Shown here: in pieces, positions 1 through 30,330 of the stretch | Numbering within the stretch: the stretch's first letter is position 1 | How the letters are laid out: the number at the start of each line of letters is the position of its first letter | NCBI GenBank assembly: GCA_016839745.1 | Contig: JAEOTS010000085.1 | Location: 1 to 30,330, forward strand | From: Promethearchaeota archaeon | GTDB lineage: Archaea; Asgardarchaeota; Lokiarchaeia; Sigyniarchaeales; SOKP01 | Direction of reading: 5' to 3' | Length of the DNA: 30,330 bases | Program-made: the position numbers and the translations under genes | The notes under the pieces: generated by a model | What the model was told of the DNA's origin: nothing | The model's input: only the letters and a program-made list of their open reading frames with translations | Databases searched by the model: none

Positions 1-210
1 CAATTGAACTCTTTGATTTTTCCAGTTTAAGACCAATCCTTGAATTTTTTCTTCATTATCTAAGGCCATATGTATTTCAGTGCTTTCTGGATATTGAGCA
101 TAATCAACATGAAAAAAAAAATACTCAGCGAAGTTATTTTTAATATAATCATAAAAAAAGGCTTCATTATCAGGTGTTACTCGAACTGATTTTAATCTTT
201 CAATCTTCAT
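1..210 (-). CDS. Hypothetical protein, N-terminal 70 codons (runs off window start)
   Basis: ATG at 210-208 opens an uninterrupted frame to base 1: MKIERLKSVRVTPDNEAFFYDYIKNNFAEYFFFHVDYAQYPESTEIHMALDNEEKIQGLVLNWKNQRVQL. Absent from the ORF track because it is truncated. Confidence 0.7.
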   Translation of the reverse strand, partial: MKIERLKSVRVTPDNEAFFYDYIKNNFAEYFFFHVDYAQYPESTEIHMALDNEEKIQGLVLNWKNQRVQL

Positions 211-264
211 AGAACAATCTAAGTATTTGAAAACTATAAAAATTTCGGTAAATTCAGCGTCTGA

Positions 265-286
265 TTTCAATGAAAATTCATTGAAA
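265..286. promoter_or_regulatory. Perfect inverted repeat TTTCAATGAA-aa-TTCATTGAAA, candidate transcription-factor operator
   Basis: 10-bp arms with a 2-nt spacer in the divergent intergenic region 211-446. Confidence 0.35.
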
Positions 287-446
287 AAACTTTGAAATTT
301 GTATTAGATTATAGTAAAAATTTCTTAATTTATTTGAGGCTATACTCTAACCAGAAAATTTTATATATTAATTAGATATTTTTTACATTAATGGACATTA
401 TTGTCTATACATTTTTGGCGAATATAATTAATATGAGTGGAAAAAA

Positions 447-893
447 ATGGAACAAAAAAAATTATTTAATATTGGTACAATTTTACTTCTTGCTACGGTT
501 GTAGTTCTGCTATTATATGGTATTCTCTACTTAGCTACTGGAAGTCCAGCTATTACTGGAGCTTTAACTTATATCGGAAAGACTGAAGCGGAGATAAATG
601 CTTTTGATCCCGAATTGATGATTATACTTAGCTATCAGCTAAGGGTATTAGGAATTGCATACATGAACCTTGGAATTGCATATATATTAATAATCTACTT
701 TGGTTTTCGAAAAAAAGAGAAGTGGGCTTGGATAGCTACCCTAATAGCATTTGGTGGTTTTGGTGTACCACTGACGCTCATGAGCATTAGTGTAATGGGT
801 ATAGATATCGATATAATAATCTTATTCATTGTTCTGATTATTCAGATAGTAGGAGCGATTATAACCTATAAAAGTTTTTTCGGAGCCGAATAA
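447..893 (+). CDS. Hypothetical membrane protein (about 4 TM helices)
   Basis: 148-aa ORF with four long hydrophobic segments and a basic/Trp loop (RKKEKWAW). Confidence 0.8.
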   Translation: MEQKKLFNIGTILLLATVVVLLLYGILYLATGSPAITGALTYIGKTEAEINAFDPELMIILSYQLRVLGIAYMNLGIAYILIIYFGFRKKEKWAWIATLIAFGGFGVPLTLMSISVMGIDIDIIILFIVLIIQIVGAIITYKSFFGAE

Positions 894-940
894 AGAAATT
901 ATAACAGATATTTATTCTAAAAATTATCAAAATTTTAAAT

Positions 941-953
941 TTCTTTTTTTTTT
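941..953 (+). terminator. Oligo-T tract, probable archaeal intrinsic terminator
   Basis: ttctttttttttt about 50 nt downstream of the 447-893 stop. Confidence 0.35.
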
Positions 954-1092
954 AAATTAGAATCTCGTAGGAGTTTAGAATGGTTAGCCCTCAACAATTA
1001 TCCAATTTCTGATTGGATTAAATACATCTTATTTTCATTCAAGGAATGAATTCATAAGTCTTAAAGAGAGCTATACATTTAATAAGGTAATA

Positions 1093-1302
1093 ATGAAGGA
1101 ACGTAAAAGGGCATTTCTAAAGAACCTAATATTCTTCGCGGTTTTTTTTATTGGCACCGTATTCTCTATAGCGTTTCTTGTAGTCAGAGAATTTGAGAAT
1201 TGGGTAGAATATCAGATTTCTATAAGTATAATGGTAACGTTAATTATGTTTATGGGGTTTTTTTTCTTTTCTGCGCTACATTATGTAATTCGGAAAGGAT
1301 AA
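1093..1302 (+). CDS. Small two-TM membrane protein
   Basis: 69 aa with a basic N-terminus and two hydrophobic helices; SD-like AAGGT upstream; converges on the next gene. Confidence 0.7.
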   Translation: MKERKRAFLKNLIFFAVFFIGTVFSIAFLVVREFENWVEYQISISIMVTLIMFMGFFFFSALHYVIRKG

Positions 1303-1308
1303 TTCAAG

Positions 1309-2034
1309 TTAAGTTTCATTAATAGAATTGACAATGGCTTTTGTGAATGCTTTGACAAATTTTATTGTTAGTGAGGAATCCATACGAATATATTTTGCGA
1401 CTTCAACTTGAATTGTATTTACTTGTTTAGTATTATAAAACTGGTGAGTAATATACCCTCCAGAATATGCTAAACTATATTCTGATTCTGCAAATCCATT
1501 GTCGATACTAAAATGCTTTGAAATTTCTTTTTCTAATTGATGACACCCCCAAAATTTCTCACAAGCTTTGCTCGTGGAATCTTGAATAAGATCAAGCGTT
1601 TTACCAAAGATGTGACCAAAAATAATGTCAGGATAGTTCTCATACGGGCGGGTAAATCCATGGAAATCTATCACCAGAGCTTTGTCAAACTGAGCAAGGC
1701 ACTCTTGAGAGAACTTAATTAATTGGTCGTGAAAGGCATGAAAAATTCCGTTCGCTTCTGTGGAAGATTTATTAAACGCCGAGGGCGAATGAGGCGGCCT
1801 GTTTAAATCTAATTTACTTCTGTGAACTTTATTGAGAATATAGTAGATATCGATTCCTTCTTTTTTTAATAGATTTATTATTAATTTTGTGATAAAATAT
1901 GTGTTCTTATCGGCGATTTTTGGACCCTTAATTTTGTTTGGAATCCTTTTGGGCTTTTTATACCCTCCGTGAGGACAAGATAAAATCACAGGCGTGGTGC
2001 CTTCAGCGAATTCAAAATATTTGCGAAAATCCAT
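1309..2034 (-). CDS. N-formylglutamate amidohydrolase (FGase) family Zn hydrolase
   Basis: Motifs SCPHGG, D-x-x-T, SKLDLNR, IDFHGF, YSGGYIT and IQVE in family order. Confidence 0.8.
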   Translation of the reverse strand: MDFRKYFEFAEGTTPVILSCPHGGYKKPKRIPNKIKGPKIADKNTYFITKLIINLLKKEGIDIYYILNKVHRSKLDLNRPPHSPSAFNKSSTEANGIFHAFHDQLIKFSQECLAQFDKALVIDFHGFTRPYENYPDIIFGHIFGKTLDLIQDSTSKACEKFWGCHQLEKEISKHFSIDNGFAESEYSLAYSGGYITHQFYNTKQVNTIQVEVAKYIRMDSSLTIKFVKAFTKAIVNSINET

Positions 2035-2290
2035 TCAAGATAAAAAATTAATATCGAATTAAAAAGTTTGATAAATGACTCTGAAGTTCATAAATGTAAT
2101 TATATTTTTTTTCTTTAATGGGTTTAAACCTTCTAACAATTTATTGTCGGTAAATCTTTTTAGCTTTCTAATTGAGTTATAAGCACGATTCATTATTGAC
2201 TTAATAATTATTTTCATAATGTTTTTTAAATTTGTTAATTTTTATTTATTACAATTTAGTAAATAATTACGTTACCATTTAATTGAGGTA

Positions 2291-2587
2291 TTGGATAGAT
2301 TGACTATTGACGATTTGATAAGTTTTTTAAAAAAGAAAGGTTTTAGAGATACCTTAGAAGTCTTAATGAATTCTAAGGGCCATAAGATTGACAAACACGC
2401 CTTCTATAACGAATTAAACAAATTCAGCTACTACAATTCGTATTTTCGCGTTAAGGAGGACTTAATCGAGCGAGGCTTGATTACGATTGAGCAGAATAAC
2501 AAAAAGAAATTCGTTAAACTAACCCCTAAGGGTTTAGATGTGTATAATAAGCTGGTTGAAATTAATAACTTAATAAATAACAAATAG
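2291..2587 (+). CDS. Winged helix-turn-helix protein (MarR/ArsR-like wing), putative regulator
   Basis: LIERGLI...KKFVKLTPKG wing motif; TTG start just after SD-like GAGGT. Confidence 0.75.
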   Translation: MDRLTIDDLISFLKKKGFRDTLEVLMNSKGHKIDKHAFYNELNKFSYYNSYFRVKEDLIERGLITIEQNNKKKFVKLTPKGLDVYNKLVEINNLINNK

Positions 2588-2695
2588 ATAACACTTCTTA
2601 CGCATTTCTCAAAACTTAGTAAAAATTTTTTTATTCTTTCTTACTTTTTTTAACCTATAGAATCTCTTTATTTATTAATTAGGAGTTAGGACAGA

Positions 2696-3328
2696 TTGAT
2701 TTTTAAAAGACTAGTAGTTGGTGCTTTAGCAACAAACTGCTACATTTTCGGCTCTAAAAAGACGAGTGAACTTGTTGTAATAGACCCCGGAGGGAACGCG
2801 GATACAATTATTAAATCTATAGAGGAATTAGGTGGGAAACCGGTAGCAGTTTTGTTAACTCATGGACACTTTGATCATACTACAAAAGTTAGCAGGATCT
2901 TACGACATTTTCAAATTCCACTGATGTATAGCAAAAAGGAATATGAATCTGGAACTTTCACCCATAAAGAGGCTAACAGATGGTTAGTAGAAGGGGATAT
3001 AATCAATGTTGGAGAAATCGTTCTTCACACTTTAGAAACACCCGGACATAGTCCTGGCTCTCTATGTTTTTATTCTGCTGATGTCAAAGAACTTAATGGA
3101 AAAAAAATTGACGGAATATTATTTTCGGGGGATTTAATATTCAGAGGAAGCGTAGGTAGATCTGATTTTCAAGGCGGTAATCAAAATCTTTTATTTTCAA
3201 GTATTAAAAACAAAATAATGAATAATAAAGAACTAACCGATAACTTTATCGTTTGCTCCGGACACATGGGCCTAACGACGATAGGGGAAGAAAGAGCACA
3301 CAATATGTTCAGAAAGTATTTCCTTTAG
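2696..3328 (+). CDS. Metallo-beta-lactamase-fold hydrolase (glyoxalase II/YcbL-like)
   Basis: TNCY, IDPG, THGHFDH, TPGHSPG, FSGD and GH motifs; TTG start with AGGAG upstream. Confidence 0.9.
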   Translation: MIFKRLVVGALATNCYIFGSKKTSELVVIDPGGNADTIIKSIEELGGKPVAVLLTHGHFDHTTKVSRILRHFQIPLMYSKKEYESGTFTHKEANRWLVEGDIINVGEIVLHTLETPGHSPGSLCFYSADVKELNGKKIDGILFSGDLIFRGSVGRSDFQGGNQNLLFSSIKNKIMNNKELTDNFIVCSGHMGLTTIGEERAHNMFRKYFL

Positions 3329-3406
3329 TTATTTAAGATATATCTATATGATAGTTGTTAAAAATAATAATGGAGCTACGTAAAGTTAAAATTAAAAAAG
3401 AGAGTC

Positions 3407-3691
3407 TTACTTTAGGATAATTAGAATAAGTTGTTCCTCTAAAGCAATCATGGTTTCTCCTTTTGATGTTTCTAAGCGTATAAATTTCAAGCCACCTTCT
3501 TTCAAAGCCTCGACTACTTGTTTACCTTTACCGATTAGCGACGTTACATAAGCAGAAATTTCTTCGCTAATTTCAATATCCATGTTGGAATCTATTGGTA
3601 AGCCACTTGAGTCGCAAATTATGACGCCACGAATACCTTCTCTTTCCTCAAAACGACGTATGATAGCCTTAACTTCTTGACGATTAATCAA
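3407..3691 (-). CDS. Roadblock/LC7 domain protein, dynein light chain roadblock-like
   Basis: 94 aa with GIRGVIICDSSGLPIDSNMD...LKFIRLETSKGETMIA pattern and no C-terminal helix; TTG start with GGTGA upstream. Confidence 0.85.
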   Translation of the reverse strand: MINRQEVKAIIRRFEEREGIRGVIICDSSGLPIDSNMDIEISEEISAYVTSLIGKGKQVVEALKEGGLKFIRLETSKGETMIALEEQLILIILK

Positions 3692-3964
3692 ATTCTAATT
3701 TTCACCATTTAAACGTTAAATAAATTAAATTTAATTTTAATGATATAATTATAATATATTCTGTATTTAAAAAATTATCATCTTCTTTTTAATAAGATAT
3801 AAATAATTTAAGGGTAATTTGGAAAGTATTATCTGGACTAATTATACTAAAATAAATTTAAATTACTTTAAAATATATATATATTTAAGAATTTATTTGT
3901 ACTAATTTAGATAAGCTAATTCAGAATTCAAACTGATAATAAAAAAATAAAGAGTCGCGTTACT

Positions 3965-4318
3965 ATGGTAGACAAAAAGGTTATTGAAAAGAAATTAGCA
4001 GAATTATTTGATATTGTTCCTGAAACTGAAGGATTAATTGCCTCTGATCTTGAAGGTAAAGTAATTGTAGGACAAACTTTAACAGAGATGGACCACAGTG
4101 GAATCGCGAAAAAATGCAGCGCAATAATAAAAGAATCTAATGATCTTGGCACCAATACAGGAAAAGGAGCATTGAAGTCTGCCACTATCGAATTAGAAAG
4201 CGGGTATGCGGTAATTGTTGCTTCCAATACTGGGATACTAATTGCTTTAGCAGGAATAGATGGGAAAGCATCTCTTTCTCTTCTTAAAAGAAATTTAGTT
4301 TCGATTTCAAACTTATAA
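3965..4318 (+). CDS. Roadblock/LC7 (MglB/LAMTOR2-like) domain protein
   Basis: 117 aa with GLIASDLEGKVI...LKSATIELESGYAVIV...ILIALA plus a C-terminal amphipathic helix. Confidence 0.75.
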   Translation: MVDKKVIEKKLAELFDIVPETEGLIASDLEGKVIVGQTLTEMDHSGIAKKCSAIIKESNDLGTNTGKGALKSATIELESGYAVIVASNTGILIALAGIDGKASLSLLKRNLVSISNL

Positions 4319-4363
4319 CTTTATTTCCTCTTTTTTAAAATAAAAACTAAAAAAAGTTAAGAT

Positions 4364-7300
4364 TTATTCTTTATCCTTAAGACCTTTTTCTTCTAATAAA
4401 GAATCTAAATCTGTCGCGGGTTTGGGTTTTTCTTCTTCTACGATTTTTTGTTTTTTAAGTTTCTTTTTACTTAGCTTTTTCTGTTTTTTCGTCGGAGTTT
4501 CCATTATTTTTTCTTCCGTATCTTCGGATGGTAGTTCGCTCACAGATACATATTTTCCTCTCCTTGGTTTGGTTTTAATCGGTTCTTCAAAAGGAGTTTC
4601 AATTTTCTTGATTGTTCTTCTTACGTAAATAAACATCACTGCCCACACTACCACGAAAATACCAATCATTATTAATGTAAAAAAGCCGATGATTAAATTA
4701 TCAAGAACAGCGTCATAGATATCAAATATTTCAGAGGCTTGAAATGTTACTTCCTCTTGAGTTATTTCATTTCTTACACCGATAGATACTAAAATGCTCA
4801 TTTGATCGATAGCTGGTATGTCAATTTTTATCAATATCTCCGTAGTATCTCCCGGTTTAAACTGTGCTAGCGTAAAATAATCGATCTGCACAATACTATA
4901 CGTTAAAACGGGAGAGATTTGAATAGAAATATTAGAACTTAGCACATTGAGCTCAGAATCACCTATGTTATTTAAAGTTATCTGTATCATCGATTGACCG
5001 TTTTTAAACAACTGATCTACATTCGAGGTTATCCGTAATGATATGTCGTTAAATGCTCGAAACAAAGTTACGGTAATGTTACGTGAATTTGTTAAAGTGT
5101 ATTGATCCCCATGCCAAGTTAACCGAAATTTAAACTGGTCTTCACTCGGTAATGAAGATGTATCGATTTCAAAATTTGTCGTTCCATTAATATCTGCGAT
5201 TTGAGTCGAAAGGTTTTCCCATAAATCATTATCTAAGAATTGGAGTGTAATATTTTCGTTTGGAATTTCATCACCAAACTCAGTACTTAAAACAGAACTT
5301 ATGTTAAATTTTTGGCCGTATATTGGTGTTTCAGGATCAATTACGATATCTGAGAATTTGCTATTTCTTTTCAAGGAGAACGAGCTAATGAATTGGTTAT
5401 AGCTGCTAACGAAATTTCTATCAAATACATTAATTACGAATGTTGTTTGATTTGGTAGGTATAAACATTCGTCTCTTTCGAAAGGTTTTAATATTCCAGC
5501 GGCTGAAATTTCAGTATTAGACTTCAAAGCAATTATATAACCTTCAAACTCAGCTTGGGTGCTATTTATTATTAATGAATACTCGCTACTCTCAAAAGTA
5601 TCAACTTCATGACTTTCTCCGTTATACTCAAAGAAAATCGTGACCTTCGTTTTTGCTCCTCCTTTTCGTATAGGAGCATTGACACCTTGCCAAATTCCAT
5701 CTCCAAACAGGGTAGGTATTGTTAGATCAACAAAGAACTCTTGTGTATCAGCACCATTAGGATCAATACTAGGATTTAACGTTTTAATCCCTGAAGTTTT
5801 TTCAGCAATTATCCATTCTTCATTAACTAAAGATACCAATTGAACATTTAATTTCACTTCTAATTCAAGAAATCCGTGTAAATTACGAATTCGAGTGCCA
5901 ATTCTAATATCTTCGCTAGGATTCAAGATTGTTTCATTTTGTAAAAAAGTTTCTACTAGTATCGGTATTTCTTCTTCGTTTATTTCTTGAATATATTCTT
6001 GATTAACATCGGAGTCATTAACAGCGTAAAAATCAGGATAGTACCCATCATCAGTAACATTTACAGTAGCAATTAATATTGAAAATTCTGTAAGACCTAT
6101 TTTATGTACAAATGCATCCAGCGTGTTTTGGTCAGAGTCTGGTTCGTAATAGAAATCGTTCATATCGACATCGTAAGCATCAATATATAATTTAAGCTTT
6201 TGACATCCAATTGCGGAGCCGTTCTCCCAAAAGAAACCTAAATAATAGTTTCCAAGAAGTGGTGTATCTTGAGTAACATCTAGAATTGTTTGGTTGTTAA
6301 AATCGTATATGAGATAATTACCATCGATGACTCCAACCCCAGAATTCATTTCAGCTCCAGGAAATTTAGTGCTATTATCTGGATAAAATAAAATTGCATT
6401 AGCATTTCCCGTAGAAGGCGGCGCACCACCAGGTCCTTGAATGTCAAGGCTAATAGAGATGTTATCTCCGTACATAAAGCCATTTGTTTCCCACAATATG
6501 TCGTCATAGTTGATGTAACTATGCGTATCATAAATGAGATTACTACTATTTAGCTCCAGAGAATACTGACCGCTTATACCATTAACAATGTAGTCTGGAA
6601 CAGGTGTATAATCATATGAGGGTTTGGAGAGTAAACTGCGTTCCTCTCCTGTTTTGTTCAATACTTCTCCGTAAATACCGTCATAATTCGGATTTGTTAA
6701 ATTGTGCGCACTATAATCGTTCGGATACACAAACCAAAATTCATGGAAGTTCCAATCGTTTAGGTTCGGATCTGCGAGGTTTAGCGTGAAATTTAACTGC
6801 CATTCAGGAGTTGTATCATACGATACATTATAGTAACTATTTGCGTTTTCTATCCAATATGCCTTTACTGAATAACTAACATTAAATTCAAATCCTCCGA
6901 TAATACTTTGATTCCAAGCAAGATCTATTGGAAAATTGTAAGAACCATCATTGATAATATCAGTTGTAAAGTTGCTATTCCAATGACCTTTTCCCCAAGT
7001 TAGGGATGAACTTACATCATAAGGAGGATCGCTAAAAACGCTATTATTTAATGGAATATCTTGAATTTTTAATGTGTCTTGACTATCATAAGGGTTAGTA
7101 AAGTCTGAAGGCATATATGCCCTAGTTACATTCAATCTAAATGCGGCTGCGTCTAATATTTCGGAGAGATATAATGGTGATGAGGGCACTTGTTTTTTAG
7201 CGATATTCCACGTAGATCCACTGTTTTCAGAAGTCCTTAATTGATGATCTACTTGAGAATCTGGATCACCATAGGTTTGCCGGGGAAGCGTAACTAAACT

Positions 7301-8551
7301 AAAAATCTCTTCAGTATGATTCGATGCTATCACTACAAAATAGTTGTAAAGTTTAAGGTTTTGAGTATTTGCATGATTAAATTCGAAGTAGGATAAAGAA
7401 TCTCCATGGTATTCGTTAAAACCAATTATCATCGAATCAATAAGTTTAGCATTATTAGGTTCTAGATTGTTTGTAGCTAAATTTAGTTGAGTTCGTGGTA
7501 TTGTAGCATTTGCTTCGTATAAAGTTATGTTTAATTCTGCGTTTACGGCTTTAGTGAGGTTTAAAGTTCTAATCCAGGCGTAAAAACCGTTAATCGTCGA
7601 ACTTTTTCCCTTTAAATCAAATTCTAAAGCCACTTGCTTGCTTTCGGAGATTGGCAAATCAAATCCATAAGTAGACGCCATTTCGAAATCTCTTAATGTA
7701 AAGATAAAATCAGGAGAATCGTATTTTTGGAGGTAAAATTGTATTTGACTAATATCAGAGGAGTTAATATAATTTAGATTTTCATTGGCAAATCGTTCTT
7801 CGAAGGGTTGGATGCCTAAACTGTAATTTATAAACATCCTATCAGTTACATTTATCCAAGTAAAGTCAGAGATATCAAACATTTTTAAGGTTAAAAAGGC
7901 GCTACTATTAAGACTACTTGAAAATTTTGAAATTAAACCTAATATCAGAGATCGATCGAAATTAACATCGAATAAAGATCCATCGTAGATAGTACTAGCA
8001 AAATCTGAGGAAATTGTAAAATTCAGTATACCACCTGAAGATTCTAATCGCAAATTATTAAAATTTATAGGATCAAGGTTAGTTCCAGTATTAATACTCA
8101 TAGACGAAGTACCTTCATTAAAAACAAATTTTATAAAATCATCTGCATATAACGCGTCCGTGTCTTCAATTACATAATCAGTTGTGAAGTTGTTCTGGAA
8201 TGTGAAATTGAAATTTCCGTATGTCAAGTATGTTGGATCCGTAGTTGACATAGAAGGAATGTCAAAAGATTCTTGATTATTATCGTTCGAGTCGGAACTA
8301 TTTAACGCGTAAATTCTAACATCTTGATTGTCCCCTGAACCCGTAATATAGTAATCTGTTAGATACGGGTCAATATCAGAAAGCTTAACATTATTATCGT
8401 TATTTAACCAATTTTGGTCTTGGTTATTATTTGCATCAAAATTAAAATTACTAAAAATCTGAATATTTGCTAACAGCATAAAAAACATAAATATGCTTGC
8501 CACTATAATTCTTTTAACATCCTTTTTTCGTCGTTGAATCAAAAAAACCAA
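4364..8551 (-). CDS. Large membrane-anchored cell-surface protein (beta-rich, Ig/CARDB-like C-terminal domains)
   Basis: 1395 aa. N-terminal signal-like segment, Asn/Asp-rich ectodomain with many N-x-S/T sequons, one C-terminal TM (LIIGFF...MFIYVRR) and a charged cytoplasmic tail of about 80 aa. Confidence 0.85.
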   Translation of the reverse strand: MVFLIQRRKKDVKRIIVASIFMFFMLLANIQIFSNFNFDANNNQDQNWLNNDNNVKLSDIDPYLTDYYITGSGDNQDVRIYALNSSDSNDNNQESFDIPSMSTTDPTYLTYGNFNFTFQNNFTTDYVIEDTDALYADDFIKFVFNEGTSSMSINTGTNLDPINFNNLRLESSGGILNFTISSDFASTIYDGSLFDVNFDRSLILGLISKFSSSLNSSAFLTLKMFDISDFTWINVTDRMFINYSLGIQPFEERFANENLNYINSSDISQIQFYLQKYDSPDFIFTLRDFEMASTYGFDLPISESKQVALEFDLKGKSSTINGFYAWIRTLNLTKAVNAELNITLYEANATIPRTQLNLATNNLEPNNAKLIDSMIIGFNEYHGDSLSYFEFNHANTQNLKLYNYFVVIASNHTEEIFSLVTLPRQTYGDPDSQVDHQLRTSENSGSTWNIAKKQVPSSPLYLSEILDAAAFRLNVTRAYMPSDFTNPYDSQDTLKIQDIPLNNSVFSDPPYDVSSSLTWGKGHWNSNFTTDIINDGSYNFPIDLAWNQSIIGGFEFNVSYSVKAYWIENANSYYNVSYDTTPEWQLNFTLNLADPNLNDWNFHEFWFVYPNDYSAHNLTNPNYDGIYGEVLNKTGEERSLLSKPSYDYTPVPDYIVNGISGQYSLELNSSNLIYDTHSYINYDDILWETNGFMYGDNISISLDIQGPGGAPPSTGNANAILFYPDNSTKFPGAEMNSGVGVIDGNYLIYDFNNQTILDVTQDTPLLGNYYLGFFWENGSAIGCQKLKLYIDAYDVDMNDFYYEPDSDQNTLDAFVHKIGLTEFSILIATVNVTDDGYYPDFYAVNDSDVNQEYIQEINEEEIPILVETFLQNETILNPSEDIRIGTRIRNLHGFLELEVKLNVQLVSLVNEEWIIAEKTSGIKTLNPSIDPNGADTQEFFVDLTIPTLFGDGIWQGVNAPIRKGGAKTKVTIFFEYNGESHEVDTFESSEYSLIINSTQAEFEGYIIALKSNTEISAAGILKPFERDECLYLPNQTTFVINVFDRNFVSSYNQFISSFSLKRNSKFSDIVIDPETPIYGQKFNISSVLSTEFGDEIPNENITLQFLDNDLWENLSTQIADINGTTNFEIDTSSLPSEDQFKFRLTWHGDQYTLTNSRNITVTLFRAFNDISLRITSNVDQLFKNGQSMIQITLNNIGDSELNVLSSNISIQISPVLTYSIVQIDYFTLAQFKPGDTTEILIKIDIPAIDQMSILVSIGVRNEITQEEVTFQASEIFDIYDAVLDNLIIGFFTLIMIGIFVVVWAVMFIYVRRTIKKIETPFEEPIKTKPRRGKYVSVSELPSEDTEEKIMETPTKKQKKLSKKKLKKQKIVEEEKPKPATDLDSLLEEKGLKDKE

Positions 8552-8703
8552 CCGTTATTGTCAATATTTTAGTTATTAAATAATTTAAGAATATTAAAAT
8601 TTGCCAATTTATATTAAATTTATTCGATAGATTACTAAATGACAAGATATTCCGATTATATGATACGATAAAAAATTAAATATGAAGATGGTTAAATAAG
8701 AGT

Positions 8704-10062
8704 ATGAGTGAAGAATTAATCATAAGCAAAATTGAGCAAGAAAAAGAAGAATATATAGAATTCTTGAGGAAACTTGTACAAAGCGACTCAATCAATCCGC
8801 CTGGAAATGAAAAAAATGTAGCTTTAATTATCGAAGAATATCTGAAAAAAATAGGCGTTAAAACCGATATCTTTCCATTTGGGAATAATCGCGCCAATTT
8901 AGTAGCGTATTTAAACGAATCCTTTGATGGTAGAAATTTGTTATTTAATGGGCACATGGACACGGTTCCTCCCGGTTCAGAAGAAGATTGGAAATATCCC
9001 CCATTATCTGCTGTGATAAAGCGGAATAAGTTTATATATGGTAGAGGCACTATTGATATGAAAGGAGGGTTAGCCGCTATGGTTATTGCCTTAAAAATTT
9101 TAAAAGAGTTAAAGATAGAAGTTACGGGAAATTTAATTTTAAACGCCGTAGCTGATGAGGAAACAGGGGGAGAATTTGGGACTGGTTGGTGCATTGATAA
9201 TCCATTAAAGTCTATAAAGTGTGATTTTGCGGTGATAGGGGAAGCAACAGATTTTTTTCCGCTTACTAAAGTAATTCATGTAGGGGAAAAGGGGCGTCTT
9301 ATCATAAAAATAAAAACATGTGGGATTTCAGGCCATTCTTCATTCCCTGCAATAAGTAAAAATGCAATTTATATGATGAGCGAAATCATTGAAAAACTAG
9401 ATAAAATCGATGACTATATCCCTAAAAGCGAACCGCCGATTAAATTAGAAAAACTCAAAAAATTAATAGCAGATTCTTTTCCAAGCGAAGATCTTTTTAA
9501 CAGAATCTTAAACGAACAACCTGAAATTCAAAGCTTACTCCAATCTCTTACTAGTTATTCAAAAGCGCTTACAATGATAAAGGGAGGTATTAAAGAGAAT
9601 ATAATCCCCGATTCTTGTGAGGCTATTCTTGATGTAAGACTTTTACCAAATCAACAAGTCGAACCCATTATAGAGGCTTTAAAGAAACTTATTAGGGATG
9701 ATGTAGGATATATAGTAAAGGATGATTCAACCAGTCCTCCGGGGGAAGTTTTTGTAGAGATTAAAGTAGTAACGGCTTCTGAAGGCTCTTATTGGGAAAA
9801 TTGGGAAGAATCAGACGATTTACGTGATTTTTATAAGCTTGTGGAAACGATCTACGAGAAAAAACCATTTTTTTTTCTTATGCCCGGTTCTGCTGATGCG
9901 AAATTTATACGTAACGACGGATACTGTCCACAAACTATCTTATTCGGACCTGGTAAATCAAGAAACGCTCACTCAATAGATGAAAATATTGAGATTTTAG
10001 ATTTTATTAGAGCAATAAAGGTTTACGCGATTTTTGCTTACAAATTTCTGAGTAAGAAATGA
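8704..10062 (+). CDS. M20 family metallopeptidase/deacylase (ArgE/DapE-like)
   Basis: NGHMDTVP, GRGTIDMKGG, ADEETGG, GE, GHSS and AHSIDE motifs. Confidence 0.92.
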   Translation: MSEELIISKIEQEKEEYIEFLRKLVQSDSINPPGNEKNVALIIEEYLKKIGVKTDIFPFGNNRANLVAYLNESFDGRNLLFNGHMDTVPPGSEEDWKYPPLSAVIKRNKFIYGRGTIDMKGGLAAMVIALKILKELKIEVTGNLILNAVADEETGGEFGTGWCIDNPLKSIKCDFAVIGEATDFFPLTKVIHVGEKGRLIIKIKTCGISGHSSFPAISKNAIYMMSEIIEKLDKIDDYIPKSEPPIKLEKLKKLIADSFPSEDLFNRILNEQPEIQSLLQSLTSYSKALTMIKGGIKENIIPDSCEAILDVRLLPNQQVEPIIEALKKLIRDDVGYIVKDDSTSPPGEVFVEIKVVTASEGSYWENWEESDDLRDFYKLVETIYEKKPFFFLMPGSADAKFIRNDGYCPQTILFGPGKSRNAHSIDENIEILDFIRAIKVYAIFAYKFLSKK

Positions 10063-10173
10063 TTTAATTTGAATTTAAAGTAATAATAATTTCACATGTG
10101 AATAGTAATCTATTTAAGACTTTTTTTTTTTAATACTTTTAAATTCATTGATGATTTTATAGAAAATAAGAAA

Positions 10174-11358
10174 GTGCAAGATTTAATAAAGATAGAAGAC
10201 TGCGTTATTCTTATAGATTCTTCAAGATCTATGGTAAGGAAGGATTTCAAACCTAATCGATTATTAGTTGCATTAGAAACCGCAAAAAGGTTTATTCACG
10301 AGAAATTCCTAATAGATCCTAAGGATCGTATAGCCATACTCTCGTTTGGGGCAAATGTCGCTAAATTAATTCCATTTAGTTACGAAGAAGAAAAATTATT
10401 AAAAGCTTTAAACAGAATTCAAATTTCTGGGAATGGCTCGCTTAATGAGGGTCTCGCATTTTCAGTTCAATTTTTAGTTGGAGAGGTGCGAAAATTAGGC
10501 GGTAAAACAAACAGGATTTTCATTATCTCTGATAATAAACTAGAATATAGTGATAAAATCCAGAAAATAATTGAAATAACAAAAGGTTTGGGAGTATATG
10601 TTGATGTGTGTCAATTAGGGAAAACTGAAGACCATTCTCAAAGTATTTTGAAGAAAATAGCTAAAATTACTGGAGGTCAATATGGTTTTTTTAACAATTC
10701 AAAAGCTTTATTAAATGCTGGAGCCTCATACGCTTCGAAAAAAGAACTTAAAACTTCTACCGATTATTTTTCACCAGATAAAAAAAGCGAAATAGCTCCA
10801 TTGATTAGCGAGATAGCTTTACAACTCAGAAGACCTAATCTATTAGATATTCGTTTAATGATGAGTAGCAAAGAACGGGGTCAAGAAAAATGCCAGATTT
10901 GTCATTCTGTGAAAGCTCAAATAACAGGAGCCGATTTTTATAGCGAGGGACGATATTGCCCATCTTGTGAAAGACCGATGCATCTTTCTTGTGTTGCCAT
11001 GTGGGCAAAGAAAACAGAATATAAGGAAAATGTATTCAGATGCCCGTTTTGCTTTTTCTTATTAGAACTTCCTCCTACCGCATCAAAATTAGTTGAAGAA
11101 AAGGTTGATGTAGAAGAGCCAAAAATAAAATTAATTGATGAAAGCGGGATAGATGTCACAAAAATGACTCTGATTCCAGAACTTGAAATCGATAAAATCG
11201 ATGCATCTTGTACGTTTTGTCATAGCATATTTTTAGGCGATTATAAAGTATTTCAATGCGAAAAATGTGGAGCTTATTACCACGAACCATGCTTAAATAA
11301 AATGCACAACGAAATCAATGCGTGTAGAAATTGTGGAGCGCAGATTACTTTCAAATGA
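10174..11358 (+). CDS. VWA (Ssl1/Rpn10-like) domain protein with two C4HC3 RING/PHD-like zinc fingers; TFIIH p44/Ssl1-like architecture
   Basis: IDSSRSM (MIDAS DxSxS)...DFKPNRL...ITGGQY VWA domain. Fingers CQIC-CPSC-HLSC-CPFC (about 10891-11052) and CTFC-CEKC-HEPC-CRNC (about 11209-11334). Confidence 0.8.
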   Translation: MQDLIKIEDCVILIDSSRSMVRKDFKPNRLLVALETAKRFIHEKFLIDPKDRIAILSFGANVAKLIPFSYEEEKLLKALNRIQISGNGSLNEGLAFSVQFLVGEVRKLGGKTNRIFIISDNKLEYSDKIQKIIEITKGLGVYVDVCQLGKTEDHSQSILKKIAKITGGQYGFFNNSKALLNAGASYASKKELKTSTDYFSPDKKSEIAPLISEIALQLRRPNLLDIRLMMSSKERGQEKCQICHSVKAQITGADFYSEGRYCPSCERPMHLSCVAMWAKKTEYKENVFRCPFCFFLLELPPTASKLVEEKVDVEEPKIKLIDESGIDVTKMTLIPELEIDKIDASCTFCHSIFLGDYKVFQCEKCGAYYHEPCLNKMHNEINACRNCGAQITFK

Positions 11359-11493
11359 ACAACTAGTACTCAACCTCTTTCTTTCACATAAAGTTGAAAT
11401 AATAAAGTAGATTACTTTAACAATCATTATTAGTTATAATAAATATAAACAAAAACTCACACTATGCCAATCAAAAGAAGGAGGTAAGACAAG

Positions 11494-13542
11494 ATGTCGA
11501 AGAATGAGGTTACTAAATGGGTAATTACTTCAGCGTGGCCCTATGTAAATGCTATACCTCATTTAGGGAACATGATTGGAAGCGTCTTGTCCTCTGATGT
11601 ATTTGCGAGGTTTTGTAGGCTAAAAGGAGACGAAGTTGTATTTGTTTCGGGATCTGATTCTCATGGAACACCCGTTGCCGTAGCAGCGAAACAACAAAAT
11701 GTTCCTACAAAGGAATTAGCAATCAAATATCATAATATAATCAAAGAATTATTCGAAAAATGGCAAATCTCTTACGATAATTACACGATCACGCATAATC
11801 CAACTCACATCGATTTTGTGCAGAAATTTTACTTGGATGTTCAGAAAAATGGATATGTGTTTGAAAAGGAATTAGAAACGCTTTATTGTGAGAATGATAA
11901 GTTTTTTCTTCCAGATCGCTTTGTTGAAGGAGTTTGTCCTCACTGTGGATACGAAAACGCAAGAGGTGATCAATGCGATAAATGTCAAAAATTATTAACA
12001 CCGTTAGAATTAAAAAAACCTCGCTGTGCAATATGTGGTAATACTCCCGTACTCCGAAAAACAAAACACTGGTATTTAGATCTTCCTAAATTGCAGGATC
12101 AATTGAAAAACTTAATAAACCAAAACAAGATAATTCCTCAGAATGCAAGACAGATGTGTTTAAATAGCTTAGCAGAAGGCATTCCTGAAAGAGCTATTAC
12201 CAGAGATTTAGAGTGGGGTATCCCTGCGCCTTTTGAAGGTGCCGATAATAAAACTATTTACGTTTGGTTTGAAGCCGTATTAGGCTATGTTTCAGCTGTA
12301 AAAGAATGGGCTGATAATATCGTTAAAGACGAAAAAAAATACGATTATTTTTGGAAAGATCCTAACACGAAAACAGTTTTTTTTATTGGAAAAGACAATA
12401 TCATTTTTCATCTTATCGTATTTCCAGGATTATTGTTAGCTTTCAACAAAGATAAAAGCGAAGGTGAGAAATTAACGCTTCCTTATAACGTATCTTCCAC
12501 AGAGTTCTTGATGTACGAAAACGATAAATTCTCTAAATCGAGAGGAATTGGAATCTGGATCGATGAGGCATTAAAAATTGCTCCTCTAGATTATTGGCGT
12601 TTTACTTTATTATATAATCGCCCAGAAACGAGTGATACCTCGTTTTTATGGTCAGAATTTGAAAATAACATTAAAATATTAAACGATAACATCGGAAACT
12701 TTATTCATAGAACCTTAACATTCATTGATAAACAATTCAAAGGAATCATACCAAAAAAGTTAGAGTACGATGATACCGACAAAAAATTCATCGAACTTGT
12801 AAACAGCATTGGATTTGAAATTGGAGAAAATATAAGTAATTTTAAATTAAGAAAAGCTTTAAGAGATATTGTTAATTTTGGAAAAGAAGGGAACGTTTAT
12901 CTTAATAGTAAAGCCCCTTGGCATTTGATCAAAAAGGATAAAAGTGCTGCGGGACATGTATTTAATGTATGCGCTCAAGCTGTTTACGCGTTTGGTGTTT
13001 TATTAAGTCCTTTTATTCCTGAAACTGCGGAAAAGATATTGTCCTATTTAAATATCCCAACGTCGAACGATTTGAAATGGGATACGATTAACGAGAATTC
13101 TATAAAAGAAGGACAAAAAATTAAAAAACCGGAACCTCTCTTCCAAAAACTCGACATTAACGAAATTAAAAATCAACTTGAAGAAATTAAAGAAAGTAAA
13201 GATAAATTAGGTGGTAAAGAATTGGTATCGTACGAAGAATTTAAAAAATTAGATATAAGAGTAGCCCTCATAGAGAGCGTGGAAAAAGTCCCTAAAGCAG
13301 ACAAACTATATAAGCTCTCTATTGCTTTAGGAGACGAAAAGCGGACATTAGTTGCAGGTCTTGCTGAACAGTATAAAGCAGACGAACTAAAAGGTAAAAA
13401 GATCGTAATATTAGCGAATTTAGAACCGAGAAAACTGAGGGGGATTCTAAGCCAAGGAATGCTTCTTGCTGCTGTTGATGGGGATATCGTATCTGTTTTA
13501 ACACCTGATAAAGAAATCCCCTCGGGAGCAAAAATAGAATAG
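11494..13542 (+). CDS. metG: Methionine--tRNA ligase with C-terminal Trbp111/EMAP-like tRNA-binding domain
   Basis: TSAWPYVN..PHLGN (HIGH), Zn-knuckle CxxC pairs, YVWFEA, FIGKDNI, KFSKS (KMSKS) and C-terminal LDIRV...NLEPRKLRGILSQGMLL; GGAGGT SD. Confidence 0.97.
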   Translation: MSKNEVTKWVITSAWPYVNAIPHLGNMIGSVLSSDVFARFCRLKGDEVVFVSGSDSHGTPVAVAAKQQNVPTKELAIKYHNIIKELFEKWQISYDNYTITHNPTHIDFVQKFYLDVQKNGYVFEKELETLYCENDKFFLPDRFVEGVCPHCGYENARGDQCDKCQKLLTPLELKKPRCAICGNTPVLRKTKHWYLDLPKLQDQLKNLINQNKIIPQNARQMCLNSLAEGIPERAITRDLEWGIPAPFEGADNKTIYVWFEAVLGYVSAVKEWADNIVKDEKKYDYFWKDPNTKTVFFIGKDNIIFHLIVFPGLLLAFNKDKSEGEKLTLPYNVSSTEFLMYENDKFSKSRGIGIWIDEALKIAPLDYWRFTLLYNRPETSDTSFLWSEFENNIKILNDNIGNFIHRTLTFIDKQFKGIIPKKLEYDDTDKKFIELVNSIGFEIGENISNFKLRKALRDIVNFGKEGNVYLNSKAPWHLIKKDKSAAGHVFNVCAQAVYAFGVLLSPFIPETAEKILSYLNIPTSNDLKWDTINENSIKEGQKIKKPEPLFQKLDINEIKNQLEEIKESKDKLGGKELVSYEEFKKLDIRVALIESVEKVPKADKLYKLSIALGDEKRTLVAGLAEQYKADELKGKKIVILANLEPRKLRGILSQGMLLAAVDGDIVSVLTPDKEIPSGAKIE

Positions 13543-13543
13543 G

Positions 13544-14770
13544 TTATAATTTCAAAGAAAATATTGGATTTAATCGAGCAATGATATCTCCAAGTTCCAG
13601 TTGAATCGTTTTAAGAATTACGTCTCTTCCTCTGTACTCGAATTGTAATTCCTTTACATTGCGGACGATCTTTAACTTATTTTTATCTTTTAACAATTCA
13701 CACGCAAAATACCTCTGGTGTTTATATTCCAAAACTTTCTGCACCTGACTAATGTCAGGTAACATATATCCTCCACCATGGGGTAATAAATTCGCATTCA
13801 TTAATAGATCTAATAATTCAAATTTTTCTGCTCTTTCCAAGAAACCATTATTTTTTAATGTAATCTTTGAAAAACTATTGCGTCCTCTAAAAAGGTATCC
13901 TGCTAAATCTGCCCGTAATGTGGTAGGATAGATATCCCCCTCATCGGTACAGTTGGATCCTAAATACATATTATTGTAATCTTTCAAAAATTGGTGAGGA
14001 GTATTGCATATTACTTCGAAATCAGAACTGAACAAATTCATAGCTATTATCTCTCTTTTTACATTTGAAAAATTTAACGCTTTTTTGTTAAATTCAAGAT
14101 ATTCTTTTGCCTCAGAATCAAGCAATATATATTGATATCCAAAATCAGTGGGTTCTTTGATAGCATGATCCATTAGAGATTTTGAATTGTCAATGTACAA
14201 GCCTAAACCATACCTATCGTCTCGAAATTCCGGAGCAGAACCATGTATCATAAAAATATATGGAGGTAAATCTATGTCTGAGAGGATTTTCGTTTCATAA
14301 CAGTTAATGAAGTGATTAGATACCCCATAATCCCAATTTAATAACACTTCTCCACTGTATAATTCTGTACTCTTTACATTATCTATCTTTTTTATGATTT
14401 CATAAGCATCTGGTAATACTTCTAACCCGCCTACCAATATTCCACAGCAATTAGGTTTAATATTTAAAAAAACAATTTTATCGTTTCCAGAGCCCCAATT
14501 TAATCTCCCTCCATAACCAAGCCCGGAATTCCATCGGAAATTGTTCCTCGAAATAGTTTCGTCAGGAGAGGAGATAAAAGTCGCCTTAGGTTCAAATCCA
14601 TATTTTTCTTGAATGAGCTGAAATTGTGCTAAACCGTATTTCATATTCGCTTTGCATAGTTTTGAAGCGCCGTCGTTTAAACCAGTAGAAAAAATGTAAT
14701 CATTTGCTCTTTGAAGTAATTCTATTTTAGACAATTCAGAGATTTTATTGGATAACCTAATTGAACCCAT
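13544..14770 (-). CDS. Divergent RtcB-like RNA ligase family protein
   Basis: Colinear RtcB-like motifs SPD, GYGG, NCCG, GVSNHF, IHGS, PHQ and PHGGG. Several canonical residues are altered. Confidence 0.6.
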   Translation of the reverse strand: MGSIRLSNKISELSKIELLQRANDYIFSTGLNDGASKLCKANMKYGLAQFQLIQEKYGFEPKATFISSPDETISRNNFRWNSGLGYGGRLNWGSGNDKIVFLNIKPNCCGILVGGLEVLPDAYEIIKKIDNVKSTELYSGEVLLNWDYGVSNHFINCYETKILSDIDLPPYIFMIHGSAPEFRDDRYGLGLYIDNSKSLMDHAIKEPTDFGYQYILLDSEAKEYLEFNKKALNFSNVKREIIAMNLFSSDFEVICNTPHQFLKDYNNMYLGSNCTDEGDIYPTTLRADLAGYLFRGRNSFSKITLKNNGFLERAEKFELLDLLMNANLLPHGGGYMLPDISQVQKVLEYKHQRYFACELLKDKNKLKIVRNVKELQFEYRGRDVILKTIQLELGDIIARLNPIFSLKL

Positions 14771-14858
14771 TCTACTTTATATTTAGATATTATTATATTT
14801 ATATATTTGATAGTATAATTAGTTGTTAGGAAAAAGTGATCTTGATTTAATAATAATT

Positions 14859-15497
14859 ATGAGTAACATAGACAACAGAATATTATTCGATTCGGTGAAA
14901 GGGATACATTTAGATGGAGAATTTGAAGGTTCAATAATTACACGGTGTAAAGATGACAACGATTCTATTATATTCTCCGACAATCTAAAAATTTCGAACT
15001 CAGAAGGTATTTTTATAACCGAAGGTTTTAGAGTAGGCTTTGAATTAAATTACAATAAAAAAACCGCCTTTTCTCGTAAAATTGAAGCTCAGTGGTACGA
15101 GGATTTTGAGTCTATTGAATATTCAATTCTAATTTCAGAGGATATAATGCAGATTTACGACGAAGGACAATTTTCGGACGCTTTTCCCTACACTTTAAAC
15201 AAACTTAATACGGCAGCTCTTTATCTAGACGATTATCATTATGGAATCAACCATTTAGAATTTTTTAAGGAAGAGATGGTTAGGAATCCCGTGGCTCTTG
15301 TTGGAAACGGAGTTATCGTTGCGGATAGAGTAGTTATCGATGAAAGAATTGATCCTGTTTTTTACGATTGCCTAATCGTTGGACGAGATAAAAACGAGGA
15401 TCTTTCGGTTTCTTTTGAGCCCTACATGAATGTCAAGAAATCGTTAACCGATGTTAAATATATCATTATTTTAGGAATAGAAGAGTTGAAACTTTAG
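14859..15497 (+). CDS. Hypothetical acidic soluble protein
   Basis: The ORF track starts at TTG 14823, but ATG 14859 (MSNIDN) is more likely. Asp/Glu-rich, no recognisable motif, divergent from the RtcB-like gene. Confidence 0.75.
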   Translation: MSNIDNRILFDSVKGIHLDGEFEGSIITRCKDDNDSIIFSDNLKISNSEGIFITEGFRVGFELNYNKKTAFSRKIEAQWYEDFESIEYSILISEDIMQIYDEGQFSDAFPYTLNKLNTAALYLDDYHYGINHLEFFKEEMVRNPVALVGNGVIVADRVVIDERIDPVFYDCLIVGRDKNEDLSVSFEPYMNVKKSLTDVKYIIILGIEELKL

Positions 15498-15587
15498 CAA
15501 AATATGTTATATTTTTATTTAAAAACTTAAATATTATATAGAATCTAAATAATTAATTTTTGATTAAAATGGCTTCTCAAATTTAGC

Positions 15588-16319
15588 GTGAATAGCTTGT
15601 TAGTTCAAAGTATTCTAACTGAAAGAATTATATTTATTTCTATAGTTCAAATTTGGCCTATTTTTTATGGTTCATTCTTTGCATTTAAACTATTAAAAAG
15701 AGCAAAAAATCGGTTAACGATTACTCTAAGCAGTGTTTTTGTATTGATTTCACTCACATATTTCTTAGTTTATCTATCAGTAATCCTCTTAAATTGGACT
15801 TTTTCATACCTTATTTATGTGTTTGGAACATATACCTTCATTTTCAGTCAAGGTGTTTTAGTGATTTTTAGTTGGCTACTTATAAATGTTGACAAGAAAA
15901 CCATTTATTGGAAGTTAAGTCTTGGGATTGTATTTTATGGTATATCTTCAATTTATGTTCTATGGGTAGGAATTTATTTTGAGGGGATAAGATTTGATTC
16001 AAGTACTAATTGGATACCGATTTTTAGTTGGGATTTTCTTATTATCAGTTGGAGCTATCTAGTATTATTTATAGTCTTTCCTCAGGTATATCTATCGTTA
16101 AGGATGTTGATTGTATTTGAGGGCGTAATACTGAAACGCAGAGTTCATATGTTTATAATTAGTGTGTTTTTGGAGTTCTTAATGGTTTTTTTCTTAATAT
16201 TATATAATACTTGGATTGAAAATCAACTTTACAGGACTTTTCATATGTTTTTTTTTCCACCATTAACCACTATATCAGCTTATTTAGTTTATAAGGGCTT
16301 TGGTAAAGAGCTAGGATAA
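15588..16319 (+). CDS. Seven-transmembrane protein (stand-alone, HisKA_7TM-like layout)
   Basis: 243 aa with seven hydrophobic segments, a longer loop (EGIRFDSSTNWIP) between TM4 and TM5, and no soluble output domain. Confidence 0.75.
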   Translation: MNSLLVQSILTERIIFISIVQIWPIFYGSFFAFKLLKRAKNRLTITLSSVFVLISLTYFLVYLSVILLNWTFSYLIYVFGTYTFIFSQGVLVIFSWLLINVDKKTIYWKLSLGIVFYGISSIYVLWVGIYFEGIRFDSSTNWIPIFSWDFLIISWSYLVLFIVFPQVYLSLRMLIVFEGVILKRRVHMFIISVFLEFLMVFFLILYNTWIENQLYRTFHMFFFPPLTTISAYLVYKGFGKELG

Positions 16320-16483
16320 TAAAGTTTAAAGCTCCTCAAGAGCAATTCAAGATTTTACTCTTCTTATTCAAATATAGGTAAATCATATTACTTAACTTTA
16401 TCAACAATTTTATATTGCTTAACTTGTAATTAACATATTGTGGTTCTTAGATAAATAAGAATCGATTGTAAATATTTGAAAAG

Positions 16484-17716
16484 ATGATATTACACGAAAA
16501 TAATGAAGCAAGATTACTCAACATAATAAGATGGGGAAATAATCCTTTCAAAAAGTTTGTAAGTACAAGTGAAATTAAAGAAGAGTTAGATTTAGTAAAA
16601 TCCAGAGATAATCTTATTAGAAATATCAAATCTATTATCAAACAAAACAATAACTTTATCCTTCCTATCATCGGTGATGTTGGTTCCGGGAAAACTCATC
16701 TATTTTGGGCTTTAAAAAACAATCTTTATTACTACAATACTTTTTACATTTCGCTGGTATCGGTTTATAGGAAGTTTTTTTATAATATTTACTCTGAATT
16801 CATTGAAAATCTTGGAATAGGACCTTTAAAATTCGTTGTAAATCAATTATGTGAAAATTGGGGCGCTTTAGAGAAGAAATATGGGTTTTTCCACGTAGTC
16901 GATGTTGAGAAAGTAAAGCAGACAGCCATCAAACAATTATCTACGAAATATTGCGAAATAGAAGCCGAAACCTTAATCGATGCAATAAATGGAATTATAA
17001 CTCATCAATTAGATCCGTATAAAAAAATTGAAGCTGAACGATGGTTATTGGGTAAATTAATGGACGCAAAAGAACTATCAACCTTAAAACTCTCTCACGA
17101 TCTTCATAAAGGTAAAAATGCTTATATTCTGTTGAGGTTACTTATTGAAAACTCTAAATTGGGAACGATTCTATTTATCGACGATTTCGAAAAAATAATT
17201 AAAATAATGAAACCACAAGACGACGCCCCCGAAGAAATATTCGACCCAAGTTGGTTATATGGAACTGAAAAGTCTCCAAACGATATCGCTTCAGAGAAAA
17301 TCTTCACTAAAATAATTCAGTTGCAAAAGATTGAAGGATTACGTATAATAATTACTTTGAAATCGATTGAGTCCTTAGAACAAATCAAGAAAAAATATCA
17401 AGACTTCGATTCAGAATTGGTGCCATTAATCAAAGAACCTCTTTTTCTAAAGAATTTTAATGAAGATGACATATTTGATTTCTACACGAATACTATGAGT
17501 AAATTCTATAATAGTATTGAATGCAACGAATTTACGCAAGTTTTTGAAGATCGCTACTTCCCTTTAAATAAACTCGCGCTAAAAAATATTTTCGACCACA
17601 CTCAAGGAAATCCCAGGACATTAATTAAAATTTTAATCAAATATTTTAACGAGCTAATTGATGACGAAGAAGATCTCGATTTAATCTTAAAAAAATATGA
17701 AAATTTTGATATTTAA
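16484..17716 (+). CDS. P-loop AAA+ ATPase (BrxD/DUF2791-like)
   Basis: Walker A GDVGSGKT, helical insert with ERWLLG, Walker B ILFIDDFE and sensor-2-like GNPR. Confidence 0.75.
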   Translation: MILHENNEARLLNIIRWGNNPFKKFVSTSEIKEELDLVKSRDNLIRNIKSIIKQNNNFILPIIGDVGSGKTHLFWALKNNLYYYNTFYISLVSVYRKFFYNIYSEFIENLGIGPLKFVVNQLCENWGALEKKYGFFHVVDVEKVKQTAIKQLSTKYCEIEAETLIDAINGIITHQLDPYKKIEAERWLLGKLMDAKELSTLKLSHDLHKGKNAYILLRLLIENSKLGTILFIDDFEKIIKIMKPQDDAPEEIFDPSWLYGTEKSPNDIASEKIFTKIIQLQKIEGLRIIITLKSIESLEQIKKKYQDFDSELVPLIKEPLFLKNFNEDDIFDFYTNTMSKFYNSIECNEFTQVFEDRYFPLNKLALKNIFDHTQGNPRTLIKILIKYFNELIDDEEDLDLILKKYENFDI

Positions 17717-17743
17717 AAACTCTATTACCAATTTAGACTCGAT

Positions 17744-19123
17744 TTACAGTTCTTCTTGGGGTTCTTCTACATCATTTGTCTCATCTGAATTTTTGAGTTC
17801 TTCTATATCTTCTATTTCATCATGGATTAACTTCTTATTTTTGAGGTAATTTTGAAATTCCCAATCAGTAACTTTATTAGAATCGAGCGCACCGCTATTT
17901 ATAAGATAAGTTTTGAAATCGGTGACAATTTGAATGACTTCTTCCTGCTTGAATAACTTTTTCACTATCAAACCTTTTTTCTCTAATACGTACTCTGAAT
18001 AAAACCAATAAAAGATTATTGTAATCAATAAAGCTACAAAATTGTTCGTTAAATTGACTTGGCTACGACTTGTATAAGTTCCAGAGATTGAACCAGCTCC
18101 AGTTATCATAACAATTTGACCTTCAATATATATTAATGTGAAAGCAAATAGAAAAAAGGCTAAATTGTTGGGATTAAAAATCCGAAATTTAAAAGTTCTG
18201 CTACCTAAACCTCGAATAACTAAAACTGCAGTAAAAATCATCAATAACACGTCGATAACTGCCCGAAAAACATCAATACCTAATGCTTCAGTAACGCTCC
18301 TAAAGGAATTAATAAAACTAAATGATCTATACCAAGCAATTAACCAAATCAAAATGAAAAAGACCGAGGAAAATATATTCTGAGTATCGTTTTTCACGCT
18401 TTTTATGTGTAGAAAAACTAGTCGGTAGGAAATTAAGAGGATTAAAACGTACATCGCAATATTCCATCCATTAAACCACCAGAGAGGTTCTAAAGAATCA
18501 CCTGGGTTTTGAGGTTCAAAAAATGGAATGAATGCAAAATAGGTTCCCAACTGAGCTAATACCGGTACTAAAAGAGCCAAGATTAAAAACATAACGCTAA
18601 AGGTCTTATTTCTTTTTGACTCCCTATTTGGCAGTATCTTAGCATTTACTCTATCGGAGATATGTTCAAAACTAGACTTTAAAAAAAAGATTTGAGCCAT
18701 GTTCCACCCAAAGTATATTAATATGTAAAAACCCGGAAGAATGTAATCCCATCCCAAAAATTCAATAGGAATCTGCGTGGAATTCCCAAATAAAAAATAC
18801 AACAGAATTACAATAGAACTAAAACCTAAAGAACCAATAAAAATCAGTGTTTTCTGCTGATCTAAGCTTTTTGTAAAAAGATACCGATCAAATTTAGAAT
18901 ATCCACCCAGTAACATTAATATAATGAAAGAGAAAGAGAAGGTCGTAGCTAAAAATAAACCTATATTGCCTAAGCTTGTGCTACCTAAAAAGAAAAACAG
19001 TATTAGGATTAGAACTTCAATGAAAAAGAATATGGTATACGCAATATGACTCGGATTAAAAATTTTATGGAAATATTTATCGAGTTTAGTGCCTATTTTT
19101 GAGCGCCTCATTGGTTCGGGCAT
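17744..19123 (-). CDS. Polytopic membrane protein (about 10 TM) with acidic C-terminal tail, unknown function
   Basis: 459 aa with repeated hydrophobic segments; GGAG SD upstream. Confidence 0.8.
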   Translation of the reverse strand: MPEPMRRSKIGTKLDKYFHKIFNPSHIAYTIFFFIEVLILILFFFLGSTSLGNIGLFLATTFSFSFIILMLLGGYSKFDRYLFTKSLDQQKTLIFIGSLGFSSIVILLYFLFGNSTQIPIEFLGWDYILPGFYILIYFGWNMAQIFFLKSSFEHISDRVNAKILPNRESKRNKTFSVMFLILALLVPVLAQLGTYFAFIPFFEPQNPGDSLEPLWWFNGWNIAMYVLILLISYRLVFLHIKSVKNDTQNIFSSVFFILIWLIAWYRSFSFINSFRSVTEALGIDVFRAVIDVLLMIFTAVLVIRGLGSRTFKFRIFNPNNLAFFLFAFTLIYIEGQIVMITGAGSISGTYTSRSQVNLTNNFVALLITIIFYWFYSEYVLEKKGLIVKKLFKQEEVIQIVTDFKTYLINSGALDSNKVTDWEFQNYLKNKKLIHDEIEDIEELKNSDETNDVEEPQEEL

Positions 19124-19364
19124 TAAAATTACACTCCATCTTTATTTAATTAGATCTTGAAATTTCTAAAATAACTAATTGATGTTATGAAAGATCCATT
19201 CTTAAAGTTTAATATTAACCATTCAAAAAATTTTACAAATTATTCCTATTCTTTCTTTGTAGGAGGCAGATATTATTTAAATGAGGAACATAAATTTAAA
19301 TAAAAAGTACACTCATAAGTTCTTATTCAACCCAATTTAATTTAATAAAAAATGAGAGAAAAAA

Positions 19365-21200
19365 ATGATATCAAAAAAAAAATCAAGTATTATTTTTATA
19401 ACATCGATCTTCTTTCTTACCTTTGCCTTACTATTCTTACAGATGAATAGTCCAATTACATCAACTCGAGAATCAGAACTTAGAGGATTGAGATCTTCTG
19501 CTACATATAATTCTGTGGTAGAGATAGATGCAATTGACCCAACAAAAGATTGGGCAATACAATTAGCTGCGGGAGTATGTACTGGTTCTGGAACTTCTGG
19601 AGACCCATATATTATAGAAGATCATCTTTTCCAAATCACAACTGGTGCTGCTTTAGTAATAGCAAACTCAAGGGCTTATTTTAGAATTGAAAACTGTACC
19701 TTTACTAATCTCGATAGTGCTCCATCAATATTTATGGCTAACACTACGAACGGGGTTATCGAAGAAAATTTATTAGGTGTTCTATATCAGGCAGTAATTA
19801 TTCTTAATTGCAGCCAAATTTCATTGACACAGAATAATTTTACTGCATGTGGATATACTGTAACATTTGTTAATTCTGAAGATATTACATTTATTAATAA
19901 TTTCATAACTAACAGTGTTTATAATAGCGTGACGATAGATAATTGTAGGGATTGCCTAATCGATAATAATGATATCCTTAATACTGTTGGTTATGGGGTA
20001 TATCTTGATGATAGCCCTTTTAATACTATAACCGGAAATTTAATAGATAATAGTGATATTGGAGTTTTATGTGTTTTATCTAACGATACAACTATTACGA
20101 GCAATGATATCTATGGAAGTACAACAGATGGCATTATATTAGCAACTAGTGACCTTTGTACCATATCTGGAAACACTATAATTAATAGTACTAGTTATGG
20201 ATTGGAGTTTAGTAATGCAAATGATAATTCTCTAACTTCCAATACCTTTATTAACGGCGGTGTACTGCTAGATGGAGGTTCAAACAGAAACGAACTATTA
20301 ACCAATGATATTTCTGAATCTCTATATGGAATCTATGTAATTGGAAATAGCGATTTTAATTTATTTCAAACTAACCAATTGCATCATAATACTCTTGAAG
20401 GAATCAATCTTGGCAACTCACATAACAATTCAATTTTAAGTAACAATATATATACTAATGGAGATGATGGTATTCAACTTGCTGGAGCATCTGACAATAT
20501 TATATCATCCAATACAGTATTTAACAATTCCGATGATGGAATGTTGATTGACACATCATCTGATAATAACGATGTCCATGATAACACAGTGCATTTTAAT
20601 CATGGGAGAGGTATGTACATTTATTCTTCTGACTCTGTAGATATAAAGGGTAACAATGTATTTGACAATGGTGAACATGGAATTGAAATATATAATAGTA
20701 TATCTCTTTTATTACAAGGTAATTATTTCAATTCTAATAACTTGAGTGGGATTTACACCCGAGGGAACTCTGATAATAATGTTTTCCTTGCGAATACAAT
20801 GAATAATAATCTTGAACATGGGATTTATTTAGATTCTAGCGATAGTAATTTAATCACTCAAAACACCGCTAATAATAATGGACTACATGGAATTTACTTG
20901 GATTCGAGCAATAATAATTTCATTACCTACAATACAGCAAGTGGAAATACTAATGGGGTTTTTCTAGATACAAGCAACAATAACTTTGTTATAGGAAACA
21001 TTTTACTAAATAATGATGTTTGCTATAATGAAACTGGAAGTTCCGGTAATGTATTTGAAAATAATATATGCAGTTCAGCAGAACTTCCTGCTGTTCCATT
21101 AGATCCATTTATCCTAGGATTAATTATTGGACTAGTTATCGGATTAGGCGCTCTCGCAGCTGTTCTAATTTTAATTTTTATGAGAGGCAGAAAGAAATAA
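19365..21200 (+). CDS. Right-handed parallel beta-helix (NosD/CASH repeat) surface protein with C-terminal membrane anchor
   Basis: Signal peptide, GSGTSGDPYIIE cap, about 20 repeats of 22-24 aa (GI.L..S.NN.I..N...NN) and a C-terminal TM followed by RGRKK. Confidence 0.9.
   Translation: MISKKKSSIIFITSIFFLTFALLFLQMNSPITSTRESELRGLRSSATYNSVVEIDAIDPTKDWAIQLAAGVCTGSGTSGDPYIIEDHLFQITTGAALVIANSRAYFRIENCTFTNLDSAPSIFMANTTNGVIEENLLGVLYQAVIILNCSQISLTQNNFTACGYTVTFVNSEDITFINNFITNSVYNSVTIDNCRDCLIDNNDILNTVGYGVYLDDSPFNTITGNLIDNSDIGVLCVLSNDTTITSNDIYGSTTDGIILATSDLCTISGNTIINSTSYGLEFSNANDNSLTSNTFINGGVLLDGGSNRNELLTNDISESLYGIYVIGNSDFNLFQTNQLHHNTLEGINLGNSHNNSILSNNIYTNGDDGIQLAGASDNIISSNTVFNNSDDGMLIDTSSDNNDVHDNTVHFNHGRGMYIYSSDSVDIKGNNVFDNGEHGIEIYNSISLLLQGNYFNSNNLSGIYTRGNSDNNVFLANTMNNNLEHGIYLDSSDSNLITQNTANNNGLHGIYLDSSNNNFITYNTASGNTNGVFLDTSNNNFVIGNILLNNDVCYNETGSSGNVFENNICSSAELPAVPLDPFILGLIIGLVIGLGALAAVLILIFMRGRKK
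20817..20954 (+). repeat. Intragenic 69-nt imperfect tandem repeat encoding beta-helix rungs
   Basis: catgggatttatttagattctagc... at 20817 and catggaatttacttggattcgagc... at 20886 both encode HGIYLDSS. Confidence 0.6.
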
Positions 21201-21222
21201 TAACCTAACTCTCACTTTTTTT

Positions 21223-21960
21223 TTATATTTTTCCTACGACGCCAACATATATCGTAGTTTCATTCCTTCCATCGATTTCGAGAAATTGATTTAACTCATC
21301 GTCATATAACGCACCAATCGTACATGCTCCCAAACCAAGCGCTTCAGCAATCAGATAAAGATTCTGGCCAACATGTCCTGCGTCTAAATAGATATATCTA
21401 TAGCATCTCTGCAAGTATTTCCATTGAGAGCGTCCAATCATCGCAGTCCATATAAAATTTATTGCTGAGGTAAAAGCTATATTTTGATCAAGACACATTT
21501 TAGCAACTTTGTCTCGAAAATCTCCTTCTTTTAATAAGCTGAGCGAATGTTCTTGAATATCATAATGGTAGAGGCCTCTTTCTAAGCCTTGAACATTATT
21601 AATTGCGGGGTAAATTTCGATAGGATATAATCCTCCCGCAGAAGGCACCGTTCTAAATGCATATTGCGGAAAAATCCTGTTTAATCCAGACATACCAAAT
21701 AGAAACAAACTTAAATCCATCATTGACATAGGTTCAGTACTGAATTTCCTGGTTGAATGTCGATTTTTAATTACGCTCCAAAATTCTATAGCCGGATCAA
21801 AATTAGGTTCTGGTAGCTTTATTTTTTTGATAGCGTGTGAATATACTTTATAGGTTTTAGGTTTGTTTCCCCAATCTAGAACATGCCTTGGTAATTTATT
21901 TCTTATGTATTTAGACTTTTGCTGAAATTTATCACCATACTTTTCAAAATTATTTTCCAT
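21223..21960 (-). CDS. SagB/ThcOx family FMN-dependent dehydrogenase (nitroreductase fold)
   Basis: RHSTRKF, RTVPSAGGLYPIE, GLYHY, KY..R.YRYIYLDAGHVGQN and LGACTIGA motifs. Confidence 0.9.
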   Translation of the reverse strand: MENNFEKYGDKFQQKSKYIRNKLPRHVLDWGNKPKTYKVYSHAIKKIKLPEPNFDPAIEFWSVIKNRHSTRKFSTEPMSMMDLSLFLFGMSGLNRIFPQYAFRTVPSAGGLYPIEIYPAINNVQGLERGLYHYDIQEHSLSLLKEGDFRDKVAKMCLDQNIAFTSAINFIWTAMIGRSQWKYLQRCYRYIYLDAGHVGQNLYLIAEALGLGACTIGALYDDELNQFLEIDGRNETTIYVGVVGKI

Positions 21961-22065
21961 AAGGTAAACTGATAAAACTAAGATTAAAAACTTTGAAGTA
22001 ATATTTTAAAAAAGTGTTAATCAGAATATAAAAAAATTAGTAAACATTAAACTATCTACTTTAAT

Positions 22066-22809
22066 ATGGCTAAAAAAAGAAAAAAACGAGTAAAACGAGG
22101 TCATCCAATAGCAATTCTTATTGGATTACACGATAATGACGCGATATTTTGGAGAATATTCAGTGAGACTATTAGACTGCACTCAAAAATCAATCGCGGA
22201 AGGAAGAGAAGAAATCAAGATAAGAAGCAATTATTTCATTTTCACGAGGAAATCGTTAATACTTTAAGACCTGTAATTAAAGAAGGGATAAGAAGCGTAA
22301 TATTACTCTCCCCTCCAAAAGAAGAATATTCAGATGAGTTTCTTAATCACGTTAATAAACATCATTCATGGTTAATAAAAAATGGAGGTAATCAGGTTGT
22401 TTTTTCTAAGATCATAGGAAATCAAGCAAAAACTCAAAAGGATGTATATTACCTAAAAACGCAAGAACATTTTAAAGGCATAGTTGATAAAACTTCGAAT
22501 CAAGAAGGTTTGTTGATATTAGCAGAACTAGCAAAAATTATAAATAAAAATGAAAAGTTCTCAAAGATTCTTTATACATGGAGAGAAATCGATCATGAAC
22601 TTAAACTTATAAAACAAAATCCTAATTTATCTAAACCAAATTATATTATTCTCACCGAAGAATTTCTAAAAAATCCAAAAAATAGAAATAAAACACATCG
22701 AATTTTACAAATCGCAAAAAATCTGGAGATTAAAACTAAAATCGTCAGTAAAGAATCCGAGGCTGGTGTTATCGTTGACAAATTTGGAGGATTAGTATGT
22801 TATTTTTAA
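22066..22809 (+). CDS. Pelota/aRF1-like protein with middle and C-terminal domains only
   Basis: AILIGL...FHEEIV...VILLSP...F (domain 2) and IILTEEFL...TKIVSKESEAG...FGGLV (domain 3, L7Ae-like). No N domain and no GGQ. Confidence 0.65.
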   Translation: MAKKRKKRVKRGHPIAILIGLHDNDAIFWRIFSETIRLHSKINRGRKRRNQDKKQLFHFHEEIVNTLRPVIKEGIRSVILLSPPKEEYSDEFLNHVNKHHSWLIKNGGNQVVFSKIIGNQAKTQKDVYYLKTQEHFKGIVDKTSNQEGLLILAELAKIINKNEKFSKILYTWREIDHELKLIKQNPNLSKPNYIILTEEFLKNPKNRNKTHRILQIAKNLEIKTKIVSKESEAGVIVDKFGGLVCYF

Positions 22810-22820
22810 AGAAATAAGTT

Positions 22821-22845
22821 AAAAAAAGAAATAAAAAGAAATATT
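22821..22845 (-). terminator. U-rich tract after tusA, probable terminator of the hdr operon
   Basis: The minus strand reads atatttctttttatttcttttttt just after the tusA stop. Confidence 0.4.
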
Positions 22846-22855
22846 GATTTTGTTC

Positions 22856-23092
22856 TTACTTTACAGCTTCAAAATACATGTGCCAGAGTTCATCATCGTC
22901 GAGAAAATCCGTCCCTAAGTGTTTGTGCTTAGTTTTTGCTAAATCACGTGGAACCGATTCAGACGCGGGCTTATAATCTGTTATTACTTTTAAGACGGTA
23001 CCTGGTCGCATTTTCATAAGTTGTTTCTTGGTTTTTAACGCAGGTACTGGACAAACTAAGCCACACACGTTTAATTCTTGGTCGAAATTCAT
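22856..23092 (-). CDS. tusA: TusA/SirA family sulfur carrier protein
   Basis: LNVCGLVCPVP (CPxP), GTVLKVITD; 78 aa; GAGGT SD; 39 nt downstream of the preceding gene. Confidence 0.88.
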   Translation of the reverse strand: MNFDQELNVCGLVCPVPALKTKKQLMKMRPGTVLKVITDYKPASESVPRDLAKTKHKHLGTDFLDDDELWHMYFEAVK

Positions 23093-23131
23093 AATTTATA
23101 CCTCTTATTTTTTAATATTTTTTTTAATTCG

Positions 23132-25597
23132 TTAATCTTCACATACAGGTGAAAACATTGGCTCTTCTAAACCCGGTTCAATGTTCATCTCAATTTGATT
23201 CAATTGAACCAATCGTAAAGCTTCATATCGAACTTTTTTGGTCTCTAAATTTAAGGTTTTGGAAATGTTGCTAATCGTAGTCGGACCTTGAAGGGTTACG
23301 TAATCTAAGACTTGTTGTCGGGGAGTTCTTTCTAAGATTTCCATTTCTCTCTTTGATTTCAGATTGATTGCTTTCTTCAATTCGTCCTCATTAACGCTAC
23401 CCTCTTCAAATAATCCTTGAGTTATGGATCTTTCAATAATTTCTTTACCTCTTTCTGTCCACGCTACGACGGTTGTAAAGCCTTGCTTGGAACCAACCTC
23501 ACCAGCCGTGAAATCAGAATAAATTGCAGGAAAATCCTGACAATGTGAACAGTAATGATTGCAACTTAAACACCGTCTAGCTTCGGCTAACGCCATTTCT
23601 TCGGTAAACATTGCTTCGATTTCCTCAAAATTCCATTGGATGTCTTCAGTAGCTTCTTCTAAAGATTCTGGTTTTAGTGAATAATCCTTAGGAGTTCTTG
23701 TAATTCCTTCGAAAAACATTCTATTTTGCATATAACGCCCCTCTGATAAATCTTCTCCATTTAAATATCGATCTATAGAAATAGCCGCTTCTTTCCCGTG
23801 GGCTATTGCCGCAATTGCAACTGCTTTCGAGTGAGTAATGGTATCTCCACCAGCAAATACTCCCGGAATATTGGTTTCAAAAGTTATAGGATCAATCTCG
23901 ATTTTATTATGTTCTTTTTTGAGTTTATTACCCGTAGCAATGTCAATTAAATTAAAATCGACAGCTTGGCCAACGGCGATAACTATAGCATCTGCTTTGA
24001 TCTCATAGTCCGAACCCTCAACTTTATTGATTGGGCGTCTACCAGTATCGTCAGCTTCTCCCCTTGCGATTTTGTAGCTTTTTAGCACCAAATCATCGCC
24101 TCCCCCTTCAGAAATTTTTGATACAGAAGTTTCAAAATGATATTCCATGAATTTTAATTCTTCTTCAGGAATCTCACGCAGAACGAGTTCAAGATCTTTT
24201 TCATTCATAATGTCGACGAGATGGATTTTTTCTGCACCTAGCCTCAGAGCAGTCTGTGCAACATCAACTGCTACAGGGCCACCGCCTATTATTCCAATTG
24301 TTTTACCTTTAAACTCTTGCTGCTTCTGCCAATCTCGATATTTCCTATCGATAAGGAAATTAATAGCAACATGTACATTAGGGAGTTCTTCTCCTTCTAA
24401 GTGCAATGTCCGTGGTTTATACTGACCTGTTGCTATAAAAACGGCTTCATATCCATCATTTTTTAAGTCCTCAATCGTCATATCCGGTCCTAATGGTTTA
24501 TTAAATAGAATTTCCACGCCAGCTTTTTTGATCATCTCAACATCATAATCTAATACATAATCAGGTAACCGGAATTGAGGCACTCCGTATCGAAGCATAC
24601 CGCCAGTGTGATCAGTTTTTTCAAAAATTGTTGGAGTATAACCTTTAAGCGATAAAAAATATCCTGCTGTAAGACCTGCAGGTCCAGCGCCTATTATCGC
24701 AACTCTCTTACCTAATTTCTTCTTACTCTTCACACTCTTTTTTACATCTTGCTTAATTTCGTACTCTGTAATGAATTTTTTTAGTTCCCTGATAGCGACA
24801 GGATGATCCGAACCGATTAAAGTACACCCGTGTTCGCATTCGTGCGTACAAATTCTTCCACATATAGATGGTAGTGGATTGTCATTGCGAATCAAATCTA
24901 CAGCTTCCAGATATTTACCTTCTCGTATTAATGAGATGTATCCTTGAGCATTAACACCCGAAGGGCAACCTCCACAGCATGGCGAGCAGACCAAACCACG
25001 ATCTGTTTCTGCAGTTCTCATGCTTGAGTTACAGAATAGTCCTATTTTAAGGATCTCTCGGTTCATTTCTTCTCCCATTTCAGAAGCTCCTCTTATCTCA
25101 CATGGAACTCCAACGATGCCTACCGGTTCTAGGTTATCTCCAGTTACCTCTACTAGCTTCTCTAAGACCCCAGATCTTCCATATACGACTCCTGCTTTTT
25201 GAACTACATCTTCTGGATCGGTTACTCTGCTTGCTTTAGGCAAATCATCAACATTTTGGACCATCACGACTTCAGATAACTCCTTTTCCTTTAAGAGTTG
25301 TTTTGTAATTGTAGTAACAAATCCTCCGCTTGACGCTTTCTCCAATATTTCAGAGTCCTTACTTCTTAAGGAATAAATTCCTAAGGGTTGAAGCTCTTTA
25401 AATTTTTTCTGCAATACTTGAGGGCAGTTTTGGTAACATTTACCACAATCTTGTCCTTCTCTTTCAAGGATGCAATAATCTTTAAGGGTCGGTCGTAGCG
25501 TTTCCATTTCAATATGTTTGCAGTATCCCGCGCATAGACCACAACCTTGGCATAAGCCCGCCTCAATAATTTCACTTCTTAATAATTCGAAACTCAT
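23132..25597 (-). CDS. Fusion oxidoreductase: ferredoxin + FrhB/FdhB domain interrupted by a GltD/NfnB-like FAD/NAD(P)H module + C-terminal wHTH
   Basis: In order: CQGCGLC and CGKCYQNCP; SSGGFVT, VGVPCE, IGLFC (FrhB); CP...NPLPSICGRIC...C...C (Fer4_20); GAGPAG, GGGPVAVD, GVFAGGD, EARRCLSC; CSHCQDF...SDFTAGEVGS...TTVVAWTERG (FrhB C-terminus); helix-turn-helix tail. Confidence 0.85.
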   Translation of the reverse strand: MSFELLRSEIIEAGLCQGCGLCAGYCKHIEMETLRPTLKDYCILEREGQDCGKCYQNCPQVLQKKFKELQPLGIYSLRSKDSEILEKASSGGFVTTITKQLLKEKELSEVVMVQNVDDLPKASRVTDPEDVVQKAGVVYGRSGVLEKLVEVTGDNLEPVGIVGVPCEIRGASEMGEEMNREILKIGLFCNSSMRTAETDRGLVCSPCCGGCPSGVNAQGYISLIREGKYLEAVDLIRNDNPLPSICGRICTHECEHGCTLIGSDHPVAIRELKKFITEYEIKQDVKKSVKSKKKLGKRVAIIGAGPAGLTAGYFLSLKGYTPTIFEKTDHTGGMLRYGVPQFRLPDYVLDYDVEMIKKAGVEILFNKPLGPDMTIEDLKNDGYEAVFIATGQYKPRTLHLEGEELPNVHVAINFLIDRKYRDWQKQQEFKGKTIGIIGGGPVAVDVAQTALRLGAEKIHLVDIMNEKDLELVLREIPEEELKFMEYHFETSVSKISEGGGDDLVLKSYKIARGEADDTGRRPINKVEGSDYEIKADAIVIAVGQAVDFNLIDIATGNKLKKEHNKIEIDPITFETNIPGVFAGGDTITHSKAVAIAAIAHGKEAAISIDRYLNGEDLSEGRYMQNRMFFEGITRTPKDYSLKPESLEEATEDIQWNFEEIEAMFTEEMALAEARRCLSCNHYCSHCQDFPAIYSDFTAGEVGSKQGFTTVVAWTERGKEIIERSITQGLFEEGSVNEDELKKAINLKSKREMEILERTPRQQVLDYVTLQGPTTISNISKTLNLETKKVRYEALRLVQLNQIEMNIEPGLEEPMFSPVCED

Positions 25598-26835
25598 AAT
25601 AATTCCTCACTAATTTTAATTTTCGTTATAATACCCGTTTGATCAAGGGTATATTCTATCGAACCGTTTTTATAGGTTCCTTCCACCACATCAAAAACAT
25701 GGGCTTTATACTCGTTAAAGTCATCGTTAGGATCGATAATTGACTTGAATCCACCATAAAATACATTTGATAAGTTCATGTTACCAGCAATAAATCGAAT
25801 TTTATCTGTAAGTTCTCTATATTTTGGTGCATCTTCGCTCTCAATGGCTTTTAGTAAATCAGTTTCTAATTGTAAAAGCTCATTTCGGTATTTTTTTGTC
25901 TGTTCGCTTACTTCTATTTGGTTTGCTTTCTCGTAGGATTCAATGAATTTAAGCGTTAACGATATTGATTTAGCGCCACCTAAAAGCCCTGTTATCAAAG
26001 GAATCTCTTCGATCAGTCTACCAATAAAAACGTCTTCCAACAAAGATCCCGAAGAAGGGATTCTACCTTTTGGAAAACCTGAAGTAGGTAATGTAAATCT
26101 GAAAAAATTTCCGACCACATCAGGTAAACTATTGGTTAGATCGTCGTCCTCGTCTCCTAATTTGTCAGTTGCTCCCTTAACTGAATGCTCCGTTGCAATC
26201 TCTATGTTCCCAGCTAAGGTTCCGAACATTGCTAACATGCGAATTCCAGAACGATCTATGCTTGGTTTACACCCTCTACAAGGAGTATTGTAATCAATAC
26301 ATTTTTCTTTACATTCAGTAGCAGTAAAACCACTACATAGAAATCCTAAGTCGTTAAAACAAGTTTCAGAATCTTCTAATTCAATTTGTCTATTGATTGA
26401 TTCTAAATAGTCACAAGTTGCCTTTCTGGAACAAACCTGACATAAACTTTTTAATTTCGGAACTCCTGTTCCGTCAATAGTTAGTTTTAATTCTTCAATT
26501 TCGCCTAAACATCCATGAACATTTTTTGAACCTTCAATTAAGCTTGATAAAGGTGTAACATCGTGACCTTTTTGATTTGCTAAAGCAAATACTCCCCCAG
26601 TAGCCGTACAATCTCCATAGGCAATAATCTTTTTTGAATTGTTCTTTATGCGTTCAATGTTCTCTAAGTCGTTAGGGAGTAAATAGCCAGTAATAACTGA
26701 TACATCGACATTTTCTCCTTTCCAGCTCTTTGGATCGGAAACAAATTCTACTTTGTATTTAACCCCTTCTTTTAATAACAGGGATTCATTGAAGCACTTT
26801 TTACATCCATTAAATTGGAATACTTTAACATCCAT
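25594..26835 (-). CDS. mvhG: MvhG-like hydrogenase small (Fe-S) subunit with a C-terminal extension resembling a degenerate large-subunit fragment
   Basis: GCKKC, AYGDCTATGG, HGC, CQVC...CFNDLGFLC...C...C...PCRGC and DVVGNFFRFTL motifs, plus about 150 extra Cys-free residues. Confidence 0.75.
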   Translation of the reverse strand: MDVKVFQFNGCKKCFNESLLLKEGVKYKVEFVSDPKSWKGENVDVSVITGYLLPNDLENIERIKNNSKKIIAYGDCTATGGVFALANQKGHDVTPLSSLIEGSKNVHGCLGEIEELKLTIDGTGVPKLKSLCQVCSRKATCDYLESINRQIELEDSETCFNDLGFLCSGFTATECKEKCIDYNTPCRGCKPSIDRSGIRMLAMFGTLAGNIEIATEHSVKGATDKLGDEDDDLTNSLPDVVGNFFRFTLPTSGFPKGRIPSSGSLLEDVFIGRLIEEIPLITGLLGGAKSISLTLKFIESYEKANQIEVSEQTKKYRNELLQLETDLLKAIESEDAPKYRELTDKIRFIAGNMNLSNVFYGGFKSIIDPNDDFNEYKAHVFDVVEGTYKNGSIEYTLDQTGIITKIKISEELL

Positions 26836-27277
26836 CTTTTATCGTCCCCTTTTCAGTAATTGCAGTTGTTAATCGATCTATAATATCTTCGAAATCGCCT
26901 ACAGCGGTCTCACCTTCCGCAGCTCTCGAGGTATATTGGTTTACAAATTGGTCGCTGTAACCCAACTCTTTAAAGACTTTTTTCATCAATTTTATTCTAT
27001 GCATCGAAATTACATTACCATTAAAAAAATGACATGCACCTAAGCAACATCCGACGCAAGCAACAGCGTCCGCTCCGTTAGTTAACGCTTCCATGATCTG
27101 AATTGGTCCAACTTGACCTGTGCATTGTACTCTAATTATTCTTATCGCAGCGTCGTACGCCATTCTAGCTACGCCCGCAGTGTTTGCTGAACCTTGACCA
27201 CACTCGTTACACATAAAAACTACAATATTATTAATCCTTTCCTGAACATATTCGTCAGGTACTTCGCAATTGTTCAT
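26825..27277 (-). CDS. mvhD: MvhD/FlpD [2Fe-2S] subunit
   Basis: FMCNEC, IRIIRVQCTG and GADAVACVGCCLGACHF..GN motifs. ATG at 27277 overlaps the hdrA stop (ATGA), so it is preferred over the track start at 27283. Confidence 0.88.
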   Translation of the reverse strand: MNNCEVPDEYVQERINNIVVFMCNECGQGSANTAGVARMAYDAAIRIIRVQCTGQVGPIQIMEALTNGADAVACVGCCLGACHFFNGNVISMHRIKLMKKVFKELGYSDQFVNQYTSRAAEGETAVGDFEDIIDRLTTAITEKGTIKDGC

Positions 27278-29289
27278 TCGCAAACAGCACCCCCACCAGA
27301 TACAGCAGTTATTTCCTCATATATTTGATCATCTGTGAAATTAATCAATTGAATTGCTTTCGTTGGACAACTTGGCATACACATACCACACGATCTACAC
27401 GCAATTTCGTTAACAGTAGGTCTTCCATTTTCGTCAATGTCGATTGCTGCTGGAGCGCAAATAGTTTTACACATTCCACAATTAACGCATAAATCGTAAT
27501 CTATGGATGGTACCAACATTTCTTTTTCTATGTAGCCTTTTACTAAAGGTGCAGCAGCTAACGCAGCGGCACTTCCCGCATGAGCTACAGTTTCTGATAT
27601 GTCTTTTGGTCCTTGAATCGCTCCCGCTAAGAAAATTCCTCCTTTACTACTCAATGTAGGGTTCATCTTAATGTGAAATTCTTTTAAGAATCCTTCCTTG
27701 GAACGTAAAACTTTAAGTTTAGAACCAAGAGGCCCTATTCCTTCAGGGGGAACCATCGCTGCTGACAATACAACCATATCAGCATTTAATTGTAAAGGAG
27801 TCATGCTTAGTGTGTCTTCTACAATAACTTTAAGCTCTCCACTTATTGGGTCTTTAACAATTTCTGAAGGTCTTCCTCGGATAAATCGAACTCCAACTTC
27901 TTGAGCAGATTGATACATTTCTTCAAAATTTAATCCTGGAGTTCTTATATCTATATAACAAATCGTCACATCGGTGTCAGGATACATTTCTTTTACAATT
28001 CGAGCATTTTTTATCGCGAATTTACAGCATACACCAGTACAATATTTATTTCCAACCTGCTCGTTTCTACTACCCACGCATTGAATCATTACAATGCTCT
28101 TAGGTAGTTTACCATCAGATGGTCTTAATACTTCAGAATTGGTAAGGGAGGTAGGTGATAACATTCTTTCCAATTTTAATTGAGTAATAACATCTTCGTA
28201 TCCCTCTTGTCCATAATGATAAGGCTCAATTTCCGTAGGATCATATTCACTATATCCCGCAGCAACTATTATTGAGCCAACTTTAACCGTCTTAGTTTCA
28301 GGTTGCATCGAAAAATCAACCGCTTGGACTGGGCATATGTTAATGCATGTATTACATTCAATACAAGCCTTCTTGTCCCTCACGAATGTTGCGGGAATTG
28401 CTTGTGGATAGGCTTTATAAATAGCGTTCCTCATAGACATTCCTTTATCCCATTCACTGGGAACCTCTACTGGACAGTGTAAAGAGCACTCACCACATGA
28501 AGTACAATTATCCTTCACATACCGAGGCTTAATTTCGATTTGAACTTCAAAATTTCCTAAGGATCCCTCAATGCTTTTAATTTGAGCATTTGTATAAAGC
28601 TCAATTAATGGGTGATTCGCTACTCCGTTAGTTAACGGTGAAATTGAACATTGTGGACACTCTAATGTTGGAAAAGTTTTATTTAATTGCGTCATATGCC
28701 CACCAATTGTCGAATTCTTCTCTACTAAAAACACTGGTATTCCTAATTCCGCCAAATCATTTGAAGCTCTAAGACCCGCGATACCCGCACCAATAACTAA
28801 TGCTGCTTTAGTGGTCGAAATTCGTCTCGTTTCCACATCTTCAAGTTTTCGAGCTCGATTTACTCCAGCCTCGACTAATCGAAGTGCTTTTGCAGTTGCT
28901 TTTTCCTCGTCTTTTTTATGAACCCAACTGCAGTATTCTCGAACGTTGACTTGTTGGTGTTTGTGTTTATTAATACCTTCTTCGGCAATTGCTCTCGCAA
29001 ATGTCTTTCCGTGTTGATTTTTAGAACAACTTGCAACTACGGTTCTATTAACCCCTAACTCTTTAATTGAATCCTTTACCATTTGAACGCCGGGTTTTGA
29101 ACACATAAACATGTAATGTTCTGCTTTTACAACATTTGGTAAATTTTTTGCGTAATCTGCTACTTTTGCGACGTCCACAGTTCCAGCAATGTTGTGACCG
29201 CAATGACATACAAAAACCCCAATTCTGGGTTCTTCAGATTCGCTCGATTCAACTTTACTTTTTTCCATTTTTTCTTCTTTAACGGCCAT
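27274..29289 (-). CDS. hdrA: Heterodisulfide reductase subunit A (FAD, Fe-S)
   Basis: RIGVFVCHCGHNIAG, VNVREYCSWVH, GAGIAG, KTFPTLECPQC, inserted ferredoxin, IQCVGSR...YCTGVCC, GPKDI and C-terminal ferredoxin. Confidence 0.96.
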   Translation of the reverse strand: MAVKEEKMEKSKVESSESEEPRIGVFVCHCGHNIAGTVDVAKVADYAKNLPNVVKAEHYMFMCSKPGVQMVKDSIKELGVNRTVVASCSKNQHGKTFARAIAEEGINKHKHQQVNVREYCSWVHKKDEEKATAKALRLVEAGVNRARKLEDVETRRISTTKAALVIGAGIAGLRASNDLAELGIPVFLVEKNSTIGGHMTQLNKTFPTLECPQCSISPLTNGVANHPLIELYTNAQIKSIEGSLGNFEVQIEIKPRYVKDNCTSCGECSLHCPVEVPSEWDKGMSMRNAIYKAYPQAIPATFVRDKKACIECNTCINICPVQAVDFSMQPETKTVKVGSIIVAAGYSEYDPTEIEPYHYGQEGYEDVITQLKLERMLSPTSLTNSEVLRPSDGKLPKSIVMIQCVGSRNEQVGNKYCTGVCCKFAIKNARIVKEMYPDTDVTICYIDIRTPGLNFEEMYQSAQEVGVRFIRGRPSEIVKDPISGELKVIVEDTLSMTPLQLNADMVVLSAAMVPPEGIGPLGSKLKVLRSKEGFLKEFHIKMNPTLSSKGGIFLAGAIQGPKDISETVAHAGSAAALAAAPLVKGYIEKEMLVPSIDYDLCVNCGMCKTICAPAAIDIDENGRPTVNEIACRSCGMCMPSCPTKAIQLINFTDDQIYEEITAVSGGGAVCE

Positions 29290-30207
29290 CTATATTGCCT
29301 CCTCTTCTTTTTTAACTTCTTCGCCACCAAATATGTAATCCTTTCCCATCATTTGATATTGAAGACCAACAAATTCTTGGTCCATCCCCATACAATATGC
29401 AACAAGTTGGGAAAGATGAATTACTGGATAATCGTAATTACAGCTTTTATTCTTGTTTAAATAATCTTGTCCCGTTTCAAATTGTAAGTGACAGAAAGGA
29501 CAAATATCTAAAATAAAGTCTGGTTCTACCTCGTCAATATTTTTCATCTTTTCTCCAAAAATTGTCATGCTCGTATCGCCGGAATACGCTTTTACGCCCC
29601 CACCAGCACCGCAACATGTAAGTTGTTCTTTGAATCTGACTGATTCCACTCCTAAAACTTCAATAAATTCTTCAACAATCGTCGGTCCTTCTGAACTCTC
29701 AATCTCTCGAATTCTTGTTGGTTTTAGAAAATGACAACCATAATGTACAGCCGCACGCGCGTTTAATTTTCTTGTAATTACTTCTTCTATACCCCATGGA
29801 CCTATTTCGTATCCTAACACTTCGGCTACATGACGCACATCAATCGTACCTTGAAACTCGTAATCTCCGAGCAGTTTTAATTTTTCATTTACTAATTCTC
29901 GTTGTTCTTCATTCTCTTTTAAATGTTTATTAATCTCTTGGAGTGTTCCAAAGCACCCATTACAAACTGTAAGGATATCGGCATCAAGCTTTTCAGCTAT
30001 ACACAAGTTTCTGGCACCCGCCACCATCCAATCAACCTTGTTAAAGGATCGAAAGACCCCTGGAGCTGGACAACAACTGGCGCGTTCCATGTCTAAGATC
30101 TCATACCCTAGTTTTTTCATTACAAACTTCGTTGCTTTTTCAATCGCAGGATATCTATTCGGCATAAGACATCCCAGAAAAAACGAAAATGTTTGTTCTT
30201 TTGCCAT
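29290..30207 (-). CDS. hdrB: Heterodisulfide reductase subunit B (two CCG domains)
   Basis: FFLGC, CCPAPG, TVCNGC, HYGCH, CCGAGGG and CPFC motifs. Confidence 0.96.
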   Translation of the reverse strand: MAKEQTFSFFLGCLMPNRYPAIEKATKFVMKKLGYEILDMERASCCPAPGVFRSFNKVDWMVAGARNLCIAEKLDADILTVCNGCFGTLQEINKHLKENEEQRELVNEKLKLLGDYEFQGTIDVRHVAEVLGYEIGPWGIEEVITRKLNARAAVHYGCHFLKPTRIREIESSEGPTIVEEFIEVLGVESVRFKEQLTCCGAGGGVKAYSGDTSMTIFGEKMKNIDEVEPDFILDICPFCHLQFETGQDYLNKNKSCNYDYPVIHLSQLVAYCMGMDQEFVGLQYQMMGKDYIFGGEEVKKEEEAI

Positions 30208-30210
30208 TTC

Positions 30211-30330
30211 TTACTTCTCCCCTTTTTTATCTTCCTTTTTTTTCTCCTCCTTTGGAGGAGGTAAATCGAATAAATGTTCTTCAAATTTCTTTAAATCTTC
30301 ATCATCTCCCTCTTGTTTAAATTTAAACGC
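30211..30330 (-). CDS. C-terminal 39 codons of the upstream gene, probably HdrC by synteny
   Basis: Open frame AFKFKQEGDDEDLKKFEEHLFDLPPPKEEKKKEDKKGEK* ends 3 nt before the hdrB ATG. Identity is inferred only from the usual hdrCB order. Confidence 0.55.
   Translation of the reverse strand, partial: AFKFKQEGDDEDLKKFEEHLFDLPPPKEEKKKEDKKGEK

Follow-up and report, generated by a model that had tools for sequence, protein, structure and literature searches.

A conserved Promethearchaeota operon combines HdrABC-MvhD genes with a hydrogenase-like small subunit, a composite FrhB::GltD flavoprotein and sulfur carriers

Results

The minus strand of a Lokiarchaeial (Asgard) contig carries part of a conserved operon that, with a probability of roughly 55%, encodes a cytoplasmic HdrABC-MvhD complex whose hydrogenase-derived input arm no longer uses H2. 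This complex would be fed by F420H2 and NADH and would reduce carrier-bound sulfur or a disulfide. The gene content of the operon, its conservation, the cluster ligands that it retains and the homology of a large-subunit relic are established here.

Gene content and junctions

Analysis of open reading frames and domains in the window, by which we mean the whole 30,330-nucleotide stretch that was analyzed, agrees with the initial annotation in identifying seven tightly coupled genes. These encode a partial HdrC, HdrB, HdrA, MvhD, a 413-amino-acid MvhG-like protein (MvhG*), an 821-amino-acid FrhB::GltD fusion and TusA (Table 1). The junctions, when read directly from the sequence, are those previously described: the TAG codon of hdrB directly adjoins the ATG of hdrA, ATGA overlaps are shared by hdrA and mvhD and by mvhG and the fusion gene, mvhD and mvhG overlap by 11 nt, and tusA is preceded by a 39-nt spacer containing GAGGT. 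The likely start of mvhD is the ATG at 27277, which yields its overlap with hdrA.

Two further claims of the initial annotation need correction. A U-tract was said to appear only after tusA, but T6-T7 runs also lie inside coding regions near 30183, 27029, 26107 and 24659. As read from the sequence, the T-rich stretch 3′ of tusA is nevertheless a probable archaeal terminator. Moreover, the cluster was treated as a unit of seven genes, whereas the unit comprises 12, with a TusA-DsrEFH-DsrE2 relay upstream; the operon is truncated by the contig end, and the window holds its distal seven genes.

Table 1. Features of the operon within the window
Feature	Coordinates	Strand	Evidence
hdrC, 3′ end only, contig ends within gene	30211..30330	(-)	translation
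hdrB, 305 aa, two CCG domains	29290..30207	(-)	PF02754; TIGR03288
hdrA, 671 aa, long methanogen-type form	27274..29289	(-)	NF040770 HdrA2
mvhD, [2Fe-2S] connector	26825..27283	(-)	PF02662 FlpD, E = 7e-31
MvhG*, 413 aa, whole gene	25594..26835	(-)	Oxidored_q6/VhuG
MvhG* residues 1-255, hydrogenase small-subunit core	26071..26835	(-)	cluster Cys, fold, sequence alignment
MvhG* residues 256-413, cysteine-free C-terminal domain	25594..26070	(-)	hhalign, HMMER, VIA-align
FrhB::GltD fusion, 821 aa, whole gene	23132..25597	(-)	FrhB_N, Fer4_20, Pyr_redox_2, FrhB_C
Fusion residues 1-199, 2x[4Fe-4S] ferredoxin domain, FrhB_N, first FrhB_C part	25001..25597	(-)	Pfam, NCBIfam
Fusion residues about 200-650, inserted GltD/NfnB-type module	23648..25000	(-)	Fer4_20, Pyr_redox_2
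Fusion residues 651-821, rest of FrhB_C and C-terminal winged-helix-like tail	23132..23647	(-)	FrhB_FdhB_C positions 64-148
tusA, 78 aa, last gene, own GAGGT ribosome-binding site	22856..23092	(-)	PF01206, CPVP
T-rich stretch 3′ of tusA	22815..22850	(-)	T5 and T7 runs, read directly

The Hdr core conforms to known families. The partial hdrC product is 92% identical to the C-terminus of HdrC from relatives, and full-length hdrC is present both in those relatives and on contig C18 of the same genome. HdrB scores 366 bits against the TIGR03288 cut-off of 345, and both of its CX(n)CCX(n)CXXC motifs, the predicted sites of two non-cubane [4Fe-4S] clusters, are intact. HdrA matches the NF040770 HdrA2 profile with 743 bits over profile positions 1-641, and its inserted and C-terminal ferredoxin domains give Fer4 matches at residues 255-334 and 593-650.

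Conservation of the operon

The gene order tusA-dsrE-dsrF-dsrH-dsrE2-hdrC-hdrB-hdrA-mvhD-mvhG*-frhB::gltD-tusA is found, wherever the contig reaches, in about 65 species-level Promethearchaeota genomes, including those of the cultured MK-D1 and Sigynarchaeum, and is retained in all 13 relatives compared. The conserved synteny for which the initial annotation proposed a search is therefore present. In MK-D1, the operon genes (DSAG12_01139-01151) are transcribed, with RPKM values of 182-348, and are listed without function by Imachi 2020. The combination had been described as unfamiliar, and our literature search likewise found no publication characterizing the complex or its architecture.

The initial annotation had linked the fusion and TusA to the Hdr genes, and with few exceptions they are constant partners. 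A tusA gene lies downstream of the fusion in every resolved locus extending that far, except L123, L140 and L154, and in one genome (G271) the fusion has shrunk to a 142-amino-acid ferredoxin-like remnant. The latter case indicates that the flavoprotein is not strictly indispensable.

MvhG* and the hydrogenase question

MvhG* retains the cysteines of the proximal, medial and distal clusters, and all 13 of its cysteines are 100% conserved in 61 orthologues. The complete three-cluster ligand set is therefore present, as expected of the Fe-S wire that had been assigned to this protein. Its AF2 model has a pLDDT of 92, and the core superimposes on MvhG (5ODC_E) with a Z score of 21.4 and an rmsd of 2.5 over 242 residues; the two also align in sequence. 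The usual small-subunit motifs are changed, with CKKC in place of CxGC and HGCLG in place of PGCPP.

The description of MvhG* as a plain small subunit holds for this core but is incomplete, because the protein also carries a C-terminal domain that we interpret as a fused, nickel-free relic of a [NiFe] large subunit. Among the 61 orthologues, this domain has no conserved cysteine and is as conserved as the core (0.78). It matches large-subunit residues 36-187 by hhalign (probability 73%, E = 3e-5), and its HMMER profile matches true large subunits belonging to another family at about 1e-6. By HMMER alone, the link between the extension and large subunits is absent among the best 150 of 213 matches listed. 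Structural comparison with VIA-align ranks FrhA (6QGT_A) first among large-subunit folds, with 160 residues matched at Z 10.1; the 49-kDa (NuoD-type) subunits of complex I reach a Z of about 9. In the alignment, the Ni-binding motif RICGIC corresponds to GLLGG. Together, these sequence comparisons and the modeled fold provide moderate evidence for the relic, which covers part of the large-subunit fold only.

A catalytic partner for MvhG* was sought in three places. No [NiFe] large subunit was found with PF00374 and PF00346 in the window, as had been reported, or in the organism's own bin, which is 89% complete. In more than 60 genomes, whose loci were screened only with the operon's own proteins, no large subunit occurs at the operon, and the mvhA position is never filled by MvhA; as was noted for the present contig, the fusion sits there. 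The organism is a different matter. Its bin contains a HypD fragment, and relatives encode one to three group-3-type large subunits outside the operon. Each large subunit of the relatives adjoins its own small subunit of 436-459 amino acids, and at the one locus read through (L072) it also adjoins a VhuU-like Sec peptide. Because relatives carry these separate complete hydrogenases, the label "hydrogenase-less" can be kept only for the operon; the organism itself probably has a hydrogenase.

These hydrogenases raise the question of whether MvhG* serves a working hydrogenase as its small subunit, with the large subunit encoded elsewhere, which would make the system an ordinary H2-dependent Mvh-Hdr. 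Such a complex is generally assumed in the Asgard literature, where papers name "MvhADG-HdrABC" in MK-D1 and other Asgard archaea, and the HypD fragment, the relatives' large subunits and the intact proximal-cluster cysteines of MvhG* are consistent with it. We nonetheless regard this explanation as very unlikely: the large subunits of the relatives are already adjoined by small subunits of their own, the conserved large-subunit-like domain of MvhG* would fill the place of a large subunit, the small-subunit motifs are altered, and the screen with the operon's proteins placed no large subunit beside them.

FrhB::GltD and its candidate electron donors

The fusion consists of an FrhB protein into which a GltD module has been placed, as is evident when it is compared with plain FrhB orthologues. 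Its N-terminal part includes GVPC and GLFC, and the nearest solved structures are the F420-reductase modules 8RJA_E and 8RIU_B and Fsr (7NP8). The C-terminal part carries CxHC cluster ligands and a DF..D..G..G motif and aligns to 8RJA_E and to FrhB 3ZFS_C; its winged-helix-like tail is common to the fusion and plain FrhB orthologues. Measured against solved F420 modules, the two halves of FrhB are both conserved. The intervening module is predicted to hold two [4Fe-4S] clusters, FAD and an NAD(P)H site, and its best PDB matches are 9BOV_A, NfnA 9N5U_A, 8OH5_C and NfnB 4YLF_B.

The initial annotation proposed NAD(P)H, and possibly F420H2, as donors, and our findings shift the balance between them. 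In more distant lineages a plain FrhB occupies the position of the fusion, which suggests that F420H2, acting through FrhB, is probably the ancestral donor; the genome itself has genes for the F420 synthesis proteins CofH and CofE. In the insert, D-I-M stands invariantly in place of the YRR that binds NADPH, with Asp at the YRR position, so that the module looks NADH-specific rather than NADPH-specific.

Sulfur carriers and the candidate substrate of HdrB

Cys14 in the CPxP motif of TusA is 100% conserved in 64 orthologues, and in four of five more distant loci tusA lies downstream of plain FrhB. Genes for TusA, DsrE, DsrF, DsrH and DrsE_2 are located upstream in relatives and also on contig C18 of the same genome. 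Indeed, two TusA and four DsrE-family genes are retained within one transcription unit across families. Searches of the organism's bin did not find McrA, ComA or DsrC (PF04358). With a completeness of 89% and a mixed content, as shown by the 92% identity between the overlapping contigs C18 and C52, this bin gives negative gene searches little weight. Because the organism appears from this bin to be without Mcr, because ComA and DsrC were not found and because the carriers are encoded in the operon, the most likely substrate of HdrB would be sulfane sulfur (persulfide or polysulfide) or a disulfide on TusA/DsrE carriers.

Alternatively, the complex could be an F420H2/NADH-dependent reductase of a low-molecular-weight heterodisulfide, either CoM-S-S-CoB or an unknown thiol pair, with the carriers serving only cofactor or Fe-S biosynthesis. 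The HdrB score above the equivalog cut-off and the proximity of HdrA to HdrA2 fit this idea, and F420-dependent Hdr complexes are known (PMC12350162; PMC8498797). Given that the bin yielded neither McrA nor ComA, and that a housekeeping role is hard to invoke for six carrier genes kept in the unit, we consider it improbable.

The same carriers could instead supply sulfur for oxidation. TusA and DsrE-family proteins are hallmark companions of sHdr (PMC11094781), and their genes are conserved within the operon. In an sHdr-like oxidative run, HdrB would oxidize TusA/DsrE sulfane sulfur, and the electrons together with reduced ferredoxin (confurcation) would reduce F420 and/or NAD+; in known enzymes, modules of the FrhB and GltD types work in both directions. 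This direction is distinctly unlikely for the present operon, in which HdrBC is encoded once and HdrA is of the long bifurcation type and is accompanied by MvhD; the sHdr layout is hdrC1B1A-hyp-hdrC2B2 with a short HdrA. Furthermore, a gene for a lipoate-binding protein is absent among the 12 operon genes, and the literature describes these organisms as anaerobes that live by fermentation (PMC7015854).

Discussion

From the sequences we infer how a reductive HdrABC-MvhD complex might assemble, which donors it would use, whether it bifurcates and what it would reduce. The FrhB flavin of the fusion, probably the ancestral site, would accept hydride from F420H2, and the inserted GltD flavin probably would also accept hydride from NADH. 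Electrons would then move through the Fe-S clusters of the fusion to the three [4Fe-4S] clusters of MvhG*, on to the [2Fe-2S] cluster of MvhD and finally to the bifurcating FAD of HdrA. HdrA would split the flow, passing one pair of electrons uphill to ferredoxin and a second pair downhill via HdrC to HdrB. The fused, metal-free relic in MvhG* would replace the Ni-Fe subunit and may serve as a cap or as a platform for docking. The reaction could also proceed in reverse.

The energetics deserve mention. The potential of F420H2/NADH is about -320 to -360 mV, and bifurcation to ferredoxin from these donors requires an acceptor whose potential lies clearly above that of S0/H2S (-270 mV). This requirement may count against the explanation that we prefer, depending on the potential of carrier persulfides.

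We put forward tentatively the possibility that Lokiarchaeia possess a nickel-independent, dual-donor (F420H2 and NADH), flavin-based bifurcating Hdr whose high-potential acceptor is TusA/DsrE-bound sulfane sulfur. If true, this reaction would represent a new form of energy coupling, through which redox balance in the closest cultured relatives of eukaryotes would be connected with sulfur cycling, and it would explain the role of Hdr in non-methanogenic archaea. The constant company of sulfur carriers suggests a testable Hdr substrate in archaea that make no methane.

The system shares parts with several known complexes. With MvhAGD-HdrABC and VhuAGD-HdrABC of hydrogenotrophic methanogens (PDB 5ODC, 9SW2) it has in common HdrC, HdrB, a long HdrA, MvhD and a three-cluster MvhG-type small subunit. 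It differs from them in having a cysteine-free relic fused to MvhG instead of a catalytic MvhA with RxCGxC/DPCxxC ligands, FrhB::GltD at the mvhA position and sulfur-carrier genes in the operon, with Mcr and ComA not found. In ElpABC-HdrABC of Methanothermobacter marburgensis, a cofactor-less truncated FdhA and an F420-oxidizing FdhB replace Mvh (PMC12350162). The logic is the same, in that a catalytic-subunit remnant, an F420H2-oxidizing flavoprotein of the FrhB/FdhB family and an MvhD homologue feed HdrA. The Elp scaffold, however, derives from the formate dehydrogenase subunit FdhA rather than from MvhG and a large-subunit relic, and no molybdopterin-family protein of the ElpA type is encoded in the present operon. 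Elp also is without a GltD/NADH module and sulfur carriers, and the Elp complex acts on CoM-S-S-CoB.

FlxABCD-HdrABC of Desulfovibrio and syntrophs likewise passes electrons from an NADH-linked flavoprotein through an MvhD-like subunit to HdrABC, and the sulfur carrier DsrC is the proposed HdrB substrate there (Ferreira 2023, as represented in a paper citing it). The input proteins are unrelated (FlxA/B/C there, FrhB::GltD and MvhG* here), and TusA/DsrEFH/DsrE2 are present here instead of DsrC, which was not found in the organism's bin. The F420-reducing hydrogenase FrhAGB (PDB 4OMF, 6QGR) also pairs a hydrogenase small subunit with an FrhB flavoprotein. By comparison, the operon described here has no active large subunit, its MvhG-type small subunit is coupled to MvhD-Hdr, and its FrhB bears an N-terminal ferredoxin domain, the GltD insert and a winged-helix tail. 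Finally, sHdr-LbpA with TusA/DsrE cascades (PMC11094781) likewise ties Hdr-type BC subunits genetically to TusA and DsrE-family sulfur transferases. No LbpA is encoded among the 12 operon genes here, which instead combine a long bifurcating HdrA with MvhD, a single HdrBC set and a hydrogenase-derived input arm.

Operon structure and conservation

Seven ORFs fill positions 22856 to 30330 on the minus strand, and Pfam and NCBIfam assignments confirm the gene cluster proposed in the initial annotation. The junctions, read directly, are likewise as described there: a TAG abutting an ATG, two ATGA overlaps, one 11-nt overlap, and a 39-nt spacer with GAGGT ahead of tusA. The claim of a U-tract found only after tusA is weaker, because T-runs are indeed present there but T6 to T7 runs also occur within genes.

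Table. Features of the operon, of its relatives, and of other loci discussed in the text
Feature	Location	Length	Strand	Assignment or content
TusA		78 aa	(-)	Pfam + NCBIfam
FrhB_N + GltD-type unit (Fer4_20 + Pyr_redox_2) + FrhB_C, one protein (FrhB::GltD fusion)		821 aa	(-)	Pfam + NCBIfam
Oxidored_q6/VhuG-like protein (MvhG*)		413 aa	(-)	Pfam + NCBIfam
MvhD (FlpD)			(-)	Pfam + NCBIfam
HdrA, long form			(-)	HdrA2 model, 743 bits
HdrB			(-)	Above TIGR03288 cut-off; both CCG motifs present
HdrC, partial			(-)	Last 40 codons, running off contig
Overlap over hdrC-hdrB	C18:19434-20280 and window 29484-30330	847 bp		92% nucleotide identity
C-terminal tail of fusion	Window 23135-23380	residues ~740-821		Winged-helix-like
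Second hdrABC set, MK-D1	L141:327-1900			DSAG12_01136-01138
Protein at fusion position, relative G271	L173:8868-9293	142 aa		
Fusion orthologue, Ca. Sigynarchaeum springense	L135:10001-12451			In-frame TAA at codon 498, open to codon 816
Further modular clusters, source genome	C145:373-5438; C185:32023-34014			
End of [NiFe] large subunit and mini-ORF after it, relative G071 (contig C8)	L072:5940-6113	434 aa (whole large subunit)		...PDPWIN

More than 100 homologues of ~820 aa match the fusion at 70 to 97% identity. Conserved synteny, which the initial annotation had proposed as a check, was found: the order hdrB-hdrA-mvhD-mvhG*-fusion-tusA is held in 13 relatives of the same GTDB family, wherever the locus extends, and a scan of species-representative genomes yielded 79 loci, ~65 of them in Promethearchaeota. 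Located 5′ of hdrC are tusA, dsrE, dsrF, dsrH and a gene for a DrsE_2 protein, together with a divergent Lrp/AsnC regulator, and all twelve genes of the operon appear in identical order wherever the contig is long enough. Matches beyond Promethearchaeota are limited to the GltD part. The loci include those of Ca. Sigynarchaeum and Promethearchaeum syntrophicum MK-D1 (DSAG12_01139-01151), whose fusion is 54% identical. In MK-D1, the Lrp/AsnC regulator lies between dsrE2 and hdrC rather than upstream, and a second, divergent hdrABC set is situated a short way upstream of the first tusA in the operon.

The upstream half of the operon in the source genome resides on another contig (C18), whose end overlaps that of the window. 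Given that this overlap is just 92% identical, and that cofH likewise occurs twice (contigs C104 and C106), the bin is probably a mixture of two strains or has the operon in two copies.

MvhG* and its C-terminal extension

All 13 cysteines of MvhG* are invariant among 61 orthologues, four belonging to the proximal cluster and nine to the medial and distal clusters. In relatives, ordinary small subunits stop where the MvhG* core (residues 1-255) stops. The extension that follows (residues 256-413) has no conserved cysteine, is conserved to the same degree as the core (0.78 for both; 61 orthologues), and occurs across five or more GTDB families of Promethearchaeota. Profile-profile comparison of the extension with large-subunit residues 36-187 gave a probability of 37% with 13 sequences and of 73% (E = 3e-5) with 61 sequences, wherein the nickel ligand motif RICGIC of the large subunit pairs with GLLGG of the extension. 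A HMMER profile of the extension alone matches, at ~1e-6, 434-aa ORFs of another family that are true large subunits carrying RICAIC and DPCISC. In a HMMER search of 1.84 billion representatives, the best 150 of 213 matches included no large subunit similar to the extension.

An AlphaFold model of MvhG* made from 13 close orthologues (pLDDT 45) was set aside, and a 96-sequence alignment produced a model with a pLDDT of 92 and a pTM of 0.91. This model aligns with MvhG (5ODC_E) over residues 1-259 (Z 21.4), with FrhA (6QGT_A; Z 10.1, 160 aligned in VIA-align wide), and with complex I 49-kDa subunits (Z ~9, 169 aligned). The matches listed by Foldseek against the PDB were all small subunits, and the large-subunit matches came only via VIA-align wide. 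MvhG* can be read as an electron wire to which a probable dead large subunit is fused; the evidence for the fold, which comes from the whole-protein model, is moderate.

Hydrogenases outside the operon

Neither PF00374 nor PF00346 was found in the source bin, which is 89% complete, but a HypD fragment is present at a contig edge, and thus the absence of hydrogenase is claimed for the operon and not for the organism. The description "hydrogenase-less" in the initial annotation therefore holds for the operon, which has no large subunit; for the organism it was rejected on the basis of bin completeness, HypD, and the group-3-type large subunits found in 42 of 46 family genomes. Fourteen large-subunit loci were inspected, and in every one the large subunit adjoins a small-subunit gene of its own (436-459 aa in full-length copies of the small subunit); in G071 it additionally adjoins further Hdr genes.

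DPCxxC is absent within the ORF in nine of ten large subunits inspected. The G071 large subunit listed in the table ends without a C-terminal DPCxxC and is followed by a mini-ORF ending in ...RCFDC-TGA-LSC. Judged by its sequence, this mini-ORF looks like a VhuU-like selenocysteine peptide, in which case the enzyme would be a [NiFeSe] hydrogenase of the split type known from Methanococcus.

The probable electron donor module

The FrhB halves of the fusion are similar to Fsr and to plug-in F420 reductase modules, of which 8RJA_E and 8RIU_B are those of Ethanoperedens Fwd/CODH (PMC11493965). In an alignment with plain orthologues, the ~450-aa GltD unit is an insertion in FrhB, with the GLFC cluster ligands before it and those of CxHC after it. 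Divergent MvhG* members from the 1.84 billion representatives have the same operon with a plain FrhB of 345-389 aa that lacks GltD. This pattern suggests that F420H2 is likely the ancestral donor; CofH and CofE are encoded in the source genome.

The nearest relatives of the GltD unit are the NADPH-binding modules of NfnA/NfnB/StnA-type enzymes. NADPH, a candidate donor from the GxGxxA motif, was rejected upon alignment with NfnA/NfnB/GltD, wherein the YRR by which those enzymes bind the 2′-phosphate is replaced in the fusion, at the end of beta2, by D-I-M, whose Asp is invariant. This replacement favors NADH as the nucleotide preferred by the GltD unit. From the feed initially proposed, NAD(P)H and possibly also F420H2, F420H2 and NADH are retained as likely donors and NADPH is dropped.

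The fusion ends in a tail (JGI label "predicted transcriptional regulator") that is shared by plain FrhB orthologues from other families and might serve, for example, in docking. In G271, a genome of the same taxonomic order that retains MvhG* (430 aa) and tusA, the only protein in place of the fusion joins the N-terminal 2x[4Fe-4S] domain to the C-terminal tail. The in-frame TAA in the Ca. Sigynarchaeum springense orthologue may stem from faulty sequencing, may mark a pseudogene, or may be a site of stop-codon read-through. In the further modular clusters of the source genome, an HdrC-like gene adjoins GltD-type proteins of 922-926 aa (53% identity with the insert), and an ORF of 917 aa contains FrhB. 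At least 10 FrhB-family matches are present in the bin.

Sulfur carriers and the candidate substrate

The operon includes TusA, in which the CPxP cysteine is invariant, and four DsrE-family genes, and McrA, ComA and DsrC were not found in the 89%-complete bin. The best candidate for the substrate is therefore sulfane sulfur bound to a carrier, or a disulfide on one, for which the energetics with F420H2 or NADH are uncertain. A second dsrEFH set is present on contig C73.

Significance and comparison with known systems

Many archaea that are not methanogens, Asgard archaea among them, carry Hdr genes, which papers usually file under "MvhADG-HdrABC hydrogenase." The genes of the operon suggest that the Asgard Hdr complexes include at least one conserved member that is not a hydrogenase, that F420H2 or NADH may be its donors, and that TusA/DsrE-bound sulfur is a concrete, testable candidate substrate. 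After Elp, this would be the second independent case where a catalytic subunit has decayed to a scaffold and a flavoprotein plugs into HdrA. Because the operon is present in cultured MK-D1, the hypothesis is directly testable, and it bears on eukaryogenesis models that involve hydrogen/sulfur syntrophy.

The operon genes are included in the gene list of the MK-D1 paper (Imachi et al.), the text of which names MvhADG-HdrABC only. For a different Asgard archaeon, the authors of a 2025 preprint put forward that Hdr, driven by a hydrogenase, reduces TusA/DsrE persulfides. Among openly accessible texts, we found no description of the hydrogenase-less arm or of the operon architecture, consistent with the initial annotation, in which this combination was not recognized from any described system. 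Overall, the observation made there is confirmed, and its interpretation as a bifurcating complex is supported in part, with the function deduced from the genes. We infer that the operon encodes a novel form of Hdr-based bifurcating complex, whose working mode would be similar to those of Mvh-Hdr, Elp-Hdr (PMC12350162) and Flx-Hdr, but which lacks one defining feature of each.

Follow-up and report, generated by a model that had tools for sequence, protein, structure and literature searches.

What is a whole pyridine-nucleotide flavoprotein doing in the middle of an FrhB-type protein, between two ligands of the same Fe-S cluster? This question is raised by an 821-aa protein encoded in an Asgard archaeal genome, in a window (the whole stretch of DNA that was analysed) of 30,330 nucleotides, where its gene lies in an operon with Hdr and Mvh homologues. 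Methanogen-type HdrABC-MvhD sets are present in Asgard archaea, which lack methanogenesis, and we know of no electron donor or substrate that has been assigned to them. A published description of an FrhB protein with a nested NfnL-type insert was not found in the literature searched, which covers subscription journals poorly.

Domain organization of the 821-aa protein

The open reading frame (23132-25597, minus strand) gives a stop-free translation of 821 aa, which can be divided into the following regions:

25388..25597, minus strand: N-terminal ferredoxin domain (aa 1-70), which aligns with the ferredoxin domains of Fsr and 8rja_E/8riu_B
25001..25387, minus strand: first half of the FrhB fold (aa 71-199); Pfam FrhB_FdhB_N (PF04422) at aa 75-146 with 53.3 bits (cut-off 22), and PF04432 model positions 3-48
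24713..25000, minus strand: start of the insert, an NfnL-type helical Fe-S domain (aa 200-295); Pfam Fer4_20 (PF14691) at aa 190-283 with 94.2 bits, and alignments with StnC, NfnA and NfnB
23753..24712, minus strand: FAD and NAD(H) Rossmann domains of the insert (aa 296-615); Pfam Pyr_redox_2 (PF07992) at aa 298-601 with 94.5 bits, and Z 35-42 against NfnL, NfnA and StnC
23552..23752, minus strand: linker and permuted NfnL N-terminal helix (aa 616-682), which aligns with NfnB (4ylf_B, residues 9-47)
23330..23551, minus strand: second half of the FrhB fold (aa 683-756); alignments with 3zfs_C, 8rja_E, 8riu_B, 7np8_A and 9tn7_A, and PF04432 model positions 64-148
23135..23329, minus strand: C-terminal tail (aa 757-821), supported by alignments and by the secondary structure predicted in the AF2 model (pLDDT about 79-93)

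The match to Pfam FrhB_FdhB_C (PF04432; 62.5 bits) is broken into two stretches, model positions 3-48 falling at aa 158-199 and 64-148 at aa 651-736 in a genome-wide profile scan. All eight Cys of the ferredoxin domain (16, 19, 22, 26, 42, 51, 54 and 58) are invariant across the long, scar and mini forms of the protein described below, and they would bind two [4Fe-4S] clusters. An N-terminal ferredoxin domain has been described for such FrhB-type proteins (PMC11493965, PMC10229431). The C-terminal tail, without a match in the Pfam search of aa 757-821, is predicted to consist of three helices and a beta hairpin in a winged-helix-like arrangement, and it is conserved in the three forms.

The FrhB host

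The first FrhB half carries the FAD loops SSGGFVT and AGVVYGRS together with cluster ligands 1 and 2 (C166 in VPCE and C189 in GLFC), all in invariant columns of the alignment, and the second half carries ligands 3 and 4 (C683 and C686) and the loop SDFTAGEVGS. PDB sequence searches matched aa 3-173 with Fsr (7np8_A) and with two subunits of F420 reductases (8rja_E and 8riu_B), and aa 683-755 with residues 192-259 of FrhB (3zfs_C), the alignment beginning at the CxxC motif of 3zfs_C. The [4Fe-4S] cluster of FrhB is bound by Cys104, 134, 192 and 195 (PMC3591093), and the pattern of this type of cluster in Fsr is PCX40CX54CX2C (PMC10229431). The equivalents of the published FrhB ligands are C166, C189, C683 and C686, invariant in 46/46 of the long, scar and mini homologues examined. 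C683 and C686 align with Cys192 and Cys195 of 3zfs_C, C166 aligns with the cysteine of the PC motif in Fsr, 8rja_E and 8riu_B, and C189 was assigned through the GLFC motif, which is common to FrhB paralogues of the same genome.

The AF2 model of the protein (pLDDT 85, pTM 0.77) is of low confidence only at the two junction linkers; the linker at aa 632-652 is among the poorly modelled residues. The model predicts that the two halves of FrhB come together again as a single fold. Compared together with 8riu_B they give Z 28.9, with an rmsd of 3.2 over 278 aligned residues (model residues 1-755), and with 8rja_E Z 27.5, the fold being that of an AF2 prediction and not of an experimental structure.

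The original prediction, made from this DNA alone, had placed a whole GltD/NfnB-type flavoprotein between FrhB cluster ligands 2 and 3, and both Pfam and PDB matches bear this out, with exact nucleotide positions for Cys189 (25031-25033) and Cys683 (23549-23551). It also expected split FrhB_FdhB_C matches around Fer4_20 and Pyr_redox_2, two halves that fold together in a structure prediction and an FrhB identity for the segment from Cys683 onwards, all of which were found.

In F420-dependent members of the family the access channel for F420 is walled by a helix and a three-stranded sheet situated between FrhB ligands 2 and 3 (PMC3930138). This flap and its KGK-type turn were not found in the 821-aa protein, in which 483 aa (aa 200-682, between C189 and C683) stand instead, as had been proposed. 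Seven canonical FrhB paralogues of the same genome retain the flap, most of them with a DINKGKF-type turn, and eight same-genome paralogues score 129-144 bits with PF04432 versus 44 + 24 bits for the 821-aa protein. Besides, Glu700 in the SDFTAGEVGS loop takes the place of a small Ser/Cys seen in 5/5 aligned F420-dependent PDB homologues, a position at which some FrhB paralogues of the same genome vary too.

Residues S89, G91, G92, G136 and Y139, which correspond to the (Q/S)xGG and G..Y loops of the FrhB N-terminal domain, are invariant in the alignment. Judging from these kept FAD-binding loops, the protein is still a two-flavin one. Two observations count against the electron-entry model preferred below: the conserved FrhB FAD loops leave the second flavin without a role, and the genome possesses F420 biosynthesis genes (CofG/CofH and CofD).

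Both observations bear on the reading of the protein as a dual-coenzyme enzyme, in which the FrhB FAD would still exchange hydride with F420, so that the protein could work as a transhydrogenase or as a two-input Hdr donor using F420H2 and NAD(P)(H). The invariance of SSGG, the Tyr139 loop and IGLFC agrees with such an enzyme, whose two flavins would be linked by the FrhB cluster. However, the walls of the F420 channel (helix, three-stranded sheet and KGK-type turn) are absent (PMC3591093, PMC3930138), Glu700 replaces the small residue, with the variation among paralogues just mentioned, and a separate 908-aa protein of the same genome, composed of a canonical FrhB with flap followed by a linear NADPH-type NfnL, fits a transhydrogenase better. 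We consider the dual-coenzyme reading distinctly unlikely. The two-flavin, F420/NAD(P) alternative of the original prediction thus stands as regards the two flavins, but residual use of F420 is unlikely without the flap.

The inserted cassette

The insert belongs to the NfnL family. In the PDB sequence search aa 200-681 match NfnA, StnC and NfnB with E values from 1e-92 to 1e-66, and in the AF2 model the insert gives Z 42.2 over 451 aa with NfnA (9bov_A, residues 97-570), Z 41.2 with StnC (8oh5_C) and Z about 36 with NfnL (5jfc_L and 4ylf_B). It contains the Rossmann motifs GAGPAG, GGGPVA and FAGGD. Cys 207, 211, 246, 250, 254 and 258 are conserved, and C676 and C679 are near-invariant in the alignments; among 26 generic NfnL modules from unrelated hosts, C207, C211, C250, C254, C258 and C676 are kept in 26/26 and C679 in 25/26.

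The insert is a circular permutant of the kind found in NfnA and StnC of Bfu-type Nfn complexes. The NF..EA.RCL.C helix is located at aa 656-681 (N656-F-E-E-I ... E-A-R-R-C676-L-S-C679), downstream of the Rossmann body, where it aligns with residues 9-47 of NfnB (4ylf_B) and with residues 463-488 of a tandem FrhB-NfnL protein of the same genome. A degenerate copy of the RCLxC motif (R200-G-L-V-C204) is present at the start of the insert. Since the helix comes after the Rossmann body, insertion of a plain, non-permuted GltD was rejected; the GltD/NfnB-like family that had been assigned to the insert was right, but the insert is a permuted member of it.

With respect to the coenzyme, Asp462 in L-V-D-I-M occupies the position of the NADPH motif YRR, which is present in 5/5 of the NADPH-type PDB homologues shown. 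V-D-I replaces YRR in 33/35 full-length forms of the alignment; P0189 has V-E-I, and P0190, the most divergent full-length homologue (46% identity), keeps YRR. NADPH is made unlikely by the absence of YRR, and the motif suggests NADH, a preference that is drawn from one motif and a general Rossmann-fold rule. Of the NAD(P)H module originally proposed, the dinucleotide folds were recovered and the choice of coenzyme was narrowed towards NADH.

The cassette is homologous to NfnL proteins that carry a bifurcating FAD (5jfc_L and 4ylf_B, Z about 36), and its FAD could therefore be thought to bifurcate as in NfnSL, adding a second bifurcation site to the complex, an idea raised earlier for the ANME-1 HdrA::NfnB protein (PMC9012536). 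This is very improbable. No NfnS-like partner is encoded in the operon, an NfnS/PyrK-like or GltB partner being absent both from it and from three related operons. In NfnABC, moreover, the nested homologous domain of NfnA, which is the closest structural relative of the cassette, serves as a plain pyridine-nucleotide entry site whose FAD oxidises NADPH and feeds a chain of clusters, with no bifurcation there (PMC11829005).

Long, scar and mini forms

Assemblies from NCBI, JGI, ENA and Logan contain more than 100 full-length homologues (817-825 aa), with 70-97% identity and the same junctions, and about 30 species genomes of the phylum have an uninterrupted match to residues 1-820. An assembly chimera or a fused pseudogene is for this reason a practically negligible explanation, and the chimera was rejected: the homologues are independent, and the ligand Cys flanking each junction on both sides are invariant. 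The open frame, the Shine-Dalgarno-like GAGGA upstream of the gene and the ATGA overlap with the preceding gene also speak against an artefact, and nothing was found that speaks for one.

Related operons encode shorter proteins. Scar forms (366-399 aa) keep only a remnant of the insert, and a mini form (P0182, 353 aa) occupies the same operon position without flap and without insert. The flap is missing from the long, scar and mini forms alike. In the phylogenetic tree, P0182-type mini orthologues are sister to the insert-bearing clade and, since they lack both elements, flap loss can be separated from insertion; three events are needed on the tree whether flap loss or insertion came first. 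The proposal that the insert had replaced the flap, with a swap from F420 to pyridine nucleotide, consequently holds for the absence of the flap but need not describe a single event, and the F420 to NAD(H) swap itself is plausible but unproven. In an AF2 run of the scar form P0137, the scar (aa 191-263) was modelled with pLDDT 30-37, too low to be informative; four conserved Cys are the sole basis of the idea that it might keep one [4Fe-4S] cluster.

The search was extended to five further genomes of the phylum, of which three are closed. The long form is present in G295, no orthologue match was obtained in G213 (closed, 4.4 Mb), and G259, G211 and G038 gave only distant FrhB paralogues (27-30% identity).

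Gene neighbourhood

The operon has the order HdrC, HdrB, HdrA, MvhD, MvhG-like, the FrhB gene and TusA, an order conserved for the long, scar and mini forms. The genes around the FrhB gene are:

29290..30207, minus strand: HdrB homologue, 305 aa, with two CCG domains (PF02754, 124 bits, two stretches)
27274..29289, minus strand: HdrA homologue, 671 aa, with FAD and ferredoxin domain matches; the gene order is the same in relatives
26825..27283, minus strand: MvhD homologue, 152 aa (PF02662, 107 bits)
25594..26835, minus strand: MvhG-like hydrogenase small-subunit homologue, 413 aa, upstream of the FrhB gene (PF01058)
22856..23092, minus strand: TusA sulfur-carrier gene, last in the operon (PF01206, 67 bits), in the same place in the operons of relatives

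Residues 133-295 of MvhG (5odc_E) match aa 93-255 of the MvhG-like protein, and no hydrogenase large subunit was found in the operon. The TGA stop of the MvhG-like gene overlaps the ATG of the FrhB gene (ATGA), which suggests translational coupling of both genes. In relatives, DsrE/DsrE/DsrH genes flank the operon. This organization suggests that the 821-aa protein is no free-standing enzyme but belongs to an Hdr complex, as the subunit at which electrons enter, a membership that we infer from gene order only.

A proposed electron-entry subunit

The explanation that we favour, and hold to be reasonably likely, is that the 821-aa protein is the electron-entry subunit of a hydrogenase-free Asgard HdrABC-MvhD complex, in which a permuted NAD(H) cassette is nested in a flapless FrhB host; an Hdr complex without hydrogenase probably gains in this way a direct port for pyridine nucleotides. 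The host module would contain two [4Fe-4S] clusters in its ferredoxin domain and one [4Fe-4S] cluster and one FAD in the FrhB fold, and the cassette a FAD, an NAD(H) site and two [4Fe-4S] clusters. The cassette FAD would be reduced by NADH and electrons would reach the FrhB cluster by way of the two clusters of the cassette; C679, the last cassette ligand, lies four residues from the FrhB ligand C683, so the respective clusters must be close. HdrA would then reduce ferredoxin, and through HdrBC it would also reduce a disulfide or a persulfide, which TusA may carry. We infer in this scheme the order of electron transfer, NADH over NADPH, the loss of F420, the direction of flow and the Hdr substrate. 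HdrC::NfnL::HdrB fusions of the same genome (contigs C145 and C185) are 53-55% identical to the insert and share V-D-I with it. A point against this scheme is that the mini and scar forms take the same place in the operon although they lack the Rossmann body, which implies that the complex has another electron entry or exit.

Electrons could also flow in the opposite direction: the complex would oxidise a thiol, or sulfur bound to a carrier of the TusA/DsrE type, perhaps along with reduced ferredoxin, and the cassette would act as an NAD+-reducing outlet. Sulfur-oxidising Hdr-like systems go with TusA and DsrE, NfnL-type modules are reversible, and in this operon TusA always follows the FrhB gene, with DsrE/DsrE/DsrH flanking it in relatives. 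We nevertheless find this direction unlikely: HdrA, MvhD and the MvhG-like protein belong to the bifurcating type of methanogens, and the complexes known of that type carry electrons from a donor to a disulfide (PMC12350162). No gene for a lipoate-binding protein was seen in the loci that were read. A further reading would turn the protein into a three-way redox junction, the FrhB cluster joining the NADH cassette, an active FrhB flavin with a new substrate and the wire to HdrA. The opened flavin pocket would then accommodate, for instance, a carrier protein, or F420 in a novel binding mode; we regard this junction as improbable.

Relationship to known systems

The electron-entry subunit proposed here recalls FlxABCD-HdrABC of sulfate reducers, where an MvhD-like protein connects an NADH-oxidising module with HdrABC, with a sulfur-carrier protein as presumed acceptor. 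FlxA, the NADH-binding subunit, is however unrelated to the 821-aa protein and has no FrhB fold.

ElpB and FdhB of the Elp-Hdr and Fdh-Hdr complexes of methanogens (PMC12350162; PDB 8rvu, 7bkb) are likewise FrhB-family Fe-S flavoproteins encoded with an MvhD homologue and HdrABC, and together with a catalytically inactive scaffold subunit they substitute Mvh hydrogenase as electron donor; in Elp-Hdr, the FrhB-family subunit, the dead scaffold and the MvhD homologue make this replacement (PMC12350162). ElpB and FdhB keep the flap and oxidise F420H2, whereas the 821-aa protein has no flap and carries a nested NAD(H) flavoprotein in that position. The scaffold is FdhA-like in those complexes and MvhG-like here, and similarity to FdhB is weak (E 3e-6).

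NfnA and StnC (NfnABC and StnABC; PDB 9bov, 9n5u, 8oh5; PMC11829005) possess the same permuted cassette, with the Fe-S helical domain first and the NF..EA.RCL.C helix last, and there too it sits inside a host Fe-S protein; the cassettes match with Z 41-42 and are 35-37% identical over about 450 aa. Their host is NuoG/Fdh-like and their partners are NuoF/NuoE-like (BfuBC), while here the host is FrhB and the partners are Hdr and Mvh proteins. They use NADPH and carry YRR where the 821-aa protein has V-D-I, and a lysine ligand of NfnA corresponds to Cys246. The cassette has precedents in Fe-S domains of Hdr systems, since ANME-1 HdrA (HdrA9-11; PMC9012536) carries an NfnB-like insertion and the Asgard HdrC::NfnL::HdrB fusions, the closest relatives of the insert, contain it too, but host protein and insertion site differ. 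Finally, Fsr (7np8) and the Ethanoperedens CODH zeta and FwdI proteins (8riu_B, 8rja_E) share the ferredoxin plus FrhB layout and match the host best in structure (Z 24-29); these modules retain the flap and are F420-dependent, and their extra domains are appended or form separate subunits instead of being nested.

Implications

The 821-aa protein is a clean case of natural protein engineering, a permuted flavoprotein nested between two ligands of the Fe-S cluster of its host, and the insert-free and scarred relatives in the same operon setting are possible natural controls. If the three-way junction were true, it would represent an undescribed, H2-independent Asgard bifurcation in which NADH is coupled to carrier-bound sulfur and ferredoxin, with long, scar and mini versions as natural variants that switch its inputs. 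No closer relatives of eukaryotes are known than the Asgard archaea, and syntrophy models of how eukaryotes arose depend centrally on how these archaea balance NADH, ferredoxin and hydrogen. The presence of a conserved NAD(H) cassette in the donor arm provides a hypothesis that can be assayed, namely that the Hdr complex runs on NADH and not on H2 or F420H2.

Domain organization of the 821-aa protein

The FrhB-type open reading frame at 23132-25597 (minus strand) translates without stops into 821 residues. Its Pfam domains, all far over the cut-off, are the following:

aa 75-146, (-): FrhB_FdhB_N
aa 158-199 and 651-736, (-): FrhB_FdhB_C, split in two (model positions 3-48 and 64-148; positions from a genome-wide scan)
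aa 190-283, (-): Fer4_20
aa 298-601, (-): Pyr_redox_2

FrhB_FdhB_C is therefore split around Fer4_20 and Pyr_redox_2, as the original prediction had expected, and the coordinates that it gave for Cys189 and Cys683 are exact. Sequence searches against solved structures cleanly separate three blocks. Residues 3-173 resemble Fsr and the F420-reductase subunits of Ethanoperedens CO dehydrogenase and formylmethanofuran dehydrogenase; residues 200-681 match NfnA, StnC, NfnB/NfnL, GltD and DPD; and residues 683-755 match FrhB from the CxxC motif onward, so that the segment following the insert does belong to FrhB, as had been proposed.

An AlphaFold2 model built from a 76-sequence alignment (pLDDT 85, pTM 0.77) shows low confidence only at the two junction linkers, aa 191-195 and 632-652. 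Model residues 189-683, which contain the insert, superpose on residues 97-570 of NfnA from the Caldicellulosiruptor NfnABC complex (Z 42.2, 451 residues). Both FrhB halves jointly superpose on 8riu_B (Z 28.9, 278 residues, model range 1-755) and on 8rja_E (Z 27.5); in the prediction, therefore, a single FrhB fold is re-formed around the insert, which is what had been anticipated for the two halves.

The C-terminal tail (aa 757-821; 23135-23329, minus strand) is confidently predicted as three helices and a beta hairpin, resembling a winged helix. It had no match in a Pfam search, and some homologues are labelled 'predicted transcriptional regulator' by JGI. The tail is conserved among homologues that carry the full insert (long forms), a remnant of it (scar forms) or no insert (mini forms), and might serve in docking or dimerisation.

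Insertion point and loss of the flap

The [4Fe-4S] ligands of Methanothermobacter FrhB are Cys104, 134, 192 and 195 (PMC3591093), and the pattern for the same cluster in Fsr is PCX40CX54CX2C (PMC10229431). Their counterparts in the 821-aa protein, C166, C189, C683 and C686, are invariant in all aligned long, scar and mini homologues. Ligands 2 and 3 are normally separated by a flap of approximately 55 residues, a helix and a three-stranded sheet with a conserved IGKGK turn, that leaves a gap of about 5 Å thought to be the route of F420 to FAD (PMC3591093, PMC3930138). Seven canonical FrhB paralogues of the source genome retain this flap, mostly with turns like DINKGKF. In the 821-aa protein, 483 foreign residues (aa 200-682) stand in its place.

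The insert as a permuted NfnL-type cassette

In sequence alignments the N-terminal helix of Thermotoga NfnB (residues 9-47) pairs with residues 656-681 of the 821-aa protein (N-F-E-E-I ... E-A-R-R-C-L-S-C), which however are located after the Rossmann body. Three further genes of the source genome bear on this arrangement, together with one neighbour:

Contig C145, 4164-6887: 908-aa tandem protein (ferredoxin domain, canonical FrhB, linear NfnL)
Contig C145, 3278-4159: NfnS/PyrK-like gene (294 aa), just upstream of the former
Contig C145, 373-3129, and contig C185, 1524-4283: paralogous HdrC::NfnL::HdrB fusions (919 and 920 aa)

The 908-aa protein has its domains end to end, with a complete PF04432 and the flap present. 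It could be an F420-linked enzyme of the Nfn type and is the tandem equivalent of the nested protein. Residues 197-612 of the 821-aa protein correspond to its residues 479-901, and residues 656-681 to 463-488; the helix thus precedes the body in one protein and follows it in the other, which makes the permutation explicit. Judged from these alignments, the insert is a circular permutant of an NfnL-type module. A degenerate motif copy, R-G-L-V-C204, is found at the N-terminal junction, as in StnC and NfnA.

Cysteines C207, C211, C250, C254, C258, C676 and C679 are conserved in 26 unrelated hosts of the cassette (C679 in 25). By homology to DPD, we take the outer-cluster ligands to be C676, C679, C207 and C258, and those of the FAD-adjacent cluster to be C211, C250, C254 and C246. 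Both ends of the cassette would then meet at one cluster, which would explain why it can be nested. Since C679 is four residues from the FrhB ligand C683, the outer cluster must adjoin the FrhB cluster.

The insert is most closely related (53% identity) to the two HdrC::NfnL::HdrB fusions, in which an HdrC-like ferredoxin domain precedes the same permuted cassette and HdrB-like CCG domains follow it. Hosts of the cassette include HdrA (P0324), HdrC/HdrB fusions (P0193), a NuoE/NuoG-like protein and plain ferredoxins. The cassette is promiscuous, and FrhB is a new host. No published account of an NfnL-in-FrhB architecture was found in a literature search; the nearest published case is the ANME-1 HdrA with an NfnB-like insertion.

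Natural variants

The family to which the archaeon belongs commonly has long forms (817-825 aa, 46-97% identity), and the rest of the phylum has them sporadically. In scar forms (366-399 aa) the Rossmann body is missing; they retain R-C-G-C-T-L-I-G and the cassette end E..C..C...C..C, including four conserved cysteines. Mini forms have about 17-20 residues from GLFC to CxHC, with neither flap nor scar. In a tree built from only the FrhB parts, obtained by a quick search and rooted on canonical paralogues with long outgroup branches, mini forms are sister to long plus scar forms, and scar forms are nested within long forms (SH-aLRT 98), indicating that they are secondary deletions. One genome of the same genus, G314, has both a scar gene (contig C203, 1955-3151, 403-aa frame) and a long gene (contig C176, 534-2996, 838-aa frame); this reflects either paralogy or mixing of genomes in the bin.

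Coenzyme preference

NADPH-dependent NfnA, NfnB, NfnL and GltD carry Y-R-R-(S/T)-x-x-E-M-P following strand 2 of the NAD(P) fold, and the NfnL part of the 908-aa protein is of this type. At this place the 821-aa protein has L-V-D462-I-M-N-E-K-D, like 33 of the 35 aligned full-length forms; Y-R-R is kept in P0190, the most divergent of them (46% identity). Both HdrC::NfnL::HdrB fusions have F-V-D-I-L, similar to the V-D-I of the insert. An acidic residue at this position is the usual sign of NADH preference in Rossmann folds, and D462 points to such a preference here.

The source genome encodes CofG/CofH and CofD as well as eight FrhB paralogues scoring 129-144 bits on PF04432, so F420 is probably available to the organism. 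The CofG/CofH pair occurs twice, with similar scores, on short contigs (C104, 1874-3818; C106, 96-2040), reflecting either a duplication or the estimated 5.8% contamination of the bin.

The PF04432 match of the 821-aa protein is weak and split (44 + 24 bits), and it has Glu700 where all five aligned F420-dependent PDB homologues have Ser or Cys. Together with the absence of the flap, these two features argue against F420 as a substrate. Position 700 also varies in some paralogues of the source genome, however, and the FrhB FAD loops, which would hold a second flavin, are fully conserved. Of the original prediction, the nesting of a GltD/NfnB-type flavoprotein in FrhB with loss of the flap holds, while the exchange of F420 for NAD(H) is plausible and unproven.

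Operon context

The gene is the fifth of a tight operon: HdrB, HdrA, MvhD, MvhG-like, the FrhB gene and TusA. The HdrC gene is presumably past the contig end, and no hydrogenase large-subunit gene is present in the operon. Its immediate neighbours are:

25594-26835, (-): MvhG-like gene (413 aa), similar to solved MvhG at aa 93-255 only
22856-23092, (-): TusA gene, which closes this operon and those of relatives

The MvhG-like stop codon overlaps the start of the FrhB gene (ATGA). About 160 C-terminal residues of the MvhG-like protein have no match to solved MvhG. The genes are ordered alike around P0190 (a divergent long form), P0146 (a scar form of 380 aa) and P0182 (a mini form of 353 aa); at the P0182 locus TusA is followed by DsrE/DsrE/DsrH. 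DsrE, DsrE and DsrH genes lie beside TusA in Thor- and Hod-type loci (L014, 9078-10413; L015, 872-2208), and L015 has a second HdrC/HdrB pair following TusA. Downstream of the operon, separated from it by a few genes, lies a 245-aa nitroreductase-family gene (21223-21960, minus strand); two Hod-type loci have one likewise (L015, 12117-12854; L016, 9744-10481), which may be conserved synteny.

This layout parallels that of the Elp-Hdr of methanogens, where an FrhB-family subunit, a dead FdhA scaffold and an MvhD homologue substitute for the Mvh hydrogenase, and the donor arm passes F420H2 electrons to HdrA (PMC12350162). The 821-aa protein is best read as the NAD(H) port of a candidate hydrogenase-less Hdr complex.

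Follow-up and report, generated by a model that had tools for sequence, protein, structure and literature searches.

Does the small-subunit gene of this Hdr-associated operon still belong to a hydrogenase? In the window, which is the whole 30,330-nt stretch of DNA that was analysed, the gene (P0001; 25594–26835, minus strand) encodes 413 residues. From the ORF list and its translation, it joins an MvhG-type small subunit to a further stretch, which the first-pass annotation described as a fused relic of the [NiFe] large subunit that has lost its catalytic function. The strings quoted in that annotation (DVVGNFFRFTLP, LEDVFIGRLIEEIPLITGLLGGAKSISL and, at the C-terminus, VVEGTYKNGSIEYTLDQTGIITKIKISEELL) are all present in the translation. 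Automatic pipelines currently label the fused protein as either 'F420-reducing/non-reducing hydrogenase subunit' or 'hypothetical'. The ORF has 357 full-length homologues of 411–425 residues, and AF2 modelled the complete protein with a pLDDT of 92.2 and a pTM of 0.91. Our reading, to which we give a probability of roughly 0.8, is that the fused gene encodes a hydrogenase-derived electron wire, predicted no longer to make or use H2.

The N-terminal domain, residues 1–255 (26071–26835, minus strand), was identified using Pfam, phmmer and VIA. Pfam places PF01058 (Oxidored_q6) on residues 24–109, and the score of 45.3 bits exceeds the gathering threshold of 27. A phmmer search of the PDB matched the domain to MvhG (5odc_E) with E = 6e-14, compared with 0.57 for FrhG, and in VIA residues 1–259 superimpose on the same MvhG chain (298–299 residues) with Z = 20.5 and an rmsd of 3.3 over 245 aligned residues, at 27% identity. 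There are 12 cysteines for the proximal, medial and distal [4Fe-4S] clusters (C11, C14, C76, C109, C132, C135, C159, C167, C175, C179, C186 and C189), which are conserved in 60/60 homologues except for C175 (59/60); the last eight align to cysteines of MvhG. Judged from its sequence, the domain is an MvhG-type small subunit with ligands for all three [4Fe-4S] clusters. The solved MvhG matches residues 93–255, and the alignment stops four residues short of MvhG's own C-terminus. Residues 256–413, the 158 residues past this end point, are therefore a true extension.

The neighbouring ORFs, all on the minus strand, carry the features of a group 3c Mvh/Vhu-Hdr system. Pfam identifies mvhD (FlpD, 152 residues; 26825–27283; PF02662, E = 7e-31), which shares 11 nt with the beginning of the fused gene, followed by hdrA (671 residues; 27274–29289; Fe-S and FAD domains) and hdrB (305 residues with CCG domains; 29290–30207; PF02754, E = 2.4e-36). 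At the other end of the fused gene is a gene (23132–25597) for an 821-residue FrhB into which a GltD-like NAD(P)H/FAD module is inserted (Pfam FrhB_FdhB_N, FrhB_FdhB_C, Fer4_20 and Pyr_redox_2; NCBIfam PRK12771), here written FrhB::GltD, whose ATG shares bases with the fused gene's stop codon (ATGA). The operon's final gene is tusA (78 residues; 22856–23092; Pfam PF01206, E = 1.5e-18). No hydrogenase large-subunit gene was found in the window; in place of a functional MvhA with a Ni-Fe site, the translated sequence offers only the Cys-free relic.

The extension (25597–26070, minus strand) consists of a short linker followed by what hhalign, hmmsearch and VIA identify as a collinear large-subunit remnant. 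The first-pass annotation had proposed an alignment to the L1 region of the large subunit, and this alignment holds on real sequences. When a profile of the family's extension was compared with a profile of 30 Asgard large subunits, hhalign gave P = 3e-7 and a score of 54.5. The reversed control scored 16.3, column shuffles 14.3 ± 2.7 and block shuffles 19.9 ± 3.9 (maxima 27 and 36), placing the native score 9–15 SD above the shuffles. A search of 177,635 PDB sequences with the extension profile, using hmmsearch, ranked FrhA highest (E = 0.0024), with the match falling on the RVCGIC region. In the reverse direction, an HMM of the 30 Asgard large-subunit sequences was searched against 2,633 ORFs from 74 loci, and fused proteins ranked 1–14; these matches are weak (best E = 0.001) and always pair HMM positions 43–106 with residues ~267–331. 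Identity to large subunits is 15–23%. Pfam on the extension alone gave no match at E up to 10, NiFeSe_Hases (PF00374) included. A phmmer search with the extension against 1.84 billion representatives returned 19 clusters, every one of them the fused family itself or fragments of its members. Large subunits were absent, because a single-sequence search is too weak for such a remote relationship. Conservation among homologues, which the first-pass annotation had proposed to check, is about equal in the two parts of the protein, with a mean pairwise identity of 43% for the extension and 46% for the core (60 homologues). This equality, together with the retention of all 12 cluster cysteines, indicates selection.

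The predicted structures lead to the same family. The extension aligns to MvhA and FrhA in VIA over 144–150 of about 151 residues (for residues 263–413 against FrhA, Z = 11.8, rmsd 2.6 and 150 aligned), with Z values of 10.2–11.8, Z 10–12 being a range where helical bundles may match by arrangement alone. When a model of the extension only was compared with 48,161 chains, the top 14 rows all belonged to the large-subunit or NuoD (complex I 49-kDa) family, with 141–154 of 158 residues aligned, and unrelated helical bundles began at Z = 6.4 with at most 103 residues aligned. Chains of NuoD, MbsL and NdhH are among the structural matches. Foldseek with the extension-only model likewise gave 45 top rows from the large-subunit/NuoD family (best E = 0.057); no row reached E ≤ 0.001, though the family ranking was clean. 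With the full-length model, the VIA list for the PDB was filled by small-subunit chains and was uninformative for the extension. AF2 predicted the extension alone at a pLDDT of 72, a lower confidence than for the full-length model. Its C-terminal strands have pLDDT values of 93–98 when folded with the core, compared with 39–57 alone; that they are confident only with the core points to an intramolecular interface in the model. Thus both the profile–profile and the structural comparisons, by which the first-pass annotation had proposed to judge its relic, match the extension to large subunits. The PDB profile search, the reverse HMM search, the two structure searches and the synteny described below agree with this, supporting the identification of the extension as a shrunken [NiFe] large subunit, by remote homology and by a shared fold over the retained part.

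The relic (residues ~263–413) is collinear with residues ~44–200 and ~390–403 of MvhA or FrhA. Its L1 remnant, residues 272–289 (GRLIEEIPLITGLLGGAK; 25969–26022, minus strand), aligns to GRxxEExPxIxxRxCGxC, being paired by hhalign with GRpvEElPrIvtRICGvC and by HMMER with FrhA 45–105. R273, E277 and I281 are invariant in both of our alignments (A1 and A2); G287, which matches the Gly of CGxC, is invariant in A1 and nearly so in A2. The positions of the two Ni-ligand cysteines are occupied by G286 and K289, and the RxCGxC position reads LLGGAK, as the first-pass annotation had it. It was also right that the extension has no Cys; the translation contains a single His, and across 60 homologues the extension has no conserved Cys or His. 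Residues 350–363 (AGNMNLSNVFYGGF; 25747–25788, minus strand) are identified by hhalign as the remnant of the 'GGxxxHPxxxxxGG' loop, whose FrhA counterpart is IAGGEAIHPSNPRIGG. HMMER finds this loop as a third, non-significant stretch at the collinear place, and G351, S356, N357 and G362 are invariant in it. The protein closes with a three-stranded β-meander (residues ~380–410; 25606–25698, minus strand; DSSP strands 386–389, 393–397 and 402–408). Structural alignments end at FrhA 404–407 of 437 and MvhA 403 of 447, and the protein ends after the late hairpin and before the DPCxxC helix, the C-terminal DPCxxC ligand pair being absent. About one-third of the large subunit is kept; the N-terminal hairpin, some 185 residues of the middle and the C-terminal DPCxxC helix are missing. 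With RxCGxC read as LLGGAK, and with the DPCxxC helix and the middle deleted, the relic therefore cannot hold a Ni-Fe site.

The fusion was found in Asgard archaea only, including both cultured Lokiarchaeia (Promethearchaeum syntrophicum MK-D1 and Lokiarchaeum ossiferum), and a matching operon is present in MK-D1 and in Thor-type lineages. Canonical Asgard clusters have the order mvhD-mvhG-mvhA, and the extension occupies the mvhA position. We examined 74 loci of the fused gene, searching within 6 kb with a large-subunit profile. The FrhB-type gene is present at all 74, directly after the fused gene in each case, accompanied by HdrA at 70, MvhD at 70, TusA at 65 and HdrB at 62; a true large subunit, as a catalytic partner, was matched within 6 kb at none of the 74. 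In the tree, the fused clade has 99/100 support and lies beside 3c-type small subunits, so that the fusion has a single origin, near the group 3c small subunits of Asgard archaea.

The system is like group 3c Mvh-Hdr in that its small-subunit domain resembles MvhG most closely (E = 6e-14; Z = 20.5) and retains the three-cluster wire, and in its gene order mvhD-mvhG-(mvhA position) beside hdrA and hdrB. It differs in that MvhA has been cut to about one-third and joined to MvhG, without either of its Ni-ligand motifs, and a FrhB-type flavoprotein gene is in the next position; H2 is therefore not expected as the donor. Since the small subunit is fused to a Cys-free, one-third remnant of the H2-splitting subunit, the complex most likely takes its electrons from the flavoprotein, its putative donor, and not from H2. 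We propose that adjacent mvhG and mvhA genes fused and that the catalytic part then decayed. The retained piece would be what packs against the small subunit, and so may stabilise or cover the proximal-cluster face; the first-pass idea of a cap shielding the proximal cluster is a reasonable prediction. Electrons from NAD(P)H would enter via the translationally coupled FrhB(::GltD), or from deazaflavin in lineages with a plain FrhB, and the substrate of HdrBC would be a disulfide or persulfide, which may be held by the TusA/DsrE carriers encoded alongside.

The relic might instead serve mainly to dock FrhB(::GltD) in the space of the deleted two-thirds, feeding the proximal cluster directly, and not as a cap. 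We regard this as possible but doubtful: in Frh, it is the distal end of FrhG to which FrhB binds, which makes distal docking the default expectation. The constant presence of the FrhB-type gene downstream (74/74 loci, with the ATGA overlap here) is in its favour, as is the retention in 60/60 homologues of the ligands of all three clusters, proximal included, which would be expected if the whole wire is used. A further point for it is that MvhD takes electrons at the distal end of the wire (Wagner 2017, as summarised in PMC9012536). Such docking would make a flavin-fed wire of a soluble hydrogenase, with FrhB(::GltD) on the freed face passing electrons from NAD(P)H or a deazaflavin to the proximal cluster and on along the full three-cluster chain, a conversion that we put forward tentatively.

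The first-pass annotation also suggested circular permutation, by which the terminal β-meander would be the first RxEGH hairpin of the large subunit, relocated to the C-terminus. A weak likeness to that hairpin does exist, in that hhalign pairs extension positions 120–154 with large-subunit positions 6–40 (P = 0.2 for the whole profile; score 16.8, P = 1.5e-3 for the hairpin alone) and HMMER recovers this pairing too, at −1.6 bits; the large subunit's two hairpins also resemble one another in pattern. The late 'EAPRG...D..G.I' (L4) hairpin, however, fits slightly better (20.7, P = 2e-4). Moreover, sequential structural alignments already place 144–150 of the ~151 residues, running from ~44 to ~403 of MvhA/FrhA. 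Their extension to FrhA 404–407 and MvhA 403 would be impossible with the strands in the N-terminal hairpin position, and therefore argues against permutation, which we consider unlikely.

That the extension is an unrelated helical domain, resembling large subunits by chance or convergence, is very improbable. The lack of a Pfam match, the low identity and Z values in the grey zone for helical proteins would fit such a domain, but the L1 region, the GG..HP..GG loop and the late hairpin all align collinearly, the hhalign score stands far above its shuffles, the top structural matches are exclusively of the large-subunit/NuoD family over nearly the full length, and in the operon the extension takes the place of mvhA. 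That the fused protein serves a working hydrogenase, by associating in trans with the true large subunit of the same genome, is scarcely credible: true large subunits are encoded elsewhere in the searched relatives and in both cultured Lokiarchaeia, and the source genome has HypD (at a contig end), but these large subunits have their own small subunit adjacent, the 6 kb around the fused gene contain none at the 74 loci, and the relic fills the sequence and fold positions of the large subunit's core. The idea of a 'hydrogenase-free organism', drawn from the missing PF00374 in the source genome, was rejected, as the assembly is 89% complete, HypD is encoded in it and a same-genus genome contains large subunits.

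The gene order in frh is A-D-G-B, and the large subunit does not follow G. An origin of the relic from FrhA, its top match, was set aside because the small-subunit domain and gene order fit Mvh; the relic itself has decayed too far for its own origin to be assigned. FrhABG (group 3a, F420-reducing; PDB 6QGR/6QGT, 4OMF) is similar in that FrhA is the best profile and structural match and an FrhB-type subunit is a neighbour, and dissimilar in that the fused small-subunit domain is much nearer MvhG than FrhG (E = 6e-14 vs 0.57).

The hydrogenase-derived wire has counterparts among systems that have lost their catalytic metal site. The membrane-bound group 4 line (complex I, Mbx/Mbs, NDH) includes [NiFe]-hydrogenase descendants that contain no nickel. 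NuoB/NuoD of complex I, MbsL of group-4 Mbs/Mbx and NdhH of NDH resemble the fused protein as descendants of the hydrogenase small and large pair with the Ni-Fe site lost, so that the parallel with NuoD drawn in the first-pass annotation is fair on this point. It does not extend further: NuoD, MbsL and NdhH stay full length, have turned the active-site cavity over to quinone or sulfur and are membrane-bound, and NuoB keeps the proximal cluster only, whereas the Asgard protein is soluble and fused, keeps three clusters and has two-thirds of the large subunit deleted. ElpABC-HdrABC of Methanothermobacter marburgensis offers a second comparison: its ElpA, a truncated form of FdhA lacking the cofactor, acts on Hdr together with the FdhB-like ElpB and the MvhD-like ElpC (PMC12350162). 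Both systems combine a truncated, cofactor-less catalytic subunit with an FdhB/FrhB-type flavoprotein and an MvhD homologue (here FrhB_FdhB_N/_C and FlpD in adjacent genes). ElpA, however, is derived from the formate dehydrogenase FdhA, not from a hydrogenase; Elp has neither small-subunit wire nor fusion, and is biochemically and structurally characterised, while the Asgard system is known here from sequence and predicted structure. By analogy, the fused protein would form a nickel-independent electron-input arm for HdrABC, substituting for MvhAG as ElpAB does in methanogens.

In the literature searched we found no description of a small-subunit/large-subunit-relic fusion, nor does a soluble, nickel-free group 3 example, reduced to one-third and fused, appear there. 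It would be a natural counterpart to Elp, and a second way for an Hdr donor arm to keep a metalloenzyme scaffold after loss of the metal site. Metabolic reconstructions in which MvhG and MvhD beside Hdr are scored as H2-dependent or H2-evolving Mvh-Hdr may overstate the number of hydrogenase-linked Hdr complexes in Asgard archaea, and the lineage concerned is central to hydrogen-syntrophy models of eukaryogenesis. If the flavin-fed wire were true, it would represent a second, independent and soluble conversion of hydrogenase to oxidoreductase, the first being known from complex I, and part of the 'Mvh-Hdr' inventory in H2-syntrophy models would be H2-independent.

Closely packed genes on the minus strand of the window form an operon, in which hdrB (29290-30207), hdrA (27274-29289) and mvhD (26825-27283) are followed by an ORF for a 413-residue protein (25594-26835), the gene for an 821-residue FrhB homologue (23132-25597) and tusA (22856-23092). 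mvhD and the 413-residue ORF overlap by 11 nt, and the ATG of the FrhB gene overlaps the stop codon of this ORF in an ATGA. A GltD-like module (Fer4_20 and Pyr_redox_2, approximately residues 190-613) interrupts the FrhB homologue, separating its N-terminal Pfam domain from its C-terminal one. Elsewhere in the window, a 394-residue protein (10174-11358, plus strand) has a VWA/Ssl1-like domain and also weakly matches the PHD-finger family, a pairing reminiscent of eukaryotic TFIIH Ssl1/p44. Pfam matches at E <= 1e-5 were absent from the 1395-residue ORF at 4364-8551 (minus) and from the ORFs at 13544-14770 (minus), 16484-17716 (plus), 17744-19123 (minus) and 22066-22809 (plus).

The N-terminal 255 residues of the 413-residue protein are an MvhG-type small subunit. 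This core matches Oxidored_q6 above the Pfam cut-off, and the best phmmer match of the protein among PDB sequences is MvhG of the Mvh-Hdr complex (5odc_E, E 6e-14), in an alignment that stops at query residue 255, equivalent to residue 295 of the 299 in the chain. In a structural model based on 60 homologues (pLDDT 92.2, pTM 0.91), residues 1-259 superimpose on 5odc_E with Z 20.5 and rmsd 3.3 over 245 aligned residues. The four proximal-cluster cysteines and the eight medial and distal ones are retained in 59-60 of the 60 homologues.

The last 158 residues form a genuine and conserved extension, present in all 357 homologues of 411-425 residues. Its mean pairwise identity is 43%, compared to 46% for the core, and it is therefore under comparable constraint. 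The first-pass annotation had described it as a cysteine-free, catalytically dead relic of the [NiFe] large subunit. All the strings quoted there are present in the translation, the extension does lack Cys, and no Cys or His column within it is conserved in the family.

Sequence comparisons support the large-subunit ancestry. When the family's extension was compared by hhalign with 30 Asgard [NiFe] large subunits, extension residues 7-134 aligned with large-subunit residues 43-203 with a probability of 93% (P 3e-7, score 54.5), far above the controls: 16.3 for the reversed profile, 14.3 +/- 2.7 (maximum 27.1) for 150 column shuffles, and 19.9 +/- 3.9 (maximum 35.9) for 150 shuffles of 10-column blocks. 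In this alignment GRLIEEIPLITGLLGGAK falls on GRxxEExPxIxxRICGxC, just as the first-pass annotation had proposed, and AGNMNLSNVFYGGF falls on the large-subunit 'GGRxxHPxxxxPGG' loop. In an unbiased search of all 177,635 distinct PDB sequences (hmmsearch), the top match of the extension-only profile A3 was FrhA (E 0.0024), at its RVCGIC region. Conversely, when an HMM built from these 30 large subunits was run unfiltered against all 2,633 ORFs of 74 related loci, the fused proteins took ranks 1-14, always with HMM positions 43-106 matched to residues of about 267-331. The alignments bear out the replacement of RICGIC by LLGGAK: the Cys positions of RxCGxC are occupied by G286 and K289, and its Gly persists in the form of the near-invariant G287. 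The protein lacks the DPCxxC region, and the relic is catalytically dead.

Structure searches point to the same family. Comparison of the full-length model with 48,161 representative chains gave seven rows among the best 50 that span residues 263-413 or end there, all of them [NiFe] large subunits or homologues of these from complex I, Mbs or NDH: FrhA (6qgt_A; Z 11.8, rmsd 2.6, 150 aligned, chain residues 40-404 of 437), 5aa5_C, 7zm7_C, 8qby_D, 6u8y_l, 5yxy_A and 7wfg_H. For the extension folded alone (pLDDT 72), the best 14 rows again belong only to this family, with 141-154 residues aligned in each; Z is 10.2 for FrhA, 9.7 for the Hyb large subunit and 8.1 for MvhA (5odc_F, residues 14-158 against 44-403 of 447), and unrelated helical bundles, none with more than 103 residues aligned, first appear at Z 6.4. 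Foldseek E-values were weak (best 0.057), with the large-subunit family filling the first 45 rows. For helical proteins such Z values fall by themselves in a grey zone; the structural case is carried by the top rows belonging to this one family, by coverage of nearly the full length and by the matching outcome of the sequence tests.

A permuted arrangement had also been suggested, with the extreme C-terminus derived from the first hairpin of the large subunit. The terminal three-stranded meander does score against this RxEGH hairpin (16.8, P 1.5e-3), but slightly lower than against the late 'EAPRG...D..G.I' hairpin (20.7, P 2e-4), and its identity is only weakly indicated by sequence. The structural alignments are sequential, beginning just past the first hairpin (about residue 44) and finishing at about 403-407, ahead of the DPCxxC helix. 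This structural evidence favours a relic that is collinear with the large subunit. It therefore corresponds to roughly MvhA 44-200 and 390-403, or about a third of the subunit, and has lost the N-terminal hairpin, a central stretch of about 185 residues and the C-terminal ligand helix.

In canonical Asgard clusters, mvhD, mvhG and mvhA abut on the same strand, and the relic follows the MvhG domain exactly at the place of mvhA. In a small, midpoint-rooted tree of the small-subunit domain (18 fused proteins, five canonical neighbours of mvhD and mvhA, four others), all fused proteins lie on one side of a long-stemmed branch with 99/100 support, and cluster with 3c-type small subunits, away from those of other groups. 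We infer that mvhG and mvhA fused once, in place, and that decay followed. Pattern scanning of a single genome from each of 185,579 species recovered 74 loci with the fused gene, all Asgard and mostly Promethearchaeota/Lokiarchaeia; carriers include Promethearchaeum syntrophicum MK-D1, Lokiarchaeum ossiferum, Thorarchaeota, Sigynarchaeum and Harpocratesius. The extension occurs in 17 of 151 sampled Asgard genomes, within two families. Source records annotate the protein as hypothetical or as 'F420-reducing hydrogenase gamma subunit', and full-text literature searches found no description of the fusion.

All 74 loci have an FrhB-type gene no more than 6 kb from the fused gene; over the same distance HdrA and MvhD each occur in 70 loci, TusA in 65 and HdrB in 62, and a true large subunit in none. 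In Thor-type lineages a plain FrhB (345-389 residues) replaces the FrhB::GltD fusion at the same place. MK-D1 and L. ossiferum both encode a single true large subunit, at a site distant from the fused-gene operon; that of MK-D1 is adjoined by its own MvhG-like gene. In this MK-D1 region (8655-12783 of locus L131; genome 3.73 Mb) the large subunit of 448 residues lies beside an HdrB-like gene, a 183-residue ORF weakly matching HdrA and the MvhG-like gene (457 residues), with TusA about 2.5 kb away, an arrangement unlike the methanogen mvhDGA order. No large subunit was found in the window's own assembly, an absence that is not informative because the assembly is only 89% complete and HypD, a [NiFe] maturation protein, lies at a contig end (C63:6-611, locus L053). 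No other Oxidored_q6 gene was found there either, and the unassembled 11% probably holds the true hydrogenase locus. Many Asgard large subunits (434-462 residues; loci L006, L008, L028, L030, L033, L034, L037-L043 and L046) retain RICGIC and finish '...KLPEPMVKT' without DPCxxC, and by analogy with Methanococcus VhuA/VhuU may be split, a separate small peptide carrying the C-terminal ligands.

Sulfur-carrier genes of TusA, DsrE, DsrE, DsrH and DsrE2 type flank the Hdr operon in MK-D1 and Thor-type lineages (L048 3619-5439; L050 10333-11668; L049 3438-4201; L051 3334-4069 and 10399-10629). The flanking TusA, DsrE and DsrH genes suggest protein-bound sulfur as the substrate of HdrBC in the fused-gene operon, as proposed for Hdr in a preprint on another Asgard culture (10.1101/2025.07.22.663070).

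Model confidence for the relic is high only when the core is folded with it, which fits a built-in cover or brace for the former interface of the small subunit. It may also form a docking site for FrhB, or may merely cap the proximal cluster. Because the three-cluster wire and MvhD are intact, the catalytic subunit is gone and the flavoprotein is translationally coupled, electrons probably enter from the FrhB-type flavoprotein, and would then run through the fused subunit and MvhD as far as HdrA's bifurcating FAD. In Frh, Fdh and Elp this type of flavoprotein oxidises F420H2, and in Lokiarchaeia it additionally bears the GltD-like NAD(P)H/FAD module. The closest functional precedent for such an arm is Elp of Methanothermobacter, in which ElpA is a truncated FdhA without molybdopterin, ElpB an FdhB-like F420H2 oxidase and ElpC an MvhD homologue, and which takes the place of Mvh on Hdr under nickel limitation (PMC12350162).
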